NCBI GenBank assembly: GCA_965231135.1
Contig: OZ246419.1
Coordinates: forward strand, 733,865-797,864
From: an uncultured Gammaproteobacteria bacterium
GTDB taxonomy: Bacteria; Patescibacteriota; Microgenomatia; UBA8517
DNA length: 64,000 nt
Direction of reading: 5' to 3'
In this document: positions 1 through 64,000 of the stretch, one piece after another
How positions within the stretch are numbered: the stretch's first letter is position 1
How the letters are laid out: every line of letters starts with the position of its first letter
Notes under the pieces: model-generated
What the model was told of the DNA's origin: nothing
Databases searched by the model: none
The model's input: only the letters and a program-made list of their open reading frames with translations
Position numbers and translations under genes: made by a program

Positions 1-73
1 CGGAAATATAAACATCGTAGATATTGCAATGGCTTTAAGCAATTATACGGCGCTAGTTGTCCCTGGAGATTAG
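1..73 (+). CDS. 3' end of an upstream gene (partial; ...ALSNYTALVVPGD*), product unknown
   Basis: Open frame from the window edge to TAG at 71-73; no recognisable motif. Confidence 0.3.
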   Translation, partial: GNINIVDIAMALSNYTALVVPGD

Positions 74-138
74 TTTCTTACTGATTTATAACTTAGTTAT
101 TAAATTTATTTGTATTTTATTTATAAAAAAATATTAAT

Positions 139-318
139 ATGCCAAAGTATTCTAAAGAGGCAGAACAAAAAGTGAAACTGGCAATAGATCAAATGAAGGC
201 GGGAAAGTTAAAATCTGGCCAAGGCAGAAAAACCGTAAAAAACAGAAAGCAGGCTATTGCAATTGGTCTTTCAGAAGCCCGTAAAGAAGGTGCAAAAGTT
301 CCCAAGAAAAAGAAATAA
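139..318 (+). CDS. Small basic conserved protein, 59 aa (MPKYSKEAEQKVKLAIDQMKAGKLKSGQGRKTVKNRKQAIAIGLSEARKEGAKVPKKKK); resembles the short KGG/DUF6496-like bacterial family
   Basis: ATG at 139, TAA at 316-318, 60 codons translated by hand. It is below the 60-aa cut-off of the ORF track. Lys-rich C-terminus typical of small nucleic-acid-associated proteins. Confidence 0.5.
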   Translation: MPKYSKEAEQKVKLAIDQMKAGKLKSGQGRKTVKNRKQAIAIGLSEARKEGAKVPKKKK

Positions 319-432
319 AGATTATTTTTTGAACAATAATTATTCGTTTATTAACAATAAAATTTTTGGTTAATTTGTTTACGAATTTTATCCGAACTAA
401 AAGGAATGTTATAAGCAAAGCTTGTAGCATTC

Positions 433-441
433 TGCTATAAT
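433..441 (+). promoter_or_regulatory. Extended -10 element (TGcTATAAT) upstream of rpsU
   Basis: tgctataat at 433-441; SD aaggagg at 480-486 sits 10 nt before the rpsU ATG at 497. Confidence 0.35.
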
Positions 442-496
442 ATTTTATGATTTTGTCCAAGTTAGAAATTGGCAAAGATAAGGAGGTGTTTTTTGA

Positions 497-694
497 ATGG
501 TTGTTGTTAAAAAACAAAAAGGTGAAAGCGACGACAGGCTTATTGCCCGTTTTCGTAAAAAAATTATTGACTCGGGAATTCTTATTGATTACCGAGAGCG
601 TGAGCGTTATAAGAAAAAATCTCAAAGACGTAAAGAGCAAAAATATCGTGTTAACTACATGAAAGAGCTCGAAAAGAAGAGAAACGCTGCCTAA
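497..694 (+). CDS. rpsU: 30S ribosomal protein S21
   Basis: 65 aa, highly basic; ...RFRKKIIDSGILIDYRERERYKKKSQRRKEQK... matches the S21 pattern; strong SD upstream. Confidence 0.85.
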   Translation: MVVVKKQKGESDDRLIARFRKKIIDSGILIDYRERERYKKKSQRRKEQKYRVNYMKELEKKRNAA

Positions 695-1661
695 TTAGTT
701 CCATCAGGATAATCTCGAAGATAACCAGTTTGTAAGGCATGTTGGTTTATTTCTGCTGCTTTATCAAGTATATCTTGCCAGCCATTGGGGTGAATTAAGC
801 GAAAACGCGGATCATTCTGGAGATCATACATCTGTGTGGATGACCATTCTTTATTAGATCCATACTGCCATCTTATTTCAGAAATTACTTTGCCGCCAAT
901 GCTCGCCATCTCCCGTACATATTCTTGCAGTAACGGATTGGAAGCATCTGTTCCTAGGACAGAAATACACAATTCTTTATATAAACTTCTAAAGAAGTCA
1001 GTGTTTAAATTGTCGTGAATTGGTAGTACAAAAACTTTATCCACTATTGGCGAAGAAGCTATTTCCCACATTCTTCCAGCTAATCCTGGTATTCTTGGTC
1101 TATCTAACCCTTTTCTTTTTTTACAATTGTATTGGGATCAAAACCAAAAATGATTTTATGGGTTTCGGGATAAAGTCTTGCGCAAGCGCTTAGGTGGCCA
1201 GCATGAGGAGGATCTATGGCGCCATGGACTAAACCAATTACTTCCCCTTTGGCATGCCAACTATTGGTTAAAGTGAGAATTTCTTCCCAGGTTGCATATT
1301 TTGTTTCAGGATGAGTTTCTAATGGTTCACCTGTTTTCATCCAATTATCAATATCTTGGGTACTGAATAATCCAGATTCGATTCCAAGATATTGGAGAGC
1401 CATACATTTTGCATAACTTCTAGTTGTCATAAAGGGATCTATTCCCAACATTTCTTCAATTGCATATTGTTGTAATGAGACAGAGAGTTCTTTTACGAAA
1501 CATTCTCGTAAGGCAGATAGAGAAGGTTCAAAAAGAAAATTTGCTGCTATTTTTTTATTTAGCGGATCGTCAAGCAAATCCATGACTATTCCTGACAGGT
1601 CATCAAAGCCCAAATCAGATCTGTAAGTATGACGAAGTACCCCGGCTTCTTTAAAAGGCAT
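691..1661 (-). pseudogene. Cytidylyltransferase-like (HxGH) nucleotidyltransferase with an unknown N-terminal domain, split into two ORFs (1104..1661 and 691..1071) by a frameshift at a T7/A7 homopolymer (1116-1122)
   Basis: ORF1 carries GLVHGAIDPPHAGH (a GxFDxxHxGH-type motif) then KIIFGFDPNT. ORF2 continues with SPIVDKVFVLP...ISVLGTDAS...GGKVISEIRWQ, matching the YVDEVIP / DVFVMGDD / ISTTxIR regions of GCT/TagD-type enzymes. Adding one A to the A7 run joins the frames with no intervening stop (...TIVKKRKGLDRPRIPGLAGRMWEIASSP...). Confidence 0.55.
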
Positions 1662-1669
1662 TTTAGAGA

Positions 1670-2287
1670 TTATACTATTTTTCTAGTAAATAGTTTGCGA
1701 TGATAATTAGTTAAGCCATATTTTGCAATCGCATCTCTATGTTCTTTAGTTCCGTAGCCTTTATTTTTATGCCAACAATAACTACTATATTTTTTATTTT
1801 GAGATAGTTTTGTCATCAGTTCATCACGATAAACTTTGGCAATAATTGAAGCTGCGGCAATTGAATACGATTTACTATCGCCTTTTATTATCGGAAGTTG
1901 TTTAGTGCGCCTTAATCCACGAATGTTTGGGATATAAAATGCATCTATTAATAGGTAGTCAACTTTTGTATGAGAATTTTTTAAAGCACGGCGAAAAGCC
2001 ATGTTAGTTGCTTTTACAATACCGTGTCTATTAATTTCAGCAACACTTGCCTTTCCTATACCATAATTTATGGCATTTCGTTTTATCCAATTATTGGCTA
2101 ATTCTCTATTTTTTGCAGACATTTTTTTACTATCATTAATTAAAATATTCATTTTTGTATTTTTATTGAAACTTACAAAAGCAGTTACAACCGGACCAGC
2201 TAGACTACCGCGACCAACTTCATCAAGGCCTGCAATAACATTAATTCCCTTTTTCCAAAGCTTATTTTCGTATGAGAAATCTGGCAT
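1670..2287 (-). CDS. rnhB: Ribonuclease HII
   Basis: GLDEVGRGSLAGPVV active-site motif; start taken at MPDFSYE (2287) inside the ORF 1670..2305. Confidence 0.85.
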   Translation of the reverse strand: MPDFSYENKLWKKGINVIAGLDEVGRGSLAGPVVTAFVSFNKNTKMNILINDSKKMSAKNRELANNWIKRNAINYGIGKASVAEINRHGIVKATNMAFRRALKNSHTKVDYLLIDAFYIPNIRGLRRTKQLPIIKGDSKSYSIAAASIIAKVYRDELMTKLSQNKKYSSYCWHKNKGYGTKEHRDAIAKYGLTNYHRKLFTRKIV

Positions 2288-2316
2288 TTTGAAAAATATT
2301 AGCACATTTGATATAA

Positions 2317-2508
2317 TTGCTTGTGATTAACCCAATTAAGTACTTGCTTGAAGTAAAAAGCGAATTAGGTTTAGTTACCTGGCCCAAAATAAGTGATGTT
2401 GTTAGATTAACTTTACTTGTTGTCTTAATATCAATTATTGTGGGATTATACTTAAGCGGACTTGATGCAGGATTTACAAAATTAATTGGATTAATATTAA
2501 GCAAATAA
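2317..2508 (+). CDS. secE: Preprotein translocase subunit SecE
   Basis: 63 aa, a single C-terminal TM helix preceded by VTWPK (SecE signature); it sits directly upstream of nusG as in the conserved cluster; TTG start. Confidence 0.75.
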   Translation: MLVINPIKYLLEVKSELGLVTWPKISDVVRLTLLVVLISIIVGLYLSGLDAGFTKLIGLILSK

Positions 2509-2549
2509 GAATTTGCTTGTGATGATTACATTATAAACAAATAAATTTT

Positions 2550-3170
2550 ATGGATAATACACAAAATACAAATGCAGGCGTTGATGAACGCGGCGTTGGT
2601 GCAAAGAAAATTCCTGGACATATTGTTATTGAACAAACAGATAACGAAAATGCCAAATGGTATGTGGTTCACACACAATCAGGACATGAAGCACGAGTCT
2701 CTGAGACTTTGAGACAAAGAGTTACAACTTTGGGATTAAACGGAAAAGTTTTTGAACTTCTTGTCCCAACTCAAGACAAAGTTGTTGTACGAGGCGGAAA
2801 AAAGGCAACTGTCAAAGAAAAAATTTTTCCTGGATATCTTCTTGTAAAAATGATTTTAGATGATGAAGTATGGCTTGCTATTCGTACAACTCCTGGAATT
2901 ACAGGATTCGTTGGAGTGGATAATAAACCAACACCAATTTCAGCTACAGAAGTTGCAAACATTCAAAAATTCGTCAGTAGTCCAGCTCCAAGATTTAAAA
3001 CAAAACTTGCAATTAGCGATGCTGTAAAAATTACAGATGGACCTTTTACAGGATTTTTGGGAACAGTTAATGAAGTTGATGAGGATAAAGGACGCGTCAA
3101 AGTTTTGGTTTCTATTTTTGGAAGAGAAACTCCAGTTGAACTAGATTTTCTTCAGGTTGTGAAAGTATAA
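2550..3170 (+). CDS. nusG: Transcription termination/antitermination factor NusG
   Basis: WYVVHTQSGHE... NGN domain and a C-terminal KOW (GPFTGFLGTVNEVDEDKGRVKVLVSIFGRETPVELDF). Confidence 0.9.
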   Translation: MDNTQNTNAGVDERGVGAKKIPGHIVIEQTDNENAKWYVVHTQSGHEARVSETLRQRVTTLGLNGKVFELLVPTQDKVVVRGGKKATVKEKIFPGYLLVKMILDDEVWLAIRTTPGITGFVGVDNKPTPISATEVANIQKFVSSPAPRFKTKLAISDAVKITDGPFTGFLGTVNEVDEDKGRVKVLVSIFGRETPVELDFLQVVKV

Positions 3171-3180
3171 AATATTAAAG

Positions 3181-3756
3181 CTAAGGCTTTTTAAAAACCA
3201 GTGCGTATTTTCCTGTTGTTGTTCCAGCCAGAGTAGCCTTAACAAAAGGATGTTTTTGAGATTCTTCTTTAAAAATATGTTTTATTTCTCCGTTTTCGTA
3301 TTCTTCACTTAATTCAAATCCTAATTTTTTGAATTCATCTATAACTTTTATTTTTGGTGATACGTCTGGTGTATAAGTTTCTACGATTATTACATTTCCT
3401 CCTGATTTTGCTTTCTCATAAAAACTTTTGCCTATTTCGTCTATCTGAGGATGGTCCGAAGCGCCAGCGAACCTTTTTTTAATATGTCCCATGACGTTTA
3501 CTGCTAAAATACTTGAGCATGAATTGTCCGGAGTAGGTATGTTTCTCGCATTACCTTGAACTCTAAGGATTCCAGAATATTCATTTAACCTCATTATTTC
3601 GAAATCTTCCGGGTTAATATTTTCCAATGCTTCGCGGCTTCTATCTACTAATACTCCGGGGCCTTTACCTCGCAGGTCCTGTCGCAATGTTCCAAGTAAC
3701 GGTGTGACTCCTGGTCCCATTTCTAGATTAATATCTAGATCTTTCTGGTCAGCCAT
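3181..3756 (-). CDS. Hypothetical protein (191 aa), sits between nusG and rplK on the opposite strand
   Basis: Intact ORF with native codon usage; no motif recognised. Confidence 0.5.
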   Translation of the reverse strand: MADQKDLDINLEMGPGVTPLLGTLRQDLRGKGPGVLVDRSREALENINPEDFEIMRLNEYSGILRVQGNARNIPTPDNSCSSILAVNVMGHIKKRFAGASDHPQIDEIGKSFYEKAKSGGNVIIVETYTPDVSPKIKVIDEFKKLGFELSEEYENGEIKHIFKEESQKHPFVKATLAGTTTGKYALVFKKP

Positions 3757-3810
3757 GAACTAATACTATATTCAAACTATTTTATTTGCAAGCTGAGATT
3801 TTTTATAAAA

Positions 3811-4074
3811 TTATTCTGTTTGTTTAAATTTTGGAACACTTTTCTTAAGTGCTTTCAAATAAGATACATAGTCTAAACAGACTCCTGCATTTCTTAAATT
3901 AAGATCTGTTTGAAGTCTGTCCCAAGCAGCTTTTGTCCATTCTCCGTCAGCTGATCCGTTTATGCATTGATTTTCAATATATTTTGCCATTATACATTCA
4001 CCAGTCATATCAAATGGGCATAAAATAATGTCTGGAAGATCAGGATTGGTACAAACTTCACTGTTTTCATTCAT
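3811..4074 (-). CDS. Hypothetical small Cys-rich protein (87 aa, 5 Cys)
   Basis: Intact ORF; cysteine pattern C8/C19/C27/C37/C66; no homology recognised. Confidence 0.4.
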   Translation of the reverse strand: MNENSEVCTNPDLPDIILCPFDMTGECIMAKYIENQCINGSADGEWTKAAWDRLQTDLNLRNAGVCLDYVSYLKALKKSVPKFKQTE

Positions 4075-4101
4075 ATGGTTGATATTATAGTCTTTTTCTA
4101 A

Positions 4102-4107
4102 TATAAT
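4102..4107 (+). promoter_or_regulatory. -10-like TATAAT upstream of rplK
   Basis: tataat at 4102-4107, about 45 nt before the rplK ATG (4152). Confidence 0.3.
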
Positions 4108-4151
4108 TGCTTACCACCTTAAAAAAGTGGGAGACGAAAGGTCTAATCAAA

Positions 4152-4580
4152 ATGGCAGGAAAGAAAATAAAGACAGTAGTTAAAATTAATCTTCAAGCTG
4201 GAGCAGCAACACCTGCACCACCAGTTGGAACAGCGCTTGGACAACACGGAGTCTCTATTATGGACTTTGTGAAGCAATACAACGATAAAACTGCTTCAAT
4301 GAAAGGAAATACAGTTCCTGCAGTTATTACAATTTATGAAGACCGCACTTTTGATTTTATTATCAAAATGGCACCAGTAAGCGATATGATTCGTAAAAAA
4401 CTTGGAATTGAAAAAGCATCACATAACCCAGGAAAAGAAATTGTTGCAACACTCACCAAACAACAGGCTGAAGAAATTGCAAAAGACAAACTAGTAGACT
4501 TAAATACTGATGATCTTGCAGCAGCAACAAAAATTGTTGCAGGCACTGCAAGAAGCATGGGAATTAAAACTGAACTTTAA
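4152..4580 (+). CDS. rplK: 50S ribosomal protein L11
   Basis: MAGKKIKTVVKINLQAGAATPAPPVGTALGQHGVSIMDFVKQYN... canonical L11; the true ATG is at 4152 inside the track ORF 4107..4580. Confidence 0.9.
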   Translation: MAGKKIKTVVKINLQAGAATPAPPVGTALGQHGVSIMDFVKQYNDKTASMKGNTVPAVITIYEDRTFDFIIKMAPVSDMIRKKLGIEKASHNPGKEIVATLTKQQAEEIAKDKLVDLNTDDLAAATKIVAGTARSMGIKTEL

Positions 4581-4606
4581 AACAAAAAATAACTAAATAA
4601 GAATTT

Positions 4607-5296
4607 ATGGCAAACAAACAAATAATGAAAAGCAAAGCTGAAAAAGCAAAAGAAATGGAAGCAGCTCAAGCTGCTCCAGAAGCTAAAAAGACAAAGCGCG
4701 AAATTGTTGCAAAGGTTCGCGGAAAAAATTATCAAGAAACTAAAGCTAAAATTGACCACAATAAAAATTACACTCTAGCTGAAGCTATAAAATTCTTTAA
4801 GGAAAACAAAGATGGAGCTAAATTTGACCAAACTCTTGAATTACATATGATTGTCAAAAAAATTGGCCTTAATGTGAATGCAAATCTCCCCCATTCTTCT
4901 GGAAAAGAGAAAAAGGTTGAAGTTGCAGATGATGCAACTCTTAAAAAACTTGATGCAGGAAAAGTCGATTTTGATGTGCTTCTTGCAACAGCTGACATGA
5001 TGCCAAAACTTGTTAAATATGCAAGAATTTTAGGGCCAAAAGGAATGATGCCAAATCCTAAAAACGGAACTTTAATAAAAAGTACAGCTGATGCAAAGAA
5101 TTTCTCAGGAAATTCAAAAACTATAAAGACTGAAAAAGAAGCACCTTTAATTCATACAAGCTTTGGAAAAGTATCACAAAATGAAAAAGAATTAGTAGAA
5201 AATGCTGATGTGATACTTGATGCGGTAAACCGCAAACAAATTGTCCGTGTATTCATGAAATCTACAATGAGCCCAAGCTTGAAAGTACAGATTTAA
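4607..5296 (+). CDS. rplA: 50S ribosomal protein L1
   Basis: 229 aa; ...YARILGPKGMMPNPKNGT... L1 signature. Confidence 0.9.
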   Translation: MANKQIMKSKAEKAKEMEAAQAAPEAKKTKREIVAKVRGKNYQETKAKIDHNKNYTLAEAIKFFKENKDGAKFDQTLELHMIVKKIGLNVNANLPHSSGKEKKVEVADDATLKKLDAGKVDFDVLLATADMMPKLVKYARILGPKGMMPNPKNGTLIKSTADAKNFSGNSKTIKTEKEAPLIHTSFGKVSQNEKELVENADVILDAVNRKQIVRVFMKSTMSPSLKVQI

Positions 5297-5297
5297 G

Positions 5298-6170
5298 ATG
5301 ACTCCAGAACCAAACTCACGAAGATTGGTTAATGATGAAGGCGAATTATTAAAAATAAATAATTTTCTAGCGCAAAATACTTCTGCAGAACAAAATCGAC
5401 TTAGTTTACAACATGAAAGTGAAGTAAAAAAAGATTTACTGCGACAAAAAATGTGGCATATTATTTATGGATTTCAAGAAATAGATAGAGGTTTAGATGA
5501 AAAAATAATGTATTTATTCAATGATTCTCTCTCAGCCGCAGCAATAGTTATTAATTTTCCATTTATAAATGTTGAAAACGGAAATATAAATATTAGATAT
5601 TTAGCCGCAACAACTCAGGGCTTTGGATATTTATCTTTCAGCTTTGATAAAGTAATTAAAAGTGCTCAAGATACAATATTTTCCATAGAAATTCCTTTAA
5701 ATTCTGCTTATTCTGACATAGATAAAATTTATGCTTTGGCTCCAACACCTAGCGAGAATAATAAATCTCTTGACATAGATAATCTTAGAATACTTAACGA
5801 TTATTTTGACAAAATAAATGGCAATTTAGGCGAAGGAAAACCTGGAACTCTTGATCAATTGACCGAAGATGAGATGGGGCTGGTTTTTAAAAATAGTTGG
5901 GAATTAAGAAATAGTAGATTGCCTATAAATTTTAGTCTTGCTCAAAAGTTTGATGTGGCAATTGATTTACAAACTGTCTTAGATAAATTGACCAAAGTAA
6001 AACAAGCACAAATAAATGAAGCTAATATATCTGTGGATGAAGCTACAAATAGACTTAATTTAGCCAATGACTCTCTTGAAATATTGGGTAGAAAAGAAGA
6101 ACTAGAGCCAAGAATATCTGAAGTTGAAACAGATAAACCTAAAAAGAAAAAGAGATTTGTTCTTTTTTAA
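5298..6170 (+). CDS. Hypothetical protein (290 aa) inserted between rplA and rplJ
   Basis: ATG at 5298 overlaps the rplA stop (TAAgATG); no SD; ends with a KKKK tail; no motif recognised. Confidence 0.55.
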   Translation: MTPEPNSRRLVNDEGELLKINNFLAQNTSAEQNRLSLQHESEVKKDLLRQKMWHIIYGFQEIDRGLDEKIMYLFNDSLSAAAIVINFPFINVENGNINIRYLAATTQGFGYLSFSFDKVIKSAQDTIFSIEIPLNSAYSDIDKIYALAPTPSENNKSLDIDNLRILNDYFDKINGNLGEGKPGTLDQLTEDEMGLVFKNSWELRNSRLPINFSLAQKFDVAIDLQTVLDKLTKVKQAQINEANISVDEATNRLNLANDSLEILGRKEELEPRISEVETDKPKKKKRFVLF

Positions 6171-6230
6171 AAATCTGATATACTATCAATTACCAAAGAC
6201 AACACGCAGTTGAATGGTTCAATTTAAGTC

Positions 6231-6758
6231 GTGTCGAGGTATATGTTAAAACAAGATAAATCAACATTAATAAACGAGCTATCCAAAGACTTCAAGGATG
6301 CTTCTTCTATTTCATTAGTTGATTTCACTGGCATGAATATTGTTGCCCAGCAGGATCTCAAGAAAAAACTTAAAGAGGCAAAAGCACGCATGATTGTTGC
6401 TAAAAATACTTTAATTAAACTTGCAGCAAAGGATGCAAAACTTCCAGAAGATATAATAACTGATGAAATTTTAAGCGGACAAACTGCAGTAGTTTTTGGA
6501 AAAGAAGATGCAGTTTCCCCTATTCAAGCAATTGGAAACTTTGCAAAAGATAATGAAGCTCTTAAATTTAAGGCTGGAATTTTAGATGGAGCTTTTCAGG
6601 ACAAAGCTGGAATGGAAGCAATTTCCAAACTTCCAGGCAAAGAAGCTCTTAAAGGACAAGTTGTTGGCAATATCGCAAGCCCAATGTATATGCTTATTTC
6701 TAATTTGCAAGCGAGTGTTCAGGAATTAATCGGAACACTAACAGCGAAGGTGGGGTGA
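6231..6758 (+). CDS. rplJ: 50S ribosomal protein L10 (probable true start at ATG 6243)
   Basis: ...SLVDFTGMNIVAQQDLKKKLKEAKARMIVAKNTLIKLA... L10 pattern. Confidence 0.85.
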   Translation: MSRYMLKQDKSTLINELSKDFKDASSISLVDFTGMNIVAQQDLKKKLKEAKARMIVAKNTLIKLAAKDAKLPEDIITDEILSGQTAVVFGKEDAVSPIQAIGNFAKDNEALKFKAGILDGAFQDKAGMEAISKLPGKEALKGQVVGNIASPMYMLISNLQASVQELIGTLTAKVG

Positions 6759-6763
6759 TTTAA

Positions 6764-7153
6764 ATGGCAGAAGAAAAAAACAAAGTAACAAAAATAGTTG
6801 ATGAAATTGCAGAACTTACAGTTTTGGAACTTTCAGAACTAAACAAAGCATTGCAGGAGAAACTTGGAGTTACTCCTATGGCAATGGCAGCCCCAGCAGC
6901 AGGAGCCGCATCAGCAGATGCAGAGACAAGCGCAGCAGGAGCAAGCCAAACAGTTGTTATGACAAATGCAGGAGCAAATAAAATAGCTGTCATCAAAGCA
7001 CTTCGAGAAATTAATCCAAACCTTGGATTACAAGAAGCAAAAGCAATGACTGACACAGTTCCAGCAGAAGTACTTAAAGACGCTAAAGCAGAAGATGCTA
7101 AAGGCGCAGCTGATAAATTAAAAGCAGCTGGAGCAACTGTAGAATTAAAATAA
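6764..7153 (+). CDS. rplL: 50S ribosomal protein L7/L12
   Basis: Ala-rich flexible hinge, C-terminal ...KIAVIKALREINPNLGLQEAKAMTD...GATVELK. Confidence 0.9.
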   Translation: MAEEKNKVTKIVDEIAELTVLELSELNKALQEKLGVTPMAMAAPAAGAASADAETSAAGASQTVVMTNAGANKIAVIKALREINPNLGLQEAKAMTDTVPAEVLKDAKAEDAKGAADKLKAAGATVELK

Positions 7154-7195
7154 GAATTTTAATTCTGCGCGCAGAAGACTGCGGTAGAACTTAGA

Positions 7196-7225
7196 AAATC
7201 CCTCAAGAAATTGAGGGATTTTTAA
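7196..7225. terminator. Rho-independent, probably bidirectional, terminator between rplL and the convergent GATase1 gene
   Basis: aaatccctcaa-gaaa-ttgagggattt perfect 11-bp stem, followed by TTTTT on the + strand and TTTTCT on the - strand. Confidence 0.6.
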
Positions 7226-7228
7226 TGG

Positions 7229-8128
7229 TTATTGAGCATTTTGCCATGCAAAACGAAGAAAGTTTGATAGAATTATTTTTGCTTCATCGTTGTATGTTTC
7301 CCCTAAAGCTTTAATATCATCTATTTTTTTATTTTTCTTTTCCAATCTTTGTCTAACATCGTCTTTGTCTAAATAATTCATCATTTGTTCCCTGCTTTTT
7401 TCTGGATGAAATTGGAATCCATAGATTTTTCCAAGTTTAAATCCTTGAACTCCTCTTTCGTTTTCAAGCAGAACTTCACCGCCTTCAGGTAATTTAGTGA
7501 TAGTCATTTCGTGATCTTGAGGCACAAGAAACTCTTCAGGCAAGCCTCTTAAGACAGGATCTTCTCTGCTTCCTGTATAGCGTTTTACATAACTCCAACC
7601 TATTTCCCAGAAATTACTACCCTTTTGTGTTTTTAAATCTTTAAGTTGACCACCTAAAGCTTCGACAATTCCTTCTGCACCGAAGCAAATTCCAAGCAAT
7701 GGAATACGAGCATCGCGGATAGCATATACAAATTGATAAAATTCCTTTCTCCAGTCTTTTATAAGAACTCCTTTCTTAATCTCTCTTGTTTGGGGATTTT
7801 CGTGATCGATGACGCTTGGGCGAGCGATTAACTGACTTCCTGTAATAATAACTGCCTGATAATTATTCAATCTTTCGAAAGGAAGTAATAAATTGGCTTT
7901 GGTAACTGATTTATCTTTATCATCAGGGTGTTTTATTAAATCAATAACTTTTAGAGAAGCATTTTCGAGTATTCGTTTTTTATATTCCGTGTAGGTTTCA
8001 CCATTTTGTCTAGGAGTATCAAATAATCCTCCCGCAATGCTCACATACGGAGTTTGATCAACATTAAAATTGACAATAAGTACATTTGCTGGCCTTACAA
8101 TTTCTTTATCTTCTAGTTTCTCTGGCAT
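7229..8128 (-). CDS. Class-I glutamine amidotransferase-like / peptidase C26 (gamma-glutamyl hydrolase-like) protein
   Basis: Catalytic-triad signatures LLGICFGAEG (nucleophile Cys) and GFQFHPE (His-x-Glu); last gene of the ATP-grasp operon. Confidence 0.7.
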   Translation of the reverse strand: MPEKLEDKEIVRPANVLIVNFNVDQTPYVSIAGGLFDTPRQNGETYTEYKKRILENASLKVIDLIKHPDDKDKSVTKANLLLPFERLNNYQAVIITGSQLIARPSVIDHENPQTREIKKGVLIKDWRKEFYQFVYAIRDARIPLLGICFGAEGIVEALGGQLKDLKTQKGSNFWEIGWSYVKRYTGSREDPVLRGLPEEFLVPQDHEMTITKLPEGGEVLLENERGVQGFKLGKIYGFQFHPEKSREQMMNYLDKDDVRQRLEKKNKKIDDIKALGETYNDEAKIILSNFLRFAWQNAQ

Positions 8129-8132
8129 ACTC

Positions 8133-9020
8133 CTATTTTATCAAAGAATTGAGATATTTTTCTAATTCTGGTAATTCAGGAGAGATACTGGGGTCAAGAG
8201 TTAATCCTGGTCCTCTATTTATTTCAAAAACATAAACTTTTCCTTTTTTATCAATACAAATATCGACTCCAGAAATGTTTAAATCGACAGATTTTGTTCC
8301 TTGTATAGAATAATTTATTAATTCTTTAGAAATATTATTTTTATCTATCCAACCAGCAGAAGATTCTTCATCGTTTACTGAAATTTTGTTTTCAATAATT
8401 TTTCTAGTAGATTCTTCATGAATTCCAACAACTTCATTTCCCATTACAACAATTCGATATTCCTTATCTATTTCAACTTTTTCCTGGAATAAAAATCCGT
8501 TACTTTCATCTTTTTTAAGAAGTTTTTCGAAGTCTGCAATTTCGTTAATTATAAAAAGTCCATTTCTTTTTTGGCTCCATAAATTTTTAGCATAAATTGG
8601 AAAAGCAAAAGATTTCATAATTTCATCTTTTGAATTAATTATTTCTTCTCTGGAAAAATAAAAAGTATTAGGAACTGGAATATTCCCATATGCAATTAGA
8701 AGAAGATTGTTTAGTTTATCTTTGGAGGCGCCTACTTTTTCAAATGTTTTATCGATAAAAGGAATATTATTTTTTAAACAAAAAGTGGCAATTGATCCTG
8801 CCAGTGGAATATAATTTCGGGTTTGACGAAAATAGACAAGATCAAATTCCAACAAGTTTAAATCTCCAACAAAACATTCGATTTTTGAATCTATTATCGA
8901 TATTGATATTTCTGATAATTTTTTTAAAATAAATTTGTTATTTGAATTTTTATTTAAGTAATCGGTAATTTGATTATGTCTTGAAGTTATTTTATTAACC
9001 AAAATCAATATTTTTTTCAT
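8133..9020 (-). CDS. ATP-grasp ligase, divergent RimK-like paralog
   Basis: FPIYAKN (ATP-binding Lys), FQEKVE, YRIVVMGNEVVG, ISGVDICIDKKGKVYVFEINRGPGL (E-x-N Mg site). It lacks the DFRxN..GG motif of its neighbours. Confidence 0.65.
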   Translation of the reverse strand: MKKILILVNKITSRHNQITDYLNKNSNNKFILKKLSEISISIIDSKIECFVGDLNLLEFDLVYFRQTRNYIPLAGSIATFCLKNNIPFIDKTFEKVGASKDKLNNLLLIAYGNIPVPNTFYFSREEIINSKDEIMKSFAFPIYAKNLWSQKRNGLFIINEIADFEKLLKKDESNGFLFQEKVEIDKEYRIVVMGNEVVGIHEESTRKIIENKISVNDEESSAGWIDKNNISKELINYSIQGTKSVDLNISGVDICIDKKGKVYVFEINRGPGLTLDPSISPELPELEKYLNSLIK

Positions 9021-9895
9021 AAACTGACAAAATATTTAATAATTTCTGAAGCGATATTTTTATTTGTATATTTTTCCAATCCTTTAAATTGCGGGCCTAC
9101 ATTTACTTCTAATAAATAAGGCTTACCGTCAATGCCTATCATAATATCAACTCCTGCAATTTCAATTCCTGTTATTTTTGCAGCTTTTTGGGCAATTTCT
9201 TTGATTTCTTTATTTTTTTCTAAATCAAATATTTCTCCAGTTGCCCCTTGGGAAATATTATTTCTGAAATCGCCTTCCGCAGACTTTCTTTTCATTGCAG
9301 CAACAGCTTTAAAACCAACTGTAAAAATTCTCACATCACCGTCATTTGGAATAAATTCACGAAGTAGATATGTCTTCATTGGATTTTTGATCATAATATC
9401 TTTTCCTTCCTGAAAATTATTTATTAAAAACACACCTTTTCCTTGATGCATCTCAGAAATTTTCATGATTGCAGGTAATTTAAAGTTTTTTAACATTAAT
9501 TCAAGATTTTCTTCCGAATAAATTGAATATGTTTTTGGAGAGCGAATTTTATTTTCAAACTGTTTTAAGTAAAACCAACTCTGGATCGGATAATAATTAA
9601 AATTTGGATTTGCAACAACACTGTTTACAATTTTTGTTTTGGTGTTTTTTAATAAAAACTGGCATGCAACGAACCACTCGAGGCGCATTTTCGACTCGAC
9701 TCCGGCACAAAGATAAATCAAATCAAAATCAGAAAGAGATTTGCCGTTTATTGTAGGATTAAAAACTTCACCGTTAGTTTCTATAATTAAATCTTTTGAA
9801 TGACATCCTGTTACTTGATGGCCTAATTTTTGTGCTTCTTCCTGAAATCTAGTTATTTGACTTCCTTTAATTAAACCTACAATTAGAATTTTCAT
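9017..9895 (-). CDS. RimK-like ATP-grasp (alpha-L-glutamate ligase family)
   Basis: PAIMKISEMHQGKGVFLI, DVRIFTVGFKAVAAMKRKSAEGDFRNNISQGATGE, GVDIMIGIDGKPYLLEVNVGP. Confidence 0.75.
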   Translation of the reverse strand: MKILIVGLIKGSQITRFQEEAQKLGHQVTGCHSKDLIIETNGEVFNPTINGKSLSDFDLIYLCAGVESKMRLEWFVACQFLLKNTKTKIVNSVVANPNFNYYPIQSWFYLKQFENKIRSPKTYSIYSEENLELMLKNFKLPAIMKISEMHQGKGVFLINNFQEGKDIMIKNPMKTYLLREFIPNDGDVRIFTVGFKAVAAMKRKSAEGDFRNNISQGATGEIFDLEKNKEIKEIAQKAAKITGIEIAGVDIMIGIDGKPYLLEVNVGPQFKGLEKYTNKNIASEIIKYFVSL

Positions 9896-9898
9896 AAG

Positions 9899-10768
9899 TT
9901 AGCGGGCGTTTTTAATTGCATAATTTAAATATATTTTGGTTATATTTTCTCCAGTTGCCTTTTCCATTCCAACCATCCCAGGAGTGTGATTGACCTCCAA
10001 AATATAGTTTTTATTGTCTTTATCTATTAATACATCAACTCCCGCTACTTCAAGGCCAATTGCATCCATTGCATCTTTTGCTAGTTTCTTTAATTCAGGA
10101 GTTAGAGGGAACAGCTCAACAGAGCCGCCCAAGGAAAAGTTTGCTCTAAAATCCCCTGCTCTTGGAATTCTTCTCATACAATACATTTTTTCTCCAATTA
10201 CTAAAATTCTTAAATCGTATTTATAGTCAATAAAACCTTGAACAAGAATATTTTTTGCAGGATAATTTTCGCGGTCAAATTTATTTATAAAATTTACAAA
10301 TTCGCTATTGTCTTTTACAAGCCACACCTTTCCACCTTTGCCAGCTCTTGAGGATTTCATAACAAGCGGAAAACCCAATTTATCACCCAATCTATATAAA
10401 TCTTTGTATTCGCGAGTACTGAATGTGTCTGGGACAGGAATTTTATGAAGTATTAATTTCAAAATATCATATGACTTATTCATTGAGTATTTTTGAGCAA
10501 AAAGATTATTGTCAAATATTTTTGCTCTTCTATAGCCAAGATAGTCTTTTAAAGATTCAAGAGATTTCATTGTAGAGAATAGCCCGCGAATAATTACAAG
10601 ATCTGAATCCGGAATTTCCGGACTAAAGGAAAATTCGTGACCTTTTTTAAAAAATTTGAAAGAACTAAAATCGATTAATTTAAATTCGTGACCAAGAGCA
10701 AGCGATTCTTCTTTGATCCTTCTTACTTCATCCAAACTTGCCGCTGATGTAATTAAAGTTATTTTCAT
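9899..10768 (-). CDS. RimK-like ATP-grasp (alpha-L-glutamate ligase family)
   Basis: FPLVMKSSRAGKGGKVWLV, DLRILVIGEKMYCMRRIPRAGDFRANFSLGGSVE, GVDVLIDKDNKNYILEVNHTPG. Confidence 0.75.
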   Translation of the reverse strand: MKITLITSAASLDEVRRIKEESLALGHEFKLIDFSSFKFFKKGHEFSFSPEIPDSDLVIIRGLFSTMKSLESLKDYLGYRRAKIFDNNLFAQKYSMNKSYDILKLILHKIPVPDTFSTREYKDLYRLGDKLGFPLVMKSSRAGKGGKVWLVKDNSEFVNFINKFDRENYPAKNILVQGFIDYKYDLRILVIGEKMYCMRRIPRAGDFRANFSLGGSVELFPLTPELKKLAKDAMDAIGLEVAGVDVLIDKDNKNYILEVNHTPGMVGMEKATGENITKIYLNYAIKNAR

Positions 10769-12057
10769 CTTTTTTCAATCCATGGTTTTACTAAAAAGCC
10801 CTGCAGATCTGTTCTACCAATTAAAACTTTAAAAGTCAATTTGCTGCGATCGGAAACCCCCATTGTTGTTTTTATTCTTTTTCCTGCCAATCTTAATGAT
10901 ACATTAATAACAGGCCAATTGTTTTCTCCTAAAGCACTTAATTTTCTTCGATAAAATAAGATTTTTTCTTTCTCTAAAAGTCCTAATTTTTTGGCAAATT
11001 CTCTGTCAATTGAACTACTCCATGCTCCAGTATCTACTTTCGCTAAAACTTTAATCCAGTGGCCATTTGCATCTCTTACTTTAATTTCCTCAGACGCCCC
11101 AATCGTTAAAATACCATCTTTTGCGGCAACGCGATCTGCAAACCTTTCAGCAAAAAGAGCTTTGGCTATATTTACACCATGCTTTTCGTCGCGAACATCC
11201 AAATCTTCTACTCTATCTAATCTTTTTTTGAGGCCTGCCATATTGGCTAACTGAATTTGAAGACCAGGCCGGGCGTTTAATTCCAAAACCATTGGGCCTT
11301 TTTCAGGATCAATAACCATATCAACTCCTGCAAAGCCTAATCCTGAAACAATTGCAGTTTTTACAGCTATTTCCAAAACTTTTGTCCAGTCGGGAATTTT
11401 TATTCCGTGAAGCTTGTGATTTGTTTCCGGTTTAAATTTTATTAATTCTCCATGCCAAATTGCTTTTGTAGTAATTCCTGTTGCTATATCAACTCCTACT
11501 CCAATTGCTCCTTGGTGAAGATTTGCATGACCCCCAGACTCTTTTGTGGGAAGACGGAGCATTGCCATTACAGGAATTTTATTAAAGACAATTACGCGAA
11601 TATCAGGAGTTCCGCGATATGAAAATCTTCTGAAACTTTTATTTCTTCCGACATATTCCTGAACAAAAGCAACATCAGGCTCGTTTTTTAAACTATATGC
11701 GCCCTCTAAAATATCAAGCGTATGAAGTTTTAAATCCGCATCTGTAATTTCTTCACGCTGAGTTGTAAGCCAAACGTCTGGCTTTATTCTTTTTTTAACA
11801 ACAATAATTCCCTCACCTCCAAAGCCGCGGCTGGGCTTTAATGCAAAACTATCTGGAAGAGTTTTCCAATCGAAATCAAAAACTTCCTTTGCATCACGAA
11901 ATTTTTTGTAAACATCCGGGGTCGGAATATCTGCTTTTTTAAGAGTCTTTGCCATTTGCAGTTTTGAGTCAGCAATTCTTCTCGCTTTTGGTGAATTAAG
12001 CGGAGTTAAATATAATTGAGAACGGGCATTTAGCCCTAAAATTGATGAGACTTTCAT
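10765..12057 (-). CDS. Fusion protein: alpha-L-glutamate-ligase-related ATP-grasp (TIGR02291-like) N-terminal domain plus a C-terminal retropepsin-like aspartic protease domain (the so-called ATP-dependent zinc protease family)
   Basis: N-terminus ILGLNARSQLYLTPLNSPKARRIADSKL... and GGHANLHQGAIG match the RimK-related E-ligase family; C-terminus WIKVLAKVDTGAWSSSID carries a DTGA aspartyl-protease motif (nt ~11023-11034). Confidence 0.7.
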   Translation of the reverse strand: MKVSSILGLNARSQLYLTPLNSPKARRIADSKLQMAKTLKKADIPTPDVYKKFRDAKEVFDFDWKTLPDSFALKPSRGFGGEGIIVVKKRIKPDVWLTTQREEITDADLKLHTLDILEGAYSLKNEPDVAFVQEYVGRNKSFRRFSYRGTPDIRVIVFNKIPVMAMLRLPTKESGGHANLHQGAIGVGVDIATGITTKAIWHGELIKFKPETNHKLHGIKIPDWTKVLEIAVKTAIVSGLGFAGVDMVIDPEKGPMVLELNARPGLQIQLANMAGLKKRLDRVEDLDVRDEKHGVNIAKALFAERFADRVAAKDGILTIGASEEIKVRDANGHWIKVLAKVDTGAWSSSIDREFAKKLGLLEKEKILFYRRKLSALGENNWPVINVSLRLAGKRIKTTMGVSDRSKLTFKVLIGRTDLQGFLVKPWIEKR

Positions 12058-12866
12058 TAGCTTCTGATTAATTTTCTAAATCTCCAGAATTCTATAAAAC
12101 GAAGACCGACATATTTTCCTAAAATAAAATCAAAAATTGCAACACCTACAAGAAGAATTTCCGGATTTAGAATTGCAAATCTTTCAAAAGGGGCAAAAGA
12201 TAAAATTAAAAAACTTACAAAAGCCAAAATCAAAGTTTCTGTAGTTAAATTGATAGCTGTTTTGACTGACTTTCCAAGCTGAACTCTTATAAAATCTTCT
12301 GCAAGCAAAATCAAAATAAAAAGAGGCAAAACGGAGATATTCTCAAAATCAATGCCTCCAAAAACTGGAGCTAAAAATAAAACAAGAAGCACACAAACAA
12401 CAACTCCCCATAGAATAAAAGACATACGAGGAAGATACTGAAGATGAATTTTTAATTTGCGAAGAGCAAAACGAACAATACTTGCGATACCAATTATTAA
12501 TAAAAATAAACCAATTCCAAAAAGAGGGCCAATAGTTACGAACACAACCGATAAAGCTGCTGGTAAGAAAATTCCAAAGGAACGAACTCCAAGAAGATGT
12601 CTAACACCAGCAATAAAAGCGGTGACAACAGTTAATAATAGAAGAAGAGAAACTGTTTTTGCCGAAACTCCGCTTACAACAGCGCCGTGAATTACATATT
12701 TAATTGGATTAAGCCAAACATTACCAAGCTGCTGACTTTTTAGAACGGAATCAAGATTAACATTTTGCGATTGAAAGGATTGAATTGCAGGAAAATCAAA
12801 AACAAAAAGGCCCAAAAGGAAACCAAGAAAAGTTGCTGCAACAAGAATTAGCAGGAAATTCTTCAT
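12057..12866 (-). CDS. Polytopic (about 7-9 TM) membrane protein, 7TM-transglutaminase-associated type without the transglutaminase domain
   Basis: 269 aa, almost entirely hydrophobic helices; an acidic LLAEDFIRV segment inside the membrane region; its start ATG at 12057 is shared with the stop of the downstream ligase gene. Confidence 0.55.
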   Translation of the reverse strand: MKNFLLILVAATFLGFLLGLFVFDFPAIQSFQSQNVNLDSVLKSQQLGNVWLNPIKYVIHGAVVSGVSAKTVSLLLLLTVVTAFIAGVRHLLGVRSFGIFLPAALSVVFVTIGPLFGIGLFLLIIGIASIVRFALRKLKIHLQYLPRMSFILWGVVVCVLLVLFLAPVFGGIDFENISVLPLFILILLAEDFIRVQLGKSVKTAINLTTETLILAFVSFLILSFAPFERFAILNPEILLVGVAIFDFILGKYVGLRFIEFWRFRKLIRS

Positions 12867-12878
12867 GCATATATTATA

Positions 12879-13094
12879 CTATTCTTTATTTGTCATTCCT
12901 AGCATCCAGAGGACTGCTTCTTTTTTATAGCGACGATCACCGCGAGAATTTATTCGGATTGGTGTTAATTTGCCGCGTTTTCCCCATCTTTTGATGGTTA
13001 AAACTGAAACTCTTAGTAGATCTGCAACTTCTCTTACTGTTAAAAGATCTGGAAGGTCTTCTAACTTGATTTTCTTCTTTGTAGTTTGATCCAT
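12879..13094 (-). CDS. Small HTH DNA-binding protein (excisionase / MerR-type HTH_17-like)
   Basis: LTVREVADLLRVSVLTIKRWGKRGKLTPIRINSRGDRRYKKEAV helix-turn-helix pattern; first gene of the ATP-grasp operon. Confidence 0.7.
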   Translation of the reverse strand: MDQTTKKKIKLEDLPDLLTVREVADLLRVSVLTIKRWGKRGKLTPIRINSRGDRRYKKEAVLWMLGMTNKE

Positions 13095-13112
13095 TTTTAT
13101 AGTATTCCCTGC

Positions 13113-13128
13113 CTAAGTATTATCTTAG
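13113..13128. promoter_or_regulatory. Inverted repeat ctaag-N6-cttag in the promoter region of the HTH gene (candidate operator)
   Basis: ctaagtattatcttag; a third ctaag half-site lies at 13144-13148. Confidence 0.3.
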
Positions 13129-13165
13129 TTAATCAGACTATAACTAAGGAGTGCAAGGACTGTCA

Positions 13166-13870
13166 ATGGGCAAATTTAATTGTTACAATCAATTTATGTT
13201 GCAATTTTTACAAAAACACAAGAAAGCAATTATTATTGTGGCTATTTTAATATTCACAACTATTTCTATTTGGTATTTGAACAGGCATCATGTGTTTAAT
13301 CGAAGAGAATTGCGAGAGTTGCAAAATAATATCAAATCTTATGGAAGCTTTTCTGCAGTGGCAATTATTGTTTTAGTTCTAATTAGTACACTTGTTCCTC
13401 CCCTTCCCATACCAGTACCGCTTGTGGAAATTGTTTGCGGACTGATTTTTGGTTTTATTCCCGGAATGATTATTAATTATTTGGCACAAATTATTTCTTC
13501 TTCAATTGCCTTTTATTTAGCGAGAATTTTAGGAAGAAAGTTTTTTAGAAAAATTTTGGATAACAAGATTTTCACGTCTTATAAAAAATATATTAACAAA
13601 AACGGCTCCGTGGCAGTTCTGACATTGCGGGCAACAATTGGTGCACCATTTAATATGGTGAGTTTTTTAGCTGGGCTCACTGAAATGAACTTCAAGAGTT
13701 TTCTAATTGCTACTCTACTCGGTTGCATCCCAGAAGTAATACTTTTTACTTTTATAGGAAATGCGTTACAAACATCTAGATTTAGAATCTCTTACGTATT
13801 TTTGTTTGTAATACTACTAGGAGGAGTTGGAATGCTTACAACTCTCTGGGTGTTAAGACGTAAAAAATAA
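13166..13870 (+). CDS. TVP38/TMEM64 (DedA/SNARE-associated) family membrane protein
   Basis: Multi-TM with ...AVLTLRATIGAPFNMVSFLAGLT... typical of DedA proteins; ATG at 13166 or 13196. Confidence 0.65.
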   Translation: MGKFNCYNQFMLQFLQKHKKAIIIVAILIFTTISIWYLNRHHVFNRRELRELQNNIKSYGSFSAVAIIVLVLISTLVPPLPIPVPLVEIVCGLIFGFIPGMIINYLAQIISSSIAFYLARILGRKFFRKILDNKIFTSYKKYINKNGSVAVLTLRATIGAPFNMVSFLAGLTEMNFKSFLIATLLGCIPEVILFTFIGNALQTSRFRISYVFLFVILLGGVGMLTTLWVLRRKK

Positions 13871-14112
13871 TTTTCCTTATATCTGGAATAAACTAAATAC
13901 ATCTGACGTATATTATATTTTTCTTTAAGCAAAGATAAATTTGCCTCTTGTATCAAGTTTTCCAGATACAGGAACTTTTTCGCGTTATGTCTTTATACCG
14001 GTAGAGCAGCCTTTCTTTTTCCCCTCATATAACAGTATGATTATATTTAATTTTGTTTGTCAAGGGTATAAATAATCTTATCTTAATCTTATCAAAAATG
14101 ACTTTTTTGTAT

Positions 14113-14141
14113 TTGACAGAGAAAAAAGTAAAGATAATAAT
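14113..14141 (+). promoter_or_regulatory. Sigma70-like promoter (TTGACA-17-AATAAT) placing the transcription start within a few nt of the Fic-like gene's ATG (leaderless)
   Basis: ttgaca at 14113-14118, 17-nt spacer, aataat at 14136-14141, ATG at 14148; no SD. Confidence 0.4.
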
Positions 14142-14147
14142 TAATTA

Positions 14148-14984
14148 ATGATATTGTCTTATGCAATAACTGACAATTTAAAAGGTTATTTAAAAACAAT
14201 TCATGATTTGCGCGTTAAAATACTTATTTATCCCCTGCCAGTAAACGATGAAATAATTCTTAGATGGAAAACCGCAGAAGCTCGAGGCGACAAAGAGATA
14301 TTTGATTATATAAAACAAAATTGGTATGTAACTGCAAAAAATATTGATATTGTCACCGTTAAAAAAGTATACGAACTTGTTTCCGAAAAAAGATTCGGTC
14401 CAACATCGGGCATGATAGAATTCACAGAAAAGAAGCTAAATGAATTTTTAAAGTATTTTGAAAGTTCAAACGATCATCCGGTTATTCAGGCAGCACTCAT
14501 ACAAGCTGAAATTATTAATCTTAACCCTTTTGGGGATGTCAGCGAGAAAGTGGCAAGAATGATGTCTTATTTCATGCTTTATAAATACGGTTATGACATA
14601 CGCGGTTTAGTTAATATAGAGGATTTTTACAATGCAGATCTAGTCACATACAGAAAATTTCTGAGAATGTCACAAAACAACAGGACTGCATTTTTGGAAT
14701 ATTTTGCATATGCTTTAATGAAATCTTTAGAGAAAAAATATGACGAAACTAAAAAGATGACCGATAACATTAATAGTTTTCATGACTTTTGGAGGCTAAG
14801 TGTAAGACAGCAGAAAATACTGGAACTTTTCGAAGAGCCAAATAAAAGATTGAGGAATAAAGAGATACAAAAAATCTTCAAAATCTCACAAGTTACGGCT
14901 TCGCGCGATATGGCAAGATTATATAAATTGGGACTTCTTTTGGCTCATGGAAAAGGAAGAGGTGTTTTTTATACGAAAGCTTAG
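14148..14984 (+). CDS. Fic-family protein with a degenerate Fic motif and a C-terminal winged-helix domain
   Basis: NPFGDVSEKVAR occupies the HPFx[DE]GNGRxxR position with H, G, N and G substituted; C-terminus ISQVTASRDMARLYKLGLLLAHGKGRGVFY is wHTH-like. Confidence 0.55.
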   Translation: MILSYAITDNLKGYLKTIHDLRVKILIYPLPVNDEIILRWKTAEARGDKEIFDYIKQNWYVTAKNIDIVTVKKVYELVSEKRFGPTSGMIEFTEKKLNEFLKYFESSNDHPVIQAALIQAEIINLNPFGDVSEKVARMMSYFMLYKYGYDIRGLVNIEDFYNADLVTYRKFLRMSQNNRTAFLEYFAYALMKSLEKKYDETKKMTDNINSFHDFWRLSVRQQKILELFEEPNKRLRNKEIQKIFKISQVTASRDMARLYKLGLLLAHGKGRGVFYTKA

Positions 14985-14988
14985 CAGT

Positions 14989-16227
14989 TTATGCAACGCG
15001 GTCTTTGAGTGCCTTATAATATTTAACTAAATATTCTTGGGCAAGATCCCAGTTGCCGACTTGTCTTTGGTTTTCAGCTAATACACGCAGATGTGCAGCT
15101 TTTTTGGCCTGAAATTCCGAAATGCGATATGTTTCTGCCAATAAATCAGTTTGTGCTTCTTCATCTGCTTTATTCTGCCAGGATTTTATTTCAAGAGATG
15201 CAACAATTGTTGGCTCAAAAGCTAATTTGACTTCATCTTTTATGAGTTTATAGAATTTTGCTAATTTAATTCCTGCCTTTTTCCAATCTTTTTGATCTCC
15301 TTCTGCAACTGCTCCGATCATGTAAATTGCTGCTTCTTTTGCAAGCTTAGTTGATAATCCAAATTGTTCTTTAATATGTTCATAAGCATATTCACTAAAC
15401 TTTTTTCCTTCTGGAATATTTTTTAATCTCCACCAATTGATTTCGAATTTGGCTGCAACTTCAGGACGAAATCTTAAATGATCTTCTTTATCGTTCCCCC
15501 CAAACCTTCTTCGACGCCTTGAATAATCTAAAATTGCATCGCGAAGTTTTTCTGGAGTAAAGTCTGGCAAATGATCTGCTTCCCAATAAGTTTCTGCATA
15601 TGCGGATTGCCACAAAAGCAAACCGCTTGTTCTTTGTTCTCCTGAAGTTCTAATTAATAGATCAACGTAAGGATAGGGCTGTCCTTTTGTATCTAAGTAT
15701 TTTTCAAATGTTTCTTTAGATATATCTTCAGGTTTGAGATTATCTTTAATCATATTTTGGGTTGCACGAATAATGTCATCATATCCTCCATGATCAAGAG
15801 CTATATTGCCAATAAAAGTTTTGTTATCTTTGGTTATTTCTTCCGCCTGCACTATTTTTTTAACTAAAGGCTTTGGTAAACGGTCTTTTCTTCCTAAATG
15901 AATTATTCTAACGTCTTCCTCCATTGCTTCTTTTAAATATTGGTCTATCAATCTTTCATAAAGCTTCATTAAATAAGCAATTTCTTTTGGAGTGCGATCC
16001 CAATTTTCTGTTGAAAAACCCCAAATAGTAAAAGTGTGAACTCCCAGCTGGCGCGAAGCTCGAGCAAGCTTTAAAACAGTATCAAAACCTTTTTTATGAC
16101 CTTCAAGAGTGTACAATCCCCGAGCGCGAGCCCAGCGACGATTGCCGTCTGGAACAATGGCAATGTGGTTTGGAACTAAAGTTCCTTTTGGGAGATTGAT
16201 TCTTGAATCAGCCATCTTCTTGGGCAT
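14989..16227 (-). CDS. uppS: Undecaprenyl-diphosphate synthase (cis-isoprenyl transferase) with a roughly 190-aa C-terminal extension
   Basis: HIAIVPDGNRRWA and DLLIRTSGEQRTSGLLLWQSAY signatures; start taken at MPKKMADSR (16227) to avoid overlapping the divergent NUDIX gene. Confidence 0.85.
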   Translation of the reverse strand: MPKKMADSRINLPKGTLVPNHIAIVPDGNRRWARARGLYTLEGHKKGFDTVLKLARASRQLGVHTFTIWGFSTENWDRTPKEIAYLMKLYERLIDQYLKEAMEEDVRIIHLGRKDRLPKPLVKKIVQAEEITKDNKTFIGNIALDHGGYDDIIRATQNMIKDNLKPEDISKETFEKYLDTKGQPYPYVDLLIRTSGEQRTSGLLLWQSAYAETYWEADHLPDFTPEKLRDAILDYSRRRRRFGGNDKEDHLRFRPEVAAKFEINWWRLKNIPEGKKFSEYAYEHIKEQFGLSTKLAKEAAIYMIGAVAEGDQKDWKKAGIKLAKFYKLIKDEVKLAFEPTIVASLEIKSWQNKADEEAQTDLLAETYRISEFQAKKAAHLRVLAENQRQVGNWDLAQEYLVKYYKALKDRVA

Positions 16228-16269
16228 GGAAATAATTATATCACAGCATGTCCATGTTATAATTTTAAA

Positions 16270-16710
16270 ATGCAACTTTTAGCTGGTGTTGCCATATTTA
16301 AAAATAATAAGGTTTTACTCTTAAAAAACGTAGGCGGCGGCGATCAAAATGATAAATGGGGTCCACCAGCTGGACACGGTGAAGCAAACGAAACAACAGA
16401 AGAAACAGCTATTCGTGAAGCTAAAGAAGAAACAAATCTAGATGTGGAACTTTTAGGAATTATACAAGTTGGATATTTTAACTATCATGCAAAAGATTAT
16501 TTATATGTTTTTTATTTAGCTAAAGCCAAAGATTTATCCAAAATAAATCTACAGAAAGAAGAGGTATCTGAATACATTTGGGCAAGTAAACAAGATTTAT
16601 TGAAAAATAAATATGAGTTTAGAAAAGAGTTTTTAAAAGAACCAATTTTACTTTCATTCGAACAAAAACCTTCGAAAAACAATTTATTTAAAATATATAC
16701 TGTAAAATAG
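16270..16710 (+). CDS. NUDIX hydrolase
   Basis: Nudix box GPPAGHGEANETTEETAIREAKEETNL (GX5EX7REUXEEXGU). Confidence 0.8.
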   Translation: MQLLAGVAIFKNNKVLLLKNVGGGDQNDKWGPPAGHGEANETTEETAIREAKEETNLDVELLGIIQVGYFNYHAKDYLYVFYLAKAKDLSKINLQKEEVSEYIWASKQDLLKNKYEFRKEFLKEPILLSFEQKPSKNNLFKIYTVK

Positions 16711-16712
16711 TT

Positions 16713-17333
16713 ATGAACTTCATTTTTGATTTTGATGGGACAATTTGTGATTCGCTAGATATTACAATTGGCATATTAAACGCATACGCAAAAAAGTTAA
16801 ATAGGCCACAAATAACTAAAGAAAATTTTAGAACAAAAGGTATCGAAGCATTAATTAATGAATACCATTTTAATAAGTTGCAGGTATTACTTTATGTTTT
16901 AAAAGGTAGACAGGAATTATCAAAACACATAAATGAAATGAAAAGTTATGAAGGCTTGCCTGAGGTTTTGAAGAAGCTGTCTGAAAAAAATAATCTTGGA
17001 ATAGTTAGTTCAAATTCATCAAAAAACATTGAAAGATTCTTAAAAAATAATAATTTGGCCTCATATTTTAAATTTATTTACTCTTCCACTTCCCTGTTTG
17101 ATAAATCCAAAAAAATTAAATCTGCAATGCAAAAATATGATTTAAAGGCTAGTGAAACTGTTTATATAGGAGATGAAATTCGAGATATTAAAGCTGCGCA
17201 TGATATAAATTTAAATTGTATTTCAGTTTCCTGGGGTTTTGAGAGTAAGAAATTGCTTCGCGAATACGCTCCAAACTTCTTGATTAGCTATCCGAAAGAA
17301 TTACTTTCAACGGAAAAACAATTACTGCATTAA
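16713..17333 (+). CDS. HAD-superfamily hydrolase
   Basis: N-terminal FIFDFDGTICDS (DxD motif I) and C-terminal GDEIRDIKAAHDINL (motif IV). Confidence 0.75.
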   Translation: MNFIFDFDGTICDSLDITIGILNAYAKKLNRPQITKENFRTKGIEALINEYHFNKLQVLLYVLKGRQELSKHINEMKSYEGLPEVLKKLSEKNNLGIVSSNSSKNIERFLKNNNLASYFKFIYSSTSLFDKSKKIKSAMQKYDLKASETVYIGDEIRDIKAAHDINLNCISVSWGFESKKLLREYAPNFLISYPKELLSTEKQLLH

Positions 17334-18024
17334 AAATTCTTCCTGCGCGCTTCGGCTCCTGGATCAATCTCCATAACCATTCGAGGCTAAATTTAGTAAA
17401 AAAATCTGGCACTTGCCTGACTTGTCCGCTAAAATAATCGAGACTTCCGCCTATTGCCATAAAACATTTTGCATTAATTTCATTTCTATATTTATTGATC
17501 AAGTACTCTTGTTTTGGAGCACCTAAGGCAACAAACAATATATCTGGTTTAAATAAATTTATGTTTTTTAATATATCAAAAGGTAAATTAATATTACCTT
17601 TTGTAACAGAAATATTACTTTCCCCTTTTGCTTTTATGTTTGGAAATTCTTTTTTAATTTTATTTAAACTTTTAGTATTCACATCTTTTGTTGATCCCAA
17701 CAAGTAAATTTTTAGTTTTTTATCATTTCCTAATTTGAAAAGATCAAGCATAAATTCTCTACCTTTTATAATCTCCAGCTTTGGGTCTGCAATTTTTAAA
17801 CCATTTCCATCAGGAAGATTGAAATCAGACTTGTTCAAAATTTCTTTGAGCTTTAAATCGTTGCAAGCTTCCAAGATTATTTCCGGGTTAGGAGTAAAAA
17901 TGGTGAATTTGGATTTAGATTTTAATTTTAATGATATTTCTTCCAGCAATTCGTTTTTTTGATTGCTATTCACCTTTATTCCTAATATTTTGGTAAATTT
18001 ACTATAAGTTTTAGTGTTTTTCAT
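17284..18024 (-). CDS. WecB/TagA/CpsF-family glycosyltransferase
   Basis: C-terminal LEWLWRLIQEPKRAGRIFN signature; a TGTTATAAT extended -10 (plus 18033-18041) sits about 10 nt upstream of its ATG. Confidence 0.75.
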   Translation of the reverse strand: MKNTKTYSKFTKILGIKVNSNQKNELLEEISLKLKSKSKFTIFTPNPEIILEACNDLKLKEILNKSDFNLPDGNGLKIADPKLEIIKGREFMLDLFKLGNDKKLKIYLLGSTKDVNTKSLNKIKKEFPNIKAKGESNISVTKGNINLPFDILKNINLFKPDILFVALGAPKQEYLINKYRNEINAKCFMAIGGSLDYFSGQVRQVPDFFTKFSLEWLWRLIQEPKRAGRIFNAVIVFPLKVILSDS

Positions 18025-18122
18025 AGTGATGTTGTAATTATAACATTTTGTGTATAAATATTGCTCGTAATTTACGTTCGCTTTTTACTATTTATGCACA
18101 AACTATAAACAAAATCTTGATA

Positions 18123-19133
18123 TTATCTTTTAGTTACTATATTCCTTCTCCAAAGCTCTATATTCTCCAAAACAATCCCAGTTCCCTTAACAACACAGAA
18201 TAATGCATCTTCTGCAACATGCGCTGGAACCCCAGTTTCCTGGGTAAGGAGCTTATCGAAGTTGCGAAGAAGCGCAGTTCCCCCGCTCATAACAATACCT
18301 TTATCAATAATATCAGCTGCAAGCTCAGGAGGAGTGTCTTCCAATACTCCTTTTACAGCTCCAATGATTTGGTTTAGTGCAGGCTGAATTGCTTCTGTGA
18401 TATCTACTGAAGTCACTACAACACTTCGAGGAAGACCAAAAACTAAATCTCGGCCGGAGATTTCCATTCGTTCTTCTTTCACAAGAGGAGTTGCAGAACC
18501 TATTTTAATTTTTATATCTTCTGCTGTTTGGTCTCCAACAATTAAATTATATTTTTTCTTGAGAAAAGATTGAATTGCTTCATCAATTTTATTTCCAGCA
18601 ACTCGGACTGATTTGTGAATCACAGTTCCACCTAATGCAATAACAGCAGCCTCTGCAGCTCCTCCTCCCATATCAAGTATCATGTGGCCTGACGGAGCTG
18701 AAACGGGAATGCCTGCACCGATAGCTGCAGCTAACGGTTCATCAATTAAATATGCATGCCCTGCTCCTGCGCCCATTGCAGCATCAAGCGCCGCGCGGCG
18801 CTCGACTTGGGTACAGCCTGCTGGAACGCAAAGCATAACATCCGGCTTAAAAAGTAAAACACGACCAGCAGTTTTATTTATAAAAAATTCCAGCATTGAT
18901 TTGGTTAAACTATAATCTGCAATAACACCTGCTGCCATAGGGCGGACTGCGGTTAAGTTTTCAGGAGTGCGACCGAGCATTTTTTTTGCTTCAATACCAA
19001 CTGCAACAACTTTATTAGAATCAGTAGTTACTGCAACAACCGTTGGTTCGTTTGTGATTATTCCCGCTTCAGGAGTCCAAACTAAAGTATTTGCAGTTCC
19101 TAAATCGATTGCTATTCTCTTTCGTAAAGCCAT
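18123..19133 (-). CDS. mreB: Rod-shape determining protein MreB
   Basis: IAIDLGTANTLV, HMILDMGGGAAEAAVIALGG, VMSGGTALLRNFDKLLTQETGVPAHVAEDAL; start at MALRK (19133). Confidence 0.9.
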   Translation of the reverse strand: MALRKRIAIDLGTANTLVWTPEAGIITNEPTVVAVTTDSNKVVAVGIEAKKMLGRTPENLTAVRPMAAGVIADYSLTKSMLEFFINKTAGRVLLFKPDVMLCVPAGCTQVERRAALDAAMGAGAGHAYLIDEPLAAAIGAGIPVSAPSGHMILDMGGGAAEAAVIALGGTVIHKSVRVAGNKIDEAIQSFLKKKYNLIVGDQTAEDIKIKIGSATPLVKEERMEISGRDLVFGLPRSVVVTSVDITEAIQPALNQIIGAVKGVLEDTPPELAADIIDKGIVMSGGTALLRNFDKLLTQETGVPAHVAEDALFCVVKGTGIVLENIELWRRNIVTKR

Positions 19134-19155
19134 TGAAACATTATATAATACTCTT

Positions 19156-20298
19156 ATGACTAAGATTCGTATACTCATACTTCTTTTGACGATTTTTGTT
19201 GTTGGATTTGCCGGATATGCACTTATTCTTTACGCAAACGGTTATAGATTAAATAAAGATAATAAATTAGTTGCAAACGGTTTATTGGTTGCTAATTCTG
19301 ATCCAAACGGAGCTCAGATTTTAATTGACGGAAAACTAAATTCTGCAACCAATGCCACGATTACACTTTCTCCTGGAAGTTATAGCGTCGATATTAAAAA
19401 GGAAGGTTATCTTGACTGGAATAAACAAATTCAGATCCAAAACGGAATTGTGACTGAAGTTGATGCTTCTTTATTCCCTCAGGCGGTTTCTCTTAATCCA
19501 ATTACGTTTGCAGGAGCAATTAATCCTGTAATTTCTCCTGACTATTCGAAGATTGTTTATGGAGACGCAACTGGAATTTGGGTTGTAGAAACAATTAATT
19601 TGCCGCTTGGATTTAATAGTGCACCAACAGAAATCACAGATTTAGTACCTGATGCAAATACAACATGGTCCTGGTCTCCTGATTCAAGACAGATCTTAGT
19701 GAAGACAAAGACATCAAATTACTTACTAAACATATCAAGTACAACTACTGTTAGCCAATTAGTTGATCTAACTGCCACACTAGCGAAGACAAAAGCTGAA
19801 TGGCAGACAACACAGGATAAACAATTGCAATCTTTAATTTCAAAACTTCCAGATGGACTTCAAGGAATTTTTACAAATGATACAAGTAATGTTTTATTCT
19901 CGCCCGACCAGACAAAAGTTTTATATACGGCAACAAGTAGCGCAATAATTCCTGACGGATTAGTTCCTCCGCTTCCAGGAAGCTCAACCCAAAAACAAAC
20001 CAGAAGTTTAGTTAAAAATCATATTTATGTCTATGATTTGAAAGAAGATCGTAATTTTGAAATAACTGATGTGACAGGGCCTATATATTGGTTTGCGTCC
20101 AGCCGCAATTTAATAATCCCAGAGAAAGATAAACTCGTGATTGAAGATTATGACAATACAAATAAACAAACCGTTTATGGAGGAAGTTATGTGTATCCAA
20201 ATGCATTCCCGACTCCAAACACTAACAGAGTTTTTATATTAACTAATTTGGGAGCAACAAACGGAACTCCTAATCTTTATTCGCTTAACTTGAGGTGA
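19156..20298 (+). CDS. Membrane-anchored PEGA-domain / TolB-like beta-propeller protein
   Basis: N-terminal TM helix; PEGA-like LLVANSDPNGAQILIDGKL...TLSPGSYSVDIKKEGY; repeated SPDxSKIVY / WSPDSRQILV / FSPDQTKVLY blades; start at MTKIRIL (19156) rather than the track start, which would overlap mreB. Confidence 0.6.
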   Translation: MTKIRILILLLTIFVVGFAGYALILYANGYRLNKDNKLVANGLLVANSDPNGAQILIDGKLNSATNATITLSPGSYSVDIKKEGYLDWNKQIQIQNGIVTEVDASLFPQAVSLNPITFAGAINPVISPDYSKIVYGDATGIWVVETINLPLGFNSAPTEITDLVPDANTTWSWSPDSRQILVKTKTSNYLLNISSTTTVSQLVDLTATLAKTKAEWQTTQDKQLQSLISKLPDGLQGIFTNDTSNVLFSPDQTKVLYTATSSAIIPDGLVPPLPGSSTQKQTRSLVKNHIYVYDLKEDRNFEITDVTGPIYWFASSRNLIIPEKDKLVIEDYDNTNKQTVYGGSYVYPNAFPTPNTNRVFILTNLGATNGTPNLYSLNLR

Positions 20299-20302
20299 AA
20301 AT

Positions 20303-20310
20303 TGTATAAT
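20303..20310 (+). promoter_or_regulatory. -10 box (tgTATAAT) for tRNA-Arg
   Basis: ttgtataat ends 8 nt before the tRNA 5' end. Confidence 0.4.
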
Positions 20311-20318
20311 ACTTCCAA

Positions 20319-20390
20319 GTCCTCGTAGTTCAATGGATAGAATAGAGGTTTCCTAAACCTTTGATCCAAGTTCGATTCTCGGCGAGGACA
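20319..20390 (+). tRNA. tRNA-Arg (anticodon CCU)
   Basis: Folded by hand: 7-bp acceptor gtcctcg/cgaggac, D-loop aatggata, anticodon stem gaggt/acctt with loop ttCCTaa, T-loop ttcgatt; CCA not encoded. Confidence 0.8.
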
Positions 20391-20395
20391 CTCAT

Positions 20396-21499
20396 ATGTC
20401 TAAACCAAAATATTTTAAAACTTTAACTGGGGAAAGGATTCCCCTACCTGTATTTTTTCCTGATGCAACGCGCGCAGTTCTTAAAACTTTAGACAGCGTT
20501 GATATCGAACAAACTAAAACAAAAGGTATATTAGTGAATACATATCATTTGTATAAAGATCTTGGAAAATCGGTAATTAAAGAACACAAAGGAATAAGAG
20601 GCTTTATGAATTTCCACGGCGCAGTGATTTCTGACTCAGGAGGATTTCAAGTGATGAGCCTTGCAAAAACACTGGGAGGGAAAATTACAGACAGTGGCGT
20701 GACTTTTAAGCCTGCAGGAGAACCTAAAGTAACACTTACCCCTGAGGATTCAATTGAATTTCAATTAGCTTTAAAAACAGATATGGTCGTGGTCCTGGAT
20801 GACTTCACGCTACCTACTGCAACGCACAAAGAAGCAGAAGAGACTGTTGAAAGAACTTTATACTGGGCAAAAAGATGTAGAGCTCATTTTGATAAGTTAA
20901 CAAAAAACATGAAACAGAAGCCATATTTGCTTGGAGTTGTTCAGGGTGGATTTTACCAAGATCTTCGTAAATATTGCACCCAAGAACTTGTAAAAATTGG
21001 ATTTGATGGGCTTGGATATGGAGGCTGGCCGATTACAGAGACTGGAGAATTTGATTATGAAACTCCAAAAACTATTGCAGAAAATGCACCTGACAATTAT
21101 TTTTTGTATGGACTTGGAGTTGGCAAACCACACGAAATAGTTAATTTATATAAAATGGGATTTAATATTTTTGACTGTGTACTCCCTACTCGAGATGCCA
21201 GACATAAAAGACTTTATGTTTATAACAGTGAAAAGCTTAGCAATATCGATGTGATTCTGCCAGACTTTTATTCATATTTTGTGCCTGATAAAGAGAAATA
21301 TTATCATGACACAAGAGCCGTTAGCACTGCCTGCGATTGTTTGCTATGTACTAATTACTCTCGAGCTTACCTTGCTCATTTATTTCGAAATAACGAAATG
21401 ACTGCAGGGAGACTAGCGACAATTCATAATTTGAGGTTTTATTCTATTTTGATGGAAAAATTGGTTGATTTAAGAGAAGATAGTGATCCCAGTTTTTAA
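20396..21499 (+). CDS. tgt: Queuine tRNA-ribosyltransferase
   Basis: VISDSGGFQV catalytic motif and zinc site CDCLLCTNYSRAYLAHL. Confidence 0.9.
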   Translation: MSKPKYFKTLTGERIPLPVFFPDATRAVLKTLDSVDIEQTKTKGILVNTYHLYKDLGKSVIKEHKGIRGFMNFHGAVISDSGGFQVMSLAKTLGGKITDSGVTFKPAGEPKVTLTPEDSIEFQLALKTDMVVVLDDFTLPTATHKEAEETVERTLYWAKRCRAHFDKLTKNMKQKPYLLGVVQGGFYQDLRKYCTQELVKIGFDGLGYGGWPITETGEFDYETPKTIAENAPDNYFLYGLGVGKPHEIVNLYKMGFNIFDCVLPTRDARHKRLYVYNSEKLSNIDVILPDFYSYFVPDKEKYYHDTRAVSTACDCLLCTNYSRAYLAHLFRNNEMTAGRLATIHNLRFYSILMEKLVDLREDSDPSF

Positions 21500-21605
21500 T
21501 ATAAATATTCCCTGGAATTTCTAAATCACGATAGAATTTTACAATTGATCAGACTCTTCAACAAGCTTATCAAATTTTGAAAATAATTCTTCGATAAATC
21601 GCATA

Positions 21606-22286
21606 TTAGCCTTCAAGAATGCAAACCAATTCACCTTTCACCCTACCCAATTCTTTTTGTTCTTTTTCGAGCTCAAGCTTGGCGTTTAGTAAACTTGTTC
21701 TTAAAGTCCTCTCGTGCATTTTAGTTAATTCCTGACCTATAAATATTCTTTTGTCTTCTCCAAATTCAGTTATAAGTAAATTTAATGTTTTTGAAATGCG
21801 AAATGGAGATTCAAAGAAAACAACCGGGCAATCTAGCGATTTTATTTTTTCTATAGTTTTATGAGCTTTTTTCTTGGGCCAGAAGCCAATAAACATAAAA
21901 GTGCTTATATTAAAACCTGAAATTGATAAAGCTGAGGTTAAACTTGAAGCTCCTGGAATAGATATAGTCTTAATATTGAATTGATTTAGAAAATTAATTA
22001 GTTCATTTCCAGGATCTGAAATACCCGGCGTACCTGCATCTGTAACAAGAGCTAAATTTTTACCTTCCTGAAGAAGTTTAAAAATTTCATGCATTTTTGC
22101 AGGATTACTTTGCTGGTGATAACTCAAAGTATTATTTTGTATATCAAAATGATCTAAAAGCTTTTGAGTAACACGGGTATCTTCACAAAGAATTAAGTCA
22201 ACTTCTTTGAGCGTTTTAATTGCACGGAAAGTAATGTCTTCAAGATTTCCTATTGGCGTTGCAACCAGATACAAATTTCCTAACAT
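21606..22286 (-). CDS. rsmI: 16S rRNA (cytidine1402-2'-O)-methyltransferase RsmI
   Basis: LYLVATPIGNLEDITFRAIKTLKEVDLILCEDTR N-terminal signature of the tetrapyrrole-methylase-fold RsmI. Confidence 0.85.
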   Translation of the reverse strand: MLGNLYLVATPIGNLEDITFRAIKTLKEVDLILCEDTRVTQKLLDHFDIQNNTLSYHQQSNPAKMHEIFKLLQEGKNLALVTDAGTPGISDPGNELINFLNQFNIKTISIPGASSLTSALSISGFNISTFMFIGFWPKKKAHKTIEKIKSLDCPVVFFESPFRISKTLNLLITEFGEDKRIFIGQELTKMHERTLRTSLLNAKLELEKEQKELGRVKGELVCILEG

Positions 22287-22451
22287 GAGAATATTATACT
22301 ATATATATTACTATGAGATGTGGATTTGTGTACACAGATTTTGTGGATAATTATGTGTGCAACTAATACTATGAGTCTTAATATGGAAAGTTTTTTGTTT
22401 TAAAGCAGATTTAGTATCTTGATTTAGCTTAAATTATATTAATATAATTGA

Positions 22452-22868
22452 TTGCCCGGTAATAAACGTAGAGATATGTACTCAACACATTATAAAGGTA
22501 TTCTTGGTGAATTAGCTTTTACTTATCACCTAATTGAAAAGGGTTTTACTGTTCTTAATCCTATTAACCATAATTCAAGTTACGATTTAGTAATTGAAAA
22601 AAATGGAAAGTTTATCAGAATACAAGTAAAATACAGAGTTCCAGTAAAGGGAGTCTTGAGAGTAGAGTTATATAGACCTAAAAAGCCTAATTTTCAATAT
22701 TTCAATCGTGAAGTTGATGCCATGGGTTTGTATAATCCATTATCTAATAAGTTTTATTTGATACCATTACATATAATTAAGACAACAAGAGAGTTTTGGA
22801 TTAGAGTTGATAAGCCGAAAGGTAAAAAAACTAAATCTATGCATTTTGCAGAGGAGTTTGAAATTTAA
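22452..22868 (+). CDS. PD-(D/E)xK nuclease-fold protein (Hjc/restriction-endonuclease-like)
   Basis: SYDLVIEKNGKFIRIQVKY gives a D...E-x-K arrangement typical of the fold; possible true start at MYSTHYK (22476); the stop abuts tRNA-Pro. Confidence 0.5.
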   Translation: MPGNKRRDMYSTHYKGILGELAFTYHLIEKGFTVLNPINHNSSYDLVIEKNGKFIRIQVKYRVPVKGVLRVELYRPKKPNFQYFNREVDAMGLYNPLSNKFYLIPLHIIKTTREFWIRVDKPKGKKTKSMHFAEEFEI

Positions 22869-22940
22869 CGGGGTGTGGCTCAATGGTAGAGCGCTCGCTT
22901 CGGGTGCGAGAGGTTCCCAGTTCAAATCTGGGCACCCCGA
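22869..22940 (+). tRNA. tRNA-Pro (anticodon CGG)
   Basis: Acceptor cggggtg/caccccg, D-arm gctc-aatggta-gagc, anticodon stem ctcgc/gcgag with loop ttCGGgt, T-arm cccag-ttcaaat-ctggg. Confidence 0.8.
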
Positions 22941-22952
22941 CTGATGATGAAA

Positions 22953-23462
22953 TTATTTCTTCTTTGCTTGAGTGAAGACTTCGTGGACTGTTGGATAATC
23001 AAAAATTTCTGACTTTGAAAACCAATGAGCAATTTCTTTTTTAGCTTCTTCTGGATCGCCCGAGGCATGAATTAAATTGTATACGTCAGAATTCTTTTTA
23101 TCTGCATAAGCGAAACTCATATGAGCATAATCGCCTCTTATAGTTCCTGGGTTTGCCGACTTTGGTTCTGTTGCTCCTACCATTTTACGAACTTGTGAAA
23201 CTGCTTCTACTCCTTCAAGTACCATGGCAATCACTGGACCTTGTTGCATCATTTCCAAAGCAACTTTAAAAGTTTGTTCGCCACGCCTTGTGATCATTTT
23301 TCCTATTTCTTCATAATGAGTATGATAATGTTCTTCTGAAGGGAAAACCATTTTAGCTGCTACAATTTTCAGTCCTACTTTTTCGAATCTACTTAAAATT
23401 TCTCCAACAACTCCACGTTGAACTGCATGAGGCTTAAAAATAATTAACGTTTGCTCTATCAT
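22953..23462 (-). CDS. ndk: Nucleoside diphosphate kinase
   Basis: EQTLIIFKPHAVQRGVVGEILSRFEKVGLKIVAAKM...; catalytic-His region NLIHASGDPEEA. Confidence 0.9.
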   Translation of the reverse strand: MIEQTLIIFKPHAVQRGVVGEILSRFEKVGLKIVAAKMVFPSEEHYHTHYEEIGKMITRRGEQTFKVALEMMQQGPVIAMVLEGVEAVSQVRKMVGATEPKSANPGTIRGDYAHMSFAYADKKNSDVYNLIHASGDPEEAKKEIAHWFSKSEIFDYPTVHEVFTQAKKK

Positions 23463-24733
23463 ACAAGTATTTTTTTGAACTTATCTTGACCATTATATGG
23501 CCCAATTATGCTTAAATTCAAGTTCTGTTTTAAGAAAATTTGCTTTGCAACATCATAAACCTGATCTATGGTTACTTTATCTAGACTTTCAAAGATTTCT
23601 TCTGGAGTCTGAGGAGATTCGATTAATAATTCTTTTTCGCCAAAGAATTGATTAACTGCACTTGTATCTTCAAGACTTAAAGCAATATGGCCTTTGAGGT
23701 ATTCTTTCGCTTTTTGAAACTCTGAAACTTCAATTAACTTAACTTTATCTTTTATTGCATAGTGCTCTTCTAAAATGATTTTAATGGCTTCCTCTGCATT
23801 TTTTGGATCCACACCGACATAAGTTGAGAAATAACCAGTATCAATTAAATGATCTGCGCTTGTATGAACAGAATAAGCTAGTCCTCTTTTTTCTCTTACT
23901 TCAATAAATAATCTGGAAGACATTCCTTTACCTAAAATAGTTGCCAAAATATTTTCAGCAAAACGGGTTTGATCTCCTAATTTGAAACCTCGGAAGCCCA
24001 AAATTAAATGAGCCTGCTCGATTTTTTTATATTTTAATTTAACCCAGGGCTCATTTTGTTTCGCAACAAATTTTGGAAAATTTTCTTTTGGTTCGTTTTC
24101 TGGAAGATTAATAAAATATTTATTTACTAAATCTATCGCTTCTTTTTCTGTTACTCCGCCTGCAACTGTAATAAGTAGGTTTTCAGGAAAGTAATATTTC
24201 TTTCTAAACTCAATAAAATCATTTCTTGTAATATTTTTAATCGCTTTTTCAGTACCTACTATGTTTCTCCCAAGAGGGTTTCCTTGAAAAATAAGTTCTT
24301 CAAATACATCACCAATATCTGAAGTGGGAGTGTCTTCGTACATTGCTTTCTCTTCTAAAATTACTCCTTTTTCTTTTTCAAGTTCATCTTTGTCTATCAA
24401 AGGATTTAAAATCATATCAGATAAAACGTCAAATGCTTTTTCCAGATGATTTTTAGAAGATTTAATGTAGAAATTAGTCCATTCTTTTGTAGTTCCTGCG
24501 TTAAATTCCCCGCCAAAAGAATCTACAAACGAAGATAAATCTTTTGTAGTCGGATACTTTTTGCTACCTTTAAATACAATGTGTTCTGTAAAATGAGAAA
24601 TTCCTGCAACTTGCTCTTCTTCATACCTGCTACCGACATTTGCCCAGACAGTAACAGTAACTGATTCTGCTCCAGACATAGGAATAGTTAGAACACGAAG
24701 GCCTGATGGTAAAGTTGTTTTATTAAAATTCAT
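23459..24733 (-). CDS. M16 (pitrilysin/insulinase) family zinc peptidase
   Basis: HxxEH motif GISHFTEHIVFKGS; 4-nt overlap with ndk. Confidence 0.8.
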   Translation of the reverse strand: MNFNKTTLPSGLRVLTIPMSGAESVTVTVWANVGSRYEEEQVAGISHFTEHIVFKGSKKYPTTKDLSSFVDSFGGEFNAGTTKEWTNFYIKSSKNHLEKAFDVLSDMILNPLIDKDELEKEKGVILEEKAMYEDTPTSDIGDVFEELIFQGNPLGRNIVGTEKAIKNITRNDFIEFRKKYYFPENLLITVAGGVTEKEAIDLVNKYFINLPENEPKENFPKFVAKQNEPWVKLKYKKIEQAHLILGFRGFKLGDQTRFAENILATILGKGMSSRLFIEVREKRGLAYSVHTSADHLIDTGYFSTYVGVDPKNAEEAIKIILEEHYAIKDKVKLIEVSEFQKAKEYLKGHIALSLEDTSAVNQFFGEKELLIESPQTPEEIFESLDKVTIDQVYDVAKQIFLKQNLNLSIIGPYNGQDKFKKILV

Positions 24734-24736
24734 GAT

Positions 24737-26440
24737 TTACATTTTACCTGGTGCTTCAATTCCAAGCAAATTTAATCCATTTTTTAAAATTTGTCCCACT
24801 GAGAAAGTTAATGCAAGCTTAAATTCTTCGTTTTCTGATCCAATTATTTGTACTTTGTTATAATATGTATTAAATAAAGATGCAACATTATATAAATACT
24901 CACATAAAATATTTGGGGAATAAGAAGTGGCTGCTAATTCAATTATTTCTGGGAATCTTGATAATAATCTTTCAATTAGGTTTTCTTCTTCATTCATAAT
25001 TACATCACTAAGTTTAGGTTTCTTGTTTGATTTATTTAAAATACTTTGAGCTCTTGCATATGTGTATTGAATATATGGGCCAGAGTTGCCTTCAAAGCTG
25101 AGAGATTCGTTAAAATCGAATGCAATATCTTGCATTCTGCCAACTTTTAAAATACTGTATTTTATTGCACCGAGAGCAATTTCTTCTGCTAAATTATTAT
25201 TTATAGAATGCATTTTTATTATTTTTTCTTTAGCTTCATCAATAAGATCGTCAATATAAACAACATTTCCTTTTCTCGAGCTCATTTTTCCTTGGCCTTT
25301 AATACTCATGAATCCAAACGCAATATGTGTAAACATATCAAGTTTACCAATTCCCAATTGTTCACAAACTGCAAATAATTGTTTTAAGGCAAGAGATTGC
25401 TCAGGACCAATTACCCAAAATAAATGATTTGGATGAAAGGTTTCTATTTTAAGTTTGGTTAGGGCAAGATCTTGAGTAATATACAAAGCAGTTCCATCTG
25501 ATTTAATTACGACTGTGTCTGGTAAGTTATATTTTTTAAGGTCTGTAACTATTGCTCCACCTTTTCCATTTTTGAAAATTCCCTTTTTTAAACCATCTTC
25601 GACTATTTCTTTACCTTTTTTATAATGTTCATGCTCGTGCCAAACCTTGTCATGAATATTTCCTAATCTTTTGAGAGTTAATTGTTGACCTCGATATGAA
25701 TATTCCAAAACTTTTTTCCAAAGTTCCCATGTGATTTTGTCGTCTTTCTCCCAATTAATAACGATTTGTCTTATTTTCTTTTCATTTTCTTCATTCTCAA
25801 AATCAATTGAAGCTCTTGCGTATAGTTCATCAACAAACCTGTCGGGGCGAATATTTGAATCACTTGGCTCACTCCATTCGTCTTGATGCTCGTACCAATA
25901 GTTTATATCAGTAATTTCTTTTTTATTTTTATTTGCAAATTTAAGATAACCCCACATAAGCTTAGCAATTGCAATTCCTCTATTATTATCAATATCGTCT
26001 CTAATTACTCTTACTCCAGTTGTCTGCCAAATATTAGCGATAGCCATACCGAGAATATTGTTTCTAAGATGTCCTAAATGCATAGCTTTGTTCGGATTTG
26101 GAGATGTATGCTCAATAAGCCAAGTTTTACCTTTGTTTTTTTCACTATTTCCATACTTACCTTTTTGCTCAATAATTTGAGATAAATTGTTAGTAAGTAC
26201 TTTAGTGTTCAAGTGAAAATTTATAAATCCTGGGCCTGCAATTTCTATTTTTGAGACAATTTTTTTTAAATCGTTATCGTCGTTTAATTTAGAAATCAAT
26301 TCTTTTGCGTTTAATTTATTTTGAATAGCGATATTAGTTGTGTAATCTCCAAATTCAGTTTTTGATGAAAATTCTACATGAGGGTTCTTGATCCCAGAAG
26401 CTTTTTCTAGTGATTTTTGGATTTCTTGTTTAATGTTCAT
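24737..26440 (-). CDS. argS: Arginine--tRNA ligase
   Basis: HIGH-type HLGHLRNNILG and KMSK-type KMSSRKG motifs; 567 aa. Confidence 0.9.
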   Translation of the reverse strand: MNIKQEIQKSLEKASGIKNPHVEFSSKTEFGDYTTNIAIQNKLNAKELISKLNDDNDLKKIVSKIEIAGPGFINFHLNTKVLTNNLSQIIEQKGKYGNSEKNKGKTWLIEHTSPNPNKAMHLGHLRNNILGMAIANIWQTTGVRVIRDDIDNNRGIAIAKLMWGYLKFANKNKKEITDINYWYEHQDEWSEPSDSNIRPDRFVDELYARASIDFENEENEKKIRQIVINWEKDDKITWELWKKVLEYSYRGQQLTLKRLGNIHDKVWHEHEHYKKGKEIVEDGLKKGIFKNGKGGAIVTDLKKYNLPDTVVIKSDGTALYITQDLALTKLKIETFHPNHLFWVIGPEQSLALKQLFAVCEQLGIGKLDMFTHIAFGFMSIKGQGKMSSRKGNVVYIDDLIDEAKEKIIKMHSINNNLAEEIALGAIKYSILKVGRMQDIAFDFNESLSFEGNSGPYIQYTYARAQSILNKSNKKPKLSDVIMNEEENLIERLLSRFPEIIELAATSYSPNILCEYLYNVASLFNTYYNKVQIIGSENEEFKLALTFSVGQILKNGLNLLGIEAPGKM

Positions 26441-26458
26441 TAATAAATTATATCATGA

Positions 26459-27334
26459 CTATAAGCCTAATATTGAAATAAAGTAACTTAAAAGAGGTAT
26501 CACAGGTAATAAAATTAATTTCCCTAAAACAGGCGAAATGAAGCTTATTAACCCTCCAGCCAGGCCTAAAATTAAAATTGGAGAAATTGTCCAAACCAGG
26601 AGTAGAGATAGAATTGCTCCCAAGAAATTAAAATTGCCAAAAAGAAAAAAGATTATTGGAAAAATTCCCAGATTTGTACTAAGGGCTATTGATAGATCCT
26701 CCTTTAAGATTTCTGGAATAAATTTTAATGAATTTTTTATTTTTGAGTTGAACAAAACGATTGAGAATGTGGCTGTAAAAGATAAAATGAAGCCCAAGTC
26801 TAGTATTAAAAAGGGCCAAATAATTAGCATTAACAGAAACACAATTAAACTAATTTTAAGAGTATTTGTCACACGCCCAAAAATTAAACCGATGAATGCA
26901 ATTGTAGTAATTAAACCTGATTTAATCGATGATGTCTGAGAGCCAGTAATAAATATATAAATCCATATAATAAGAATTATTAATATTGCAGATTTTTGCC
27001 TTTTAATTTTATTTATAAAAATAGTCATTAAGAATCCTGCAAGAATTGTTATTTTTATTCCAGATGTTTCTGTTAAGAAAGTTATTCCTAAATTTTTAAT
27101 TTTGTTTCCCAAAAAATAAGTTAAATTATTTTTTGTACCCAAAACAATACTTGACAAAATTTCTCCTTTATCCCCTGGTATTGATGTATCAAAAAAATTT
27201 TCTAAAGATTTACTAATAAAATTTTCGTTAATGTCTTGAACAGGCTTTTGCAAATTAGTTGTCAGGAGACGAAAAAGAAGAAGACAGATCAACAAAAACC
27301 ACAAGGAATATTTCATTTTAAAATTAATAAACAA
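26459..27334 (-). CDS. comEC: ComEC/Rec2-family competence membrane protein (short, channel domain only)
   Basis: Polytopic; competence-domain-like LGTKNNLTYFLGNKIKNLGITFLTETSGIKITILAGFL; downstream of comEA. Confidence 0.65.
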   Translation of the reverse strand: MFINFKMKYSLWFLLICLLLFRLLTTNLQKPVQDINENFISKSLENFFDTSIPGDKGEILSSIVLGTKNNLTYFLGNKIKNLGITFLTETSGIKITILAGFLMTIFINKIKRQKSAILIILIIWIYIFITGSQTSSIKSGLITTIAFIGLIFGRVTNTLKISLIVFLLMLIIWPFLILDLGFILSFTATFSIVLFNSKIKNSLKFIPEILKEDLSIALSTNLGIFPIIFFLFGNFNFLGAILSLLLVWTISPILILGLAGGLISFISPVLGKLILLPVIPLLSYFISILGL

Positions 27335-27992
27335 TCAGTCGGTCTTTTATTTTGTTATATTCGCTTTGTTTTAAAACACTTTTGGAAAGCAACTCTTCAA
27401 CAGCCGAGTACGGTCTGTTATCAATTATTTTTTGACCGTATACTTGGCCTATTCCTTCTAAACTTTCCAGTTCTCCAAGACTTGCAGTGTTAATATTTAT
27501 TTGCCCACTTTCTGATTGTGCGACACTTGAATTTTGTTCATTTGAGCTAGCAATGTCATTGTTTGATTGCTGAAGAGAAGGTATATAGATCTTTTGGCCG
27601 TCTGTTAATTTTGCCGCCTTATTAATATTTTTATCAACCCAGTTTTTATCAGCATTGTCAGTAATTCCTCCGGCTTTTTGTAATGCATCTTCTACTCTAC
27701 TGCCAAAATCCAACTCATAAACTCCAGGGTTTACAACCTCACCTGAGACATCAATTTCTATTTTTAATGAAGCGCTACTTTCTGGACTATTTTCAACTGT
27801 AGAATTTCCTAGCACTTCTTGACTCTGATTGCTTGTAGAATGATTATTGCCTCTCAATATTAAACCTAGAATAACAAGGATTATGCCTAAGCTTAAGAAA
27901 ATGATCTGAAGTTTATATGGAGACGACAAAATTAATAATTTTGCCTGCGACAAAAATGACTTTGTAGTCTTTTCCACTGATCCATTTTTCAA
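27324..27992 (-). CDS. comEA: Competence protein ComEA (TM anchor + SLBB + helix-hairpin-helix)
   Basis: C-terminal HhH ININTASLGELESLEGIGQVYGQKIIDNRPY; TTG start at 27992 overlaps the leuS 3' end by about 80 nt, and alternative GTG/TTG starts exist at 27977 and 27953. Confidence 0.75.
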   Translation of the reverse strand: MKNGSVEKTTKSFLSQAKLLILSSPYKLQIIFLSLGIILVILGLILRGNNHSTSNQSQEVLGNSTVENSPESSASLKIEIDVSGEVVNPGVYELDFGSRVEDALQKAGGITDNADKNWVDKNINKAAKLTDGQKIYIPSLQQSNNDIASSNEQNSSVAQSESGQININTASLGELESLEGIGQVYGQKIIDNRPYSAVEELLSKSVLKQSEYNKIKDRLIVY

Positions 27993-30522
27993 CTTTTTCG
28001 TCTTTTAATGCAAGAGCTGTTATTTTTTTCTTATCTTTTCCTTCGCTTGTTTCAACTTGAACCTGGGATCTGAATTTACCATTTACTTGAACAATTATTG
28101 TTAACTGATCTACTTTAATATATTTTGAATTATATTTAGGCCAATTTGAATTATGAACCGAATATTTTTCTTGCAATACTTCATTCCATAATTCTTCTGT
28201 AACGTGCGGTGCAAAAGGAGCAAGAAGCTGACATAAGGCAATTAACGATTCTTTGCTAGTTCCGTTGTCATATAAATAGTTAACAAATTCCATGATTGTT
28301 GCAATCGCTGTATTGTAATGAAATATTTCTATATCTTTTGTAACCTTTTGAATGGTTTGGTGTAATTTTGACTGTAATTTCTTTTCATCTTTTGGTTTTT
28401 TGTTTTCGAAATATAAATTCCAAACTCTTCTAATAAACTTTTGCATTCCCTCTATGCCTGTATCTCTAAAGTCTGGTGAGCCGTCCATTGGACCAATAAA
28501 TACCACATACATTCTTAATGTGTCTGCACCAAATTTTTTGATGTATTCATCAGGATTGACAACGTTCCCTCGAGATTTACTCATCTTTGCACCATCTTTA
28601 ATCATCAACCCGTGCGCAAAGAAGTTTGGAAAAGGTTCTTCAAAATTTAAATAATCAAGATCATGAAGAACCATTGTCACAAATCTTGCATACATAAGAT
28701 GTAGCACTGCATGCTCCGCTCCGCCAAAGTATTGGTTAACAGGAAGCCATTTCTTAGTAATTTCCTTATCAAAAGGAACTTTATCAAAGTTTGTTGAAGG
28801 ATATCGTAAAAAATACCATGAACTATCTAAAAATGTATCAGCTACGTCTGTTTCTCTTTTAGCATTGCTTCCACAATGCGGGCATTTTACTTCATAAAAC
28901 TCTGGATGGTTTGCCAAAGGTCCACGGCCGTTTCCTTCAGGTTTGTAATCTTCTATTACTGGAAGTTTAACTGGTAAGTTTTCTTCAGGCCACCACCCTT
29001 GCCAGTCCCAATCTGATTGATTTTGATGTAAAAGATTATTGTTTGTTTTTAAATAACCATCGCCTTTTTTGGCACATTCTTCACAGAAAATCATTGGTAA
29101 CGGGCATCCCCAATATCGCTGTCGGCCAATTCCCCAATCACGAAGATGATAAGTAAAAACTCTTTTACCCCAACCTTTTTCTTCAAAATAATTTTTAGTT
29201 TTTTCCATTGCTTTGGTAAATTCAATACCGTTTAAAAAGTCTGAATTGATCATTTTTCCTGCTTCTTCTCCTGCATGAAGTTGTTCTACTTCTTTAATTT
29301 CCCCTGCTTCTCCATTTTTACCTTCAACTACCCGAGTGATTGGTAGTCCAAATTTTTTGGCGAACTCAAAATCTCTTTTATCGTGACCTGGACAGCCTTG
29401 AACAGCTCCAGTCCCGAAGTCCATCAGAACAAAATCTGTTACCCAAACAGGAATTTGTTTTTTAGTTAAATGATTTTCAACATACAAACCAGTAAAAACG
29501 CCAGTTTTATCCTTGCCTTCAGCTTCTCTTTGTTGTTTTGTTTTACTTAGAGATCTTTTGATATACTTTTTTACATCTTCTTTGTTGCTTTCGGGAATAA
29601 TCTCTAATAAATTATCCCGTGCATATTCCGGGGCTACGACTAAGAATGTAGCTCCAAAATTAATAGGAGTTGTTGTAAAAACTGTTATTTTTTCATTATG
29701 ATTTATTATTTTGAAATCTATTTCAATACCTTCTTTTTTCCCGATCCATTCCCGTTGAGCTACGATAACACGTTCTGACCAGTTTATTTTAGGTAGGTTT
29801 TCTAATAATCTTTCTGCATAATCGGTAATCCTAAAAAACCAAACTTCTAATTCTTTTTTCTCAACAACTGTGCCGCAGCGTTCGCAAACCATTAATCCCT
29901 CTGTGTTTGCAACTGGATTACCTTTTGCATCAATTGGATCTTTACCTGCTTGCTTTGGCGTCATAACCTGCTCGTCGGATAAAACTGTTTTATCTTTTGG
30001 ACAAAAATTTACTAATGCTTTTTTTCTATACGCCAAACCTGCTTTAAATAATTCTTTAAAAACCCACTCGGTCCAGTGATAATAATTAACATCTGAGGTT
30101 GTTACAGTATGCGTCCAATCATAACCATGGCCAAAACTTTTAAATTGTTCCTCAAAGTGCTTAATTGATCTATTTAGCATTACTTGCGGAGACTCACCTA
30201 TTTTAAGCGCATAATTTTCTGAATGAATTCCAAATGAATCGTAACCCATTGGCTGCAATACATTTTTTCCATTCATTCTTTGGAATCTTCCATAAATGTC
30301 GCTTCCAGTTGAGCTCATTGCATGACCTGCGTGAAGCCCTTCTGCTGAAGGGTAAGGAAACATAAACAAATTGTAAAAAGGATTTTGCGCTTTTTGAATG
30401 TCCGGAGAATAAATTTTACTTTCTTCCCATCTATTTTGCCATTTTGCTTCGATATTTTTATGATCGTATTTAATCTTACTTGTCATTTGATTTATTGTAT
30501 TTGAATTAGCTTTAAGTGTCAA
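27913..30522 (-). CDS. leuS: Leucine--tRNA ligase
   Basis: 869 aa; PYPSAEGLHAGHAMSSTGSDIYGRFQRM (HIGH region), KMSKSRGN, editing (CP1) domain present. Confidence 0.92.
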   Translation of the reverse strand: MTLKANSNTINQMTSKIKYDHKNIEAKWQNRWEESKIYSPDIQKAQNPFYNLFMFPYPSAEGLHAGHAMSSTGSDIYGRFQRMNGKNVLQPMGYDSFGIHSENYALKIGESPQVMLNRSIKHFEEQFKSFGHGYDWTHTVTTSDVNYYHWTEWVFKELFKAGLAYRKKALVNFCPKDKTVLSDEQVMTPKQAGKDPIDAKGNPVANTEGLMVCERCGTVVEKKELEVWFFRITDYAERLLENLPKINWSERVIVAQREWIGKKEGIEIDFKIINHNEKITVFTTTPINFGATFLVVAPEYARDNLLEIIPESNKEDVKKYIKRSLSKTKQQREAEGKDKTGVFTGLYVENHLTKKQIPVWVTDFVLMDFGTGAVQGCPGHDKRDFEFAKKFGLPITRVVEGKNGEAGEIKEVEQLHAGEEAGKMINSDFLNGIEFTKAMEKTKNYFEEKGWGKRVFTYHLRDWGIGRQRYWGCPLPMIFCEECAKKGDGYLKTNNNLLHQNQSDWDWQGWWPEENLPVKLPVIEDYKPEGNGRGPLANHPEFYEVKCPHCGSNAKRETDVADTFLDSSWYFLRYPSTNFDKVPFDKEITKKWLPVNQYFGGAEHAVLHLMYARFVTMVLHDLDYLNFEEPFPNFFAHGLMIKDGAKMSKSRGNVVNPDEYIKKFGADTLRMYVVFIGPMDGSPDFRDTGIEGMQKFIRRVWNLYFENKKPKDEKKLQSKLHQTIQKVTKDIEIFHYNTAIATIMEFVNYLYDNGTSKESLIALCQLLAPFAPHVTEELWNEVLQEKYSVHNSNWPKYNSKYIKVDQLTIIVQVNGKFRSQVQVETSEGKDKKKITALALKDEKVEKWISGKDYKVIFVAGKIINFVVSI

Positions 30523-30813
30523 TTTGTTGAGATAAATTATTACAGTATATATAGTAGCAGCCTTGTATTTAGTTTGCTAATTAATTAAATGTCCAACTTT
30601 TGTAGCTAAACTGTATATTTCCTATAATATTTACTTGTTGCAAGCGTTAATTATATATTCTCCGCTATTTTCCGTATTATTATTAAATATATATCAAATA
30701 AAATACGAATATTGTTCTTTATCTATAAAACTAAAAGTATTTAATTTTTATGTTTTATATTGTAATTAGATTTGATTTTAACTGCGTTTATTAAACTACA
30801 GGTTTTGTGAAAT

Positions 30814-31055
30814 TTATTTAATACCTAAATAAATCCAAACTCTATTCTCTCTGACCTTAATAAGAGCATTTGTGTCAACAACTATCTGCTGTTCATAACC
30901 TCTTTGCCTAAAAATAATTTGTTTTTCAATAATAGATATAAAATTAGAATGATCGTCTAAGATATCAAAAATACCACTTTTATTGTAGGAAGTTATATTG
31001 TCAACTTCTCCCTGAAAGACTATTTTATCTCTGTTTTTAACTAATAAACTTAGCA

Positions 31056-31056
<1 letters not shown>
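30814..31056 (-). CDS. atpC: F-type ATP synthase epsilon subunit (N-terminal beta-sandwich only, 80 aa)
   Basis: Position directly after atpD with shared boundary at 31056; LLVKNRDKIVFQGEVDNITSYNKSGIFDIL resembles the epsilon N-domain. Confidence 0.65.
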
Positions 31057-32438
<1,382 letters not shown>

Positions 32439-33314
32439 TTAAATAAATCTCCTTTGAGAAACCACTGTCGATAAATATTCTAATTGTTTTTTATTTGTTC
32501 TTGCATGAGCAAGTTTCAAATTTTGTGTTTTTGCTATCTCAAGATTTTTTCTAACCTTTTCTCCTGCCTGATCCATAGCAAGCATACGTGAGGCAAATTT
32601 GGCCAGCTGAGATTCTGTAATTGTCTGTTCAAAAATTGAAGAGAACATTTCTTTTTCGAAAAACATTAAAATTTCTTCCAGACTTGGTTCGAATAAATAT
32701 TTTATTTTCCTTCCCTTCTCGTCTTTATTTACTGGAGTTTCTGCAGATATAACTACTTCTTCTGGATCTTGATTGATTATGCTTTTAAACTTTCCATAAA
32801 AAATATGGATCTCTTCGTATTCGACCAAGTGACGAACAAGATCTCCCATCTTTTCTCTATCAAATCCGAAATCAGGAAGATCAAAATATGAATAAGATTT
32901 ATCCGGGAAAGATTGACGAAACATTTCTAAACCAAGAGTACCCACAATTGTAGCTTCGTAATCTCTTTCTCTAACTTCCTGAATAAATTTATTAAAAACT
33001 TTTCGAGTTAAATCGCCATAAAAGCCTGTATTTGCAGAAATAAATACTGCTACAGTTTTACCGTTATGACTTATTAACTTTAGTTTTTGACCGTTTTTGA
33101 TACCTTTTTTCTTTAATAATTTTTGAAATTCATCAGTGTATGATGCTTGTAATTCTTTAAATATTTGCTGCATATCTTCCAAGAATTCTCTAGAAGAAAG
33201 AACTGAACCTCTTGTAGCTTTCATGCGGCTTGAGGAGATTTGTGCATAAGCATCTGCTAATACACCTAATATTTCAAGATCAGTAACTTGTTTAGTAGTA
33301 TTTTTCTTGTCCAT
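32439..33314 (-). CDS. atpG: F-type ATP synthase gamma subunit
   Basis: Position between atpA and atpD; coiled-coil termini; ...QITESQLAKFASRMLAMDQAGEKV... matches gamma. Confidence 0.8.
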   Translation of the reverse strand: MDKKNTTKQVTDLEILGVLADAYAQISSSRMKATRGSVLSSREFLEDMQQIFKELQASYTDEFQKLLKKKGIKNGQKLKLISHNGKTVAVFISANTGFYGDLTRKVFNKFIQEVRERDYEATIVGTLGLEMFRQSFPDKSYSYFDLPDFGFDREKMGDLVRHLVEYEEIHIFYGKFKSIINQDPEEVVISAETPVNKDEKGRKIKYLFEPSLEEILMFFEKEMFSSIFEQTITESQLAKFASRMLAMDQAGEKVRKNLEIAKTQNLKLAHARTNKKQLEYLSTVVSQRRFI

Positions 33315-34737
33315 AATTTCCTTCTCTAAGCTTGTTCAGGAAGTCTGAATAAGCGGATGTTGATTTGATTAAAGAATCGATCTTATTTTTGAAATTTGCG
33401 TCTTTTTCATAATCGCTTACCATAGTTTTGATTTTTTCTTTCATTTGGAGAGGAGCCTGGTTTCTCCAAGAACCTGTCCAAAGCATTGCAATACATAAAA
33501 TACTTATATTTATAGGCATCACATCAACTGGCTGATTAAAAAATTCAAGAATCCTATCCCCCAACTTAAGCTTTTGCAAAACGTCTTCTGATAATTCTGC
33601 TCCAAAATGTACGAAGTCTCTTAATTTTTCAAGACTAACAAGAAATGAACTTAAATCACGGGTAATATCGCGAAGTAATGGAGTTTGGGCCTGTCCTCCT
33701 ACACGGGTAACTGATAAAAACGGATTAATTGGCGGGCGGCGTCCTAAGTTTGCCAACTCTGAGTCAAAGAAAATATGACCGTCTGTGATAGACATAAGAT
33801 TAGTTTGAATATATCCAGATAAATCTCCCAGGATTGATTCTGCTACAGGAAAACATGTAATTGAACCTGTTTTAAAATTTCCAGCACGTTCTAATAACTT
33901 TGAATGAAGATAAAAAATGTCTCCTGGATAAGAATTGCGGCCTGGAAAACGGCCTGCAAGAAGCGAGATCTGACGATAATATTTTGCGTGAGTTGTGAGA
34001 TCATCAAGAATAACGACTACATCTTTGCCCTGATCTCGGAAATGTTCTGCAATGGTCATAGCTGTATAAGGAGTCAAATAAATTAACCCTGGAGCATCTG
34101 AAGAAGCTGAGGCAACAATGATTGTATTTTGTAGCACCCCTTTTTTCTTAAGCGTGTTTAAAATTTCTTTTATTTCAACAATTCTTTTTCCGACCGAAGC
34201 GTAAATACAAATATTTTCTTTCTGAGTTTGATTGACAATTGTCTTAATAAAAAATTGAGTTTTTCCAGTTTTGCGATCTCCGATCACTAACTCTCTTTGG
34301 CCTTTACCGATTGGGATAACAAGATCAACAAGCGAGACTCCAGTTTCAAGAGATTCTTTTATTGGAGTTCTTGAAAGTAAATTTGGAGGTGTTGTATCGA
34401 TTTCTCTTATTGTTCCTGCAGGGCAGTTTTGATTATCTAAACAATGCCCGAGAGGATCCACTGTTTTTCCTAAAATTGCATTTGAAATATCAATTGATAA
34501 AGATTTATTTGTGCGAGCAACTTTTTGCCCAACTTTAATTGGAACATGGGACAAAACAAGAACTTCCGAATGTTCATTTGAGATAGAAATTGTCTGGCCT
34601 GTCTCTCCATTATCAAAAACAACAACTTCGTTTGGCTTTAAAGAAGGAAGGCCGCTTACGTAGACTATTGAATGCAACACTTCTTTTACTTCTCCGATTT
34701 CACCTGTTTCATTTAGATAATCTTGGTATTTTGGCAT
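33292..34737 (-). CDS. atpA: F-type ATP synthase alpha subunit
   Basis: Walker A GDRKTGKTQ; ILDDLTTHAKYYRQISLLAGRFPGRNSYPGDIFYLHSKLLERA. Confidence 0.92.
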   Translation of the reverse strand: MPKYQDYLNETGEIGEVKEVLHSIVYVSGLPSLKPNEVVVFDNGETGQTISISNEHSEVLVLSHVPIKVGQKVARTNKSLSIDISNAILGKTVDPLGHCLDNQNCPAGTIREIDTTPPNLLSRTPIKESLETGVSLVDLVIPIGKGQRELVIGDRKTGKTQFFIKTIVNQTQKENICIYASVGKRIVEIKEILNTLKKKGVLQNTIIVASASSDAPGLIYLTPYTAMTIAEHFRDQGKDVVVILDDLTTHAKYYRQISLLAGRFPGRNSYPGDIFYLHSKLLERAGNFKTGSITCFPVAESILGDLSGYIQTNLMSITDGHIFFDSELANLGRRPPINPFLSVTRVGGQAQTPLLRDITRDLSSFLVSLEKLRDFVHFGAELSEDVLQKLKLGDRILEFFNQPVDVMPINISILCIAMLWTGSWRNQAPLQMKEKIKTMVSDYEKDANFKNKIDSLIKSTSAYSDFLNKLREGNYGQEKYY

Positions 34738-34738
34738 A

Positions 34739-35188
34739 TTAGAAAGAGTTTAAAGTTTCGTTTATTAATTTATTTATGGAGCCATCAAAAAATTTTCCTT
34801 TATAGGAAAAGGTTGCTCCAGCGATAATTTTGGGATCCACTTTTATATCTAAAGCAATCTTATGATCTGTATTTTTTTGTAGCCAATTAGTTATTTTTTC
34901 AATTAAAATTTCTGACGGTTCTTTTGGAATTGTTATTTCTAAAAATTCAATTTTTTCAAGAAATTCTTTTATTTTTTTTATCACTTCTTCTTTGTTTTGA
35001 CCTTCTGTTAATTTTGAAATTGTATCTGCAAATGTTTTTTTGATTTTATTTTTAAGAACAAAATCAAAATTTTCTTTTTCTTCATAAATCGACTTCTCGA
35101 GAAGATCTAAATCGTTTTCAATATTTAAAACGTCATCACGAGTTGATACAAAATTAATAATTTCAGAATAAATTTGATCGTTTTGCAT
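34739..35188 (-). CDS. atpH: F-type ATP synthase delta (OSCP) subunit
   Basis: Position between atpF and atpA; 149 aa, helical, C-terminal IIAGATFSYKGKFFDGSINKL resembles the delta C-terminus. Confidence 0.6.
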   Translation of the reverse strand: MQNDQIYSEIINFVSTRDDVLNIENDLDLLEKSIYEEKENFDFVLKNKIKKTFADTISKLTEGQNKEEVIKKIKEFLEKIEFLEITIPKEPSEILIEKITNWLQKNTDHKIALDIKVDPKIIAGATFSYKGKFFDGSINKLINETLNSF

Positions 35189-35684
35189 TTTCTAAAGCCT
35201 TTAAAATAAGTTCGTCTTGTTTATTGTCATCAATAGAGCTTGAAACTATATCTGTAAATTTGCTTTTTAAGAGATCGTTTGCAGTTTTTCTAATTCTTTG
35301 AAATTCACTTGCTTTATATTTTTCAATTTCGTCTTTTGCGATATCGTATTCTGCAGAAACAGCTTTATCTTCTCCCCTTTTTTCTTCTATTAGATCTTCG
35401 ACGGTTTTCCTTTTTATTGAGTTTGCAATATTTTTAGCATTCTTTTCTATAAGTTCTACTGCTTCTAAACTTGCTTTTTGAATTGCATCGTCTAATTTCT
35501 CACTTGTAATACGGCTTGTATCAAGGTTTATTTTTCGTTTTATTTCATTTTTTTCAATATTTAATTTAAGATTTGTGTACTTATCAAGCGTTTTTTTATA
35601 TAGGAAAACTAGATACAAAACACAACCTAAAAGGACTGCAGTTATTAACATAAAAACTATAAATATAATTGACAAAATACTCAT
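35163..35684 (-). CDS. atpF: F-type ATP synthase B subunit
   Basis: A single N-terminal TM helix followed by a long charged coiled coil; operon position. Confidence 0.7.
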   Translation of the reverse strand: MSILSIIFIVFMLITAVLLGCVLYLVFLYKKTLDKYTNLKLNIEKNEIKRKINLDTSRITSEKLDDAIQKASLEAVELIEKNAKNIANSIKRKTVEDLIEEKRGEDKAVSAEYDIAKDEIEKYKASEFQRIRKTANDLLKSKFTDIVSSSIDDNKQDELILKALENAKRSNLF

Positions 35685-35688
35685 ATTT

Positions 35689-37386
35689 TCAGCTTAATAG
35701 ATTTTTGCCTGTCATGACAGGTGGAATTTCTAAACCTAATAATTTTAAAATTGTTGGAGATATATCAGCAAGGATTCCTTTTGGAATTTGTTTATTAGAT
35801 CTAAATAAATTTTTACTTACAGCGATGAAAGGCACTGGATTTGTGGTGTGATCTGTGCTCATTTTCCCTTTGTCTGACGTAAAAAAGAAACTGCTTGAGT
35901 CATATCTAAGTTTTTGTTCAGCATTTCCATGATCTGCTGTAATCAATAACGTACCATTACAAACCATAACACTTTCGGCGATTTCTTTAAGGCATGCATC
36001 GACTGCTTTAATGGCTTTAATAGTTGCTTGTATATTTCCAGTATGCCCAACCATATCAGCATTTGCTATGTTCATAACAATAAATTTATACATGTCTTTG
36101 TTTAAAACTTTTTTAAATTCTTCGGTTAAAGAATAAACTGACATTTCCGGCTTTTTGTCATATGTTGGTACATGGGGAGAAGGAACAATTGCGACGTCTT
36201 CTCCTTCCTGCTTCTCTTCCCGAAGGCCGTCAAAGTAATAAGTTACAAAACGCTCTTTTTCGCTTTCTGCCATATGCATTTGTTCAATATTATTTTTTGA
36301 AAGAATAACAGACAAACAATCAGAAACTATTTCAGGCGGAAAGCCGATGTCATTTACTGGGATATTTTTTTGATATTGTGTCATTGTTACAAAATAAAGG
36401 TTTGATAATACCCCTCCTCTTGCAAATGGCTCTTTATCTAAAACAACTTCTTTATCTCCTTCGTGTTTATGTTCGTAATCAACAGCGTAAGGGTCAAATT
36501 CCCATGTTAAATTTGATTTTGTAAAATCTTTTATAACAAAAGACATCGTAAGCTGTCTTGGTCTATCAATTCTAAAATTAAAGAAGACCGCAGCGTCGTT
36601 ATTTTCAACCAAACCGTTTTTGTTAATAATTGTTGGTACGATAAATTCATCAGTAATACCTGCAGCGTAGCTAGCCTTTAAGGCTTCGCTTGCTGAAGTT
36701 GCTGTTGGACCGATTGCTTTTACCATTGCCTCATAAGTTTTTTTAGTACGATCCCACCTTTTATCGCGGTCCATTGCATAATATCTTCCAGATATTGTTG
36801 CGATTTGGGCAGATTTTGTCTTATTAAGATAATCTTCGAGTTTTGTAACGACATTAATTCCCTCCTGTGGAGGTGCATCACGACCATCTGTGAATAAGTG
36901 AATATAAATAGGTCTTGTGTTATTTGTTTTTTGGAAAAATTCTAGTAGTGCATATAAATGATCTATAGATGAATGAACTTTTCCTGTACTTACAAGCCCC
37001 ATGATATGAATTTTGGAATTATTTTTTTGTGCGTGGAATCCGGCATGATAAAAAGCTCTGTTCTCAAAAAAAGAACCATCCTGAATTGCTTTATTTATTT
37101 TTGGAAGATCTTGTAAGATTACACGCCCAGCTCCGATATTTAAATGACCTACTTCAGTATTTCCCACTTCATTTGCCGGTAAACCAACAGATTCTCCTGA
37201 TGCTAAAAGTTCTGAATGCGGGTAGTTTGCAAGTAGATTGTTATAGTTATCTGGATTTGCAAGAGTAATTGCATTTCCATCTGATGCCGGAGCTATTCCC
37301 CATCCGTCAAGTATGACTAGAACAACCGGATTTGTTTTTCCGGCATTTACTTTTACTTTTGGTTTTGAAAAAAGACTAAAAAACAT
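35689..37386 (-). CDS. gpmI: 2,3-bisphosphoglycerate-independent phosphoglycerate mutase
   Basis: N-terminus VVLVILDGWGIAP; ...NADMVGHTGN...; 565 aa, typical iPGM size. Confidence 0.88.
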   Translation of the reverse strand: MFFSLFSKPKVKVNAGKTNPVVLVILDGWGIAPASDGNAITLANPDNYNNLLANYPHSELLASGESVGLPANEVGNTEVGHLNIGAGRVILQDLPKINKAIQDGSFFENRAFYHAGFHAQKNNSKIHIMGLVSTGKVHSSIDHLYALLEFFQKTNNTRPIYIHLFTDGRDAPPQEGINVVTKLEDYLNKTKSAQIATISGRYYAMDRDKRWDRTKKTYEAMVKAIGPTATSASEALKASYAAGITDEFIVPTIINKNGLVENNDAAVFFNFRIDRPRQLTMSFVIKDFTKSNLTWEFDPYAVDYEHKHEGDKEVVLDKEPFARGGVLSNLYFVTMTQYQKNIPVNDIGFPPEIVSDCLSVILSKNNIEQMHMAESEKERFVTYYFDGLREEKQEGEDVAIVPSPHVPTYDKKPEMSVYSLTEEFKKVLNKDMYKFIVMNIANADMVGHTGNIQATIKAIKAVDACLKEIAESVMVCNGTLLITADHGNAEQKLRYDSSSFFFTSDKGKMSTDHTTNPVPFIAVSKNLFRSNKQIPKGILADISPTILKLLGLEIPPVMTGKNLLS

Positions 37387-37389
37387 TTA

Positions 37390-38160
37390 TTAAATAATTA
37401 AAACTAGATAAGCTGCAACTAGGCCTACAAGAACAATCGCAATCATGACTGCGACGTTTATAATAACGCTTGCCTGAATACGGATTCCTGCCAAAGGATT
37501 TCTTCCGATTGCTTCAACTCCCGTTTTTGCAATACGGCCAAAGTAGACAAATCCTATGACAAATGATGAAATAACAAGAATTGAGGCGAGAATGTAACGA
37601 AGGGCAGAAATAGGACTTATACCCAAACCTGCAAGGCCGTTTTGTAAAAGAGAAACTAAATTTGTTCTTGCATTTAAATTTAAATCTGTTCGCGGATGGA
37701 TATTTAAACTTGCTTGAATGGTTCCAATCGCATTTTTGTCAGTAGAATTGTAATCCTGAAGAGCTGTTCCAATCACAAAACCAGGATTAATTGATAACTC
37801 TGCCACTCCCGGAATTTTAGAGCTTGTTAAGAAATCTCCCTTTTTAATTTCTCCATTTATAGAAGAAACTCGAAGAGGAACTTCACCTCTTGAAACTACT
37901 GTTTGAGAATTAGTTAAGTCTACTATTTGTACATCTGCTGAAGGATTGGAGTCTACAACCCCATACATAGAAGAGTCGTATTCATTTTGACAGAGAATAT
38001 AGCCTGATGATCCCGAACAAATTATGTCTCCGTCTTGGATATTATTACCACTAACAGAAATTGAAGAACCCACATCTGTAAAAGATTGTGTCTGAGCAAA
38101 AACATTATTTGTACTTAAAATTCCTAATATAAATATTACTAATAAAATTTTTTTGGGCAT
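37390..38160 (-). CDS. Secreted/membrane protein: signal peptide, about 170-aa Cys-containing extracellular domain, C-terminal two-helix hairpin resembling an F0 c-subunit fold
   Basis: Signal peptide MPKKILLVIFILGILSTNNVFA. Hairpin ...FGRIAKTGVEAIGRNPLAGIRIQASVIINVAVMIAIVLVGLV resembles c-subunit helix1-ARQPE loop-helix2 but has no helix-2 carboxylate. The extracellular domain is homologous to the C-terminal domain of the neighbouring giant protein. Confidence 0.55.
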   Translation of the reverse strand: MPKKILLVIFILGILSTNNVFAQTQSFTDVGSSISVSGNNIQDGDIICSGSSGYILCQNEYDSSMYGVVDSNPSADVQIVDLTNSQTVVSRGEVPLRVSSINGEIKKGDFLTSSKIPGVAELSINPGFVIGTALQDYNSTDKNAIGTIQASLNIHPRTDLNLNARTNLVSLLQNGLAGLGISPISALRYILASILVISSFVIGFVYFGRIAKTGVEAIGRNPLAGIRIQASVIINVAVMIAIVLVGLVAAYLVLII

Positions 38161-38323
38161 GGCGTATTAAGTAATACTACTTATTACCAAAACACTGGTC
38201 AATACCCTATCGAAAAAAATAAGTTGCTTATTGACAAGCTACTTTAATAAATGTCTTAATGTATATACAAAATCTTGGACAATGTCTAAATTTTTGAAGC
38301 TAATATAAAAATATTTAAATACT

Positions 38324-41300
38324 ATGAGTAAACTGCCCCGAAATAAATATATCTCCATTAATGAAGCTGCAATAAAACTTGGAGTATCTACTAAAACCTT
38401 AAGAAGATGGGAAGTTGCTGGAAAACTTATTGCAGTAAGAACTAATGGCGGCCACAGAAGATATGAAATTTCAAAACTTACAGAGTTAAAGATAAATGGT
38501 TTTAAGACGCCAAGAAAAGAATATATAAAGAAAATTGTTGTTAATCAAACTGTTAGTGATACCCCGAAAATAATTAAGATAGATAATATAGTAGAACCTC
38601 TTAAAATAAACCCTAATATCATCACTGAAGCATTACCTACTCCAATAGATATATATAATGCCCCAACGCTTGCACCTCAGCAAAAAAATATTCTAAAAAT
38701 AGTTGGTTTTTCTTTTTTTGGTTTTATTTTGATTGCAGGAGTATTTAAAATTTCTCCCGCAGTAATCTCCGCAACGAACTTATTCAAAGCTAATGCGGAT
38801 AATATTGCGGTAAATTACTTTCCAGGTATGCCTGGTGCTGTTAAAAGTTTTTTAAGCTCCAGGAATAATAATTTTGCGGATAATAAAGATGTGGCCTCAA
38901 AATTTGGACAAAATGTCCAAGTTTTGGCAGCAGAGACAAAAGCTAATGTCCCGGTTTTTAATGTAAACATTGAGTCTTCTTTTAAACAAGTTGCGGATTT
39001 TGTAAAGGGTTTAACATCAACCGATGTTTCAACTGGAACGCTGGAAGCATCAGACAATGCAACTTTTGCAAAAAATGTTGATATATCAGGCGATTTGACT
39101 TCATCAAGTGCAACATTTAATTTATTACCAAAAAACGTAACATCTCTTAATATCGGACTTACCTCAACTACAACAAGTATTTCAGCAACAACCGGTACTA
39201 CTACTATTAATAATGATTTAAATGTTAAAGGTGCCACCGCTCTTTCTGGTGCTCTTAATGTCGGTGGTAAGATTACAGGAAGCGGAGATTTAGCAATTTC
39301 GGGAGCAAGCGTATTGTCTGGAGCTTTAAATGTTTCTGGAGTGACGACACTTGCATCAGACCTCTCAGCGGCAGGAAACGCAACATTTGGCAATATTACT
39401 AAAGTTAATGGAGTGACTTATTCATTTCCTACAACTCAAGGAGCAGGCGGATCTACGTTAACTAATGACGGTTCGGGAAATCTCAGTTGGGTTAGCGGAA
39501 GTGGCAGTGGAACAATCGGTTTTTGGACAAGAACTGGAACAATATTAACACCAGCTACTGAAGGAGACACAATAGCAACTACCGGACAAATTGGAGCAGG
39601 AACAACAACACCAAGCTACCAGCTTGATATACAAAACCCAATTTCAGCCAACAACGGTATTCTTGCCAACTTTGCTTTATCAAATTCAAATACCGGAGCT
39701 GGAATCATTACAAACGGTATAAACGTATCTGCAACCGGGTCTATTCCAGCGAGCGGAACTAATACGAATAACCTTATTAATCTTTCAGCAATAACTGCTG
39801 GAAGTAATACTTTTAATGGAATAAATTTTGGTTCAGGTTTATCAAACTATATAAATAGTACAAATTTCATTGTCACTGCCGCTGGAGCAGAGACCCTTAA
39901 TTCTTCTTTGGTTGCAGTTGGAGTAAATGCCCAAAGCGGACTTCTTCAAGGCACAGGTGGACTAACTTTAACTGGGACAACAAATATAAATAGTACAGGA
40001 GTTGCAAATACTACTGTTGGTAATACAAGTGGAACGCTTGCTTTATCTTCTAACGCTTTTAACCTTGATACTTCAGGAAATATAACAGGAGTTCCAAGCT
40101 TAGATACAATCAACGTTTCATCTACTGCCTTAACATTTGCAGGAGCTGGAACAATTGATTCAGGAACAGCAAACGCTCTCAATCTTGGGACGGGAAATAA
40201 CGCAAAAACCATAAACATTGGAACAGGAAATGCTGGCAATATTATTAATATAGGAACAAATGATACAACCGCTGATGCAATTAATATTGCAAGCGCAAAA
40301 GACACCACTACACTTGCAGGCAACATTAGTCTTACTAATTTATCACTTGGCACTGGAAGTGCTTTGTGTTTAGATGGATCAAACAATTTAGTAACATGTA
40401 CTACTGGAACAGGCGGTATTTCTGGAAGCGGTGCAAGCGGACAAATTGCATATTATAACGGGGCAAGTAGCATTACAGGGAATAATAGTTTTTTCTGGAA
40501 TACGGCAACCACACAGCTCGGAATCGGAACAAATTCAACAACAGCTGGAGTTACTATTGCTGAAAATAGCGGTGACTTAATTGATGCTGGAACAACATCA
40601 AGCACTAAATTTACTCTTGATAATTCTGGAAACATTTTAGTTTCTCCTTCAACAAGATATGATACATTAACTTCCGGAACTCTTGGCGTCGGAACAACAA
40701 ACGCCACAACAGTAAACGTAGGAAACCTGAGCTCAACTACAAATTTAATTGGGGCAACAAATATTAATACAACAGGAAGCGGAAATACAACGATCGGCAA
40801 CGGAAGCGGAACTGTGGCTTTAAATCTGGGATCTGATGCAACTGGAGATATTTATTACAGAAATTCCGGTGGAACCTTAAGTAGACTAGGGATTGGATCG
40901 TCAGGACAAACATTAACAGTTTCAGCTGGAATCCCAAGCTGGGTTGGAGGCTCTGGAGGGACTGGAAGCTCGGGTTTTTGGAGTAGGACATCAGGGGGTG
41001 TTTTATCACCTGCAACAGCAACAGATACATTCAATCTAGCTCCTAATACAACAAACGGAACTGGAGTGAACGCTGGATTTAATTTGCAAGCAAACTCATT
41101 AACAAGTGGAAACGCTGTTGACATATCAAGCAGCTCAATAACAAGCGGTAATTTATTATCACTTTCTTCTACTTCAACGGCTTTTACATCTGGAGCAATT
41201 GCAAACCTCAGCTGGTCACCAAGTGCTTCAACAACTGCAACTGGAGATTTATTAAAACTTAATGTTGGTTCTAATGGAATTTTAGGTAATATTCTTGATG

Positions 41301-44300
41301 TACAAAATAATGGTTCAACTATATTTGGAGTGAGCCAAACTCAAATAATAGCTGCTCTTCCAACACAGTTCACTGCAGCTGGAGATGTTGGATTTGCATA
41401 CGATGTTAATTTTACAAATCCGGTTGCAAGTAATATCAAGTCCAGTTCTAATCTTAATATTGCTGCTGGCGAAACATTTAATTCATCAGATCTGACTTTG
41501 ACAACATATAATGCCGGAAATATTTTACTAAATACAGGTACAAGCTCGACAGGAAACGGGAAAGTTGGAATTGGGCCGTCAGTTACCCCCACTTCCTTAC
41601 TTACAGTAAACAATGCAAATGAATTATCAAACATAGGACAATCATTAGCTTTATTTAATCAGACTGAAAATCAAGATATTATGACCGCCAGCAATTCAGG
41701 GACAACAAGATGGACACTTGGATATCAAGGAAATATAACGGGAACTGCGGTAAATACCAGCGGCAACAGCTATAGTTACACGAATACAGCACTTAATACA
41801 ACAAGCGCAAATCTTCAGGCACTGGCATTTACAAATGCTGCATCAAGCGGAAGCATAACAGTAAGCGGAGAAAATATAACTGCAACAGGAACTGCAACTT
41901 CTGGAACAAACACTAACAATCTAGTAAATTTAAGTGTTGCAGCTGCGGCAAGTAATAACACATTTAATGGTATTAATTTTGGAAGCAATTTAACTAACTA
42001 TATAAATGGAACAAATTGGGTGGTAACAGCAGCAGGAAATGAAACGATAGCAGGAATAAATGTCACAGGACTTACAGCAAACTCAGCTGTATATACTGAT
42101 GGAAGCAAGAATTTAACAACATCAGCCCCAAGCTCTGGAGCTCTTGGATATTGGACTAGAACAGGAACTACACTCTCACCTACTACAAGCGGTGATGCTG
42201 TGACAACTTCTGGAAATATTTCTACAACTGGGTCAGGAACTATAACTAGCGCGTCAGATCTGGCGGTTAACGGATCAAATTTCACAAGTAGTTCAAGCTC
42301 GTTTAACCTACTGAATTCAACCCCAACAACTATTAATTTTGGGGGAAATGCTACAACTGCACTTAATATCGGCAATGGAAATAGTGCCTACACTGCAATA
42401 AACTTTGGAAGTGGAACCGGAGGCAATACAATTGGTATTGGAAATGGAGCTAACACAGGAGCGCAAACGATTAATATCGCTGCTGGAGCAGCAGGGGCAA
42501 ATTCAACAGTAAATATTTTATCAGGAATTGCAACTTCCGGGACACAGACACTTAATCTTGGAACAGGAGCTTCTGCAAAAACAGTAAACATCGGTAATTC
42601 AACAGGCGCGACAGCACTGAATTTCACAAGCGGTACAGGAGCTCAAACATTTGCATCAAGTGTTGTAACTGGCACGACAACCTCTGGAGCATTTGCATTC
42701 AATGCAAACTCTTTGACAACTGGCGATGGACTTTATCTTAATTCGTCTAGCATAACAACAGGCAATCTGCTAAATATCACATCTACCTCCACTGCTTTCA
42801 CTTCAGGTAATTTGGCAAGCATTTATTGGAACCCAGGATCTTCTACTACTGCAACTGGAGATTTATTAAAACTTAATGTTGGTTCTAATGGAATTTTAGG
42901 TAATATTCTTGATGTACAAAATAATGGTTCAACTATATTTGGAGTAAGCCAAACTCAAATTTCAAATAATTTACCAGTTTCATTTAATGCTCCTGGAGAT
43001 ATTGTTGATGCATATGACTTTTCATTTACGAATCCAGTTTCAAGCAACATAAAATCTTCTGCTCCGCTTACTATTGCAGCTGGCGAAATATTTAATTCTT
43101 CTAATTTGACTTTAACTACATATAATCTTGGAAATATATTATTAAATAGTGGAACAAGTACGGGTGGAAACGGACTTGTTGGAATTGGCCCTTCAGTATC
43201 TCCTACTTCACTTTTAACAGTTGATAATACCAATGAATTGTCGACAATCGGCCAATCTCTTGTACTTCTTAATCAAACAGAAAGCCAAGATATTTTAACA
43301 GCAAGCAATTCAGGAACAACAAGATTTAAGATAAATTCTGCTGGAAACACATTTACAACTCTAAGAAGTACAGGAACTGCAGCACTTTGTCATACTACAA
43401 ACGGAGCAGGATTTGATGAAATAACAGATTGTTCTGGAACTCCAGCTGCAGATTATGCTGAGTTTTATCCAACAGACGGAAGCGTTGATTATGGCGATAT
43501 CGTTGCTCCAAGCAGCCAAACCGTAACAACTAAAGTAAGCGACGGTCAAGGAGGAATAATTACCGGACAAACACAGCAAACTTCAGTTTTAACAAAGTCT
43601 AGTTTAGCTTATCAAGGAAATGTGATCGGAATAGTATCGAATAACTATAATGACTTTACATCAACCGGATACAATATAGTTGATCCTTCAAATAATCCAA
43701 AGCCAGTTGCTCTTAATGGACGTGTTCCCGTAAAAATTGCAACAGATTCTCCTGAGATTGCTCCAGGAGATTATCTTACAACTAGCGATCAACCTGGACG
43801 CGCAACTAAAGCTACACAAGCCGGAAGAGTTATTGGTATGGCACTTGAAAACTGGAGCTCTTCAAGCGGCAAAGATACAGTATTGGTTTTTGTAAATAAT
43901 ACCTGGTACGATCCTAACGCTGATGCAATCGCTGCAACAGGAAGCGCACAACTAAACAACATTGCATTAATGCTTCAAGATAGCTTTACAGCAAGCGATA
44001 GCGGAATTATTGCAAACTTACACGAGCTTGATACTGCAAAATTGAATGTACTTGGAGATACGACTTTGGGAGATACAGTTGTAAACGGCAAGCTTAATGT
44101 TGGCGGATTGACATTTGATGATACTAATCAATCAATAAATGCAATAGGCGTTTTGAAAATTCAAGACTTAGCTTTGGGAAATGTTGAATTTATGAACGGA
44201 CTGATAACTTTTGATACAAACGGAAATGCAAAGTTCCAATCTGTTACTGCTAATAAATATAATGTTGCTGGAACATCGGCTGGAACAGGCACAATTACAG

Positions 44301-44494
44301 CTGGAGCAACAAATGTTATTATTAATACTAATGCTGTTAACAACAGCTCTTTAATCTTTGTAACCGCAAGCACAGCAACAAGCAAGGTTTTAGCGGTAAC
44401 AACAAAGGTTCAAGGAACAAGTTTTACAGTTTCGATTCCGACAGCAGACATCAATAATATTAATTTCAATTGGTGGATTGTTGACAAACAATAA
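38324..44494 (+). CDS. Giant (2056 aa) membrane-anchored repetitive Ser/Thr/Gly/Asn-rich protein with an N-terminal cytoplasmic HTH (excisionase/MerR-type) domain, one TM helix, and a long beta-helix-like repeat region
   Basis: HTH YISINEAAIKLGVSTKTLRRWEVAGKLIAVRTNGGHRRYEI (nt ~38345-38500); TM ILKIVGFSFFGFILIAGVF (nt ~38690-38747); internal duplicated modules; a non-repetitive Cys-containing C-terminal domain (~43.3-44.5 kb). Confidence 0.75.
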   Translation: MSKLPRNKYISINEAAIKLGVSTKTLRRWEVAGKLIAVRTNGGHRRYEISKLTELKINGFKTPRKEYIKKIVVNQTVSDTPKIIKIDNIVEPLKINPNIITEALPTPIDIYNAPTLAPQQKNILKIVGFSFFGFILIAGVFKISPAVISATNLFKANADNIAVNYFPGMPGAVKSFLSSRNNNFADNKDVASKFGQNVQVLAAETKANVPVFNVNIESSFKQVADFVKGLTSTDVSTGTLEASDNATFAKNVDISGDLTSSSATFNLLPKNVTSLNIGLTSTTTSISATTGTTTINNDLNVKGATALSGALNVGGKITGSGDLAISGASVLSGALNVSGVTTLASDLSAAGNATFGNITKVNGVTYSFPTTQGAGGSTLTNDGSGNLSWVSGSGSGTIGFWTRTGTILTPATEGDTIATTGQIGAGTTTPSYQLDIQNPISANNGILANFALSNSNTGAGIITNGINVSATGSIPASGTNTNNLINLSAITAGSNTFNGINFGSGLSNYINSTNFIVTAAGAETLNSSLVAVGVNAQSGLLQGTGGLTLTGTTNINSTGVANTTVGNTSGTLALSSNAFNLDTSGNITGVPSLDTINVSSTALTFAGAGTIDSGTANALNLGTGNNAKTINIGTGNAGNIINIGTNDTTADAINIASAKDTTTLAGNISLTNLSLGTGSALCLDGSNNLVTCTTGTGGISGSGASGQIAYYNGASSITGNNSFFWNTATTQLGIGTNSTTAGVTIAENSGDLIDAGTTSSTKFTLDNSGNILVSPSTRYDTLTSGTLGVGTTNATTVNVGNLSSTTNLIGATNINTTGSGNTTIGNGSGTVALNLGSDATGDIYYRNSGGTLSRLGIGSSGQTLTVSAGIPSWVGGSGGTGSSGFWSRTSGGVLSPATATDTFNLAPNTTNGTGVNAGFNLQANSLTSGNAVDISSSSITSGNLLSLSSTSTAFTSGAIANLSWSPSASTTATGDLLKLNVGSNGILGNILDVQNNGSTIFGVSQTQIIAALPTQFTAAGDVGFAYDVNFTNPVASNIKSSSNLNIAAGETFNSSDLTLTTYNAGNILLNTGTSSTGNGKVGIGPSVTPTSLLTVNNANELSNIGQSLALFNQTENQDIMTASNSGTTRWTLGYQGNITGTAVNTSGNSYSYTNTALNTTSANLQALAFTNAASSGSITVSGENITATGTATSGTNTNNLVNLSVAAAASNNTFNGINFGSNLTNYINGTNWVVTAAGNETIAGINVTGLTANSAVYTDGSKNLTTSAPSSGALGYWTRTGTTLSPTTSGDAVTTSGNISTTGSGTITSASDLAVNGSNFTSSSSSFNLLNSTPTTINFGGNATTALNIGNGNSAYTAINFGSGTGGNTIGIGNGANTGAQTINIAAGAAGANSTVNILSGIATSGTQTLNLGTGASAKTVNIGNSTGATALNFTSGTGAQTFASSVVTGTTTSGAFAFNANSLTTGDGLYLNSSSITTGNLLNITSTSTAFTSGNLASIYWNPGSSTTATGDLLKLNVGSNGILGNILDVQNNGSTIFGVSQTQISNNLPVSFNAPGDIVDAYDFSFTNPVSSNIKSSAPLTIAAGEIFNSSNLTLTTYNLGNILLNSGTSTGGNGLVGIGPSVSPTSLLTVDNTNELSTIGQSLVLLNQTESQDILTASNSGTTRFKINSAGNTFTTLRSTGTAALCHTTNGAGFDEITDCSGTPAADYAEFYPTDGSVDYGDIVAPSSQTVTTKVSDGQGGIITGQTQQTSVLTKSSLAYQGNVIGIVSNNYNDFTSTGYNIVDPSNNPKPVALNGRVPVKIATDSPEIAPGDYLTTSDQPGRATKATQAGRVIGMALENWSSSSGKDTVLVFVNNTWYDPNADAIAATGSAQLNNIALMLQDSFTASDSGIIANLHELDTAKLNVLGDTTLGDTVVNGKLNVGGLTFDDTNQSINAIGVLKIQDLALGNVEFMNGLITFDTNGNAKFQSVTANKYNVAGTSAGTGTITAGATNVIINTNAVNNSSLIFVTASTATSKVLAVTTKVQGTSFTVSIPTADINNINFNWWIVDKQ
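41235..41346 (+). repeat. 112-nt direct repeat (copy 1) inside the giant gene, part of a roughly 1.6-kb diverged internal duplication
   Basis: Identical to 42849-42960 except one mismatch (gtgagcc vs gtaagcc); encodes GDLLKLNVGSNGILGNILDVQNNGSTIFGVSQTQI. Confidence 0.85.
42849..42960 (+). repeat. 112-nt direct repeat (copy 2)
   Basis: See copy 1; the flanking protein sequence is about 70% identical over roughly 500 aa. Confidence 0.85.
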
Positions 44495-47400
44495 TGAAAA
44501 AACTTTTCAAAAGAAAACCAAAATTATTTTACGGACTTATACTATTTATAGTAGTTATATCTTTAGTTGGAATAAAACTTTGGGCGGGTAAACCAGTACA
44601 AGGAGCATGGTTTGATACCAAGTGGGCTTTTCGACAACGCTTCCCTATTTCCAATACCTCCGGTGCAACACAAACAAATTTTCAGACGCAAATAACATTA
44701 GACACTTCAACATTAATAAGTGCAGGGAAAATGCTTTCGACTTGTAACGATTTGCGAATTACAAATGCAACTGGAAAACAACTTCCTTTTTGGATAGAGC
44801 CAACTACATGCAATACAGCTTCAACTTTAATCTGGATAAATGTTGATTCGATTCCAACAACAGGAGCTGATGTTTATTTATATTATGGAAATCCATCTGC
44901 AAGCCCTGCAGGGTATACAACTAACCAAGTTTTTATTACAGATATGAATCAAGCTGTTGCGGGTTGGCCTTTGGATGATACAACCACTACCCAAAGTTAT
45001 GCGAGAGCAGTGAATGGTGCGACTAGTACAGGAAGAAATTTAGTTTTAAACGGAACTTTTGATAGCAGCTCAAGTTGGAACTTTAATGGGACAGGTTGGA
45101 CTATTTCTGGTGGGATGGGAGTGGCTACAAACGCACAAACTACTGACCTTACTTATCAAAATGTTCCTTTGGTAGCTGGAAGAAGTTATCAAATCACTTA
45201 TACCATTTCTGGTTATACCTCAGGAAGTGTCAGGGTTCTCGCAGGAAATGGTGGCTTTGGAACGATGCGCTCAGCAAATGGAACATACACTGAAAATATT
45301 ATTGCAGCCGGAGCTTTATATGTGGGATTCCAAATTCCAGTGAATGGAACAACCCTAAATATTGATAACGTTTCAGTTACTGAAGTAAACATTCCCTCTT
45401 CTACTGCAACACCAACACAATTACTTACTGATGGAAATATGGAAGCAAGTGGGACGGGGGCGTGGACAGCAGGCGGAAGCGCAACACTTTCGAAACAAAC
45501 AGGGACTTCCCATGGAGGAACACAAATTTTAAGAATCACTGCAACCGGTGGTACAAATCCTAATGCTTCTCAGAATATTCTTTCTAACAATACTGTTTAC
45601 AGGGTTTATGGATATGCAAGAAGTGATGGGAATATTGCACCTAAAGTTTATTTGGGAAGTAATCTTATGTGGACTGGAACAACATCGGCAACCTGGCAAC
45701 CGTTTGACTTTGTAGGTTTAACTTCTACGGGTAATAGTACTTTTTATCTGCTTCAATCAAGCAGTATAAATGGCCAATATGTAGAATTTGACGACGTAAC
45801 AGTTTCCCTTGATACAGGCATAAGAAGTGATTCTATTTTATCTACACTTGATGGAGATATGGAACAGTCTGGGACTTCTTACTGGAGCACATTAAATGGC
45901 GCTACGATCTCGAAAGATGCCAGCAGTCCACATGGCGGAACTCAATCTTTAAAGATAGTCAGCTCTGGCGCCTCAAGCCAGAATGTATACCAGACTTACC
46001 TATCTAGCGTTGCAGGAAAAACTTATCGAATTACTGGGTACGCAAGAGGAGATGGAACTGCTGTTCCTCAAATTCTTTTACCAAACGGAGCTGCTTTGTG
46101 GACCGGAACAAATTCAAGTTCTTGGCAATCATTTGATGCAACGTATGTATATGTAGCTGCTTCTCCATACGGATCTCCAATTTTAAGGCCTCAAAATACT
46201 GCTCCTAACGGCGATTATGTTGAATTTGATGATATTATCATTAACGAAGTCGATCCTCTAGTTGGAATCCCTACAAACGGAGTAACTCTTGGAGCTAGTG
46301 CAAACGGCCATCTCACTAATGCATATTCTTTTGATGGCACAAATGATAATGTGAATATTTATTCAGGAAGCTTAAATTCTGTCTTTAATCCTTCTGAAGG
46401 AACAATTGTGGCATGGGCAAAAGTAAGTGGAGCTGGAGTGTGGACAGATGGAACTCAGAGAGTGATTGTGAGAATTGGCCGTGTGGATGGAAATAATAAT
46501 TTAACTATTTCCAAAAGCGCGTCATCTAATACACTTACGGCTTCTTATGTTGCTGGAGGGTCAAATTTAACTGCTAATACAACTACTTCAACAAGCGGAT
46601 GGTTTATGGTTACACTAAGCTGGTCTAAGAGCAGTGACCAGGTTAAACTTTATTTAAACGGCACGCAATCAGGATCGACTTTGACAGGAGTTGGTACATG
46701 GAGCGGAAATTTTCAAAGCGTTAACTCAGTTATTGGAGATGCAAGTACAACACCCGGTTTTCCATGGAGCGGGCTCATTAATGATGTACGAATTTATAAT
46801 TACGCATTAACACCGGCCCAGATTGCCGCACAATACAACGCATCTTATGACACACAAAACTACACAACTGCAAACGATACAGGACACGAATTGGTGCGAG
46901 AGTACAATACAAACATTACAGTTGGAGCGGCTGCAACAGAAGAAGTTGGGCAAGCTTCAATATTAAACTGGCATTTGGACGAAGGAAATGGAACAACTGC
47001 AAACGATGCAAGCACAAATGCAAATAACGGAACTTTAGCTGGCACTACTCCACCATCCTGGCAAACTGAAAATAATTGTGTAATTGGTAAATGTTTGCTT
47101 TTTGACGGACAGAGCTCAAAAATAACTGGAACAAAGGCAGCTAATAATTTGCAAACTGTAGCTTTCTGGATTTATCCAACTGATATAACAAGCCGCGGGA
47201 TTATGAACTTAGACGGCGGAACTCACAAAATATCTTTGAGTTCGTCTGGAATTGTAACTGCTACAGGCTGGTCTTCTCCAACATATTATGTAAATGGTAT
47301 TGCAACAACAAATCCTGTTTTATCCTTAAATCAATGGCAGTATGTGGAAATTACAACAGCAACACCTTTCTCTACTTCAAGCTCTTTTACAGTCGGGACT

Positions 47401-50400
47401 GACGGGAGCACTTTTACACAAGGATATTTGGATGAAATAAAATTTTATAATTATGCAAGAAGTGCTGCACAGGCACTTGCGAATTACAATTCTGTCGGAA
47501 ATTTGATTGGAGCTGCAAGACAATACGGACCAAACGGATTAATTGCAAACTGGGGGCTACAAGATACAACTTCTACACAAAGTTATGCAAGTGTAAGCAA
47601 TGCAGGACAAAGTACTGGACGTAATATAGCTGTTGACGGAGACATGGAAGCCTCAGATACAAGTGCGTGGACAAATGCAGGTTCTGGAGCAGCTTTTACC
47701 AAAGATACAACTAATCCTCATGCTGGATCTAGAGATTTGAGAATTACTTGGGTGTCAGGATCTAATCCTTTGGCACAGTTAGTTAGCAATCCAATAGTAA
47801 TTGGCAGATCATATCGAGTTCGCGGATGGTTTAAATCAGACGGTTCTCATACTTCTGGAGTCTATGACAACTCCACTCCTTTAGCTGTTTCAACTACTGG
47901 AGGTTCCTGGGAATCTTTTGATATTACTTATGTTGCCACTACCACAGGTTTACGTTTTCGTGTCAACACTAGCTCTGCTGGATATGCCGATTTTGATGAT
48001 ATTACAGTTCAGGAAGTTAATATTCCTTCTTCTGCAACAACACCAGCTCAACTACTTACTGATGGAAATATGGAAACTTCTGGAACTGCTGCATGGACAG
48101 CAGGTTTTTCAGCAACTTTATCAAAACAAACAAACAACCCTCATAGTGGTGCTCTAGTATTAAGAGTAGCTTCAAATGGCTCGCTTCAAGGGTATGCGGG
48201 TCAGAATATTCTTACGGTAGGAAATGTCTATCGTATTTATGGTTATGCAAGAAGTGATGGAACCGCTATTCCCAAAATTGCAGGAAACTCTGTAACATAT
48301 TGGGGCTCTGGAACAAATTCAACAACCTGGCAACCTTTTGATGTTGTGTTAGTAGCTAGTAGTGGATCCTTATTGGCTCTCCAAAATCAGACCACAAGTG
48401 GCTATGTTGAGTTTGATGATGTGACAGTTTCACTTGATACTGGAATAAGATCTGATTCTATTTTGTCTACTCTTGATGGAGATATGGAACAAAGTGGAAC
48501 GAGCTACTGGACAGCTGCAAACGCTGCTACGCTTTCAAAAGATTCATCTGCTTCTCATGGTGGAACTCAAGCTTTAGAAATCTTATGTACTGGCACAGGA
48601 AATCCTGCTGCGAGGCAAACGCCACTTTTAACTGGCAAAACCTACAGGTTGACTGGCTGGGCAAAAGGCGATGGTACAGTTGGCCCATCAGTCGTTGTTG
48701 CTTCAGGTGCAATTTGGACTGGAACAGCTTCGACTTCGTGGCAATTTTTTGATGTAAGTTGGATTGCAACTTCTAATTTAATCAGTCTTGTCGCTGCTAC
48801 TTCTAGCAGTGGTAAATTTGTGGAATTTGACGATCTTACATTAACTGAAATTTCACCTCTTTCTGGAATAAATACAAACGGAGTAACTGTAGGAGCTGCT
48901 GCAAACGGACATTTAACTAATGCATATAGTTTTGATGGGACAAATGATTTTGTAAATATTTATTCAGGAAGTTTGAATAGCGCCTTTAATTCAAGTGAGG
49001 GCACACTTATTGCGTGGGCTAAAGTGAATGGAAGTGGAGTTTGGACAGATGGCTCAGTTAGGAGAATTGTTAGTTTGTCAGTTGACGGCAGCAATCTCAT
49101 TTCATTGGCAAAATCAAATGCAAATAACACGCTTATTATGCAATATTATGCTGGTGGTACAGCTTCTTATGTCTCTAACGGTTCTGACCCAAGTGGTTGG
49201 TTTCAAATTGCTATTACCTGGAGTAAGTCAACCGATCAAGCAAAAGGTTACCTTAACGGCACCCAACAAGGGGCGACGATGACAAATTTGGGTACATGGG
49301 CAGGAAACCTTACTTCTAGCAGAGTCACTATTGGAGCCGACACGACTTCAGGTTCCAATCCATGGTCTGGCCTCATCAACGACGTCCGTCTTTATAACCG
49401 CGCTTTATCCCCTGCTGAAATTTCACAGCTTTATAACTATGCTCCAGGGCCTGTTGCTTACTGGAAGATGGATGAAGGCACTGGAACAAATGTCAATGAT
49501 TCATCAGGAAATGGGAATACTGGAACATGGAATGGAACTTTAGGGAGTCAATGGGCTAGTGGAAAATATGGAAAAGGAGGAAACTTTAATGGGACTGATA
49601 ATTATGTTTCTGTCTCAAGTTCAAATACTTTGGGTCCCACTGCAATTACTATGGCAGCTTGGGTAAAATTACCGTCGGGTTTTGCTTCAAATGGTGATGT
49701 AATAAACAGAGGAGATAATAGTGGTTACAGAATGCAAATCACGGCGGGAAAAACAGTTGCTTTTGATGATCGTGGAGCTACCAATCAGGTTAATCCATCC
49801 ACGACCTTAACTACTGGAGTTTGGAATCATATAGAAATGGTTGGTGATTCTTCTGGCCTAAAAGTTTATTTAAATGGGGTATTGATTGGAAGCAATTCTA
49901 CAGCCTATGGAGGAACAAATACAGGAAATCTCTTAATAGGTAGCCGTTTTACCAGTTCTGGATATTTGCCAGCAGTTATTGATGATGTGAAAATTTATAA
50001 TTATGCAAGAACTCCTCAACAAATTTTAGATGATATGAATGGCGGACAAAACGCAAACAATTTGTCTGCGCAAGGAAATAGTTTGCCCAAACCTTTGGAC
50101 TATTGGAAATTTAATGAAGGTTATGGAACAACAGCAAACAACTCTGGAGTTAACTCAACGGAAACTGGAACATTAAATAGCGCAACATGGTTGCTTAATA
50201 ATAATTGCAAAGCTAATAATTGTGTAAATATATCTGCAAGTACTAATAATGTTTCTTTTGGAGATGTTAGTTATATTGATTCTCTAACTGGTTTTTCAAC
50301 TGACTTTTGGGTAAATCCGCAGGTTTTGGGTACTTCTAAGATGATACTTTCAAAAGCGAACACTAGTTCGCAGCGAGTTTTCGCAATCGAGACAGATCCC

Positions 50401-52242
50401 TCTACTAATAGTGAAATAAGAGTATTTGTTTCATCAAGTGCTTCTGATACAAGTAATTTCTGCAAAACAACTGGACTTGGACTAACTACTGGAACTTGGC
50501 AGCATTTAGCAATTGTTTATGATGGCACTGGACCTACTATTACTGTATATAAAAACGGAAATCCTATTACCTGTACTGTAACCGGCACTATTCCCTCTTC
50601 TTTAGTTTCAGGAACTACAAGCAATTTGAAACTTGGGCAGGGAGATGATTCAACGCCAACTGCACTTCTTGCATATTATGATGATCTTAAAATTTATAAT
50701 ACTGCCCTATCACAATCGCAAATATTATTAGATCAAAACGGCGGACAAGCTGAAGACTTTGGAACAAGAAGCGCGCCTGAAGCAAATCAATTAACAGATA
50801 CTGCTGGAAACCCACCAGTTGCTTACTGGAATTTTGATGAAGGAACTGGATCCACCGTCAATGATTCCAGCGGAAATTCTAACACAGGCACTTGGCAAGG
50901 AACACTAGGAAATCAGTGGGCAACAGGCAAATATGGTAAAGGAGGAAATTTTAATGGAAGCGATAATTATGTAAGCACTAACACTTCTACAAGTACCACT
51001 ACTATGCCAAATTTTACAAGTGAGGCTTGGTTTAAAACAGGAACTGCTTCTGGACACGATATAATTTCACTTGGTGGAACTCAAACAGGGACAGACAATA
51101 GTCATTCGAGAGATTTATACATGGGTGCTGACGGAAAAATTTATTTTGGAATTGCAGACGGTGGATCAAATATTTATACAGTAAATTCACTCTCAACTCT
51201 TAATGATGGCAAGTGGCATTTTGCAGTTGGAACTTATACGAGCTCTACTAAGGCAATAGCTCTTTATATTGACGGAGTATCGCAAGGAACCACAAATGAC
51301 ACAGGTGAATCAAGTTTTTCAGGCTGGTGGCGTATTGGAAGTTATAGGTTAACAGCTTGGACGCAAGCTTCGGATGGTTATTTCACAGGTCAAATTGACG
51401 ACGTCAAAATCTACAATTACGCCCGAACTCAAGCTCAAATTGCATATGATTATAACCGTGGGGCGCCAGTTGGATGGTGGAAATTTGATGAATGCCAGGG
51501 AACTACAGCTAATGATTCATCCGGGAACAGAAACACAGGAACAATAACAATTGGAGGAAGCGGAACTCAAACTTCTGCAGGAACCTGCAACACAAGCGGA
51601 ACTGCCTGGGGAAACGGTGTCGTCGGAAAGTTTGATTCTTCCCTTAATTTTGATGGAACTGACGATTATGTCAACACTAATTCTACCTTTAGTTCAATTT
51701 TCCAAAACAGTTACAGTATTTCCTTCTGGATGAAGCCAAGTAATGGACATCCTGCAGGCATTCAAAGCATGTTTGGGAATGCTGAAAGTGTAAGTTGTGG
51801 AGGAAACCCATGTATTGTCAAATCGTTCTTAAACGGTGATGGAACAATTGAATTTCAGTTTCAACCGGGGGGAGCTACTACTGCTGATGCAAAGACAAAT
51901 AATGCTATTTTTGCAAGTGGACAAGGAAACTGGACACATGTAACAATTGTTGCCAATTCTACAATCAATGGTATTGGAGGAATTTTGATTTATATTAATG
52001 GACAACTTGCAACATTAAATGCAACAAATAACGGAAGTACTGCTAGTGTTACTTTTTCTGGTTATACTGCTATTAATAAACTATTCCTTGGAGCCCGTGA
52101 TAGTGGAACTGCTAGCCAACTTTTTAGTGGCCAAATTGATGATGTCAGAATTTATAACTATGCCCTATCACTTACACAGGTGCAAAAACTTTATAATGAC
52201 GGATTTAGCACTTTTTACGGACCTAGCACAGGTACTCCATAA
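44494..52242 (+). CDS. Giant (2582 aa) N-terminally anchored surface protein: DUF2341 domain, multiple CBM4/9-like carbohydrate-binding modules and multiple LamG/concanavalin-A-like lectin domains
   Basis: ATG overlaps the upstream stop (TAATG); TM LFYGLILFIVVISLVGIKLW; DUF2341 signature WAFRQRFPI...DLRITNATGKQLPFWIE...VYLYYGN; repeated LamG units ending ...GLINDVRIYNYAL(T/S)PAQI...; CBM-like units QLLTDGNMEASGTGAWTA...YVEFDDVTVS. Confidence 0.8.
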   Translation: MKKLFKRKPKLFYGLILFIVVISLVGIKLWAGKPVQGAWFDTKWAFRQRFPISNTSGATQTNFQTQITLDTSTLISAGKMLSTCNDLRITNATGKQLPFWIEPTTCNTASTLIWINVDSIPTTGADVYLYYGNPSASPAGYTTNQVFITDMNQAVAGWPLDDTTTTQSYARAVNGATSTGRNLVLNGTFDSSSSWNFNGTGWTISGGMGVATNAQTTDLTYQNVPLVAGRSYQITYTISGYTSGSVRVLAGNGGFGTMRSANGTYTENIIAAGALYVGFQIPVNGTTLNIDNVSVTEVNIPSSTATPTQLLTDGNMEASGTGAWTAGGSATLSKQTGTSHGGTQILRITATGGTNPNASQNILSNNTVYRVYGYARSDGNIAPKVYLGSNLMWTGTTSATWQPFDFVGLTSTGNSTFYLLQSSSINGQYVEFDDVTVSLDTGIRSDSILSTLDGDMEQSGTSYWSTLNGATISKDASSPHGGTQSLKIVSSGASSQNVYQTYLSSVAGKTYRITGYARGDGTAVPQILLPNGAALWTGTNSSSWQSFDATYVYVAASPYGSPILRPQNTAPNGDYVEFDDIIINEVDPLVGIPTNGVTLGASANGHLTNAYSFDGTNDNVNIYSGSLNSVFNPSEGTIVAWAKVSGAGVWTDGTQRVIVRIGRVDGNNNLTISKSASSNTLTASYVAGGSNLTANTTTSTSGWFMVTLSWSKSSDQVKLYLNGTQSGSTLTGVGTWSGNFQSVNSVIGDASTTPGFPWSGLINDVRIYNYALTPAQIAAQYNASYDTQNYTTANDTGHELVREYNTNITVGAAATEEVGQASILNWHLDEGNGTTANDASTNANNGTLAGTTPPSWQTENNCVIGKCLLFDGQSSKITGTKAANNLQTVAFWIYPTDITSRGIMNLDGGTHKISLSSSGIVTATGWSSPTYYVNGIATTNPVLSLNQWQYVEITTATPFSTSSSFTVGTDGSTFTQGYLDEIKFYNYARSAAQALANYNSVGNLIGAARQYGPNGLIANWGLQDTTSTQSYASVSNAGQSTGRNIAVDGDMEASDTSAWTNAGSGAAFTKDTTNPHAGSRDLRITWVSGSNPLAQLVSNPIVIGRSYRVRGWFKSDGSHTSGVYDNSTPLAVSTTGGSWESFDITYVATTTGLRFRVNTSSAGYADFDDITVQEVNIPSSATTPAQLLTDGNMETSGTAAWTAGFSATLSKQTNNPHSGALVLRVASNGSLQGYAGQNILTVGNVYRIYGYARSDGTAIPKIAGNSVTYWGSGTNSTTWQPFDVVLVASSGSLLALQNQTTSGYVEFDDVTVSLDTGIRSDSILSTLDGDMEQSGTSYWTAANAATLSKDSSASHGGTQALEILCTGTGNPAARQTPLLTGKTYRLTGWAKGDGTVGPSVVVASGAIWTGTASTSWQFFDVSWIATSNLISLVAATSSSGKFVEFDDLTLTEISPLSGINTNGVTVGAAANGHLTNAYSFDGTNDFVNIYSGSLNSAFNSSEGTLIAWAKVNGSGVWTDGSVRRIVSLSVDGSNLISLAKSNANNTLIMQYYAGGTASYVSNGSDPSGWFQIAITWSKSTDQAKGYLNGTQQGATMTNLGTWAGNLTSSRVTIGADTTSGSNPWSGLINDVRLYNRALSPAEISQLYNYAPGPVAYWKMDEGTGTNVNDSSGNGNTGTWNGTLGSQWASGKYGKGGNFNGTDNYVSVSSSNTLGPTAITMAAWVKLPSGFASNGDVINRGDNSGYRMQITAGKTVAFDDRGATNQVNPSTTLTTGVWNHIEMVGDSSGLKVYLNGVLIGSNSTAYGGTNTGNLLIGSRFTSSGYLPAVIDDVKIYNYARTPQQILDDMNGGQNANNLSAQGNSLPKPLDYWKFNEGYGTTANNSGVNSTETGTLNSATWLLNNNCKANNCVNISASTNNVSFGDVSYIDSLTGFSTDFWVNPQVLGTSKMILSKANTSSQRVFAIETDPSTNSEIRVFVSSSASDTSNFCKTTGLGLTTGTWQHLAIVYDGTGPTITVYKNGNPITCTVTGTIPSSLVSGTTSNLKLGQGDDSTPTALLAYYDDLKIYNTALSQSQILLDQNGGQAEDFGTRSAPEANQLTDTAGNPPVAYWNFDEGTGSTVNDSSGNSNTGTWQGTLGNQWATGKYGKGGNFNGSDNYVSTNTSTSTTTMPNFTSEAWFKTGTASGHDIISLGGTQTGTDNSHSRDLYMGADGKIYFGIADGGSNIYTVNSLSTLNDGKWHFAVGTYTSSTKAIALYIDGVSQGTTNDTGESSFSGWWRIGSYRLTAWTQASDGYFTGQIDDVKIYNYARTQAQIAYDYNRGAPVGWWKFDECQGTTANDSSGNRNTGTITIGGSGTQTSAGTCNTSGTAWGNGVVGKFDSSLNFDGTDDYVNTNSTFSSIFQNSYSISFWMKPSNGHPAGIQSMFGNAESVSCGGNPCIVKSFLNGDGTIEFQFQPGGATTADAKTNNAIFASGQGNWTHVTIVANSTINGIGGILIYINGQLATLNATNNGSTASVTFSGYTAINKLFLGARDSGTASQLFSGQIDDVRIYNYALSLTQVQKLYNDGFSTFYGPSTGTP

Positions 52243-52267
52243 GAGATAGAATGAATATATTTAATAA

Positions 52268-55200
52268 ATGAAAAAAGGGCTGAAAATTTTACGACTCAAA
52301 TTTTCAAAATATTACAGACAAAGACCTAAACTTTTTTTTGGGACGATTTTACTTGTCACTATTTTACTTTTGGTGGGGATTAAACTTTGGGCGGGAGGCC
52401 TGGTAAAAGGTGCCTGGTTTGATAACAACTGGGCTTACAGACAAAGAGTTGATATAACTGTTTCTTCAAATTCAAGCGATGTAAAGAATCTTGAAACTTT
52501 GATGACAATTAACACATCAAGCCTAGTTTCTGCCGGCAAATTGCAAAGTTCGTGTCAAGATTTACGGTTTACAAACATACATGGCGATTCTTTACATTAT
52601 TATATTGATTCAGGGTGCAATACTTCTACCACAAAAGTTTGGGTGATGGTTGATCTTGTTCCTAAAAATACCACTACTTATTCGCTTTATATGTATTATG
52701 GAAATCCGACAGCAACTGCGGGATCAAGTTCGACTTTTTTTGATAATGTTGTTCATTTGATGGGCTATTGGACTATGAACGAATCCAGCTGGAACGGAAC
52801 TGCTGGAGAGGTAAAAGATTCCAGTGTTACGGGAGGAAACGGCGGTGGGCTCTGTACAGGAACAGGATGCTCAATACCTTCTACAACCACTGGAGAATAT
52901 GGTAATGCCGCAAGCTTTGCAACAAGCGGCACAACAAATGAGCAATATGCTCTTATTCCTGATAATAATTTTATAAATATTACTGGCGATTTTACAATTG
53001 AGATGTGGATTAATCCTGCAAGCTCTAGCCAGAATGCAAATAACGACATTCTTCGTAAAGAATCTACGAATAACGGATTTGGTATTGAGGCCACTGGAAG
53101 TAATTTAACTTATGTCGCTGGATGGAAAAATGGAGCAACTAATAATTGTTATACCACTAACACTTTTAGCTTAAGTGCGAGTACATGGCAACATCTTGTG
53201 ATTACAAAAAGCGGAACAACAAGAACTGTTTATATAAATGGGGCAATTCAGGGAGGTGCAACCTGTACTGGAACAAACGCAACAATTTCTTCAAGCAATG
53301 GAGCTGCGCTTAATATTGGAGGCTGGTCTTTACAAACCACACGAGGATTTAACGGAAAAATTGATGATGTTAAACTTTATAATACAGCAAGAAGCGCAGC
53401 TCAAATATCGGCTGATTATACAAATACAAGCTGCGGGGGCTTAGCGTGCGCCATTGCCAGTTCAACTGTGCCGGTTACAACTCCGACTACTTCGTTTGCC
53501 TCAGAAGAAGTCACTCCTGGAGCAATTCTAACTTATAAGTTTGATGAAAATATGGGAACGACAGCAAACGATTCAACAGCAAATGCAAATAACGGGACAC
53601 TTGGCGGGACAACTCCCCCATCCTGGCAAACTTCAGATCAGTGTGTTAGTAACACTTGTTTATTCTTTGATGGCCAAAGCTCAATTGTGACGGGTAGTAA
53701 AGTCGCTACCGGAATCAAATCTATCTCTTTTTGGATCAGGCCAAGTAATATCGGCAAACAAGGGATTCTTAATCTAGATGGCGGGACACATAAGGTTTCC
53801 ACTAATGAGTCTGGAGTAATCAGCGCCACTGGTTTTAGTTCACCGACTTACTATATTAACGGCACGGTTACTACCACTCCAACTCTGACTTTAGGACAAT
53901 GGAACTATGTCACGATTACCACTGGCACCAGTTTTAATTCAACTTCCAGTTTTACGCTGGGAACTGATGGAGTCACTTTTGCAGGCGGGTATGTAGACGA
54001 AGTGCAATTTTATAATTATGTGCGAACTGCAGCTCAAGTGCAATCTGGATATAATCTGGGGGCTTCGGCGATTAAGCTAAATCCAACTGTTCCTTTGAAC
54101 AGTTTAGTTGCTTCTTGGCCGCTGGATGACACCACCAGCACCCAAAGTTATGCCAGAGCGGTGACGCCAGGAGCTGGTACAGGAAGAAATATCGTTCTAA
54201 ATGGAGGATTTGATAGTACTTCTAATTGGTTACTAGGCACAGGCTGGACTATTGCAAATGGAGTTGCGCATCAAGATGGTACAGGAAGTGCTGCCTCACC
54301 TATGTATGAAGTTCCAAGTTTGGTAGCTGGTAAAGCATATAAGATTACTTATACAATTTCAAATTATGGAGGCACAGGATCTATCAACTCACAAGTTGGT
54401 TCAGGCGCCGCCAGCTCTCCTCATTCAGGTAATGGTACATATACTGATACTTTAATTGCTCCAACTAATCCTTATCTAGGGATAAATGTTTGGACATCAG
54501 GATTTGTTGGCGACATTGATAATGTTTCAGTTCAAGAGATTAACATTCCTGCCTCTACTGCCACCCCTACCCAACTCCTGACTGATGGAAATATGGAAGC
54601 AAGTGGCACGGGGGCGTGGACTGCAAACAATGCTGCCACATTAAGCAAACAAACAACAAATCCTCACAGCGGAAGTCAATTGTTAAGAGTTGCAAGAAGC
54701 ACAACTAACCTTGCTTATGCCTCTCAAACAATACTTACAACAGGGCAGGTCTACAGAATCTATGGGTATATGAGAAGCGATGGGACAGCTACACCTCAAA
54801 TTGCTCAAAGCGGTAGCAATATTGTTGTTGGGACTGCGTCAACAACTTGGCAGCCGTTTGATGCTGTTTTTGTAGCCACGGGTAATTTCATACAATTAAT
54901 TAATCAAGCGTCCTCAGGTACACCTTATGTTGAATTTGATGACGTGACTGTTTCTCTTGATACAGGAGTAAGATCTGACTCTATTCTTTCAACTCTTGAT
55001 GGAGATATGGAACAGAGTGGAACGAGTTACTGGACAGTTGGAAACGCAGCTACACTGTCCAAGGATTCTTCTGCACCTCACGGAGGAACGAATGCTTTGA
55101 AAGTTGCAAATAGCGGATCTTCTAGTCCTGAAGCTATTGAACTTGTGTTGGTCGCAGGAAAAACATACCACTTAACCGGCTGGGCAAAAGGAGATGGTAC

Positions 55201-58200
55201 TGCAATACCAAGAGTATTAGATGGAACAGCTACTGCAAGATTTACTGGTACAACTTCCACATCATGGCAGCAGATTGATACAACATTTATTAATTCTACC
55301 GGTGCAAGTATGTATTTAACGGCTACTGGAGGAACAACTGGAAATTATGCAGAATTTGATGATATTACAGTTCAGGAAATTTCCCCCCTTTCTGGTCTCA
55401 ACACCAATGGTGTGACTGTGGGGGCAGCTGCAAATGGCCACCTCACCAATGCATATTCTTTTGATGGCACAAATGATAATGTGAATATTTATTCAGGGAG
55501 TTTGAATTCAATCTTTAACAATGATCAAGGAACTTTAGTTGCTTGGGCGAAGTTTACTGGTACATGGTCTGAAGCTGCTGAACGCTATGTTGCTATCATG
55601 CAGACAAATGGTTCAAATGCAGTCGGCATTGAAAAAAGTGGATCTAATACTCTAACTGCTAAGTATGTTGCGAATGGAACCACAAAATCTGTTAATATTT
55701 CTACCTCTACAACTAATTGGTTCCAGGTTGTAATAACATGGGACAAAACAAGTGATCAAGTCAAAATCTACTTTAATGGTAGTCAGTACGGTTCTACTCA
55801 AACAGGATTGGGGACGTGGACTGGAAATTTGACATCAGTTGGTGCAGTCATAGGCTCCGTAAACACTTCTGGTACTTTCCCTTGGTCTGGGATGATTAAT
55901 GATGTCCGCCTTTATAACCGTGCTTTGTCGCCCACAGAAATTTCTCAACTTTACAGCTATGCTCCTGGGCCTGTTGCGTATTGGAAACTTGATGAGGGCA
56001 CCGGTAGTACCGCTTTTGACGTGTCCGGTAACTCCAATACCGGCACTTTGACTGGTTCTCCAACGTGGACCACTGGTAAAGTTGGTAAAGCGTTAAATTT
56101 TAATGGCAGTAGCCAATACATTGTCGGACCCGCGAGCCCCAGTGTGGAAATGACCAGTGGCGTGACTGTTGGCGCTTGGGTGAATCCCAGTGTAGTTGAT
56201 AGTGCCTACCACACTATTGCTGGGAGATGGAAAGTGGGAGGCGATCAACACTATATTTTGCAACTTAATTCAGATAACAAATTCGGTTTCTTTTTTGATA
56301 CCGATGGCGGCGACGCTTCCACTGGACAATTTTTTGTAGAGTCGACGACCACACCGAGTGCCAACACTTGGTATTACGTCGAGGGGGTTTTCGATCCCTC
56401 AACCACCAGTCTAAAAATGTATGTGAATGGGAATCTGGAAGCCACCACCACTGATGCCAGTCTAACTACCGGCGCTGCCGGATCGATAGAATTAACTGCT
56501 GGTTCAAAAAAGAATTCCGGAGGGACTTATATAGAATTCTGGCCGGGGAAGCTGGATGACATCAAAGTCTATAACTACGCCAGAAATCAAACTCAAATTT
56601 TGGATGATATGAGTGGAGGTCAAAGCGCAGGTCCTATTTCTCAAAGTACCGTTCTACCTCAGCCGGTTGGTTACTGGAAATTTAACGAAGGCTATGGAAC
56701 CACCGCCAATAACTCAGGTTTGGGTGGCTCAGCTTTAAACGGAACACTTACGAATATGGCCTCGCCGGCTACTAGTACCTCGGGTTGGCAAACGCCTCAG
56801 TCCGGAAATTGTAAGATTAATGGCTGTCTGGCGTTTGACGGCAGTAATGATTTGGTTAATATTACCGATAATAGTGATACTCTGGGAACCAGCGCAAGTG
56901 ACTTCTCAACCTCTGCCTGGTTTAAAACAACCGATAATAAAAGTTTTAACGGTATCATTTCAAAAGGATTTAACAGCCACTGGCAATATGCAATGTATTT
57001 AGCTGCAGGACTTCCCAAATGTCAGCTTTTTCAGAATGGTTCTGGATCTACCTATTTATCGTTTACTGGGACCAGAACTCTTAATGACGGGGTATTTCAT
57101 CACATAACCTGTACTTTTTCTGCTTCTACTACTACGCTTACTTTATATGTAGATGGCAACAAAATTGGTTCTTCTAATACCACGTCGGGCAGCAGAGATA
57201 CATCTACTGGATCTAAAGTTGTTCTTGGAGCTTTTGCTGATAACAGCAGCGATAATTTTGACGGACTTATTGACGAAGTCAAAGTCTATAATACTGCTCT
57301 TACCCAGCAGCAAGTTCAGGCTGACATGAACGCCAGTTCGGTTGTAAATAACGGAACAACCGCTGCAAACGAAGCGTCTCTTCTTATGGGCGGCGCTGGG
57401 AACCCTCCTGTTGGATACTGGAATTTTGAAGAAGGCACCGGTACCACTGCTCACGACGCAAGCGGAAACGCGAATAACGGGACTTTGACTAACGGTCCAA
57501 CTTGGACTGTCGGCAAGATAGGCAAAGCAGTTAAGTTTGATGGGAGCAATGATTATATTGATGTAGGAAGCGGATCTTCTTTGGGCCCCAGCACTGTAAC
57601 GATTTCTGCCTGGATTGATCCTTCCAGCAGCTGGTCAGATTACGGAAACATTCTTTCAAATAATGACAATAGCGGTTTTAGAGTGCGAGTAAATAATGAC
57701 TTAACACTCACCTTTTTGGACCGAGGACCAACTAATAATGTATCAACAACTGCTACTATTCCTTTAAATACTTGGACTTATGTAACTTTTGTTGGAGATT
57801 CAGCCGGTTTAAAGATCTATATCAATGGAACTTTAAGTGCGAGTAATGCCGTTGCTTTTAATAAGGGAACAACTGGCGACACTGTTATTGGGGCGCGATC
57901 CACAATAAGTTCGCTAGAAATTTTCAAGGGGGTAATTGATGAAGTCAAGGTATATAACTATGCTAGAACTCAAGCTCAGATTGCATATGACTATAACCGG
58001 GGGGCACCAGTTGGCTGGTGGAAAATGGACGAATGCCAGGGAACAACACTAAATGATTCAAGCGGAAACGGAAATGCCCTAACGCTTAGTGTTGGTGGCA
58101 GTGGGACCCAGACTGCTATTGGGACATGCAACACTTCTGGGACTGCCTGGGGAAATGGCGCAACGGGGAAATTTAATTCATCGCTTAACTTTGACGGAAA

Positions 58201-58741
58201 TGACGACTATGCTGATAAAGCTTCTCCTTCCAGTGGTGTCTTATTGGGAGCTTTAAGTTCATATTCTATCTCAGCCTGGTTTAGGACCACTTCTACTACC
58301 AATGATTTGGTGCTTTACTCTGAAACCAATTCCTCAACTAATACGCCCGCAGTACTGATTATGGTTAATCGCAACACTATTGGGGGGGTTGGGACATATA
58401 AACGAGATGATTCAGGGAACACAGATGATTTTACCGGCGGACGAAATTTGGGTGCAAATGATGGAAATTGGCATAATTTGATTGGTGAACGAAATGGCAA
58501 CACCTTGTATGTTTATTTTGATGGCAAATTAATTAATACCACTTCAGGCTCGGCCGGGACGGCTACCACGAACAGAATCACTATTGGCGCCCAAGGCAGA
58601 ACGTCAGGGTTAATTAATTACTTCCCAGGGCAAATTGATGAGGTAAAAGTTTATAATTATGCCCTTTCGAGTTCGCAGGTGCAAGAAGTTTACAATCAAG
58701 GAGCGGCTTTGCGGTTTGGACCGACTTCTGGAAATCCGTAA
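52268..58741 (+). CDS. Giant (2157 aa) paralog of the preceding gene (TM, DUF2341, CBM-like and LamG-like modules)
   Basis: Same architecture; WAYRQRVDITV...DLRFTNIHGDSLHYYID...LYMYYGN; shares near-identical nt tracts with 44494..52242 (e.g. 46318-46367 = 55448-55497). Confidence 0.8.
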   Translation: MKKGLKILRLKFSKYYRQRPKLFFGTILLVTILLLVGIKLWAGGLVKGAWFDNNWAYRQRVDITVSSNSSDVKNLETLMTINTSSLVSAGKLQSSCQDLRFTNIHGDSLHYYIDSGCNTSTTKVWVMVDLVPKNTTTYSLYMYYGNPTATAGSSSTFFDNVVHLMGYWTMNESSWNGTAGEVKDSSVTGGNGGGLCTGTGCSIPSTTTGEYGNAASFATSGTTNEQYALIPDNNFINITGDFTIEMWINPASSSQNANNDILRKESTNNGFGIEATGSNLTYVAGWKNGATNNCYTTNTFSLSASTWQHLVITKSGTTRTVYINGAIQGGATCTGTNATISSSNGAALNIGGWSLQTTRGFNGKIDDVKLYNTARSAAQISADYTNTSCGGLACAIASSTVPVTTPTTSFASEEVTPGAILTYKFDENMGTTANDSTANANNGTLGGTTPPSWQTSDQCVSNTCLFFDGQSSIVTGSKVATGIKSISFWIRPSNIGKQGILNLDGGTHKVSTNESGVISATGFSSPTYYINGTVTTTPTLTLGQWNYVTITTGTSFNSTSSFTLGTDGVTFAGGYVDEVQFYNYVRTAAQVQSGYNLGASAIKLNPTVPLNSLVASWPLDDTTSTQSYARAVTPGAGTGRNIVLNGGFDSTSNWLLGTGWTIANGVAHQDGTGSAASPMYEVPSLVAGKAYKITYTISNYGGTGSINSQVGSGAASSPHSGNGTYTDTLIAPTNPYLGINVWTSGFVGDIDNVSVQEINIPASTATPTQLLTDGNMEASGTGAWTANNAATLSKQTTNPHSGSQLLRVARSTTNLAYASQTILTTGQVYRIYGYMRSDGTATPQIAQSGSNIVVGTASTTWQPFDAVFVATGNFIQLINQASSGTPYVEFDDVTVSLDTGVRSDSILSTLDGDMEQSGTSYWTVGNAATLSKDSSAPHGGTNALKVANSGSSSPEAIELVLVAGKTYHLTGWAKGDGTAIPRVLDGTATARFTGTTSTSWQQIDTTFINSTGASMYLTATGGTTGNYAEFDDITVQEISPLSGLNTNGVTVGAAANGHLTNAYSFDGTNDNVNIYSGSLNSIFNNDQGTLVAWAKFTGTWSEAAERYVAIMQTNGSNAVGIEKSGSNTLTAKYVANGTTKSVNISTSTTNWFQVVITWDKTSDQVKIYFNGSQYGSTQTGLGTWTGNLTSVGAVIGSVNTSGTFPWSGMINDVRLYNRALSPTEISQLYSYAPGPVAYWKLDEGTGSTAFDVSGNSNTGTLTGSPTWTTGKVGKALNFNGSSQYIVGPASPSVEMTSGVTVGAWVNPSVVDSAYHTIAGRWKVGGDQHYILQLNSDNKFGFFFDTDGGDASTGQFFVESTTTPSANTWYYVEGVFDPSTTSLKMYVNGNLEATTTDASLTTGAAGSIELTAGSKKNSGGTYIEFWPGKLDDIKVYNYARNQTQILDDMSGGQSAGPISQSTVLPQPVGYWKFNEGYGTTANNSGLGGSALNGTLTNMASPATSTSGWQTPQSGNCKINGCLAFDGSNDLVNITDNSDTLGTSASDFSTSAWFKTTDNKSFNGIISKGFNSHWQYAMYLAAGLPKCQLFQNGSGSTYLSFTGTRTLNDGVFHHITCTFSASTTTLTLYVDGNKIGSSNTTSGSRDTSTGSKVVLGAFADNSSDNFDGLIDEVKVYNTALTQQQVQADMNASSVVNNGTTAANEASLLMGGAGNPPVGYWNFEEGTGTTAHDASGNANNGTLTNGPTWTVGKIGKAVKFDGSNDYIDVGSGSSLGPSTVTISAWIDPSSSWSDYGNILSNNDNSGFRVRVNNDLTLTFLDRGPTNNVSTTATIPLNTWTYVTFVGDSAGLKIYINGTLSASNAVAFNKGTTGDTVIGARSTISSLEIFKGVIDEVKVYNYARTQAQIAYDYNRGAPVGWWKMDECQGTTLNDSSGNGNALTLSVGGSGTQTAIGTCNTSGTAWGNGATGKFNSSLNFDGNDDYADKASPSSGVLLGALSSYSISAWFRTTSTTNDLVLYSETNSSTNTPAVLIMVNRNTIGGVGTYKRDDSGNTDDFTGGRNLGANDGNWHNLIGERNGNTLYVYFDGKLINTTSGSAGTATTNRITIGAQGRTSGLINYFPGQIDEVKVYNYALSSSQVQEVYNQGAALRFGPTSGNP

Positions 58742-58783
58742 TTGGGTTGACATAGCTTCCTAAGAAAGGAATAATAAACATAC

Positions 58784-60829
58784 ATGCAAAGGCAGTTAGA
58801 AAATATTCGTGAATATTTGATTTTAGGAATTGTATTTTTGTTTCCTTTTACTTTTGCAGGGACCTTTATTGATTCATTTACAATTCCAAAATTAATTGTT
58901 TTGGGAACGTTAATTTGTCTTTCTTTAATTGTGGTTGCGATTCAGATTTACCTCACAGGAAAATTTAAAATTGGAATTGGAAAGTTTGATTTACCAATAT
59001 TTTTAATCGCATTTTCCTATCTTATTTCGGCAATTCTTGTTACGCCAAATAAAATGGAAGCGTTTTTTTTGCCAGGGAATGCAAGTATAGTTATCGGCTT
59101 TGCCATATTTTATTTTCTTCTTAATACAATTGCGGACAAAAATAAAATCAAACTAACTCTTTTTGCAAGCGTGACATGTTTTGCAATTCTTATTTTTGCA
59201 AGCTTTTTGGGAGTTTTTGATAAGATTTCAAATTTGCCTTCCTTTATGAAACTTGCTTCGTTTAATCCTGCAGGAGATTATCTAACAGGAGCAATATTAC
59301 TTCTTTCTGTAGTTCCTTTTGCAATTAACTATGTAGTAAAAGAAAATATTCTTACCAAAAAGACAGTCTTTGCATTCGGGCTTGTTTTTGTATTAGTTGC
59401 CGCAGGAATTTCTTTATTTACACTTGTTTCATCAGATAAAAAGATTGCACCAACACTGCCTTCATTTGCAACAAGCTGGGCAACTGCTGTTGGAACAATT
59501 GGAGAAAATCCAGTTTTGGGAATTGGGCCTGGAAATTATATTACTGCTTTTAACAGGTTTAGACCGGTTACATACAACGCGACAGACCTTTGGCAATTAA
59601 GGTTTTCTACAGCAAGAGATTTTTATTTGACAGTTCTTACTGAAACCGGACTTTTGGGAATGTTTGCTGTCTTTTTGTTAATTTTTTATCTAATTAAACA
59701 AATAAATCGCAATTTAACAATTTATAAAGAAAGCAGGAGCGTTGTAGTTGACATGGTTTCAACAGGTACACTTCTTGGACTGCTTATTATATTTTTTATT
59801 TTTCCAACAACTCCTGTTTCGTTATTTTTAATTTTTGTTTTCTTTTCTTTAATTTCTCAAGCGAAAGTACAAGAAGTAGGTTTCTTTGAGGGAAGTACTT
59901 CGGCAACAGGAAGAGTTTTGGCAAGCCTTGCAATTATTGCATGTGTTTTTTATTTTGGAATAAAAGCAAAACCAGTAATTCAAGCTGAAGCTATATTTAA
60001 AAATGCAAATGATGCACTTTCTGCAAATGACGGAAAAACAACTTATACAGATTTACAAAGTGCAATTAATTTAAATCCGATGGTTGACAGATATCATGCT
60101 TCATATGCGCAGGTAAATTTGGCAATCGCAAGAAGTATTGCAACAAGTGTTGCCGACCCAAAAAGCCTTACACAGGATCAACAAAATACAATTTTACAAC
60201 TCATTCAGCAGGCAATTCGCGAAGGACAAAATACGGTTACATTAAACAGCACAAGATCACAAAACTGGCAAATACTTGCAAACATTTATCAACTTATTAT
60301 TCCTTATGCACAACAAGCTGACCAATTTGCATTACAATCTTATTCACAGGCGATTACTCTTGACCCGATTGATCCAAACTTAAGAATTGCTCTTGGAGGA
60401 CTTTACTATAGCTTGGGCCAATATGACAGCGCAATTGGTTCTTTTCAATTTGCAGTTTACGCAAAACCAGATCTTGCTAATGCATATTACAATTTAGCGA
60501 GCGGTTATGCTGCTAAAAGCGATTTTACAAATGCTGTTGCTGCTATGAATCAAGTGATTCTCCTTGTTCCAAAAAATTCAAATGATTACAAAACAGCACA
60601 AGAGACTTTGACTGATTATCAAAATAAACAAAAAACGACTGCAACAACAAATAATGGTAATTCATCGTTAACAACTCCACAAAAAGAAACACCGGCAATT
60701 AACCCACAAATCACTCTTCCTGAAGAAGCATCGCCTCCAGCTGCACCAAAGATACCAAGCGCGACAGCAACACCTGTAGCAACAAATGAAGGCGGACAAA
60801 CTGAAGCTTCACCAACTCCCCTTCCGTAA
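58784..60829 (+). CDS. Polytopic membrane protein with C-terminal TPR repeats and a Pro/Thr-rich tail; tentatively O-antigen-ligase (Wzy_C)-like
   Basis: About 12 predicted TM helices in the first ~400 aa; TPR-like ...LGQYDSAIGSFQFAVYAKPDLANAYYNLASGYAAKSDFTNAVAAMNQVI...; the Wzy_C assignment comes from architecture only. Confidence 0.5.
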   Translation: MQRQLENIREYLILGIVFLFPFTFAGTFIDSFTIPKLIVLGTLICLSLIVVAIQIYLTGKFKIGIGKFDLPIFLIAFSYLISAILVTPNKMEAFFLPGNASIVIGFAIFYFLLNTIADKNKIKLTLFASVTCFAILIFASFLGVFDKISNLPSFMKLASFNPAGDYLTGAILLLSVVPFAINYVVKENILTKKTVFAFGLVFVLVAAGISLFTLVSSDKKIAPTLPSFATSWATAVGTIGENPVLGIGPGNYITAFNRFRPVTYNATDLWQLRFSTARDFYLTVLTETGLLGMFAVFLLIFYLIKQINRNLTIYKESRSVVVDMVSTGTLLGLLIIFFIFPTTPVSLFLIFVFFSLISQAKVQEVGFFEGSTSATGRVLASLAIIACVFYFGIKAKPVIQAEAIFKNANDALSANDGKTTYTDLQSAINLNPMVDRYHASYAQVNLAIARSIATSVADPKSLTQDQQNTILQLIQQAIREGQNTVTLNSTRSQNWQILANIYQLIIPYAQQADQFALQSYSQAITLDPIDPNLRIALGGLYYSLGQYDSAIGSFQFAVYAKPDLANAYYNLASGYAAKSDFTNAVAAMNQVILLVPKNSNDYKTAQETLTDYQNKQKTTATTNNGNSSLTTPQKETPAINPQITLPEEASPPAAPKIPSATATPVATNEGGQTEASPTPLP

Positions 60830-60853
60830 GCAAAGCTTGTCACTTTGATAAAG

Positions 60854-60924
60854 TGGACCTGAGCGGAATTGAACCGCTATTTCTGCAATGCGAATGCAGT
60901 GTTCTGCCGTTTAACTACAGGCCC
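60854..60924 (-). tRNA. tRNA-Ala (anticodon CGC)
   Basis: Reverse complement folds as a tRNA: acceptor gggcctg/caggtcc with the G3:U70 Ala identity pair, anticodon stem ctgca/tgcag with loop ttCGCat, T-arm agcgg-ttcaatt-ccgct. Confidence 0.75.
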
Positions 60925-60955
60925 AATAAACATTCGTATTATATCAATAATATAT

Positions 60956-62035
60956 TTACTGAAGGAAATTAAGAGGATTCAAATGAACTCCTGCCTGATG
61001 AACTTCGAAATGTAAATGAGGACCCGTGGAATTGCCTGTACTTCCCATTCTTCCGATAACGTCACCACGGTGGACTGTTTGACCTAAAGTTACATAGAAA
61101 GCACTCATATGAGCATATAAAGTCTGATAACCATTACCATGATCAATCATAATCATATTTCCATAACCTGTATTATCCCAGCCTTCGCGAATAATTGTGC
61201 CACTATCTGCAGCAAGGATATTTGGCTCGGCGGGATTGGCGATATCAACTCCGGGATGATACCAGTAAAATCCTTGCGTAATTACTCCTTGAGTCGGCCA
61301 GACAAATTGCCCTGAGGCAACAACAGTACCAGCATTTGGTGTGACCTGAACTGGAACTGCAACAACACTTCCAGAAGATGAAGGCATTGCTCCATTTGGA
61401 ACGTAAACAATTTGACCAATAGCTAATGAAAAGGTTTCATCATCTGCAAAAGTATTAAAGGGAAATTCTACAATAGCTTCAGCTGAAGGAAGTCCATATT
61501 TTTTTGCAATAGATTGAACAGTATCACCTTTTACAACAGTATGGGCAATACCTGTAACTGGAAGAATTTGTAATGTGTCACCTATTTTAATATCATCTGC
61601 TGAAGTTAATTTATTTTGCCAAATGATTGTGTTACCTGAGATGCCAAATTTATCTGCAATAGAACTTATCGTGTCACCGTCTTGAACTGTATAGCTAATT
61701 ATACCTTCGCGAGCTGAGGATATATTAGTTGATGTGACGCTTGTATCTGTTGAAGCTGATAAAACTTCAGGAGGGTTTGTAATGCTCCAGGGATTAACTG
61801 ATCGGCCTGGAAACTCTTTAGCGACGTATGGGCCTATTAAAATACCAAGAACTGCAAGAATTGTCATCCCAATATGAATTAATCTTTTGGAATTTTTACC
61901 TCTTTGCCTATAAAGTTTACCGACAAACTTATCTTCTGTTTTTTGTGCTGAAAGATAAACAGAAATTGATTTGGATTTGGTAAATTTGAAAAGCTCTATA
62001 AGAAATATACGAAATTCTTTTGCAAACTCTTGCAT
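60956..62035 (-). CDS. LysM-domain M23-family peptidoglycan endopeptidase
   Basis: Two LysM repeats (YTVQDGDTISSIADKFGIS..., HTVVKGDTVQSIAKKYGLP...) and an M23 core HxxxD...HLHFEVH (GRMGSTGNSTGPHLHFEVH). Confidence 0.8.
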   Translation of the reverse strand: MQEFAKEFRIFLIELFKFTKSKSISVYLSAQKTEDKFVGKLYRQRGKNSKRLIHIGMTILAVLGILIGPYVAKEFPGRSVNPWSITNPPEVLSASTDTSVTSTNISSAREGIISYTVQDGDTISSIADKFGISGNTIIWQNKLTSADDIKIGDTLQILPVTGIAHTVVKGDTVQSIAKKYGLPSAEAIVEFPFNTFADDETFSLAIGQIVYVPNGAMPSSSGSVVAVPVQVTPNAGTVVASGQFVWPTQGVITQGFYWYHPGVDIANPAEPNILAADSGTIIREGWDNTGYGNMIMIDHGNGYQTLYAHMSAFYVTLGQTVHRGDVIGRMGSTGNSTGPHLHFEVHQAGVHLNPLNFLQ

Positions 62036-62052
62036 ATTGAAAGCTAATTATA

Positions 62053-63252
62053 TCACGCAGTCTGAAGGCTATCTAAGAAGTCCTGGTTTGTTTTTGCTTT
62101 GCTTACTTTTTCTAAAATAGTTTCTGTTCTTTCGTCTTCTGGAATCATATCAAGCATTCTTCTTAAAGTGTGGACTTTGGTAAGATTTTCTTTACCATAC
62201 AACAATTCTTCCTGCCTTGTTCCTGAAGTTGTTATGTCAATTGCTGGAAAAATTCTTTTTTCTGCAAGTTTTCTTACTAAATGTAATTCCATATTTCCAG
62301 TACCTTTAAACTCTTCATAAATAAGATCGTCCATACGACTTCCAGTTTCAATTAAACAAGTACCAATGATTGTGAGAGATCCGCCTTTTTCAAGTTTTCT
62401 TGCTGCTCCAAAAAACTTTTTAGCCGGGAAAATAGCTTGAGGATTAAAACCTCCAGACAATGTTCCTCCTGAACTTGGCAATGCCAAATTGTAAGCTCTT
62501 GCAAGTCTTGTGATTGAATCAAGAACTATTACTACATCAACGCCTGTTTCAACTAATCTTTTTGCACGGTCTAATGCAAGCTCTGCAATTCTTGTTTGGT
62601 TTCTTGCTGGATCGTCAAAATTGCTTCCTACTACTTCTCCTTTGCCTTTGGTAACGTCAGCCATTTGGCGAGTAATATCTGTAACTTCTTCTGGACGCTC
62701 ACCAATTAAAACTGCCATTAAATGGACTTTTGGATAATTTTTGGCAATGCCTGCAATAATATCTTTTAGTAACCAGGTTTTGCCTGCTTTTGGAGGAGAA
62801 ACTATTAAGCTTCTTTGCCCAAAGCCAATTGGAGCAACCAAATCAACCAATCTTGTTGTTAAAGTTTCCTGGTCTGTTGCTAATTCAATTTGCTTTTCTG
62901 GATATATAGCTGTTAATTCTTCAAACTCAGGCCTATTTTTAATGGATTCGACGGGCTCACCATTGACTGCGTCAACTTTTAATAATCCCCAGTATCTTTC
63001 ATTTTCTTTTGGACGTCTTGCAAGTCCTTCTATCAAGTCTCCATTTCGGAGATTAAATCTTCTTATTTGAGATGAGGAAATATAAATATCATTGTTTGAA
63101 GGAGCAATTTTTGGACGTAATAATCCAGATCCTTCATTTGCAATATCAAGGATTCCTGAAACTTTTTCTGTTGGAAGATCGGAGTCTGGAATGACGCGAT
63201 CATCTACAACAAGTTTATCTATAGGTGTATCTGTATCTGGCATATTATTCAA
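62053..63252 (-). CDS. rho: Transcription termination factor Rho
   Basis: RNA-binding CSD-like region (RFNLRNGDLIEG), Walker A GQRSLIVSPPKAGKT, Q/R loops. Confidence 0.9.
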   Translation of the reverse strand: MNNMPDTDTPIDKLVVDDRVIPDSDLPTEKVSGILDIANEGSGLLRPKIAPSNNDIYISSSQIRRFNLRNGDLIEGLARRPKENERYWGLLKVDAVNGEPVESIKNRPEFEELTAIYPEKQIELATDQETLTTRLVDLVAPIGFGQRSLIVSPPKAGKTWLLKDIIAGIAKNYPKVHLMAVLIGERPEEVTDITRQMADVTKGKGEVVGSNFDDPARNQTRIAELALDRAKRLVETGVDVVIVLDSITRLARAYNLALPSSGGTLSGGFNPQAIFPAKKFFGAARKLEKGGSLTIIGTCLIETGSRMDDLIYEEFKGTGNMELHLVRKLAEKRIFPAIDITTSGTRQEELLYGKENLTKVHTLRRMLDMIPEDERTETILEKVSKAKTNQDFLDSLQTA

Positions 63253-63298
63253 TTAACATTTAGGAGGGCAAATCGTAAGATAAATATATTTTATCAAA

Positions 63299-64000
63299 TT
63301 AAACTGGCTTTGCAAGTACTAAGAGCCTATTCCATGATGTTCCTGGCGGATAACAAGTTTGTAATATCAAAGTTTCACTGCCGTCATTGTAACTTAAATA
63401 AGAAGTGTCATTTGGCCCAATGATTTTGGTTTCACTTACTTTATAAACATATCTTTGGTCTGCAAAGTAAACAATTATTTGATCGCCTGTCTGCATTTTA
63501 TCAAGCAAATAAAAAACTGCATTGTATTTTGCTACGTTTAAAGGAGAATTGGTTGAATGGGCAAAAAGAAAAATTGTTTTTCCCTGGCCCGGAAAATAGG
63601 TTCCTTTTGCCTGAGCAACACCTTCCTGTAAAGCTTCGTCGTATTCTTTTTGATTCCCTGCATCGACATTTGCAATAATATTTGCATGAGCATTAATTTT
63701 TGGAATAACGATTGAAAAATAAGAACTTACTCCAAAGTTTTGGGCCTCCTGTTGAATTGCGCTTGTATTTTGGGCATTTATTAAATCAACTTGAGAAGGA
63801 TGAATTGATAAGTCGTAACCTAATTCGTTTTTGACTAATGGGCCAAAGGTAAAAATAGCAGCAATAATTATAAAACCAATTAATCCTGCTCCAAAACCTC
63901 GAGCAAAAGTGTAAGCAATTTTGGTAGCGCGACTTGCATGTAAATTTGCAGATCCGTGAGGACCTGACTTTTCTGAATTATAAATATGATAAATAATTCC
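63299..64000 (-). CDS. Sortase (transpeptidase), 5' end beyond the window
   Basis: The track lists only the last 69 aa (from a TTG). Hand translation shows the frame stays open to the window edge: TM LIGFIIAAIFTFGPLV, then IVIPKINAHANI..., His region GKTIFLFAHS, catalytic TLILQTCYPPG and a downstream Arg (SWNRLLV). Confidence 0.7.
   Translation of the reverse strand, partial: GIIYHIYNSEKSGPHGSANLHASRATKIAYTFARGFGAGLIGFIIIAAIFTFGPLVKNELGYDLSIHPSQVDLINAQNTSAIQQEAQNFGVSSYFSIVIPKINAHANIIANVDAGNQKEYDEALQEGVAQAKGTYFPGQGKTIFLFAHSTNSPLNVAKYNAVFYLLDKMQTGDQIIVYFADQRYVYKVSETKIIGPNDTSYLSYNDGSETLILQTCYPPGTSWNRLLVLAKPV

Follow-up and report, generated by a model that had tools for sequence, protein, structure and literature searches.

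A Microgenomates F-type ATPase gene cluster headed by a c-subunit-like membrane protein that lacks the ion-binding carboxylate

The c-subunit R-Q/N-P loop contacts gamma and epsilon in established F-ATPase structures. Hairpins that lack the carboxylate are known in mixed or duplicated proteolipid rings. In V-type c and in c1 of Acetobacterium woodii, a c-type hairpin without the carboxylate is still part of the rotor ring, and these rings still hold carboxylate-bearing hairpins facing an a subunit. In the flagellar/injectisome FliI-FliJ-FliH system, alpha/beta- and gamma-like proteins docked on a membrane ring serve a use other than ion-coupled ATP synthesis, and the membrane partner is the export gate. 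The mycoplasma Type 2 and Type 3 F1-like ATPases comprise alpha, beta, gamma and epsilon with intact catalytic motifs and fast-evolving sequences, lack a and c subunits, occur in bacteria with genomes of about 1 Mb, and coexist with a genuine F1Fo. Among the components of their X0 is a protein that combines a signal peptide and a large domain with a C-terminal 2-TM hairpin (PMC3369863). In M. mobile, the F1-like gliding motor is paired with PGK and giant surface proteins; an F1-like cluster of mycoplasmas is also linked to MIB-MIP. Some Microgenomates (Ch65) are without any ATP synthase (PMC7143001).

The window is the whole 64-kb stretch of DNA that was analysed. Its minus strand carries a tightly packed cluster in the order X256 (256 aa, 37390-38160, from the ORF list), gpmI (565 aa, 35689-37386), a b-like peripheral-stalk protein (173 aa, 35163-35684), a delta-like subunit (149 aa, 34739-35188), F1 alpha (481 aa, 33292-34737), F1 gamma (291 aa, 32439-33314), the catalytic subunit F1 beta (460 aa, 31056-32438) and a short epsilon (80 aa, 30814-31056). 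Gaps are 3 nt between X256 and gpmI, 4 nt between gpmI and b, and 1 nt between delta and alpha; gamma and beta abut; and overlaps are 26 nt for b/delta, 23 nt for alpha/gamma and 1 nt for beta/epsilon. These ORF coordinates confirm the gene order and tight packing given in the initial annotation.

The gpmI product matched cofactor-independent phosphoglycerate mutase in Pfam and NCBIfam (TIGR01307, 568 bits, cut-off 331). Alpha and beta matched Pfam ATP-synt_ab at 3e-71 and 2e-60. The best PDB matches of alpha were F1 alpha chains, with the alignment starting at residue 10 versus residues 24-32 in the PDB chains, and alpha lies on a long branch in the tree; it is a divergent alpha whose N-terminal helix is shortened. 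Beta scored 464.7 bits with TIGR01039, just over the cut-off of 462.85, and its best PDB match to F1 beta was 396 bits. Gamma is divergent (PF00231, 7e-25; TIGR01146, 71 bits versus a cut-off of 194). The delta-like protein matched PF00213 (OSCP) at 2e-8 in its C-terminal part only and scored 32 bits with TIGR01145, below the cut-off of 57.5. Epsilon matched PF02823 at 3.5e-7 over residues 6-75, which is the N-terminal beta-sandwich domain only; the C-terminal helices are absent. Apart from beta, which is at the border, the ATPase subunits of the cluster missed the NCBIfam equivalog cut-offs. In the 173-aa protein, TM prediction places a single TM helix at the N-terminus, with a long helix after it; no family match passed threshold in Pfam or NCBIfam, the best being ATP synthase B at E 0.064, and the protein is assigned as b by position and shape only. 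As in 67 of 78 loci, genes for b-like and delta-like proteins belong to the cluster in the window; 11 clusters (11 species) are without them.

The P-loop and Arg finger of alpha were kept in all 69 sequences, and the P-loop, GERxRE (with the catalytic Glu) and Walker B Asp of beta in all 66. This conservation extends to the 11 operons without b and delta. Because neither alpha nor beta shows any change at these catalytic residues, the F1 part of the X256 cluster is very probably active and under selection. Alpha and beta are clearly F-type, at 465 and 393-436 bits versus about 200 for FliI models. As members of the mycoplasma Type 2/3 families they were rejected, as scores with the NCBIfam "exception" models for mycoplasma (MMOB1660, MMOB1670, MSC_0618, MSC_0619) were far under the cut-offs (alpha, 378 versus 600 and 271 versus 520; beta, 371 versus 850 and 393 versus 570).

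X256 fuses a signal peptide, a beta-rich ectodomain, a linker helix and a c-subunit-like hairpin within 256 aa (AF2 model, pLDDT 84). The signal peptide (38095-38160, minus strand; aa 1-22) is placed by alignment, an AF2 helix at residues 3-15 and a predicted cleavage site, at which A22 and Q23 are kept in at least 90% of aligned members. The ectodomain (37681-38082, minus strand; aa about 27-160) has a putative beta fold like that of phage decoration/cement proteins and the phi29 gp12 C-terminal autochaperone (PF23982, PF09956), at 10-18% sequence identity; unlike these proteins, X256 is cellular and its domain is fused to a membrane hairpin.

The hairpin (37396-37614, minus strand; aa 183-255) contains the loop GVEAIGRNPLA (G[VI]EA[IL]GRNPLA across members), which is invariant, with GRNP in 82 of 82 family hairpins. 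The loop core, G219-R220-N221-P222, lies at 37495-37506 on the minus strand. The protein ends in ...YFGRIAKTGVEAIGRNPLAGIRIQASVIINVAVMIAIVLVGLVAAYLVLII, and Asp and Glu are absent from helix 2, as the initial annotation had stated. Residue I240 (37441-37443, minus strand) is equivalent to the ion-binding Asp/Glu position of canonical c and aligned with E. coli D61 in hhalign; across the family, this position (+20 from R220) is I, A, V, L, F or G, and D or E in 0 of 82 members. N235 (37456-37458, minus strand), at +15 from R220 in helix 2, is an invariant polar residue, N in 65 and H in 17 of the 82 members.

Seven of eight matches of the X256 profile to the PDB were c subunits, among them A. 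woodii c2/3 (4bem). Alignment of the hairpin to a c subunit with hhalign gave a probability of 85% (E 5.8e-6, 69 columns), the family hairpin HMM matched canonical Microgenomates c at 3e-10, and the hairpin of about 70-80 residues superposed on c subunits in fold comparison. The hairpin did not score better as a T4SS pilin (VirB2/TrbC), an alternative raised in the initial annotation, than as a c subunit. In Pfam, the window X256 had no match at E<=1, and 5 of 27 members had weak matches to PF00137 (best 0.002). With the NCBIfam c model the score was 16.6 bits, where the cut-off is 128, so the curated family score was missed. Taken on these comparisons, the X256 hairpin is a true c-subunit hairpin, and its GRNP loop corresponds to the R-Q/N-P loop and would, by analogy, contact gamma and epsilon.

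Like canonical c (AtpE, PF00137; the Microgenomates c of L094 and L095), X256 has a two-helix hairpin with the ends outside and the loop in the cytoplasm. It shares the R-N-P loop and VEAIGRNP with Shapirobacteria-type c, and the canonical Microgenomates loop AVEAIGRNPE is nearly identical to GVEAIGRNPLA. Unlike canonical c, X256 has Ile at the ion site with no acidic residue in helix 2, N or H rather than Gly at +15, a helix 1 without the GxGxGxG packing motif, an N-terminal extension of about 180 residues made up of signal peptide, beta domain and linker, no adjoining a subunit, and scores far under the Pfam and NCBIfam cut-offs. It resembles V-type c and A. woodii c1 in being a c-type hairpin minus the carboxylate, but neither carboxylate-bearing hairpins nor an a subunit are encoded nearby, and its hairpin bears an ectodomain.

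X256 was found in at least 377 species-level genomes, which belong to Woese-, Levy- and Amesbacteria (in GTDB, the orders Levybacterales and GWA2-44-7). It also occurs on at least 409 metagenome stretches, and the family has at least 305 proteins. The arrangement is more than chance because it recurs in 80 species-level genomes and further metagenome contigs. In these 80 species, the F1 cluster always opens with X256, whichever of three operon architectures the locus has, and this holds in distant alpha lineages too. L091 holds a related F1 cluster without any X256. Of 78 classifiable loci, 34 (about 40%) contain gpmI, and Levy- and Amesbacteria-type operons are without it; the gene has been inserted into the cluster in particular lineages only. 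In 33 loci without gpmI, X256 takes the atpE slot directly before atpF, as a canonical c gene does. The initial annotation had seen an operon without atpB or normal atpE and a membrane protein without the carboxylate, and this part held (carboxylate missing in 82 of 82). Its reading of gpmI as the occupant of the F0 position was not borne out, given the insertion pattern, and the idea of a structural remnant does not fit the invariant loop, the N/H at +15, the hundreds of species and the intact catalytic residues.

No atpB or canonical atpE was found in the 64-kb window, which agrees with the initial annotation. In a six-frame scan of the window, the X256 hairpin was the sole c-like hairpin. 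The multi-TM ORFs of the window were rejected as ATP-synt_A and identified as 7TM_transglut, VTT, ComEC and Wzy/TPR. Neither a nor canonical c was found within ±10 kb of about 165 X256 loci, nor did any ORF near them combine four or more TM helices with an RxxxN motif. BLASTP with Microgenomates atpB, atpE and atpF queries against six-frame ORFs of 181 sources (2.07 Mb) gave matches at canonical loci only. The positive controls L090 and L095 gave PF00119 and PF00137. Because the cluster has no a gene and a c without the acidic residue, the enzyme probably uses ATP for a job besides proton pumping or ATP synthesis.

Other Microgenomates (Shapiro-, Gottesman- and Roizmanbacteria) have a canonical atpB-atpE-atpF-F1 operon. 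Microgenomates hold two deeply diverged F-type operon families. Canonical atpB-atpE, alone or in a second full operon, may lie elsewhere in the 810,692-bp contig that contains the window, or in the complete chromosomes CP066686.1 and CP055307.1; a location elsewhere in the genome was one of the options named in the initial annotation. With such genes the cluster could belong to a split ATP synthase, in which atpB and atpE encoded elsewhere give a working Fo and X256 is an accessory (a minor carboxylate-less c in a mixed ring, an assembly factor or a regulator). The presence of canonical a and c genes in the same class, the retention of b and delta in most operons, and carboxylate-less hairpins in mixed or duplicated rings such as those with A. 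woodii c1 (A. woodii c2/3 being among the profile matches) would all suit this arrangement. It is judged distinctly unlikely, however: every canonical Microgenomates atpB-atpE found came in a complete operon that also encodes b, alpha, gamma, beta and epsilon of its own, and never as a stand-alone pair, the alpha of the canonical operons is only 36-38% identical to the window alpha, canonical a, c and b were found at none of the about 165 X256 loci, X256 itself fills the atpE slot in the gpmI-less loci, and b and delta, indispensable to a coupled pump, are missing from the cluster in 11 species.

The named canonical a/c matches were Shapiro-, Gottesman-, Roizman- and Dojkabacteria among the best 120 of each list, ranked by similarity to a Shapirobacteria query, and the lineage separation rests on these lists. 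Among the matches listed, X256 and canonical a/c had no long contig in common, and the sole lineage overlap was one X256 locus labelled Shapirobacteria (L072). A 949-kb Shapirobacteria contig was absent from the best 80 X256 metagenome matches. The lack of lineage and contig overlap among the matches listed, L072 excepted, also speaks against a split synthase. All three observations weigh lightly against a second possibility, that X256 genomes also hold a complete canonical atpB-E-F-F1 operon for bioenergetics, with the X256 cluster as an additional F1-like ATPase of specialised function. The two operon families, the mycoplasma precedent of Type 2/3 beside Type 1, and the L072 label, since Shapirobacteria own a canonical operon, point towards such a paralogous system, which we still consider clearly improbable; it differs from the explanation preferred below only in the content of the rest of the genome.

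Upstream of X256 lies a divergently transcribed gene (38324-44494, plus strand) for a giant protein of 2056 aa. This protein begins with a MerR-type HTH (Pfam MerR, 6e-10), has a single TM helix and a very large extracellular part, and carries an X256-type ectodomain close to its C-terminus (43562-43909, plus strand; aa about 1747-1862; BLASTP and HMM). This domain matched the X256 ectodomain by BLASTP at 35% identity over 82 aa (E 8e-11), and the ectodomain HMM gave 9e-15 in the window giant and 1e-11 to 1e-20 in the giants of 10 other loci. A homologous divergent giant gene is upstream of the X256 cluster in 77 of 85 loci. Homology and adjacency suggest a functional link between X256 and the giant protein, and the adjacency could be explained by regulation alone, via the MerR-type HTH. 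The shared ectodomain would also be expected if X256 were a surface-protein anchor unrelated to the ATPase, with its hairpin only anchoring a beta domain that partners the giant, and its co-transcription with a soluble or otherwise anchored F1 accidental; the window X256 without a Pfam match and the X256-less cluster of L091 are compatible with this too. A generic anchor, however, would not keep an invariant 11-residue c-type gamma/epsilon-contact loop in 82 members, resemble c subunits in profile searches, profile-profile alignment and fold comparison alike, or stay first in the F1 cluster across three architectures and distant alpha lineages, and this reading is highly improbable.

From the homology, conservation, gene context and intact catalytic residues, from the missing carboxylate, and from flanks of ±10 kb in which neither a nor canonical c was found, we lean, with slightly better than even confidence, towards a repurposed, derived F-type "F1-X0" ATPase in which the ion-translocating Fo part has been replaced and ATP is hydrolysed without ion movement. 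On this reading X256 descends from a Microgenomates c subunit and has retained the hairpin and the cytoplasmic R-N-P loop, which would dock gamma/epsilon. It has lost the membrane carboxylate and gained, at its N-terminus, a signal peptide followed by a beta domain; this end lies outside the cell, as in a normal c subunit, so that the domain is extracellular. Most likely, a c-ring-like X256 oligomer would hold the cluster's own alpha3-beta3-gamma-epsilon at the membrane, with b and delta as an optional stalk. Hydrolysis of ATP by the complex, with no ions moved, may pass torque or conformational change to an extracellular crown of ectodomains, which probably works with the adjacent giant surface protein carrying the same domain. 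Rotation doing work on the ring is hard to explain because a stator is not evident in the 11 operons without b and delta.

A derived F1-X0 ATPase would resemble the mycoplasma Type 2/3 enzymes in subunits, intact catalytic motifs, fast-evolving sequences, a bacterial genome size of about 1 Mb, the lack of a and c subunits, and a membrane partner with a signal peptide, large domain and C-terminal 2-TM hairpin; the association with giant surface proteins recurs as well, and so does that with a glycolytic enzyme, which is PGK in M. mobile and the gpmI product in the X256 operon. It would differ in its c-derived membrane partner, the mostly kept b and delta, the absence of the 12-TM protein, and a beta without an N-terminal extension that could bind the glycolytic enzyme. 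With FliI-FliJ-FliH it would share alpha/beta- and gamma-like proteins on a membrane ring put to a use other than ion-coupled ATP synthesis, with a c-derived partner instead of the export gate. The cluster could also be read as a decaying relic in a lineage losing its ATP synthase: ATP synthase is missing altogether in some Microgenomates (Ch65, PMC7143001), and the X256 clusters lack a, have a truncated epsilon, are without b and delta in some species and score under family cut-offs. A non-functional cluster is extremely unlikely, however, with intact reading frames in hundreds of species, invariant catalytic residues and loop, a tight operon structure that is maintained, and a signal peptide and ectodomain that look like gains of function.

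A large group of ultra-small Microgenomates (CPR) has an F-type operon without the a gene, in which c is fused to an extracellular domain and the carboxylate is lost. A bolder version of the F1-X0 explanation is tentative and somewhat unlikely: Levybacterales and GWA2-44-7 would be without any ion-translocating ATP synthase, their only F-type ATPase would be an ATP-driven rotary or mechanical device, and outside the cell a crown of phage-decoration-like domains on its carboxylate-less c-ring would engage the matching domain at the C-terminal end of a giant surface fibre anchored by its N-terminus. If true, an F1-X0 surface machine would have arisen independently a second time, after the gliding and MIB-MIP-linked ATPases of mycoplasmas, and it might serve to attach to host cells, move on them or manipulate them.

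The region 38161-38323 between X256 and the giant gene is intergenic, in keeping with the initial annotation, which also placed a giant plus-strand gene beyond it. It contains opposed TTGAC (-35-like) boxes, which are consensus matches only, a promoter-like site at 38202-38174 on the minus strand (likewise a consensus match only), and an inverted repeat (I6) with arms at 38195-38204 and 38229-38238.

The open reading frames (ORFs) of the minus strand were checked, and the coordinates and gene order in the initial annotation were correct. The cluster begins with a 256-aa ORF (37390-38160, minus strand), here called X256 together with its family of proteins carrying a signal peptide, a beta ectodomain and a c-subunit-like hairpin. 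It is followed by gpmI for phosphoglycerate mutase (35689-37386, minus strand; 565 aa, TIGR01307 at 568 bits against a cut-off of 331) and by minus-strand ORFs of 173, 149, 481, 291, 460 and 80 aa ending at 30814. Adjacent genes are separated by gaps of 0-4 nt or overlap by 1-26 nt. Using Pfam and NCBIfam, the F1 subunits alpha (33292-34737, minus strand), gamma and beta were recognised, delta was recognisable by its C-terminal OSCP part only, and epsilon is the beta-sandwich domain alone. The 173-aa protein, which has a single N-terminal TM helix and no family match, is a putative b subunit by position and shape only. An intergenic region (38161-38323) separates X256 from a 2056-aa gene on the plus strand (38324-44494). 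Promoter and terminator scans gave predictions no better than those from shuffled sequences. A six-frame scan of the 64-kb window found exactly one c-like hairpin, and the multi-TM ORFs were identified as 7TM_transglut, VTT, ComEC and Wzy/TPR proteins. Thus, as had been proposed, the operon lacks atpB and an ordinary atpE, and neither lies elsewhere within the 64 kb. Misassembly or a frameshift fusion was rejected, since the single X256 ORF is kept in hundreds of independent assemblies.

X256 was modelled using AF2 with a mean pLDDT of 84. In the model, a signal-peptide helix is followed by a beta-rich domain (residues about 30-156, pLDDT 88-96), then by a short linker helix and two long helices (183-220 and 222-255). 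As judged from independent sequence comparisons, the hairpin is a c-subunit homologue. When a 27-member X256 profile was searched against all PDB sequences, seven of the eight matches were F-type c subunits (best E value 0.005). Profile-profile alignment with eight canonical c subunits gave a probability of 85% (E value 5.8e-6, 69 columns), and an HMM of the X256 hairpin matched a canonical Microgenomates c subunit at 3e-10. T4SS pilins were absent from the matches of all three comparisons, so the c-subunit likeness in the initial annotation was borne out and its pilin alternative was dropped. The loop G[VI]EA[IL]GRNPLA is invariant in all 82 family hairpins. Counted from the loop Arg, position +15 is always N or H, and position +20, the ion-binding carboxylate site of real c subunits, is I, A, V, L, F or G and never acidic. 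E. coli D61 aligns with an Ile of X256 in the profile-profile alignment, and the missing carboxylate of helix 2, noted initially for the window protein, thus holds for the whole set. The signal peptide, a near-invariant A-Q motif at the putative cleavage site and the basic loop indicate the topology of a c subunit, with N- and C-termini extracellular and the loop cytoplasmic, which would place the beta domain outside the cell. In fold comparison, this domain resembled two groups of proteins; the Pfam families XM1_gp53 and Phage_cement_2 matched 10 and 7 of the 27 members, respectively.

In the protein collection, the X256 family amounts to at least 305 clusters, and its gene was found in at least 377 species-level genomes and at least 409 stretches of metagenomic DNA. 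Where hosts are named, they are Woese-, Levy- and Amesbacteria, with a single locus carrying the label Shapirobacteria. Of the five X256 MAGs with a GTDB placement, four belong to Levybacterales f__UBA12049 and the fifth to GWA2-44-7 f__UBA8517. X256 heads an F1 cluster in every locus long enough for judging. The clusters have the architecture X256-gpmI-b-delta-F1 (34 loci, including the window), X256-b-delta-F1 (33 loci) or a minimal X256-alpha-gamma-beta-epsilon without b and delta (11 loci: L020, L035, L036, L040, L046, L061, L062, L063, L067, L073 and L079, of which L061 is the complete chromosome CP066686.1). In the minimal clusters, the gap between X256 and alpha is -3 to 169 nt, with no b or delta gene between them. 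The constant core is therefore X256 with alpha, gamma, beta and epsilon, and the order X256-b-delta-F1 is kept even in two alpha lineages less than 40% identical to all sampled alphas. The arrangement is real, non-random and widespread. Because gpmI is confined to one of the three architectures and is missing from over half of the genome loci that could be classified, it is a lineage-specific insertion and not, as first suggested, an occupant of the F0 position. Among TPA MAGs, the same Microgenomates-type low-GC cluster occurs in many with the title 'uncultured Gammaproteobacteria' or 'Pseudomonadales' (e.g., L006, L007, L010 and L013-L017) and in one MAG each titled 'Alphaproteobacteria', 'Saccharibacteria' and 'Paceibacterota'; these organism names look wrong or like placeholders.

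The P-loop, GERxRE motif and Walker B Asp of beta and the P-loop Lys and Arg finger of alpha are invariant across all three architectures, even though some alphas of minimal clusters are only 429-434 aa long. This invariance indicates that the enzyme has been retained as an ATPase, and that the cluster is a decaying relic is scarcely credible. The NCBIfam equivalog cut-off was reached by beta only, with a margin of 2 bits. In X256-type operons, the delta-binding N-terminal helix of alpha is shortened by about 14-20 residues relative to PDB alphas. The shortening is common to about 80 clusters (50% identity), and most of the operons concerned nevertheless retain a delta-like gene. A close canonical outgroup for alpha was sought among 1.84 billion representatives and none exists, canonical alphas being no nearer to the window alpha than Bacillus alpha. 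A minus-strand alpha-like match in the distant locus L074 was Rho, and Rho explains the extra alpha-like BLAST matches. L091 (contig SRR26784071_149983, 4967-12012) contains an F1 cluster that is related and whose alpha has a short N-terminus; its order is ABC_tran and MacB/FtsX permease, b (171 aa, one TM helix), delta, alpha, gamma, beta and epsilon (85 aa). Upstream, the same strand encodes a 2474-aa Kelch/fn3 protein, and no X256 or other c-like hairpin was found within ±8 kb.

Normal ATP synthase operons with the order atpB-atpE-atpF-alpha-gamma-beta-epsilon are present in other Microgenomates (L094, 1-4936; L095, 9264-14678, and likewise L096-L100, from a 949-kb Shapirobacteria contig). 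They encode atpB of 243 aa (PF00119), atpE of 75-76 aa (PF00137, loop AVEAIGRNPESE, Glu at +20), atpF of 119-141 aa and a full-length epsilon, and the delta gene is absent. Alpha in these operons is also short at the N-terminus. The canonical c loop and the X256 loop are almost identical, which suggests that X256 most likely arose from a c subunit of this type. True Microgenomates atpB, atpE and atpF, replacing E. coli AtpB and AtpE used earlier, served as BLASTP probes against six-frame ORFs from 181 sources (2.07 Mb), with X256 loci taken with ±10 kb flanks. The probes matched canonical loci only, and the canonical control operon L090 was correctly flagged. None of the three genes was found in about 165 X256 loci, and no a subunit lies beside the X256 cluster within ±10 kb in the loci examined. 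A stand-alone atpB-atpE elsewhere in the genome might still serve this F1, but we consider this unlikely: 11 species have lost b and delta, which speaks against a coupled pump or synthase. It is similarly doubtful that a complete canonical operon coexists and that the X256 cluster is a second, specialised system. Among the best 120 matches listed for canonical c and a, the named hosts were Shapiro-, Gottesman-, Roizman- and Dojkabacteria, with no Woese-, Levy- or Amesbacteria and no contig of a length found among X256 contigs; this non-overlap is suggestive only, since it comes from the best 120 of flat lists. The presence of leuS downstream of both operon types was rejected as positional orthology, as the LeuS proteins share only 23-32% identity and leuS is within 3 kb in just 6 of 50 X256 loci. 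In the atpI-B-E-F operon of L090 (6106-12781), delta and alpha are fused in one 676-aa protein (OSCP and ATP-synt_ab), and other long alphas (590-835 aa) among the representatives may be similar fusions.

The 2056-aa protein, or its counterpart, is encoded divergently upstream of X256 in 77 of 85 loci. This giant combines a MerR-type HTH at its N-terminus with a single TM helix and an extracellular part of great length, and a domain near its C-terminus is homologous to the X256 ectodomain (35% identity, E value 8e-11 by BLASTP in the window). An ectodomain HMM matched giants of ten other loci at 1e-11 to 1e-20, and L086 was also matched. Given the shared ectodomain and fixed adjacency, the giant surface protein is a probable partner or target of the X256 ATPase, although regulation through its MerR domain could alone account for the adjacency. 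For a 2056-aa surface protein, a cytoplasmic MerR-type HTH ahead of a lone TM helix is an odd architecture, and the protein might act as a membrane-tethered regulator of the divergently encoded ATPase genes. Opposed TTGAC boxes are present in the shared intergenic region (38195-38204 and 38229-38238). Levybacteria-type loci have an additional 312-aa gene, encoded on the X256 strand between X256 and the giant (L051, 3133-4068; L059, 8986-9927). It was rejected as a candidate a subunit, its product being soluble and Fic-like, with a winged-helix motif at the C-terminus.

Homology, conservation, gene context and absences are direct observations within these loci. Regardless of the other gene content of these genomes, the cluster contains a complete F1 of its own, together with a membrane protein that is derived from a c subunit and incapable of binding a coupling ion in the known way. 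The invariant loop of X256, presumably the gamma/epsilon-contact loop of a c subunit, argues for X256 as the membrane partner of this F1; that X256 is instead a surface anchor unconnected with the ATPase is very improbable. The best explanation of the whole, to which we give slightly better than even chances, is a non-ion-translocating 'F1-X0' ATPase in which ATP hydrolysis acts on an externally decorated ring. X256 would form the ring, F1 would dock on it, hydrolysis would be converted into mechanical output, and the ring would interact with the giant surface protein.

The closest functional parallel is the Type 2/3 F1-like ATPases of mycoplasmas, which have an intact yet fast-evolving F1, no a or c, and a membrane sector of unknown make-up. 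One protein of that sector has a signal peptide, a large domain and, at the C-terminus, a two-TM hairpin (PMC3369863), and the F1-like ATPase of M. mobile is associated with PGK and giant surface proteins (bioRxiv 10.1101/2024.06.11.597861). The X256 system is outside the mycoplasma families, as NCBIfam scores are far below the cut-offs, and it differs from them in that its hairpin can still be recognised as c-derived and that b and delta are mostly kept. The parallel between gpmI and PGK is no more than a lead, since the window beta has no N-terminal extension and gpmI is so often missing. X256-F1 would be a second natural case, beyond mycoplasmas, of a rotary F1 motor rewired onto a non-canonical membrane part, and, unlike in mycoplasmas, the partner is traceable to a c subunit, so that the evolutionary path is readable.

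What ATP synthase does in the absence of a respiratory chain is an open puzzle (PMC11665869). Across a large and widely distributed section of the Microgenomates, the 'ATP synthase' genes would be unable to make a proton- or sodium-coupled enzyme by a known mechanism, because the cluster has no a subunit and its sole c-type protein has no ion site and carries an extracellular domain. Metabolic reconstructions of X256-bearing organisms would need changing, some members having already been named 'subunit c' by JGI. The conserved giant pairing with a common ectodomain offers a concrete hypothesis on how surface functions may be powered in episymbiotic ultra-small bacteria. The arrangement was not described in the literature searched; the ATPase is not discussed in the paper reporting genome Ch104b, and the supplement of the Hainich MAG paper has no mention of an F-type ATPase.

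The window encodes two more giants (44494-52242, 2582 aa; 52268-58741, 2157 aa), each with DUF2341 and six Laminin_G_3 domains, and the ectodomain-like domain is absent from both. The next gene encodes a 681-aa Wzy_C/TPR membrane protein (58784-60829). A DUF2341/LamG giant likewise follows the MerR giant in locus L004. A LysM/M23 peptidase adjoins Rho, both on the minus strand, in the window (60956-63252), and the pair is seen again close to the ATPase cluster of L074 (17728-20446). The ComEC homologue of the window (26459-27334) is only 291 aa long, with the Competence domain alone, and directly follows comEA (27324-27992) and leuS.

Follow-up and report, generated by a model that had tools for sequence, protein, structure and literature searches.

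A beta domain common to a c-subunit-like membrane protein and its divergently encoded giant neighbour

Two divergently transcribed genes, separated by a spacer of 163 bp, encode a membrane protein of 256 residues and a giant of 2056 residues in a 64,000-nucleotide stretch of DNA, referred to here as the window. The initial annotation had proposed that both proteins share a Cys-containing extracellular domain, N-terminal in the small protein and C-terminal in the giant. Are these regions truly homologous, and if so, for what is the same domain used in two such different proteins? The two ORFs were recovered with exactly the coordinates and sizes reported before, and all features are collected in Table 1.

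One homologous domain in two neighbouring proteins

Residues 59-140 of the small protein aligned with residues 1776-1847 of the giant at 35% identity (BLASTP, E=8e-11). The small ectodomain scored 48.5 bits against the giant and, because this lay far beyond 300 shuffled controls (mean 17.5, SD 1.9, maximum 25.4; z=16), the similarity claimed in the initial annotation stands. Alignment of the small-protein family (A1, 40 sequences) to the giant-module family (A2, 20 sequences) with hhalign reached a probability of 99.6% (E=9.6e-25, 126 columns) and spanned residues 28-156 of the former and ~1709-1861 of the latter, while AlphaFold models of the two copies, made independently, displayed identical top structural neighbours. 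One homologous beta domain of ~130-155 residues is common to both proteins.

Its register had been only partly recognised. Among the motifs paired earlier, G(R/E)VP(V/L)(K/R), GD(Y/F)LT(T/S)S..PG.A and G.VIG.AL(E/Q) were correctly matched; the Cys pairs and YG-x-(I/V)V were mis-registered. C48 and C57 of the small protein, conserved in at least 90% of its family, lie within the domain, in a region that aligns with 'YGDIVAP...(27-aa beta-hairpin insert)...VLTKSS' of the giant, whereas C1689 and C1703 of the giant lie upstream of the domain, before A1709-D-Y-A-E. Likewise, 'MYGVV' of the small protein corresponds to 'VIGIVS' (1767) and not to 'VDYGDIVAP'. Since the two Cys pairs do not correspond, the common part is not a Cys-containing domain. 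The proposed extracellular location fits the topology of both copies, given the signal peptide of the small protein (A22 and Q23 being conserved in at least 90% of the family) and the transmembrane segment that follows a cytoplasmic HTH in the giant.

The small-protein family comprised at least 305 homologues, with 569 representatives at E<=1e-30, and the fusion gene was present in at least 354 species genomes of Microgenomates (Woese-, Levy-, Ames- and Shapirobacteria).

Table 1. Features of the window around the two divergent genes (positions counted from the first nucleotide of the window)
Feature	Coordinates	Strand	Description
Epsilon, 80 aa	30814..31056	-	Matches only positions 1-80 of ~130-residue epsilon models; PF02823 recorded for orthologues
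F1 beta	31056..32438	-	TIGR01039 464.7 bits (cutoff 462.85); Walker A GGAGVGKT and GERSRE readable
F1 gamma, divergent	32439..33314	-	PF00231 E=7e-25; TIGR01146 71.5 bits (cutoff 194)
F1 alpha, divergent	33292..34737	-	PF00006 E=3e-71; NF009884 436 bits (cutoff 554)
Delta (OSCP), divergent	34739..35188	-	PF00213 E=2e-8; TIGR01145 32.4 bits (cutoff 57.5)
b-like subunit	35163..35684	-	173 aa, N-terminal TM and charged helical region; assigned by position and shape
iPGM (phosphoglycerate mutase) gene	35689..37386	-	Between fusion gene and b gene; PF06415/PF01676
Small fusion-protein gene	37390..38160	-	256 aa: signal peptide, beta ectodomain, linker helix, c-subunit-like hairpin
ATP-synthase c-subunit-like two-helix hairpin	37393..37614	-	Residues 183-256; helix 2 without acidic residue
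Cytoplasmic loop G219-R-N-P222	37495..37506	-	Invariant; counterpart of c-subunit R-Q/N-P loop; aligned to ARQP of 2wie
Linker with predicted helix	37615..37692	-	Residues 157-182; AlphaFold helix 164-181, pLDDT 60-74 (lower confidence)
Shared beta domain, small-protein copy	37693..38079	-	Residues 28-156, including conserved C48/C57 hairpin
Signal peptide	38095..38160	-	Residues 1-22 (MPKKILLVIFILGILSTNNVFA/Q); hydrophobic N-terminus, inferred cleavage site at the slash
Operator-like imperfect palindrome TTGGACA-A-TGTCTAA	38275..38289	.	35-49 nt upstream of the giant's ATG; unique in the window
Giant gene	38324..44494	+	2056 aa: cytoplasmic HTH, one TM, T/G/S/N-rich repetitive fibre region, gp12-type module, terminal domain
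N-terminal MerR/BldC-like HTH	38348..38491	+	Residues 9-56; PF00376 E=6e-10, 39.2 bits (gathering score 28.2)
Single transmembrane segment	38687..38773	+	About residues 122-150; hydropathy windows 122-132 plus 19 residues
Internal repeat copy 1	41036..41734	+	Residues 905-1137; 70% identical over 233 aa to 1443-1675
Internal repeat copy 2	42650..43348	+	Residues 1443-1675
Shared beta domain, giant copy	43448..43918	+	Residues 1709-1865, with 27-aa beta-hairpin insert
D1710-Y-A-E1713	43451..43462	+	Counterpart of phi29 gp12 D692-F-A-E695, start of released auto-chaperone fragment
Terminal beta domain	44042..44491	+	Residues 1907-2056; resembles C-terminal domains of K1-capsule lyase/depolymerase tailspikes

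A fold known from phage appendages and capsids

As modelled, the domain has the fold of the C-terminal auto-chaperone (D4) of phi29 gp12 and of phage capsid cement or decoration proteins, a fold known as a trimer-forming, homo-oligomerising module; the beta fold of the released D4 fragment (PDB 3gqh) was recovered. BFVD yielded 55 matches at E<1e-3, among them 'preneck appendage protein barrel' and DUF2190. Structurally, both the module and the terminal domain had only phage proteins as closest relatives. Matches of the family to cement-protein HMMs were weak, PF23982 (XM1_gp53_minor_capsid) being found in 14 of 40 members (best 2.5e-6) and PF09956 (Phage_cement_2/DUF2190) in three of 40; the window proteins themselves scored below the threshold of both. 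Pfam Peptidase_G2 did not match the giant's module, isolated modules matched no Pfam family at E<=10, and neither a phage relative by tblastn nor BLAST-level similarity to gp12 was detected.

The HMM of the giant module matched residues 680-854 of gp12 (translated from EU771092) with p=4e-6 and collinear motifs, so that ..PAA/D1710YAEFYP.. of the giant stands opposite ..TWS691/D692FAEYFE.. of the phage protein (the slash precedes the start of the released gp12 fragment). This D-x-A-E motif was displayed by all 12 module-bearing large ORFs and by none of the 87 small proteins. In gp12, the trimeric D4 acts as an auto-chaperone and is cut off once folding is complete (PMC4690869, PMC13317679, PMC3357383). 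An autochaperone or anchoring module reused in both proteins, which the initial annotation had offered as its second choice, came close to this evidence, namely the gp12 D4/cement fold and the motif kept in the giant.

The common domain is therefore taken to reflect re-use of a phage-derived oligomerisation module, once as a fibre auto-chaperone and once as the extracellular part of a rotor subunit not coupled to ions; we assign this reading a probability of about 0.6. In its architecture, the giant resembles a tail fibre or tailspike of a phage that is anchored in the cell membrane, and its module may nucleate fibre oligomerisation and folding. The module retains the D-x-A-E motif with which the released gp12 fragment starts, so self-cleavage between A1709 and D1710 is probable. 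In the small protein, the beta domain comes right after the signal peptide, without D-x-A-E, and would form the extracellular head of the c-like hairpin. Cleavage at the giant's motif would free 347 residues, another folded domain included.

The initial annotation had preferred interaction or co-assembly of the two proteins through the domain. In this reading the two copies would bind each other, the giant fibre docking on the small protein via mixed beta-domain oligomers. Should the small protein form a ring, the fibre would then dock onto the ATPase ring, and the domain would be an interface instead of two independent uses. This appears unlikely. A divergent HTH giant upstream of the fusion gene was kept in 63 of 75 loci, both copies are predicted to be extracellular, the fold is a homo-oligomeriser in gp12 D4 and cement proteins, and all complete giants of at least 1815 aa adjoining the fusion gene carried the module; yet six complete HTH giants (720-1598 aa, one in a closed chromosome) had none, although the small protein was always present. 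The domain also occurred away from its supposed partner, both in large ORFs that do not adjoin the fusion gene (L068, L070) and in proteins of other CPR groups, namely Uhrbacteria and Saccharibacteria. Co-variation within genomes was not seen, same-genome small/giant pairs being no more alike than cross-genome pairs: those of loci L001 and L003 gave no BLAST match at 1e-3, whereas the small protein of the window matched the giant of L003 at 45% identity. Finally, to judge from its D-x-A-E motif, the giant's copy should be severed from the fibre it would have to dock.

A hairpin resembling subunit c, encoded first in a divergent F1 operon

The small protein had been called a membrane protein; its c-subunit-like hairpin and its position at the head of an F1 operon had been overlooked. 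The fusion gene is the first of the operon, with alpha downstream on the same strand in 68 of 69 loci. Three variants were encountered among 68 loci, in which fusion and alpha genes were separated by iPGM, b and delta (n=35), by b and delta (n=26), or by nothing (n=7). The latter class, which lacks b and delta, includes a closed chromosome where the fusion gene overlaps the alpha gene; because both subunits are absent, the classical rotor-stator mechanism cannot hold in these seven loci. No a-like ORF or canonical c gene was found in the window or in ~1.2 Mb of flanks (86 loci). The b-like ORF of 173 aa is conserved in relatives and matched no family.

PDB matches of the hairpin were c-subunits only, with E-values of 0.003-0.014, and hhalign aligned it to subunit c end to end (E=5e-5, probability 68%). 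PF00137 matched five of 40 relatives (E<=0.1), and some family members carry the JGI name 'subunit c'. The 256-aa protein of the window had no Pfam match at E<=1, and its sole NCBIfam match was the c equivalog NF005608, at 16.6 bits for a cutoff of 128. Judged on sequence alone, homology to subunit c is thus weakly indicated.

GRNP was invariant in 87 of 87 family ORFs and is the most conserved part of the whole protein; in c-subunits, the R-Q/N-P loop contacts gamma/epsilon. Not one of the same 87 ORFs displayed Glu or Asp in the TM2 core, the position aligned to the ion-binding site being occupied by I, A, L, V, F, G or M, with a conserved Asn/His/Gln five residues before it. The Gly-rich GxGxGxG packing motif, a hallmark of c-subunits, is absent from helix 1 (consensus ..SFxLGFxYFGR.., with only G203 and G208 invariant), and for this reason a c-type ring is not assured.

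Under the re-use of a phage-derived module favoured here, the hairpins would assemble into a ring resembling a rotor, and its invariant GRNP loops would dock the foot (gamma/epsilon) of the divergent F1. Since the ring would be devoid of acidic residues and no a-subunit gene accompanies it, the enzyme would not be an ion-coupled ATP synthase, but an ATP-hydrolysing F1-like machine which turns, or is anchored by, a ring with an extracellular crown of beta domains. The giant possibly docks physically on this crown. The symmetry of a ring of ~10-15 subunits would match that of a trimer-forming head only if the number of subunits were divisible by three. Canonical atpB/atpE may be encoded elsewhere in the genome, the searched sequence consisting of the loci and their flanks, in which case the fusion protein would be an accessory rather than a rotor.

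This leads to a further reading, slightly less probable again than mutual binding, that the 256-aa protein stands outside the ATPase, its hairpin being a mere two-helix anchor (convergent, or a decayed c relic) while the a and c genes of an ordinary synthase lie elsewhere. Split atp operons occur in other bacteria, and the search, which covered loci and flanks, leaves room for one; beta just clears the atpD equivalog cutoff, and the hairpin falls below curated c-subunit thresholds and lacks the Gly-rich motif. Against this stand the position of the gene, which is that of atpE, directly before b or alpha, in 68 of 69 loci, and the strongest conservation falling precisely on the gamma/epsilon-contacting loop. 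Alpha, gamma, delta and epsilon lie well under their equivalog cutoffs, as expected of an enzyme freed from ordinary constraints, and seven loci dispense with b and delta, which are indispensable to an ordinary synthase. The lack of a or c genes in all flanks examined points the same way, as does the report that ~30% of sampled CPR have no genes for the canonical complex (PMC10656485).

Implications and comparison with known systems

It is scarcely credible that a prophage left the giant and its module behind as the remnant of a tail fibre, alike to the small protein by accident of a phage insertion beside the atp operon. Although the nearest structural relatives of module and terminal domain are all phage proteins, the sequence searches returned no phage relative. 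The annotated genes adjoining the cluster have housekeeping or surface-protein functions (leuS, iPGM, atp genes, LamG giants, TPR protein), with no capsid or other phage genes among them. Synteny on the chromosome extends over dozens of species whose proteins are 38-60% identical, and the giant starts with a cellular-type HTH and a TM anchor.

A more far-reaching version of the re-use reading, which we regard as tentative and rather doubtful, is an undescribed rotary machine of Microgenomates. It would combine a divergent F1, an ion-blind c-like ring without a-subunit and phage-derived extracellular beta domains, with torque coupled to the neighbouring giant fibres and the fibre gene under control of its own membrane-tethered BldC-like HTH acting on TTGGACA repeats. 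If true, ATP hydrolysis would turn an extracellular crown instead of pumping ions, and coupling to the giant fibres might serve, for example, host-cell attachment or movement.

The giant's copy resembles gp12 D4 (PDB 3gqh/3suc; MEROPS/Pfam Peptidase_G2 type) in its boundary motif, (S/A)/D-x-A-E-aromatic-aromatic, in the collinear 'IIGVIS' and 'GxxxVRI/VKI' motifs and in its location C-terminal to a long fibre-like region, here ~1550 repetitive, T/G/S/N-rich residues. It differs in that Ala instead of Ser precedes the Asp and in that the module is not at the extreme C-terminus, ~190 more residues (a coiled segment and a beta domain) following it. Gp12 is a virion appendage whereas the giant is a membrane-tethered cellular protein, and the small protein's copy is N-terminal and devoid of the cleavage motif. 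Cement proteins (HFTV1 8qsy, TW1 5wk1, XM1 7kmx) are, like the small ectodomain, single domains of ~130 residues. In the two proteins of the window, by contrast, the domain is either joined to a membrane hairpin or part of a protein of 2056 aa, at a locus with cellular annotated neighbours and no phage head-gene module.

With F-type subunit c (AtpE; PF00137, COG0636; Spirulina c15 ring, PDB 2wie), the small protein shares a two-TM hairpin of ~75 residues with a short polar loop (G-R-N-P for A-R-Q/N-P), a gene directly upstream of those for b/delta/alpha/gamma/beta/epsilon, and an orientation that places both ends outside, as befits an ectodomain at the N-terminus. In contrast to subunit c, it has neither the ion-binding Glu/Asp nor the helix-1 GxGxGxG, remains below Pfam and NCBIfam thresholds, is not accompanied by an a-subunit gene and is extended at its N-terminus by a signal peptide, a beta ectodomain of 130 residues and a linker.

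The N-terminal HTH of the giant, likewise overlooked when its ORF was correctly delimited, found its best NCBIfam match in BldC (residues 14-55, E=2.4e-10, 40 bits, below the family cutoff of 77). It is followed by a linker and then the TM segment, not by a coiled coil. BldC of Streptomyces is a MerR-like DNA-binding domain without dimerisation helix, and it binds direct repeats as head-to-tail multimers (PMC5859096). Upstream of the giant, TTGGACA half-sites, conserved in 56 of 69 intergenic regions, were arranged as inverted or 10-nt-phased direct repeats, with the 10-mer present in 30 of 69 loci (at most nine in shuffles). Unlike BldC, the HTH sits at the cytoplasmic end of a membrane protein of 2056 aa, and the repeats are a putative operator.

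The F1-like ATPases of Mycoplasma (type 2 gliding motor MMOB1660/1670; type 3 MSC_0618/0619), thought to work mechanically on large surface proteins and not to make ATP, offer the closing parallel. They too have divergent alpha/beta/gamma-like genes without Fo a/c, and the alpha subunit of the window scored nearly as well on N-ATPase alpha and MMOB1660 models as on atpA (378 bits on MMOB1660, 392-436 bits on atpA). Scores remained below the Mycoplasma cutoffs (NF045863/NF045858, NF045936/NF045934) for both alpha (378 vs 600 and 271 vs 520 bits) and beta (371 vs 850 and 393 vs 570 bits). Mycoplasma-specific partner genes are absent, the phylum is a different one, and the CPR operon retains delta, b and epsilon in most lineages, plus a c-like membrane subunit. 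If the rotary machine is real, CPR would have their own equivalent of the 'F1-like X0' motors of Mycoplasma, in which, however, an output shaft derived from a c-ring crosses the membrane in CPR only.

The shared beta domain and its structural relatives in phages

The two divergent ORFs described in the initial annotation, a small protein and a giant, were recovered with the same coordinates and sizes and are separated by a spacer of 163 bp. Residues 59-140 of the small protein aligned with residues 1776-1847 of the giant at 35% identity (BLASTP, E=8e-11). The ectodomain of the small protein scored 48.5 bits against the giant and 300 shuffles gave 17.5 +/- 1.9 (maximum 25.4), which places the similarity far above the shuffled control that had been proposed as a check (z=16). 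An alignment of 40 sequences of the small-protein family matched an alignment of 20 giant modules over 126 columns with 99.6% probability (hhalign, E=9.6e-25). As all three approaches agree, the claim that both proteins have a domain in common stands beyond doubt. The residue pairing proposed with it was partly revised by profile alignment: GRVPVK, GDYLTTS..PG and VIGxALE had been matched correctly; the Cys pair and YGxIV had not. C48 and C57 of the small protein are located inside the domain, opposite 'YGDIVAP...(27-residue insert)...VLTKSS' of the giant, while C1689 and C1703 of the giant are located upstream of it; 'MYGVV' of the small protein faces 'VIGIVS' and not 'YGDIV'. A further Cys pair of similar spacing was encountered at giant residues 682/692.

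Features of the locus, in window coordinates
Feature	Position	Strand	Size or content
Epsilon gene	30814-31056	-	80 residues
Cofactor-independent phosphoglycerate mutase (iPGM) gene	35689-37386	-	glycolytic gene
Small-protein (fusion) gene	37390..38160	-	256 aa
Operator-like element	38275-38289		abutting half-sites, palindrome
Giant gene	38324..44494	+	2056 aa
HTH of the giant	38348-38491	+	MerR-type
Duplication in the giant, first copy	41036-41734	+	residues 905-1137
Duplication in the giant, second copy	42650-43348	+	residues 1443-1675
First LamG giant	44494-52242		2582 aa
Second LamG giant	52268-58741		2157 aa
TPR protein	58784-60829		

The model of the small protein (pLDDT 87) displayed a beta domain at residues 28-153 and, C-terminal to it, a helical hairpin. 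Its structural neighbours included capsid stabilisation, decoration and cement proteins (8qsy 13.1, 9ocb 11.6, 5wk1 9.7, 7kmx 9.0), and a viral structure library yielded 55 matches at E<1e-3, including large uncharacterised caudoviral proteins, a 'preneck appendage protein barrel' and DUF2190. Fourteen of 40 family members reached PF23982 (XM1 gp53 minor capsid) and three of 40 reached PF09956 (Phage_cement_2). The C-terminal 377 residues of the giant, modelled separately, displayed a pLDDT of 84-98 across the module (the giant's copy of the domain). The shared homologous beta domain has the fold of cement proteins and of gp12 D4, the C-terminal domain of phage phi29 gp12 (PDB 3gqh). Nothing useful came of scanning isolated modules as single sequences against Pfam and PHROGs, the sole hits being phrog_673 (E=0.01) and, for the terminal domain of the giant, PF24146. 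The giant-module profile retrieved nothing relevant from PDB sequences, and none of 50,697 phage genomes was matched by the module in tblastn. The phage link is present only at the level of fold and profile. A reading of the locus as a prophage remnant was rejected because synteny and neighbouring gene content speak against it.

In phi29, the trimeric, beta-structured D4 of gp12 acts as an auto-chaperone and is cut off once the tailspike has folded (PMC4690869, PMC13317679, PMC3357383). According to phi29 gene 12 (translated from EU771092), the released fragment 692-854 starts after ...TWS691 with D692-F-A-E-Y-F-E; the module of the giant starts after ...TPAA with D1710-Y-A-E-F-Y-P. The giant-module HMM matched gp12 680-854 at p=4e-6, pairing (module/gp12) aDlaevya/SDFAEYFE, ekviGivs/EKIIGVIS and ALaGrvpvkv/GLLGQIAVRI. 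D-x-A-E was found at the module boundary in 12/12 module-bearing large ORFs of the collected loci and in 0/87 small-family proteins, the mature N-terminus of which begins exactly there. From these sequences, the copy of the giant is probably an intramolecular chaperone of the gp12 type that cleaves itself off, in contrast to the copy of the small protein. Three features weigh against full membership of that type: the Pfam Peptidase_G2 model did not match the module of the giant, the residue preceding the Asp is Ala in the giant and Ser in gp12, and, unlike in gp12, a further domain comes after the module. The giant is probably a membrane-tethered, tail-fibre-like surface fibre, the oligomerisation of which would be nucleated by the C-terminal module, with a probable cut between A1709 and D1710. 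A gp12-type module with a predicted self-cleavage site, and likewise a membrane-tethered HTH accompanied by a conserved operator-like element, is open to direct test and should help to annotate the numerous CPR giant genes that lack an explanation.

The giant, its neighbours and the operator-like element

The giant begins with a cytoplasmic MerR-type HTH (PF00376, E=6e-10), the best subfamily of which was BldC (E=2.4e-10, under cutoff), followed by a single TM segment (~residues 122-150) and a T/G/S/N-rich region. Its N-terminus thus resembles a DNA-binding domain that is tethered to the membrane and joined to a giant fibre. Segment-wise BLAST uncovered a duplication of 233 residues at 70% identity; shorter matching blocks were residues 485-525/1201-1242 and 401-436/1277-1315. 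A divergent HTH-bearing large ORF was located directly upstream of the fusion gene in 63 of 75 loci. By HMM, all complete giants of 1815 aa or more contained the module, and six complete ones of 720-1598 aa did not. Giants with the same HTH and TM N-terminus ranged from 1400 to >6000 aa in relatives.

Two LamG giants, with DUF2341 and six to eight Laminin_G_3 domains, come after the HTH giant and are followed by a TPR protein. The ATG of the first overlaps the stop codon of the HTH giant by one base, and the same order of HTH giant and LamG giant was found in a related locus (L001).

The intergenic regions share a conserved element: AACTTGGACA was present in 30 of 69 intergenic loci and AACTTAGACA in 16 more, shuffles giving at most nine. 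It is usually located 36-68 nt upstream of the start of the giant and is built from the half-site TT(G/A)GACA. Most Woesebacteria-like loci displayed an inverted TTGGACA-N12-13-TGTCCAA, the window and L001 a palindrome of abutting half-sites, and Levybacteria-like loci direct-repeat arrays phased by 10 nt. TTGGACA could be read as a mere -35 box; this was judged unlikely because the half-sites form inverted pairs or 10-nt-phased arrays and because the element is unique in the window, being found upstream of none of its other genes. The candidate binder is the BldC-like HTH of the giant itself. Direct repeats are bound by BldC in the form of head-to-tail multimers (PMC5859096); autoregulation by the tethered HTH is therefore a reasonable hypothesis.

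The c-like hairpin and the ATPase operon

The last 75 residues of the small protein matched only ATP synthase c-subunits in PDB (E=0.014 with the single sequence, 0.003 with the profile). The hairpin aligned end-to-end with a small alignment of seven canonical c sequences (E=5e-5, 68% probability), a result that is supporting only. Its sole NCBIfam hit was a subunit-c equivalog, far under the cutoff of that model, and several family members were annotated as subunit c by JGI. In c-subunits an R-Q/N-P loop contacts gamma and epsilon; its counterpart here, G-R-N-P, was invariant in 87/87 family proteins. The position of the ion-binding Glu was always occupied by I, A, L, V, F, G or M in these 87 proteins, none of which displayed Asp or Glu anywhere in the core of helix 2. 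Asn, His or Gln was conserved five residues before the ion-binding position, and helix 1 lacked the GxGxGxG motif in the family alignment. Both termini of c-subunits are outside, which fits an N-terminal secreted domain. The family comprised 569 representatives (50% identity clusters) at E<=1e-30, nearly all of 250-270 aa, and was found in at least 354 species genomes; its named hosts were all Microgenomates-group bacteria. A few members (P0263, P0273, P0279) reached 446-538 aa; in these the fusion architecture is C-terminal and is preceded by 230-325 additional residues.

Genes for iPGM, b-like, delta, alpha, gamma, beta and epsilon follow 3' of the fusion gene on the same strand. Among the loci examined (exact-protein fetches and 80 loci from species genomes, 354 genomes being matched), alpha was downstream on the same strand in 68 of 69 informative ones. 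Fusion gene and alpha were separated by iPGM, b and delta in 35/68 loci, by b and delta only in 26/68, and were directly adjacent, sometimes overlapping, in 7/68 (L022, L037, L043, L065, L070, L076 and L082). The glycolytic iPGM gene, which sits between the c-like gene and b in the first group, was absent from the rest. In the seven b/delta-less loci, F1 and a c-like ring would have no peripheral stalk. In three of the seven, alpha is a shortened protein of 429-434 aa. In L065, which is from a closed chromosome, the fusion gene overlaps alpha, and a gene for an unrelated M32 peptidase lies after epsilon; in L043, epsilon is directly followed by a free-standing 72-aa HTH protein (14769-14987 of that locus), excisionase/MerR-like by eye.

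F1 of this operon is divergent, as judged from model scores: beta reached 464.7 bits (cutoff 462.85), alpha 436 (554), gamma 71.5 (194), delta 32.4 (57.5) and epsilon 27.6 (67.25). For alpha, the canonical model scored little higher than the models of N-ATPase and of the Mycoplasma gliding motor. Catalytic motifs were readable in beta (GGAGVGKT, GERSRE) and in the P-loop of alpha (GDRKTGKT). The match of the window epsilon to epsilon models was confined to their N-terminal part; the C-terminal helices, which are regulatory in typical bacterial epsilon, are missing. Within the window and ~1.2 Mb of flanks, canonical c queries retrieved fusion ORFs only, and neither BLAST nor jackhmmer (E<=10) nor a motif-plus-TM screen revealed an a-like ORF. 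Three multi-TM ORFs 3' of some operons, considered as displaced a-subunits, were rejected on reading their sequences, one being UppP-like and two 7-TM-like without the R..N motif. Loci L007, L008, L011, L014-L018 and many others, all with this Microgenomates-type operon, come from third-party-annotated MAG records that bear the name 'uncultured Gammaproteobacteria' or 'Pseudomonadales' bacterium; from the gene content, these names look wrong.

Proposed machine and known systems

What defines a rotary ATPase is a carboxylate on the c-ring that works against subunit a. Judged by its genes, the Microgenomates operon, a widespread and clade-specific version, keeps the F1 head and the docking loop without the carboxylate, without an a gene in the operon and, in some lineages, without the stator stalk. 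Several features are established: a cleavage-site motif confined to giants, a c-like hairpin in which the carboxylate is missing and the docking loop is invariant, a divergent F1 tightly linked to it in the operon, no nearby a or canonical c, and a wide distribution. The small protein may form a ring that binds the foot of F1 and bears an external crown of beta domains, every ring subunit carrying an extracellular phage-type domain, and the enzyme would hydrolyse ATP without ion coupling. The neighbouring giant genes and the F1-like motors of Mycoplasma suggest that torque or anchoring might be used on surface structures. Lineages without b and delta show that the classical stator is dispensable, and they are left unexplained by a simple rotor model.

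If these genomes are truly without canonical a and c, the complex that many metabolic reconstructions of Microgenomates count as a present or partial 'F-type ATPase' can neither pump ions nor use an ion gradient to make ATP, and these fermentative, host-dependent bacteria spend ATP on work outside the membrane. They would then offer a natural case in which an F1 motor was given a new purpose by way of its c-ring, and the long-standing question of how rotary ATPases gain new outputs would become testable.

In full-text literature searches, neither a c-subunit fusion nor an F1 operon without a was found described for Microgenomates. According to surveys, many CPR bacteria have no canonical complex or 'minimal' ones only (PMC10656485), and some Saccharimonadia encode only F1 (PMC9166423). 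Carboxylate-less c/K subunits are very rare, with 20 F/N-type cases among 48,143 enzymes (PMC11738941).

Follow-up and report, generated by a model that had tools for sequence, protein, structure and literature searches.

Introduction

Transcription regulators that act from the membrane (TTRs) are a recognised class, in which single-pass proteins are the commonest (56%); MerR-type helix-turn-helix (HTH) domains and Patescibacteria are not discussed in the survey of this class (PMC10269533). In ToxR, TcpP and CadC, an N-terminal cytoplasmic DNA-binding domain, a winged HTH (wHTH) of the OmpR/PhoB type, is followed by one transmembrane (TM) segment and a C-terminal extracytoplasmic (periplasmic) domain of approx. 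100–250 residues. RodZ also has a cytoplasmic N-terminal HTH, a single TM segment and an extracytoplasmic domain; its HTH is of the XRE type and binds MreB, not DNA. In MYRF, an animal transcription factor bound to the membrane, a DNA-binding domain and a phage-tailspike-like ICA/Peptidase_S74 module are found in one protein; both lie on one side of the membrane, and the S74 domain frees the DNA-binding domain.

A second group of relevant proteins is soluble. BldC of Streptomyces (PDB 6AMA and 6AMK) is a free cytoplasmic protein of 68 residues without the MerR coiled coil, and its cooperative multimers assemble head to tail on direct repeats (PMC5859096). The residues in contact with DNA are K26, T27, R30, W31, H46, R47 and R48, and DNA binding is lost in the R30A and H46E mutants (PMC5859096). 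RacA of Bacillus subtilis and the Xis/RDF proteins have a MerR-like wHTH without an effector domain and play an architectural role; RacA anchors DNA to the cell pole, and since it is soluble it reaches the membrane via DivIVA.

Here we describe a gene of an ultra-small bacterium (Patescibacteria) whose product of 2056 residues joins a BldC-like HTH to a giant surface fibre through one TM helix. The protein combines a recognised DNA-binding domain with a TM region, which is how a TTR is operationally defined (PMC10269533). The preliminary description of this DNA likened it to ToxR and CadC; the likeness holds for the layout, i.e., an HTH inside, one TM segment and a huge outer part, but not for the family, given that the wHTH is of the BldC/MerR type and not of the OmpR type, which places the protein outside the ToxR/CadC family; likewise, its ectodomain is a fibre of 1,900 residues. 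No description of an HTH-TM fibre architecture was found in the searched literature, and an exact-sequence lookup of the 2056-residue protein returned no matching record. The region analysed, hereafter the window, is the whole stretch of 64,000 nucleotides. The gene and the parts of its product are as follows.

38324 to 44494, + strand: HTH-linker-TM-giant ectodomain protein, 2056 residues (ATG start, single open reading frame)
38348 to 38500, + strand: BldC/MerR-type winged HTH, residues 9–59, predicted cytoplasmic (Pfam, PDB, AlphaFold2, Foldseek)
38501 to 38674, + strand: basic, poorly conserved, predicted-disordered linker, residues 60–117 (pLDDT 55–64)
38675 to 38749, + strand: single TM helix, signal anchor, residues 118–142 (hydropathy; AlphaFold2 pLDDT 83–92)
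38921 to 38929, + strand: 'VLA' motif, QNVQVLAAET...FNV, the first conserved extracellular element, 59 residues past the TM helix
40199 to 43546, + strand: internal tandem duplication of the fibre, residues 626–1194 and 1202–1741 (self-comparison)
43649 to 43864, + strand: segment homologous to the ectodomain of the divergent c-subunit-like protein, residues 1776–1847
44279 to 44491, + strand: conserved C-terminal domain, ...NFNWWIVDKQ, common even to the short family member P0116

The N-terminal domain is a BldC-like winged HTH

The Pfam model MerR (PF00376) matches residues 11–47 with 43.6 bits and an E-value of 2.6e-11 (gathering cut-off 28.2), and MerR_1 (PF13411) scores 31.0 bits, above its cut-off of 21.6; the Pfam matches to the HTH end at residue 56. 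Two further models fall just under their cut-offs, HTH_17 (PF12728, 26.2 bits versus 27) and the excisionase model TIGR01764 (27.1 versus 28.8), and the BldC family model NF033787 scores 41.5 bits, below its cut-off of 77. Trans_reg_C (PF00486) is absent at E ≤0.01 from the Pfam search of the giant protein. AlphaFold2 with an alignment gave the fold of a winged HTH at residues 9–59, with pLDDT around 95 and the element order β1-α1-α2-wing-α3; the informative run of the N-terminus used an alignment of 30 sequences, and a run on residues 1–200 from the single sequence (pLDDT 43) was uninformative. These results bear out the excisionase/MerR-type HTH that had been proposed at residues ~8–55.

BldC was also found when the HTH was compared by sequence with PDB (E 3e-7), and the BldC-DNA complexes 6ama and 6amk are the top Foldseek matches, with an rmsd of 1.2–1.4 Å, a target TM-score of 0.74–0.83 and 41–42% identity. 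RacA is a weaker match. Like BldC, the domain lacks the canonical coiled-coil dimerisation helix of MerR, and the effector-binding domain is also not present after the wHTH; instead, helix α3 (residues 49–59) is followed by a chain predicted by AlphaFold2 to be disordered up to the TM helix. Residues K24, T25, R28, W29, H44, R45 and R46 are identical to the aligned DNA-contact residues of BldC, and they are invariant or at least 90% conserved in the family (alignments A1 and A2). The HTH is the best-conserved part of the N-terminal 230 residues, with 53–63% identity to the orthologues. The main difference is that BldC is free in the cytoplasm whereas this HTH is tied to a membrane fibre.

The nearest soluble relatives of the HTH are the N-terminal domains of IS607-type serine recombinases (62–72% identity over the domain), and this raises the question of whether the HTH could be an IS607 remnant or a separate small gene, joined to the fibre by misassembly, a frameshift or a wrong start. 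Such an origin can practically be dismissed. The giant protein has no match to the Resolvase catalytic domain (PF00239) that IS607 recombinases possess, it scores 25.9 bits with the IS607 model NF033518 (cut-off 110), and the gene has a conserved chromosomal position without a transposon context. No in-frame stop codon separates the HTH, the TM segment and the ectodomain, and the next in-frame methionine is residue 168, already past the TM segment, so there is no alternative ATG between the HTH and the membrane. The same fusion is present in the orthologue P0007 (2023 residues), which aligns from residue 1 through the HTH, linker, TM segment and ectodomain with approx. 47% identity, and a continuous HTH-TM-long reading frame was found in about 65 of 79 independent genome loci. 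At a single locus, L034, the HTH seemed to stand alone; the apparent split is an artefact of a run of N (masked bases) in the record. The continuous frame assumed in the preliminary description is therefore real.

The membrane segment, the predicted topology and the possibility of cleavage

The linker is the least conserved N-terminal segment (24–31% identity to the orthologues); the linkers of closer relatives terminate in a juxtamembrane motif, (I/L)Y.P..L...QK..L (alignment A1). When all 2056 residues were scanned, the Kyte-Doolittle mean exceeded 1.6 solely in 19-residue windows starting at residues 122–135, with the peak at 123–141, and AlphaFold2 places a helix at 118–142, in agreement with the lone hydrophobic helix first noticed at ~123–141. 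Residues 1–122 contain 22 K+R against 10 D+E; beyond this N-terminal part the chain has 50–60% S/T/G/N and 0.5–5% K+R. From this residue composition, on which the topology call rests, the product is predicted to be a type-II membrane protein, with the N-terminus in.

The conserved juxtamembrane motif would also be compatible with regulated proteolysis of an inactive precursor in the membrane, in which a signal from the fibre triggers a cut at or near the TM segment and the freed HTH, of approx. 120 residues, acts as a soluble BldC-like factor. Soluble proteins with one to four HTHs of the same type do exist, though many may be fragments. Nevertheless, no protease gene is conserved in the neighbourhood and no cleavage motif was identified. 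Moreover, characterised TTRs can act while membrane-bound (PMC10269533; PMC11856585), and the width of these cells, 100–300 nm (PMC11665869), keeps the DNA near the membrane. Release by proteolysis is thus highly improbable.

The fibre ectodomain

The region after the TM helix had been described as long, repetitive and extracellular. It comprises approx. 1,900 residues, is rich in S/T/G/N, low in charge and internally duplicated, and its composition suggests that it lies outside the cell. The two halves of the duplication share 44% identity over 586 residues (E 3e-117). Near the C-terminus, residues 1776–1847 are homologous to the ectodomain of the c-subunit-like protein encoded by the divergent gene (35% identity over 82 residues, E 1e-8). 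Nothing significant was found for the fibre in Pfam, in PHROGs, or in PDB by sequence; K1-lyase_C gave a sub-threshold match (E 0.008), and the S74 domain has no match in the 2056-residue protein. Close to the membrane, 56 of 60 family members have the pattern [VIL]L[AG] at a distance of 4–64 residues from the end of the TM helix; the expression is loose and a few matches, e.g., L001, L053 and L073, are probably spurious, and most matches show the fuller context VLA[ADE][TS]...F.[VI].

A large family in Patescibacteria

The preliminary description had suggested a search for the HTH-TM-giant layout, and relatives of this kind were found. Among the 150 best representatives, 92 have one or two N-terminal HTHs followed by a TM segment; 69 of these 92 carry two HTHs and 25 are of at least 1,000 residues, the longest with 5,310. 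Some family members contain 4–8 tandem HTHs. The architecture is therefore no peculiarity of one protein but the mark of a very large family in Patescibacteria.

The family plan consists of two conserved modules, an N-terminal one (one or two HTHs, linker, TM segment and 'VLA' motif) and a C-terminal domain of approx. 70 residues, and between them there is anything from almost nothing up to more than 5,000 residues of fibre. Accordingly, ectodomains range from approx. 100 to more than 5,000 residues. P0116, with 318 residues, is a minimal member that keeps the C-terminal domain, and the ectodomain of P0017 carries a Peptidase_S74. As in MYRF, P0017 thus has a DNA-binding domain and an S74 module in one membrane protein; unlike in MYRF, its S74 domain would be extracellular.

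The loci compared were picked by the peptide pattern S[TRA]KTLRRW[ED]. In Microgenomates-type genomes the giant gene belongs to the syntenic core, and it stands in divergent orientation to an F-type ATPase operon.

Neighbouring genes

The genes that flank the giant gene, together with a smaller HTH gene elsewhere in the window, are the following.

37390 to 38160, − strand: divergent partner, 256 residues, with a signal peptide, a beta-rich ectodomain and a C-terminal c-subunit-like hairpin
30814 to 37386, − strand: iPGM, then F-ATPase b, delta, alpha, gamma, beta and epsilon (Pfam)
44494 to 60829, + strand: LamG/DUF2341 giants of 2582 and 2157 residues and a multi-pass membrane protein with TPR, co-directional with the giant gene
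12879 to 13094, − strand: paralog of the HTH, 71 residues

The genes from 44494 to 60829 are probably in the same operon as the giant gene; the gaps in this series are −1, 25 and 42 nt. The 71-residue protein had been considered a paralog with about 40% identity at the head of an ATP-grasp operon, and this is correct: the identity is 39% over 49 residues (E 4e-8), and the operon that it heads encodes a 7TM_transglut, an ATPgrasp_ST, three RimK-like ATP-grasp proteins and a GATase.

The preliminary description had not brought out the divergent ATPase operon; the 256-residue partner heads it and occupies the position of atpE. Its full-length orthologue is directly upstream of the giant gene and divergent from it in about 56 of 79 loci, and the F-ATPase operon is present in about 48 loci. 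The partner has no match to Pfam ATP-synt_C and a weak signal with NCBIfam; the resemblance to c subunits is significant only by the family profile against PDB, where the top 14 matches are all c subunits (best E 2e-5). The hairpin consists of two helices with an R-(Q/N)-P loop. The column of the c-subunit Glu is hydrophobic in the consensus of the partner profile, and no ion-binding Asp or Glu was found in the membrane-embedded part of helix 2 in any of 40 orthologues; in four of these 40 there is a Glu three residues past the loop Arg, beside the loop. A few positions before the Glu column there is a conserved polar residue, Asn or His (rarely Gln or Ser). The F-ATPase beta subunit has an intact Walker A, GERSRE and ELSEED. 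In a motif test, the a-subunit signature R-[LIVM]-x-[GAS]-N-x-x-G was found neither in the window nor in 87 loci.

Taken as a unit, the HTH-TM fibre, the c-like protein (with its signal peptide, fibre-homologous ectodomain and no ion-binding carboxylate) and the intact F1 genes could form one co-regulated envelope machine of Microgenomates, in which an F-type ATPase c-ring with an extracellular crown would serve as an ATP-driven motor or assembly platform for the fibre instead of a proton-coupled synthase, and the HTH would report the state of the machine to the shared divergent promoter region. We regard this idea as quite unlikely.

Conserved repeats in the leader of the giant gene

The elements of the leader region are the following, the last of them within the coding sequence.

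38231 to 38260, + strand: predicted promoter of the giant gene, TTGACA-18 nt-CTTAAT (consensus match)
38275 to 38289, no strand assigned: two inverted operator-like copies, TTGGACA a TGTCTAA, 35–49 nt before the ATG
38333 to 38338, + strand: CTGCCC, second conserved nucleotide element, at or next to the start codon, here codons L4-P5

The TTGACA-18-CTTAAT layout is conserved at related loci, with a non-consensus −10 element, and CTTGACA is enriched in the leaders (32 of 66); a sigma-70 scan of the + strand from 38100 to 38400 gave no canonical promoter. The repeat was found de novo, with no prior assumption. TTGGACA/TGTCCAA is present in 54 of 66 leaders, where 1.7 would be expected (p 5e-74), and its extended consensus is AAAnTTGGACA. 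Instances are concentrated at positions −100 to −1 (105, versus 1–4 per 100 nt elsewhere). Motif pairs are spaced by exactly 10 nt in direct orientation (12 cases) or by 19–21 nt in inverted orientation (24 cases); the copies at 38275 to 38289 are separated by 8 nt start to start, an atypical spacing. Of 85 pairs in 1.09 Mb, 65 are in giant-gene leaders and approx. 13 upstream of the divergent partner gene, which is preceded by motif clusters where the intergenic region is long. The motif is not a general genomic element, with 21 copies in the window against 21.5 expected. Nor does TTGGACA fit as additional −35 elements, given that the distance to any −10-like sequence is approx. 20 nt and that the arrangement is inverted.

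Several features of these repeats recall BldC. The head-to-tail binding mode of BldC matches the 10-bp phased repeats, and the A-tract and invariant C of AAAnTTGGACA could be likened to the AATT-N4-C unit of BldC (PMC5859096), although AAAnTTGGACA differs from BldC's own site. The HTH of the giant protein may thus bind AAAnTTGGACA, but another regulator could bind it instead. The recognition helix is near-invariant over thousands of members with differing ectodomains, and the motif is absent from the leaders of L086 and L087, two-HTH members from other lineages; therefore, the link between HTH and motif has support solely in the syntenic subfamily of the Microgenomates type.

The near-invariance of the recognition helix despite unrelated ectodomains would also be expected if all these proteins had one common target, and it could then be thought that the HTH holds the chromosome or the locus at the membrane, in a RacA- or transertion-like manner, without regulating transcription. 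The best structural or sequence matches include RacA-DNA and Xis, whose MerR-like wHTH has an architectural role, and the 4–8 tandem HTHs of some members would suit an architectural tether. However, the motif is confined to the gene's own leader and the upstream region of the partner, with chance level elsewhere, and it coincides with the predicted transcription start or follows it, so that its occupancy would influence transcription in any event; we therefore consider this explanation unlikely. A tether of this kind could couple synthesis and insertion of a 2,000-residue protein, and its target could be the repeats or AT-rich DNA in general.

A somewhat less improbable alternative, still rather unlikely, is that the repeats have nothing to do with the HTH: they would be bound by another regulator, or would form a hairpin in the mRNA leader that stabilises a highly expressed envelope operon or gates its translation, while the HTH makes a RodZ-like protein contact or fixes the N-in topology. 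The absence of the motif from the L086 and L087 leaders agrees with this. Inverted pairs with a 13-nt spacer can give a stem of 7 bp, and their arms co-vary weakly (G/C 16, A/T 4, G/T 4, A/C 1 in a hand tally), which is compatible with either RNA pairing or a homo-oligomeric protein. A further element, CTGCCC, accompanies the start codon in 40 of 71 loci, where chance would give 0.6; it is confined to the + strand and occurs in all three frames (23/13/7), which suggests RNA- or translation-level signals in the leader. In Rfam, the leader is empty, and three tRNAs are the only matches in the whole window. Nevertheless, a stem does not explain the 10-nt direct repeats of at least 12 loci, and it does not account for a sequence that 54 of 66 species conserve beyond pairing. 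Many loci have a first arm that starts 3–6 nt past the −10 element, so the transcript would probably miss part of this arm; the two arms of the window, 1 nt apart, cannot form a hairpin. Finally, unlike RodZ, the giant protein keeps the DNA-contact residues of BldC, and this conservation is difficult to account for if the domain has no DNA-binding role.

A proposed model of regulation from the membrane

The reading that we favour, with some caution, is that the giant protein is a membrane-tethered and probably autoregulatory transcription regulator, with a BldC-like HTH and the fibre as its ectodomain. Relatives conserve this type of gene together with a repeated DNA motif directly in front of it, hence a control of the gene by its own product, exerted from the membrane, is probable. 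Three observations strengthen the analogy with membrane-bound regulators: the DNA-contact residues are conserved, conservation of the N-terminal part peaks at the HTH, and 54 of 66 leaders contain the repeats. The HTH would remain at the membrane and bind the AAAnTTGGACA repeats between its own promoter and the start codon; in relatives the same repeats also precede the divergent operon that begins with the c-like gene and encodes the ATPase. A divergent regulator and target on one intergenic region is the classic layout of the MerR family.

Repeats 10 or approx. 20 bp apart lie on one face of the DNA helix, and since the HTH is devoid of the MerR dimerisation coiled coil, several HTHs would have to come together for binding. 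Fibres that oligomerise or cluster could bring them together, and in most family members the second HTH of the same chain would have this effect. The surface-protein operon would then be expressed according to the amount or the assembly state of the fibre in the membrane. The position of the motif, at or after the predicted transcription start, suggests that the regulation is a repression. In addition, the fibre may sense a signal outside the cell, such as the contact proposed in the preliminary description.

Relevance for the biology of Patescibacteria

It has been pointed out that organisms without a respiratory chain keep an F-type ATPase, which is a puzzle (PMC11665869). The present locus touches on it, as the operon has a c-like subunit without the carboxylate and with an extracellular domain, and no a-subunit signature nearby. 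Patescibacteria represent a large share of bacterial diversity, and their gene regulation and host sensing have been described as virtually unknown (PMC11665869). The family reported here comprises thousands of surface proteins with their own DNA-binding domain. The candidate operator is resolved to single base pairs, and its conservation spans dozens of species. These proteins would also extend the TTR concept to a BldC-type HTH without a dimerisation domain of its own; for this reason, oligomerisation of the fibre or a second HTH in the same chain could be the switch.

Domain organization of the giant protein

The 2056-residue fibre protein is encoded by a single reading frame:

38324..44494, plus strand: giant gene, ATG start, 2056 aa

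In this frame the HTH and the hydrophobic helix are read together, with no stop or alternative ATG between them (the next Met is residue 168); this, and the recurrence of the fusion in relatives, agrees with a start upstream of the HTH. Residues 11–47 match the Pfam MerR model (PF00376) with 43.6 bits, above the cut-off of 28.2, and the MerR_1 model is also above its cut-off; HTH_17 stays below its own, as do two NCBIfam models, those for excisionase and for BldC. In an AlphaFold2 model built with a 30-sequence alignment (a single-sequence run was uninformative), residues 9–59 fold as a winged HTH in the order b1-a1-a2-wing-a3 (pLDDT of approx. 95), the linker (residues 60–117) is disordered and residues 118–142 form a confidently modelled helix. 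The best Foldseek matches of the HTH model are BldC-DNA complexes (rmsd 1.2–1.4 A, 41–42% identity), followed by RacA-DNA, a mycobacteriophage Xis and classical MerR proteins. The N-terminal HTH proposed in the preliminary description is therefore borne out by both the Pfam match and the predicted fold. The same is true of the single hydrophobic helix, since 19-residue Kyte-Doolittle windows exceed 1.6 only at residues 122–153 of the whole protein, with the peak at 123–141. Residues 1–122 contain 22 K+R versus 10 D+E; beyond this point S/T/G/N account for 50–60% of the residues and charges are very few. The long repetitive region described earlier includes a tandem duplication of 570 residues, the copies being 44% identical.

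Distribution of the family

A HMMER search with residues 1–200 against 1.84 billion representative proteins (E ≤0.001) gave 2,376 matches. Among the best 150 of these, 92 carry one or more N-terminal HTHs followed by a TM helix (one HTH in 21, two in 69, more in 2); 25 of the 92 have at least 1,000 residues, up to a maximum of 5,310, and many of the short ones are contig fragments. A scan for the peptide S[TRA]KTLRRW[ED] in one genome per GTDB species confirmed 212 places, from which 79 loci were kept; approx. 65 of them show the HTH, one TM helix (at residues 75–215) and a long ORF, of hundreds to more than 3,400 residues, often extending past the end of the locus. The search for relatives thus recovered the architecture by both routes. 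Record titles of the loci name Woese-, Levy-, Shapiro-, Ames-, Gottesman- and Chisholmbacteria, Saccharimonadales and WWE3. In the full-length orthologue P0007 (2023 aa), approx. 47% identity extends from residue 1 across the HTH, linker, TM helix and fibre. Compared with three orthologues, identity within the N-terminal 230 residues is highest in the HTH (53–63%) and lowest in the linker (24–31%). Since the fusion is found in P0007 and in many loci, and the HTH is the best-conserved segment, an artefactual fusion is excluded, and the HTH-TM-fibre architecture and its family are practically certain. A conserved C-terminal domain (...F.WWI..K) is evident from locus L083, and the fibre is a variable-length insertion flanked by two conserved modules. 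The nearest soluble relatives of the HTH are IS607-type serine recombinases, i.e., TM-less versions of approx. 200 residues from cyanobacteria and others.

In P0006, P0011, P0012, P0014 and P0019, the same HTH is repeated 4–8 times in tandem; P0006 (623 aa) has eight before its TM helix, and P0012 (1511 aa) has six close to its C-terminus. The ectodomain of P0017, a two-HTH-TM member, contains a Peptidase_S74 domain (residues 867–927), the intramolecular chaperone of phage tail spikes, which suggests that part of the family may form trimeric, phage-tail-fibre-like structures. An extracellular motif, VLA[ADE][TS]...F.[VI]N, is conserved in 56 of 60 members, 4–64 (mostly 20–60) residues past the TM helix:

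38921–38929, plus strand: VLA motif of the giant, residues 200–202

Its small-x-small pattern resembles that of a peptidase site. Loci L004, L006, L008–L010, L012 and approx. 25 more come from MAGs titled 'uncultured Gammaproteobacteria' or 'Pseudomonadales', with a GC content of 36–49%; the Gammaproteobacteria title is carried by many TPA MAGs. Their synteny of ATPase, c-like and HTH-TM-giant genes is that of the Woesebacteria loci, so that these taxonomic labels are probably wrong.

Probable DNA-binding competence of the HTH

BldC contacts DNA through K26, T27, T29, R30, W31, K33, H46, R47 and R48, and binding is lost in the R30A and H46E mutants (PMC5859096). In the HMMER alignment to 6AMA/6AMK, K26, T27, R30, W31, H46, R47 and R48 are identical to K24, T25, R28, W29, H44, R45 and R46 of the giant; in each of the two family alignments these seven residues show no variation or a conservation of 90% or more. 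The invariant G42 corresponds to BldC G44, which lies in the head-to-tail interface and whose G44E mutant is unable to bind DNA (PMC5859096). From the conservation of the contact residues, it seems very probable that the domain is competent to bind DNA. Because it has neither the coiled coil nor the effector domain of MerR proteins, it should need DNA-templated or external oligomerisation, as BldC does.

The leader motif

Comparison of intergenic regions first revealed a recurrent TTGGACA/TGTCCAA. An unbiased 7-mer enrichment, in which the 150 nt upstream of each of 66 family genes were compared with 2,996 random windows of the same loci, ranked it first: 54 of 66 leaders contain it, where 1.7 would be expected (p 5e-74). 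Of these 66, 25 contain the variant TTAGACA and 32 the -35-like CTTGACA. Relative to the start codon, 105 copies lie at -100 to -1 and 29 at -200 to -101, over a background of 1–4 per 100 nt. The 7-mer is not over-represented in the window as a whole (21 copies versus 21.5 expected). The extended consensus is AAAnTT(G/A)GACAwtt (134 instances), and the usual leader order is TTGACA, approx. 17–18 nt, a TTAAT-like -10, TTGGACA-tttaAGCTAaa-TGTCCAA, approx. 20 nt, and ATG. The giant gene matches this layout, with unusually tight spacing of its motif pair:

38231–38236, plus strand: predicted -35 element
38255–38260, plus strand: -10-like element
38275–38281: TTGGACA motif copy in the leader
38283–38289: TGTCTAA motif copy in the leader

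Neighbouring copies are inverted and 19–21 nt apart in 24 cases, and direct and exactly 10 nt apart in 12. The 1.09 Mb of loci, together with the window, contain 85 close pairs; family leaders account for 65 of them, sites upstream of the divergent gene for approx. 13 and other places for approx. 6. The phasing by integer helical turns, the occurrence of direct and inverted copies, and a location that coincides with the predicted transcription start or closely follows it argue for a candidate protein-bound DNA operator over an RNA hairpin. The site could instead belong to an unrelated regulator or an RNA leader. Near-copies occur in the Saccharibacteria member L080, and the motif is absent from the leaders of L086 and L087, two-HTH members of other lineages. 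For the putative operator, the most parsimonious candidate is the gene's own HTH. That the giant binds its own leader and autoregulates is somewhat favoured as a candidate mechanism; release of the HTH by proteolysis and a role of the HTH as an architectural tether are rival ones.

A perfect pair (TTGGACAAAATGTCCAA) lies inside the giant gene at 38904–38920, where it codes for FGQNVQ directly before the VLA motif; this position is not conserved among the other loci. In locus L017, a direct pair 10 nt apart (5695–5711) precedes by approx. 150 nt the gene of a 727-aa membrane/surface protein, 4.3 kb away from the giant, which may be a further regulon member.

A second conserved element, CTGCCC(A), is at or adjoins the start codon, 54–63 nt before the KTLRRW codons:

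38333–38338, plus strand only: CTGCCC element, found in 40/71 related loci

In these loci it occurs on the plus strand in all three reading frames, and is therefore selected at the nucleotide level; in the giant it yields 'LP' at residues 4–5. In L080 the element is present twice, at a distance of 10 nt; in L054, ACTTACCCAA occurs three times, again with 10-nt spacing.

The divergent c-like protein and other neighbours

The giant gene is a syntenic core gene of the 79 loci compared. In approx. 56 of them a full-length orthologue (36–47% identity) of the c-like gene lies directly upstream in divergent orientation, followed in approx. 48 by F-ATPase genes:

37390..38160, minus strand: c-like protein, 256 aa (signal peptide, beta-rich ectodomain of approx. 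150 residues, C-terminal hairpin)
30814..38160, minus strand: F-ATPase operon (c-like, b, delta, alpha, gamma, beta, epsilon; iPGM inserted in the window)
L083:3971–4792: 273-aa c-like orthologue, between the HTH-TM gene and b-like

In L083 all genes are co-directional, i.e., a 318-aa HTH-TM protein, the c-like orthologue, b-like, delta-like and alpha. From the gene order in these loci, the c-like gene occupies the atpE position. Its ectodomain is homologous to fibre residues 1776–1847 (E 1e-8); with a family profile of the hairpin, the top 14 PDB matches are all c subunits (best E 2e-5), the loop reads GVEAIGRNPLA, and some orthologues were named 'subunit c' by JGI. None of 40 orthologues has a counterpart of the ion-binding Glu, nor any Asp/Glu where helix 2 is embedded in the membrane; a few positions before the missing site stands a conserved Asn/His (rarely Gln/Ser). 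A search for an a-subunit signature gave no match, either in the window or in the 87 loci. The beta subunit looks catalytically intact, as Walker A, GERSRE and ELSEED are all preserved.

The fibre gene probably shares an operon with three genes downstream of it:

44494..52242, plus strand: LamG/DUF2341 giant, 2582 aa
52268..58741, plus strand: LamG/DUF2341 giant, 2157 aa
58784..60829, plus strand: multi-pass membrane protein with TPR repeats

Each of the two LamG/DUF2341 giants combines an ordinary N-terminal signal anchor with DUF2341 and six Laminin_G_3 domains; neither has an HTH. A relative of the TPR protein, adjoining the family protein P0060, carries Wzy_C. The standalone HTH paralog noted previously holds up (39% identity over 49 residues), and its operon resembles a system for modifying or ligating peptides:

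12879..13094, minus strand: HTH paralog, 71 aa
7229..13094, minus strand: ATP-grasp operon (HTH paralog first, 7TM_transglut, ATPgrasp_ST, three RimK-like ATP-grasp, GATase/C26 peptidase)

Relation to known regulators

The transmembrane transcription regulators, or TTRs, form a recognised class (PMC10269533), and the giant is proposed to work like one. Of the likeness to ToxR and CadC drawn in the preliminary description, the TTR-like layout stands; however, the giant is outside the ToxR/CadC family because it has no OmpR-type domain, and it belongs neither to the canonical MerR nor to the BldC proteins. Annotation pipelines have already called fragments of family proteins 'MerR family transcriptional regulator' or 'excisionase family DNA binding protein'; the literature searched yielded no description of the HTH-TM-fibre architecture or its family, of the leader motif or of a connection with the ATPase operon. 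It is possible that the fibre senses host contact. Perhaps more unusual than the HTH-TM-fibre protein itself is a c-like subunit that has an ectodomain and lacks the carboxylate.
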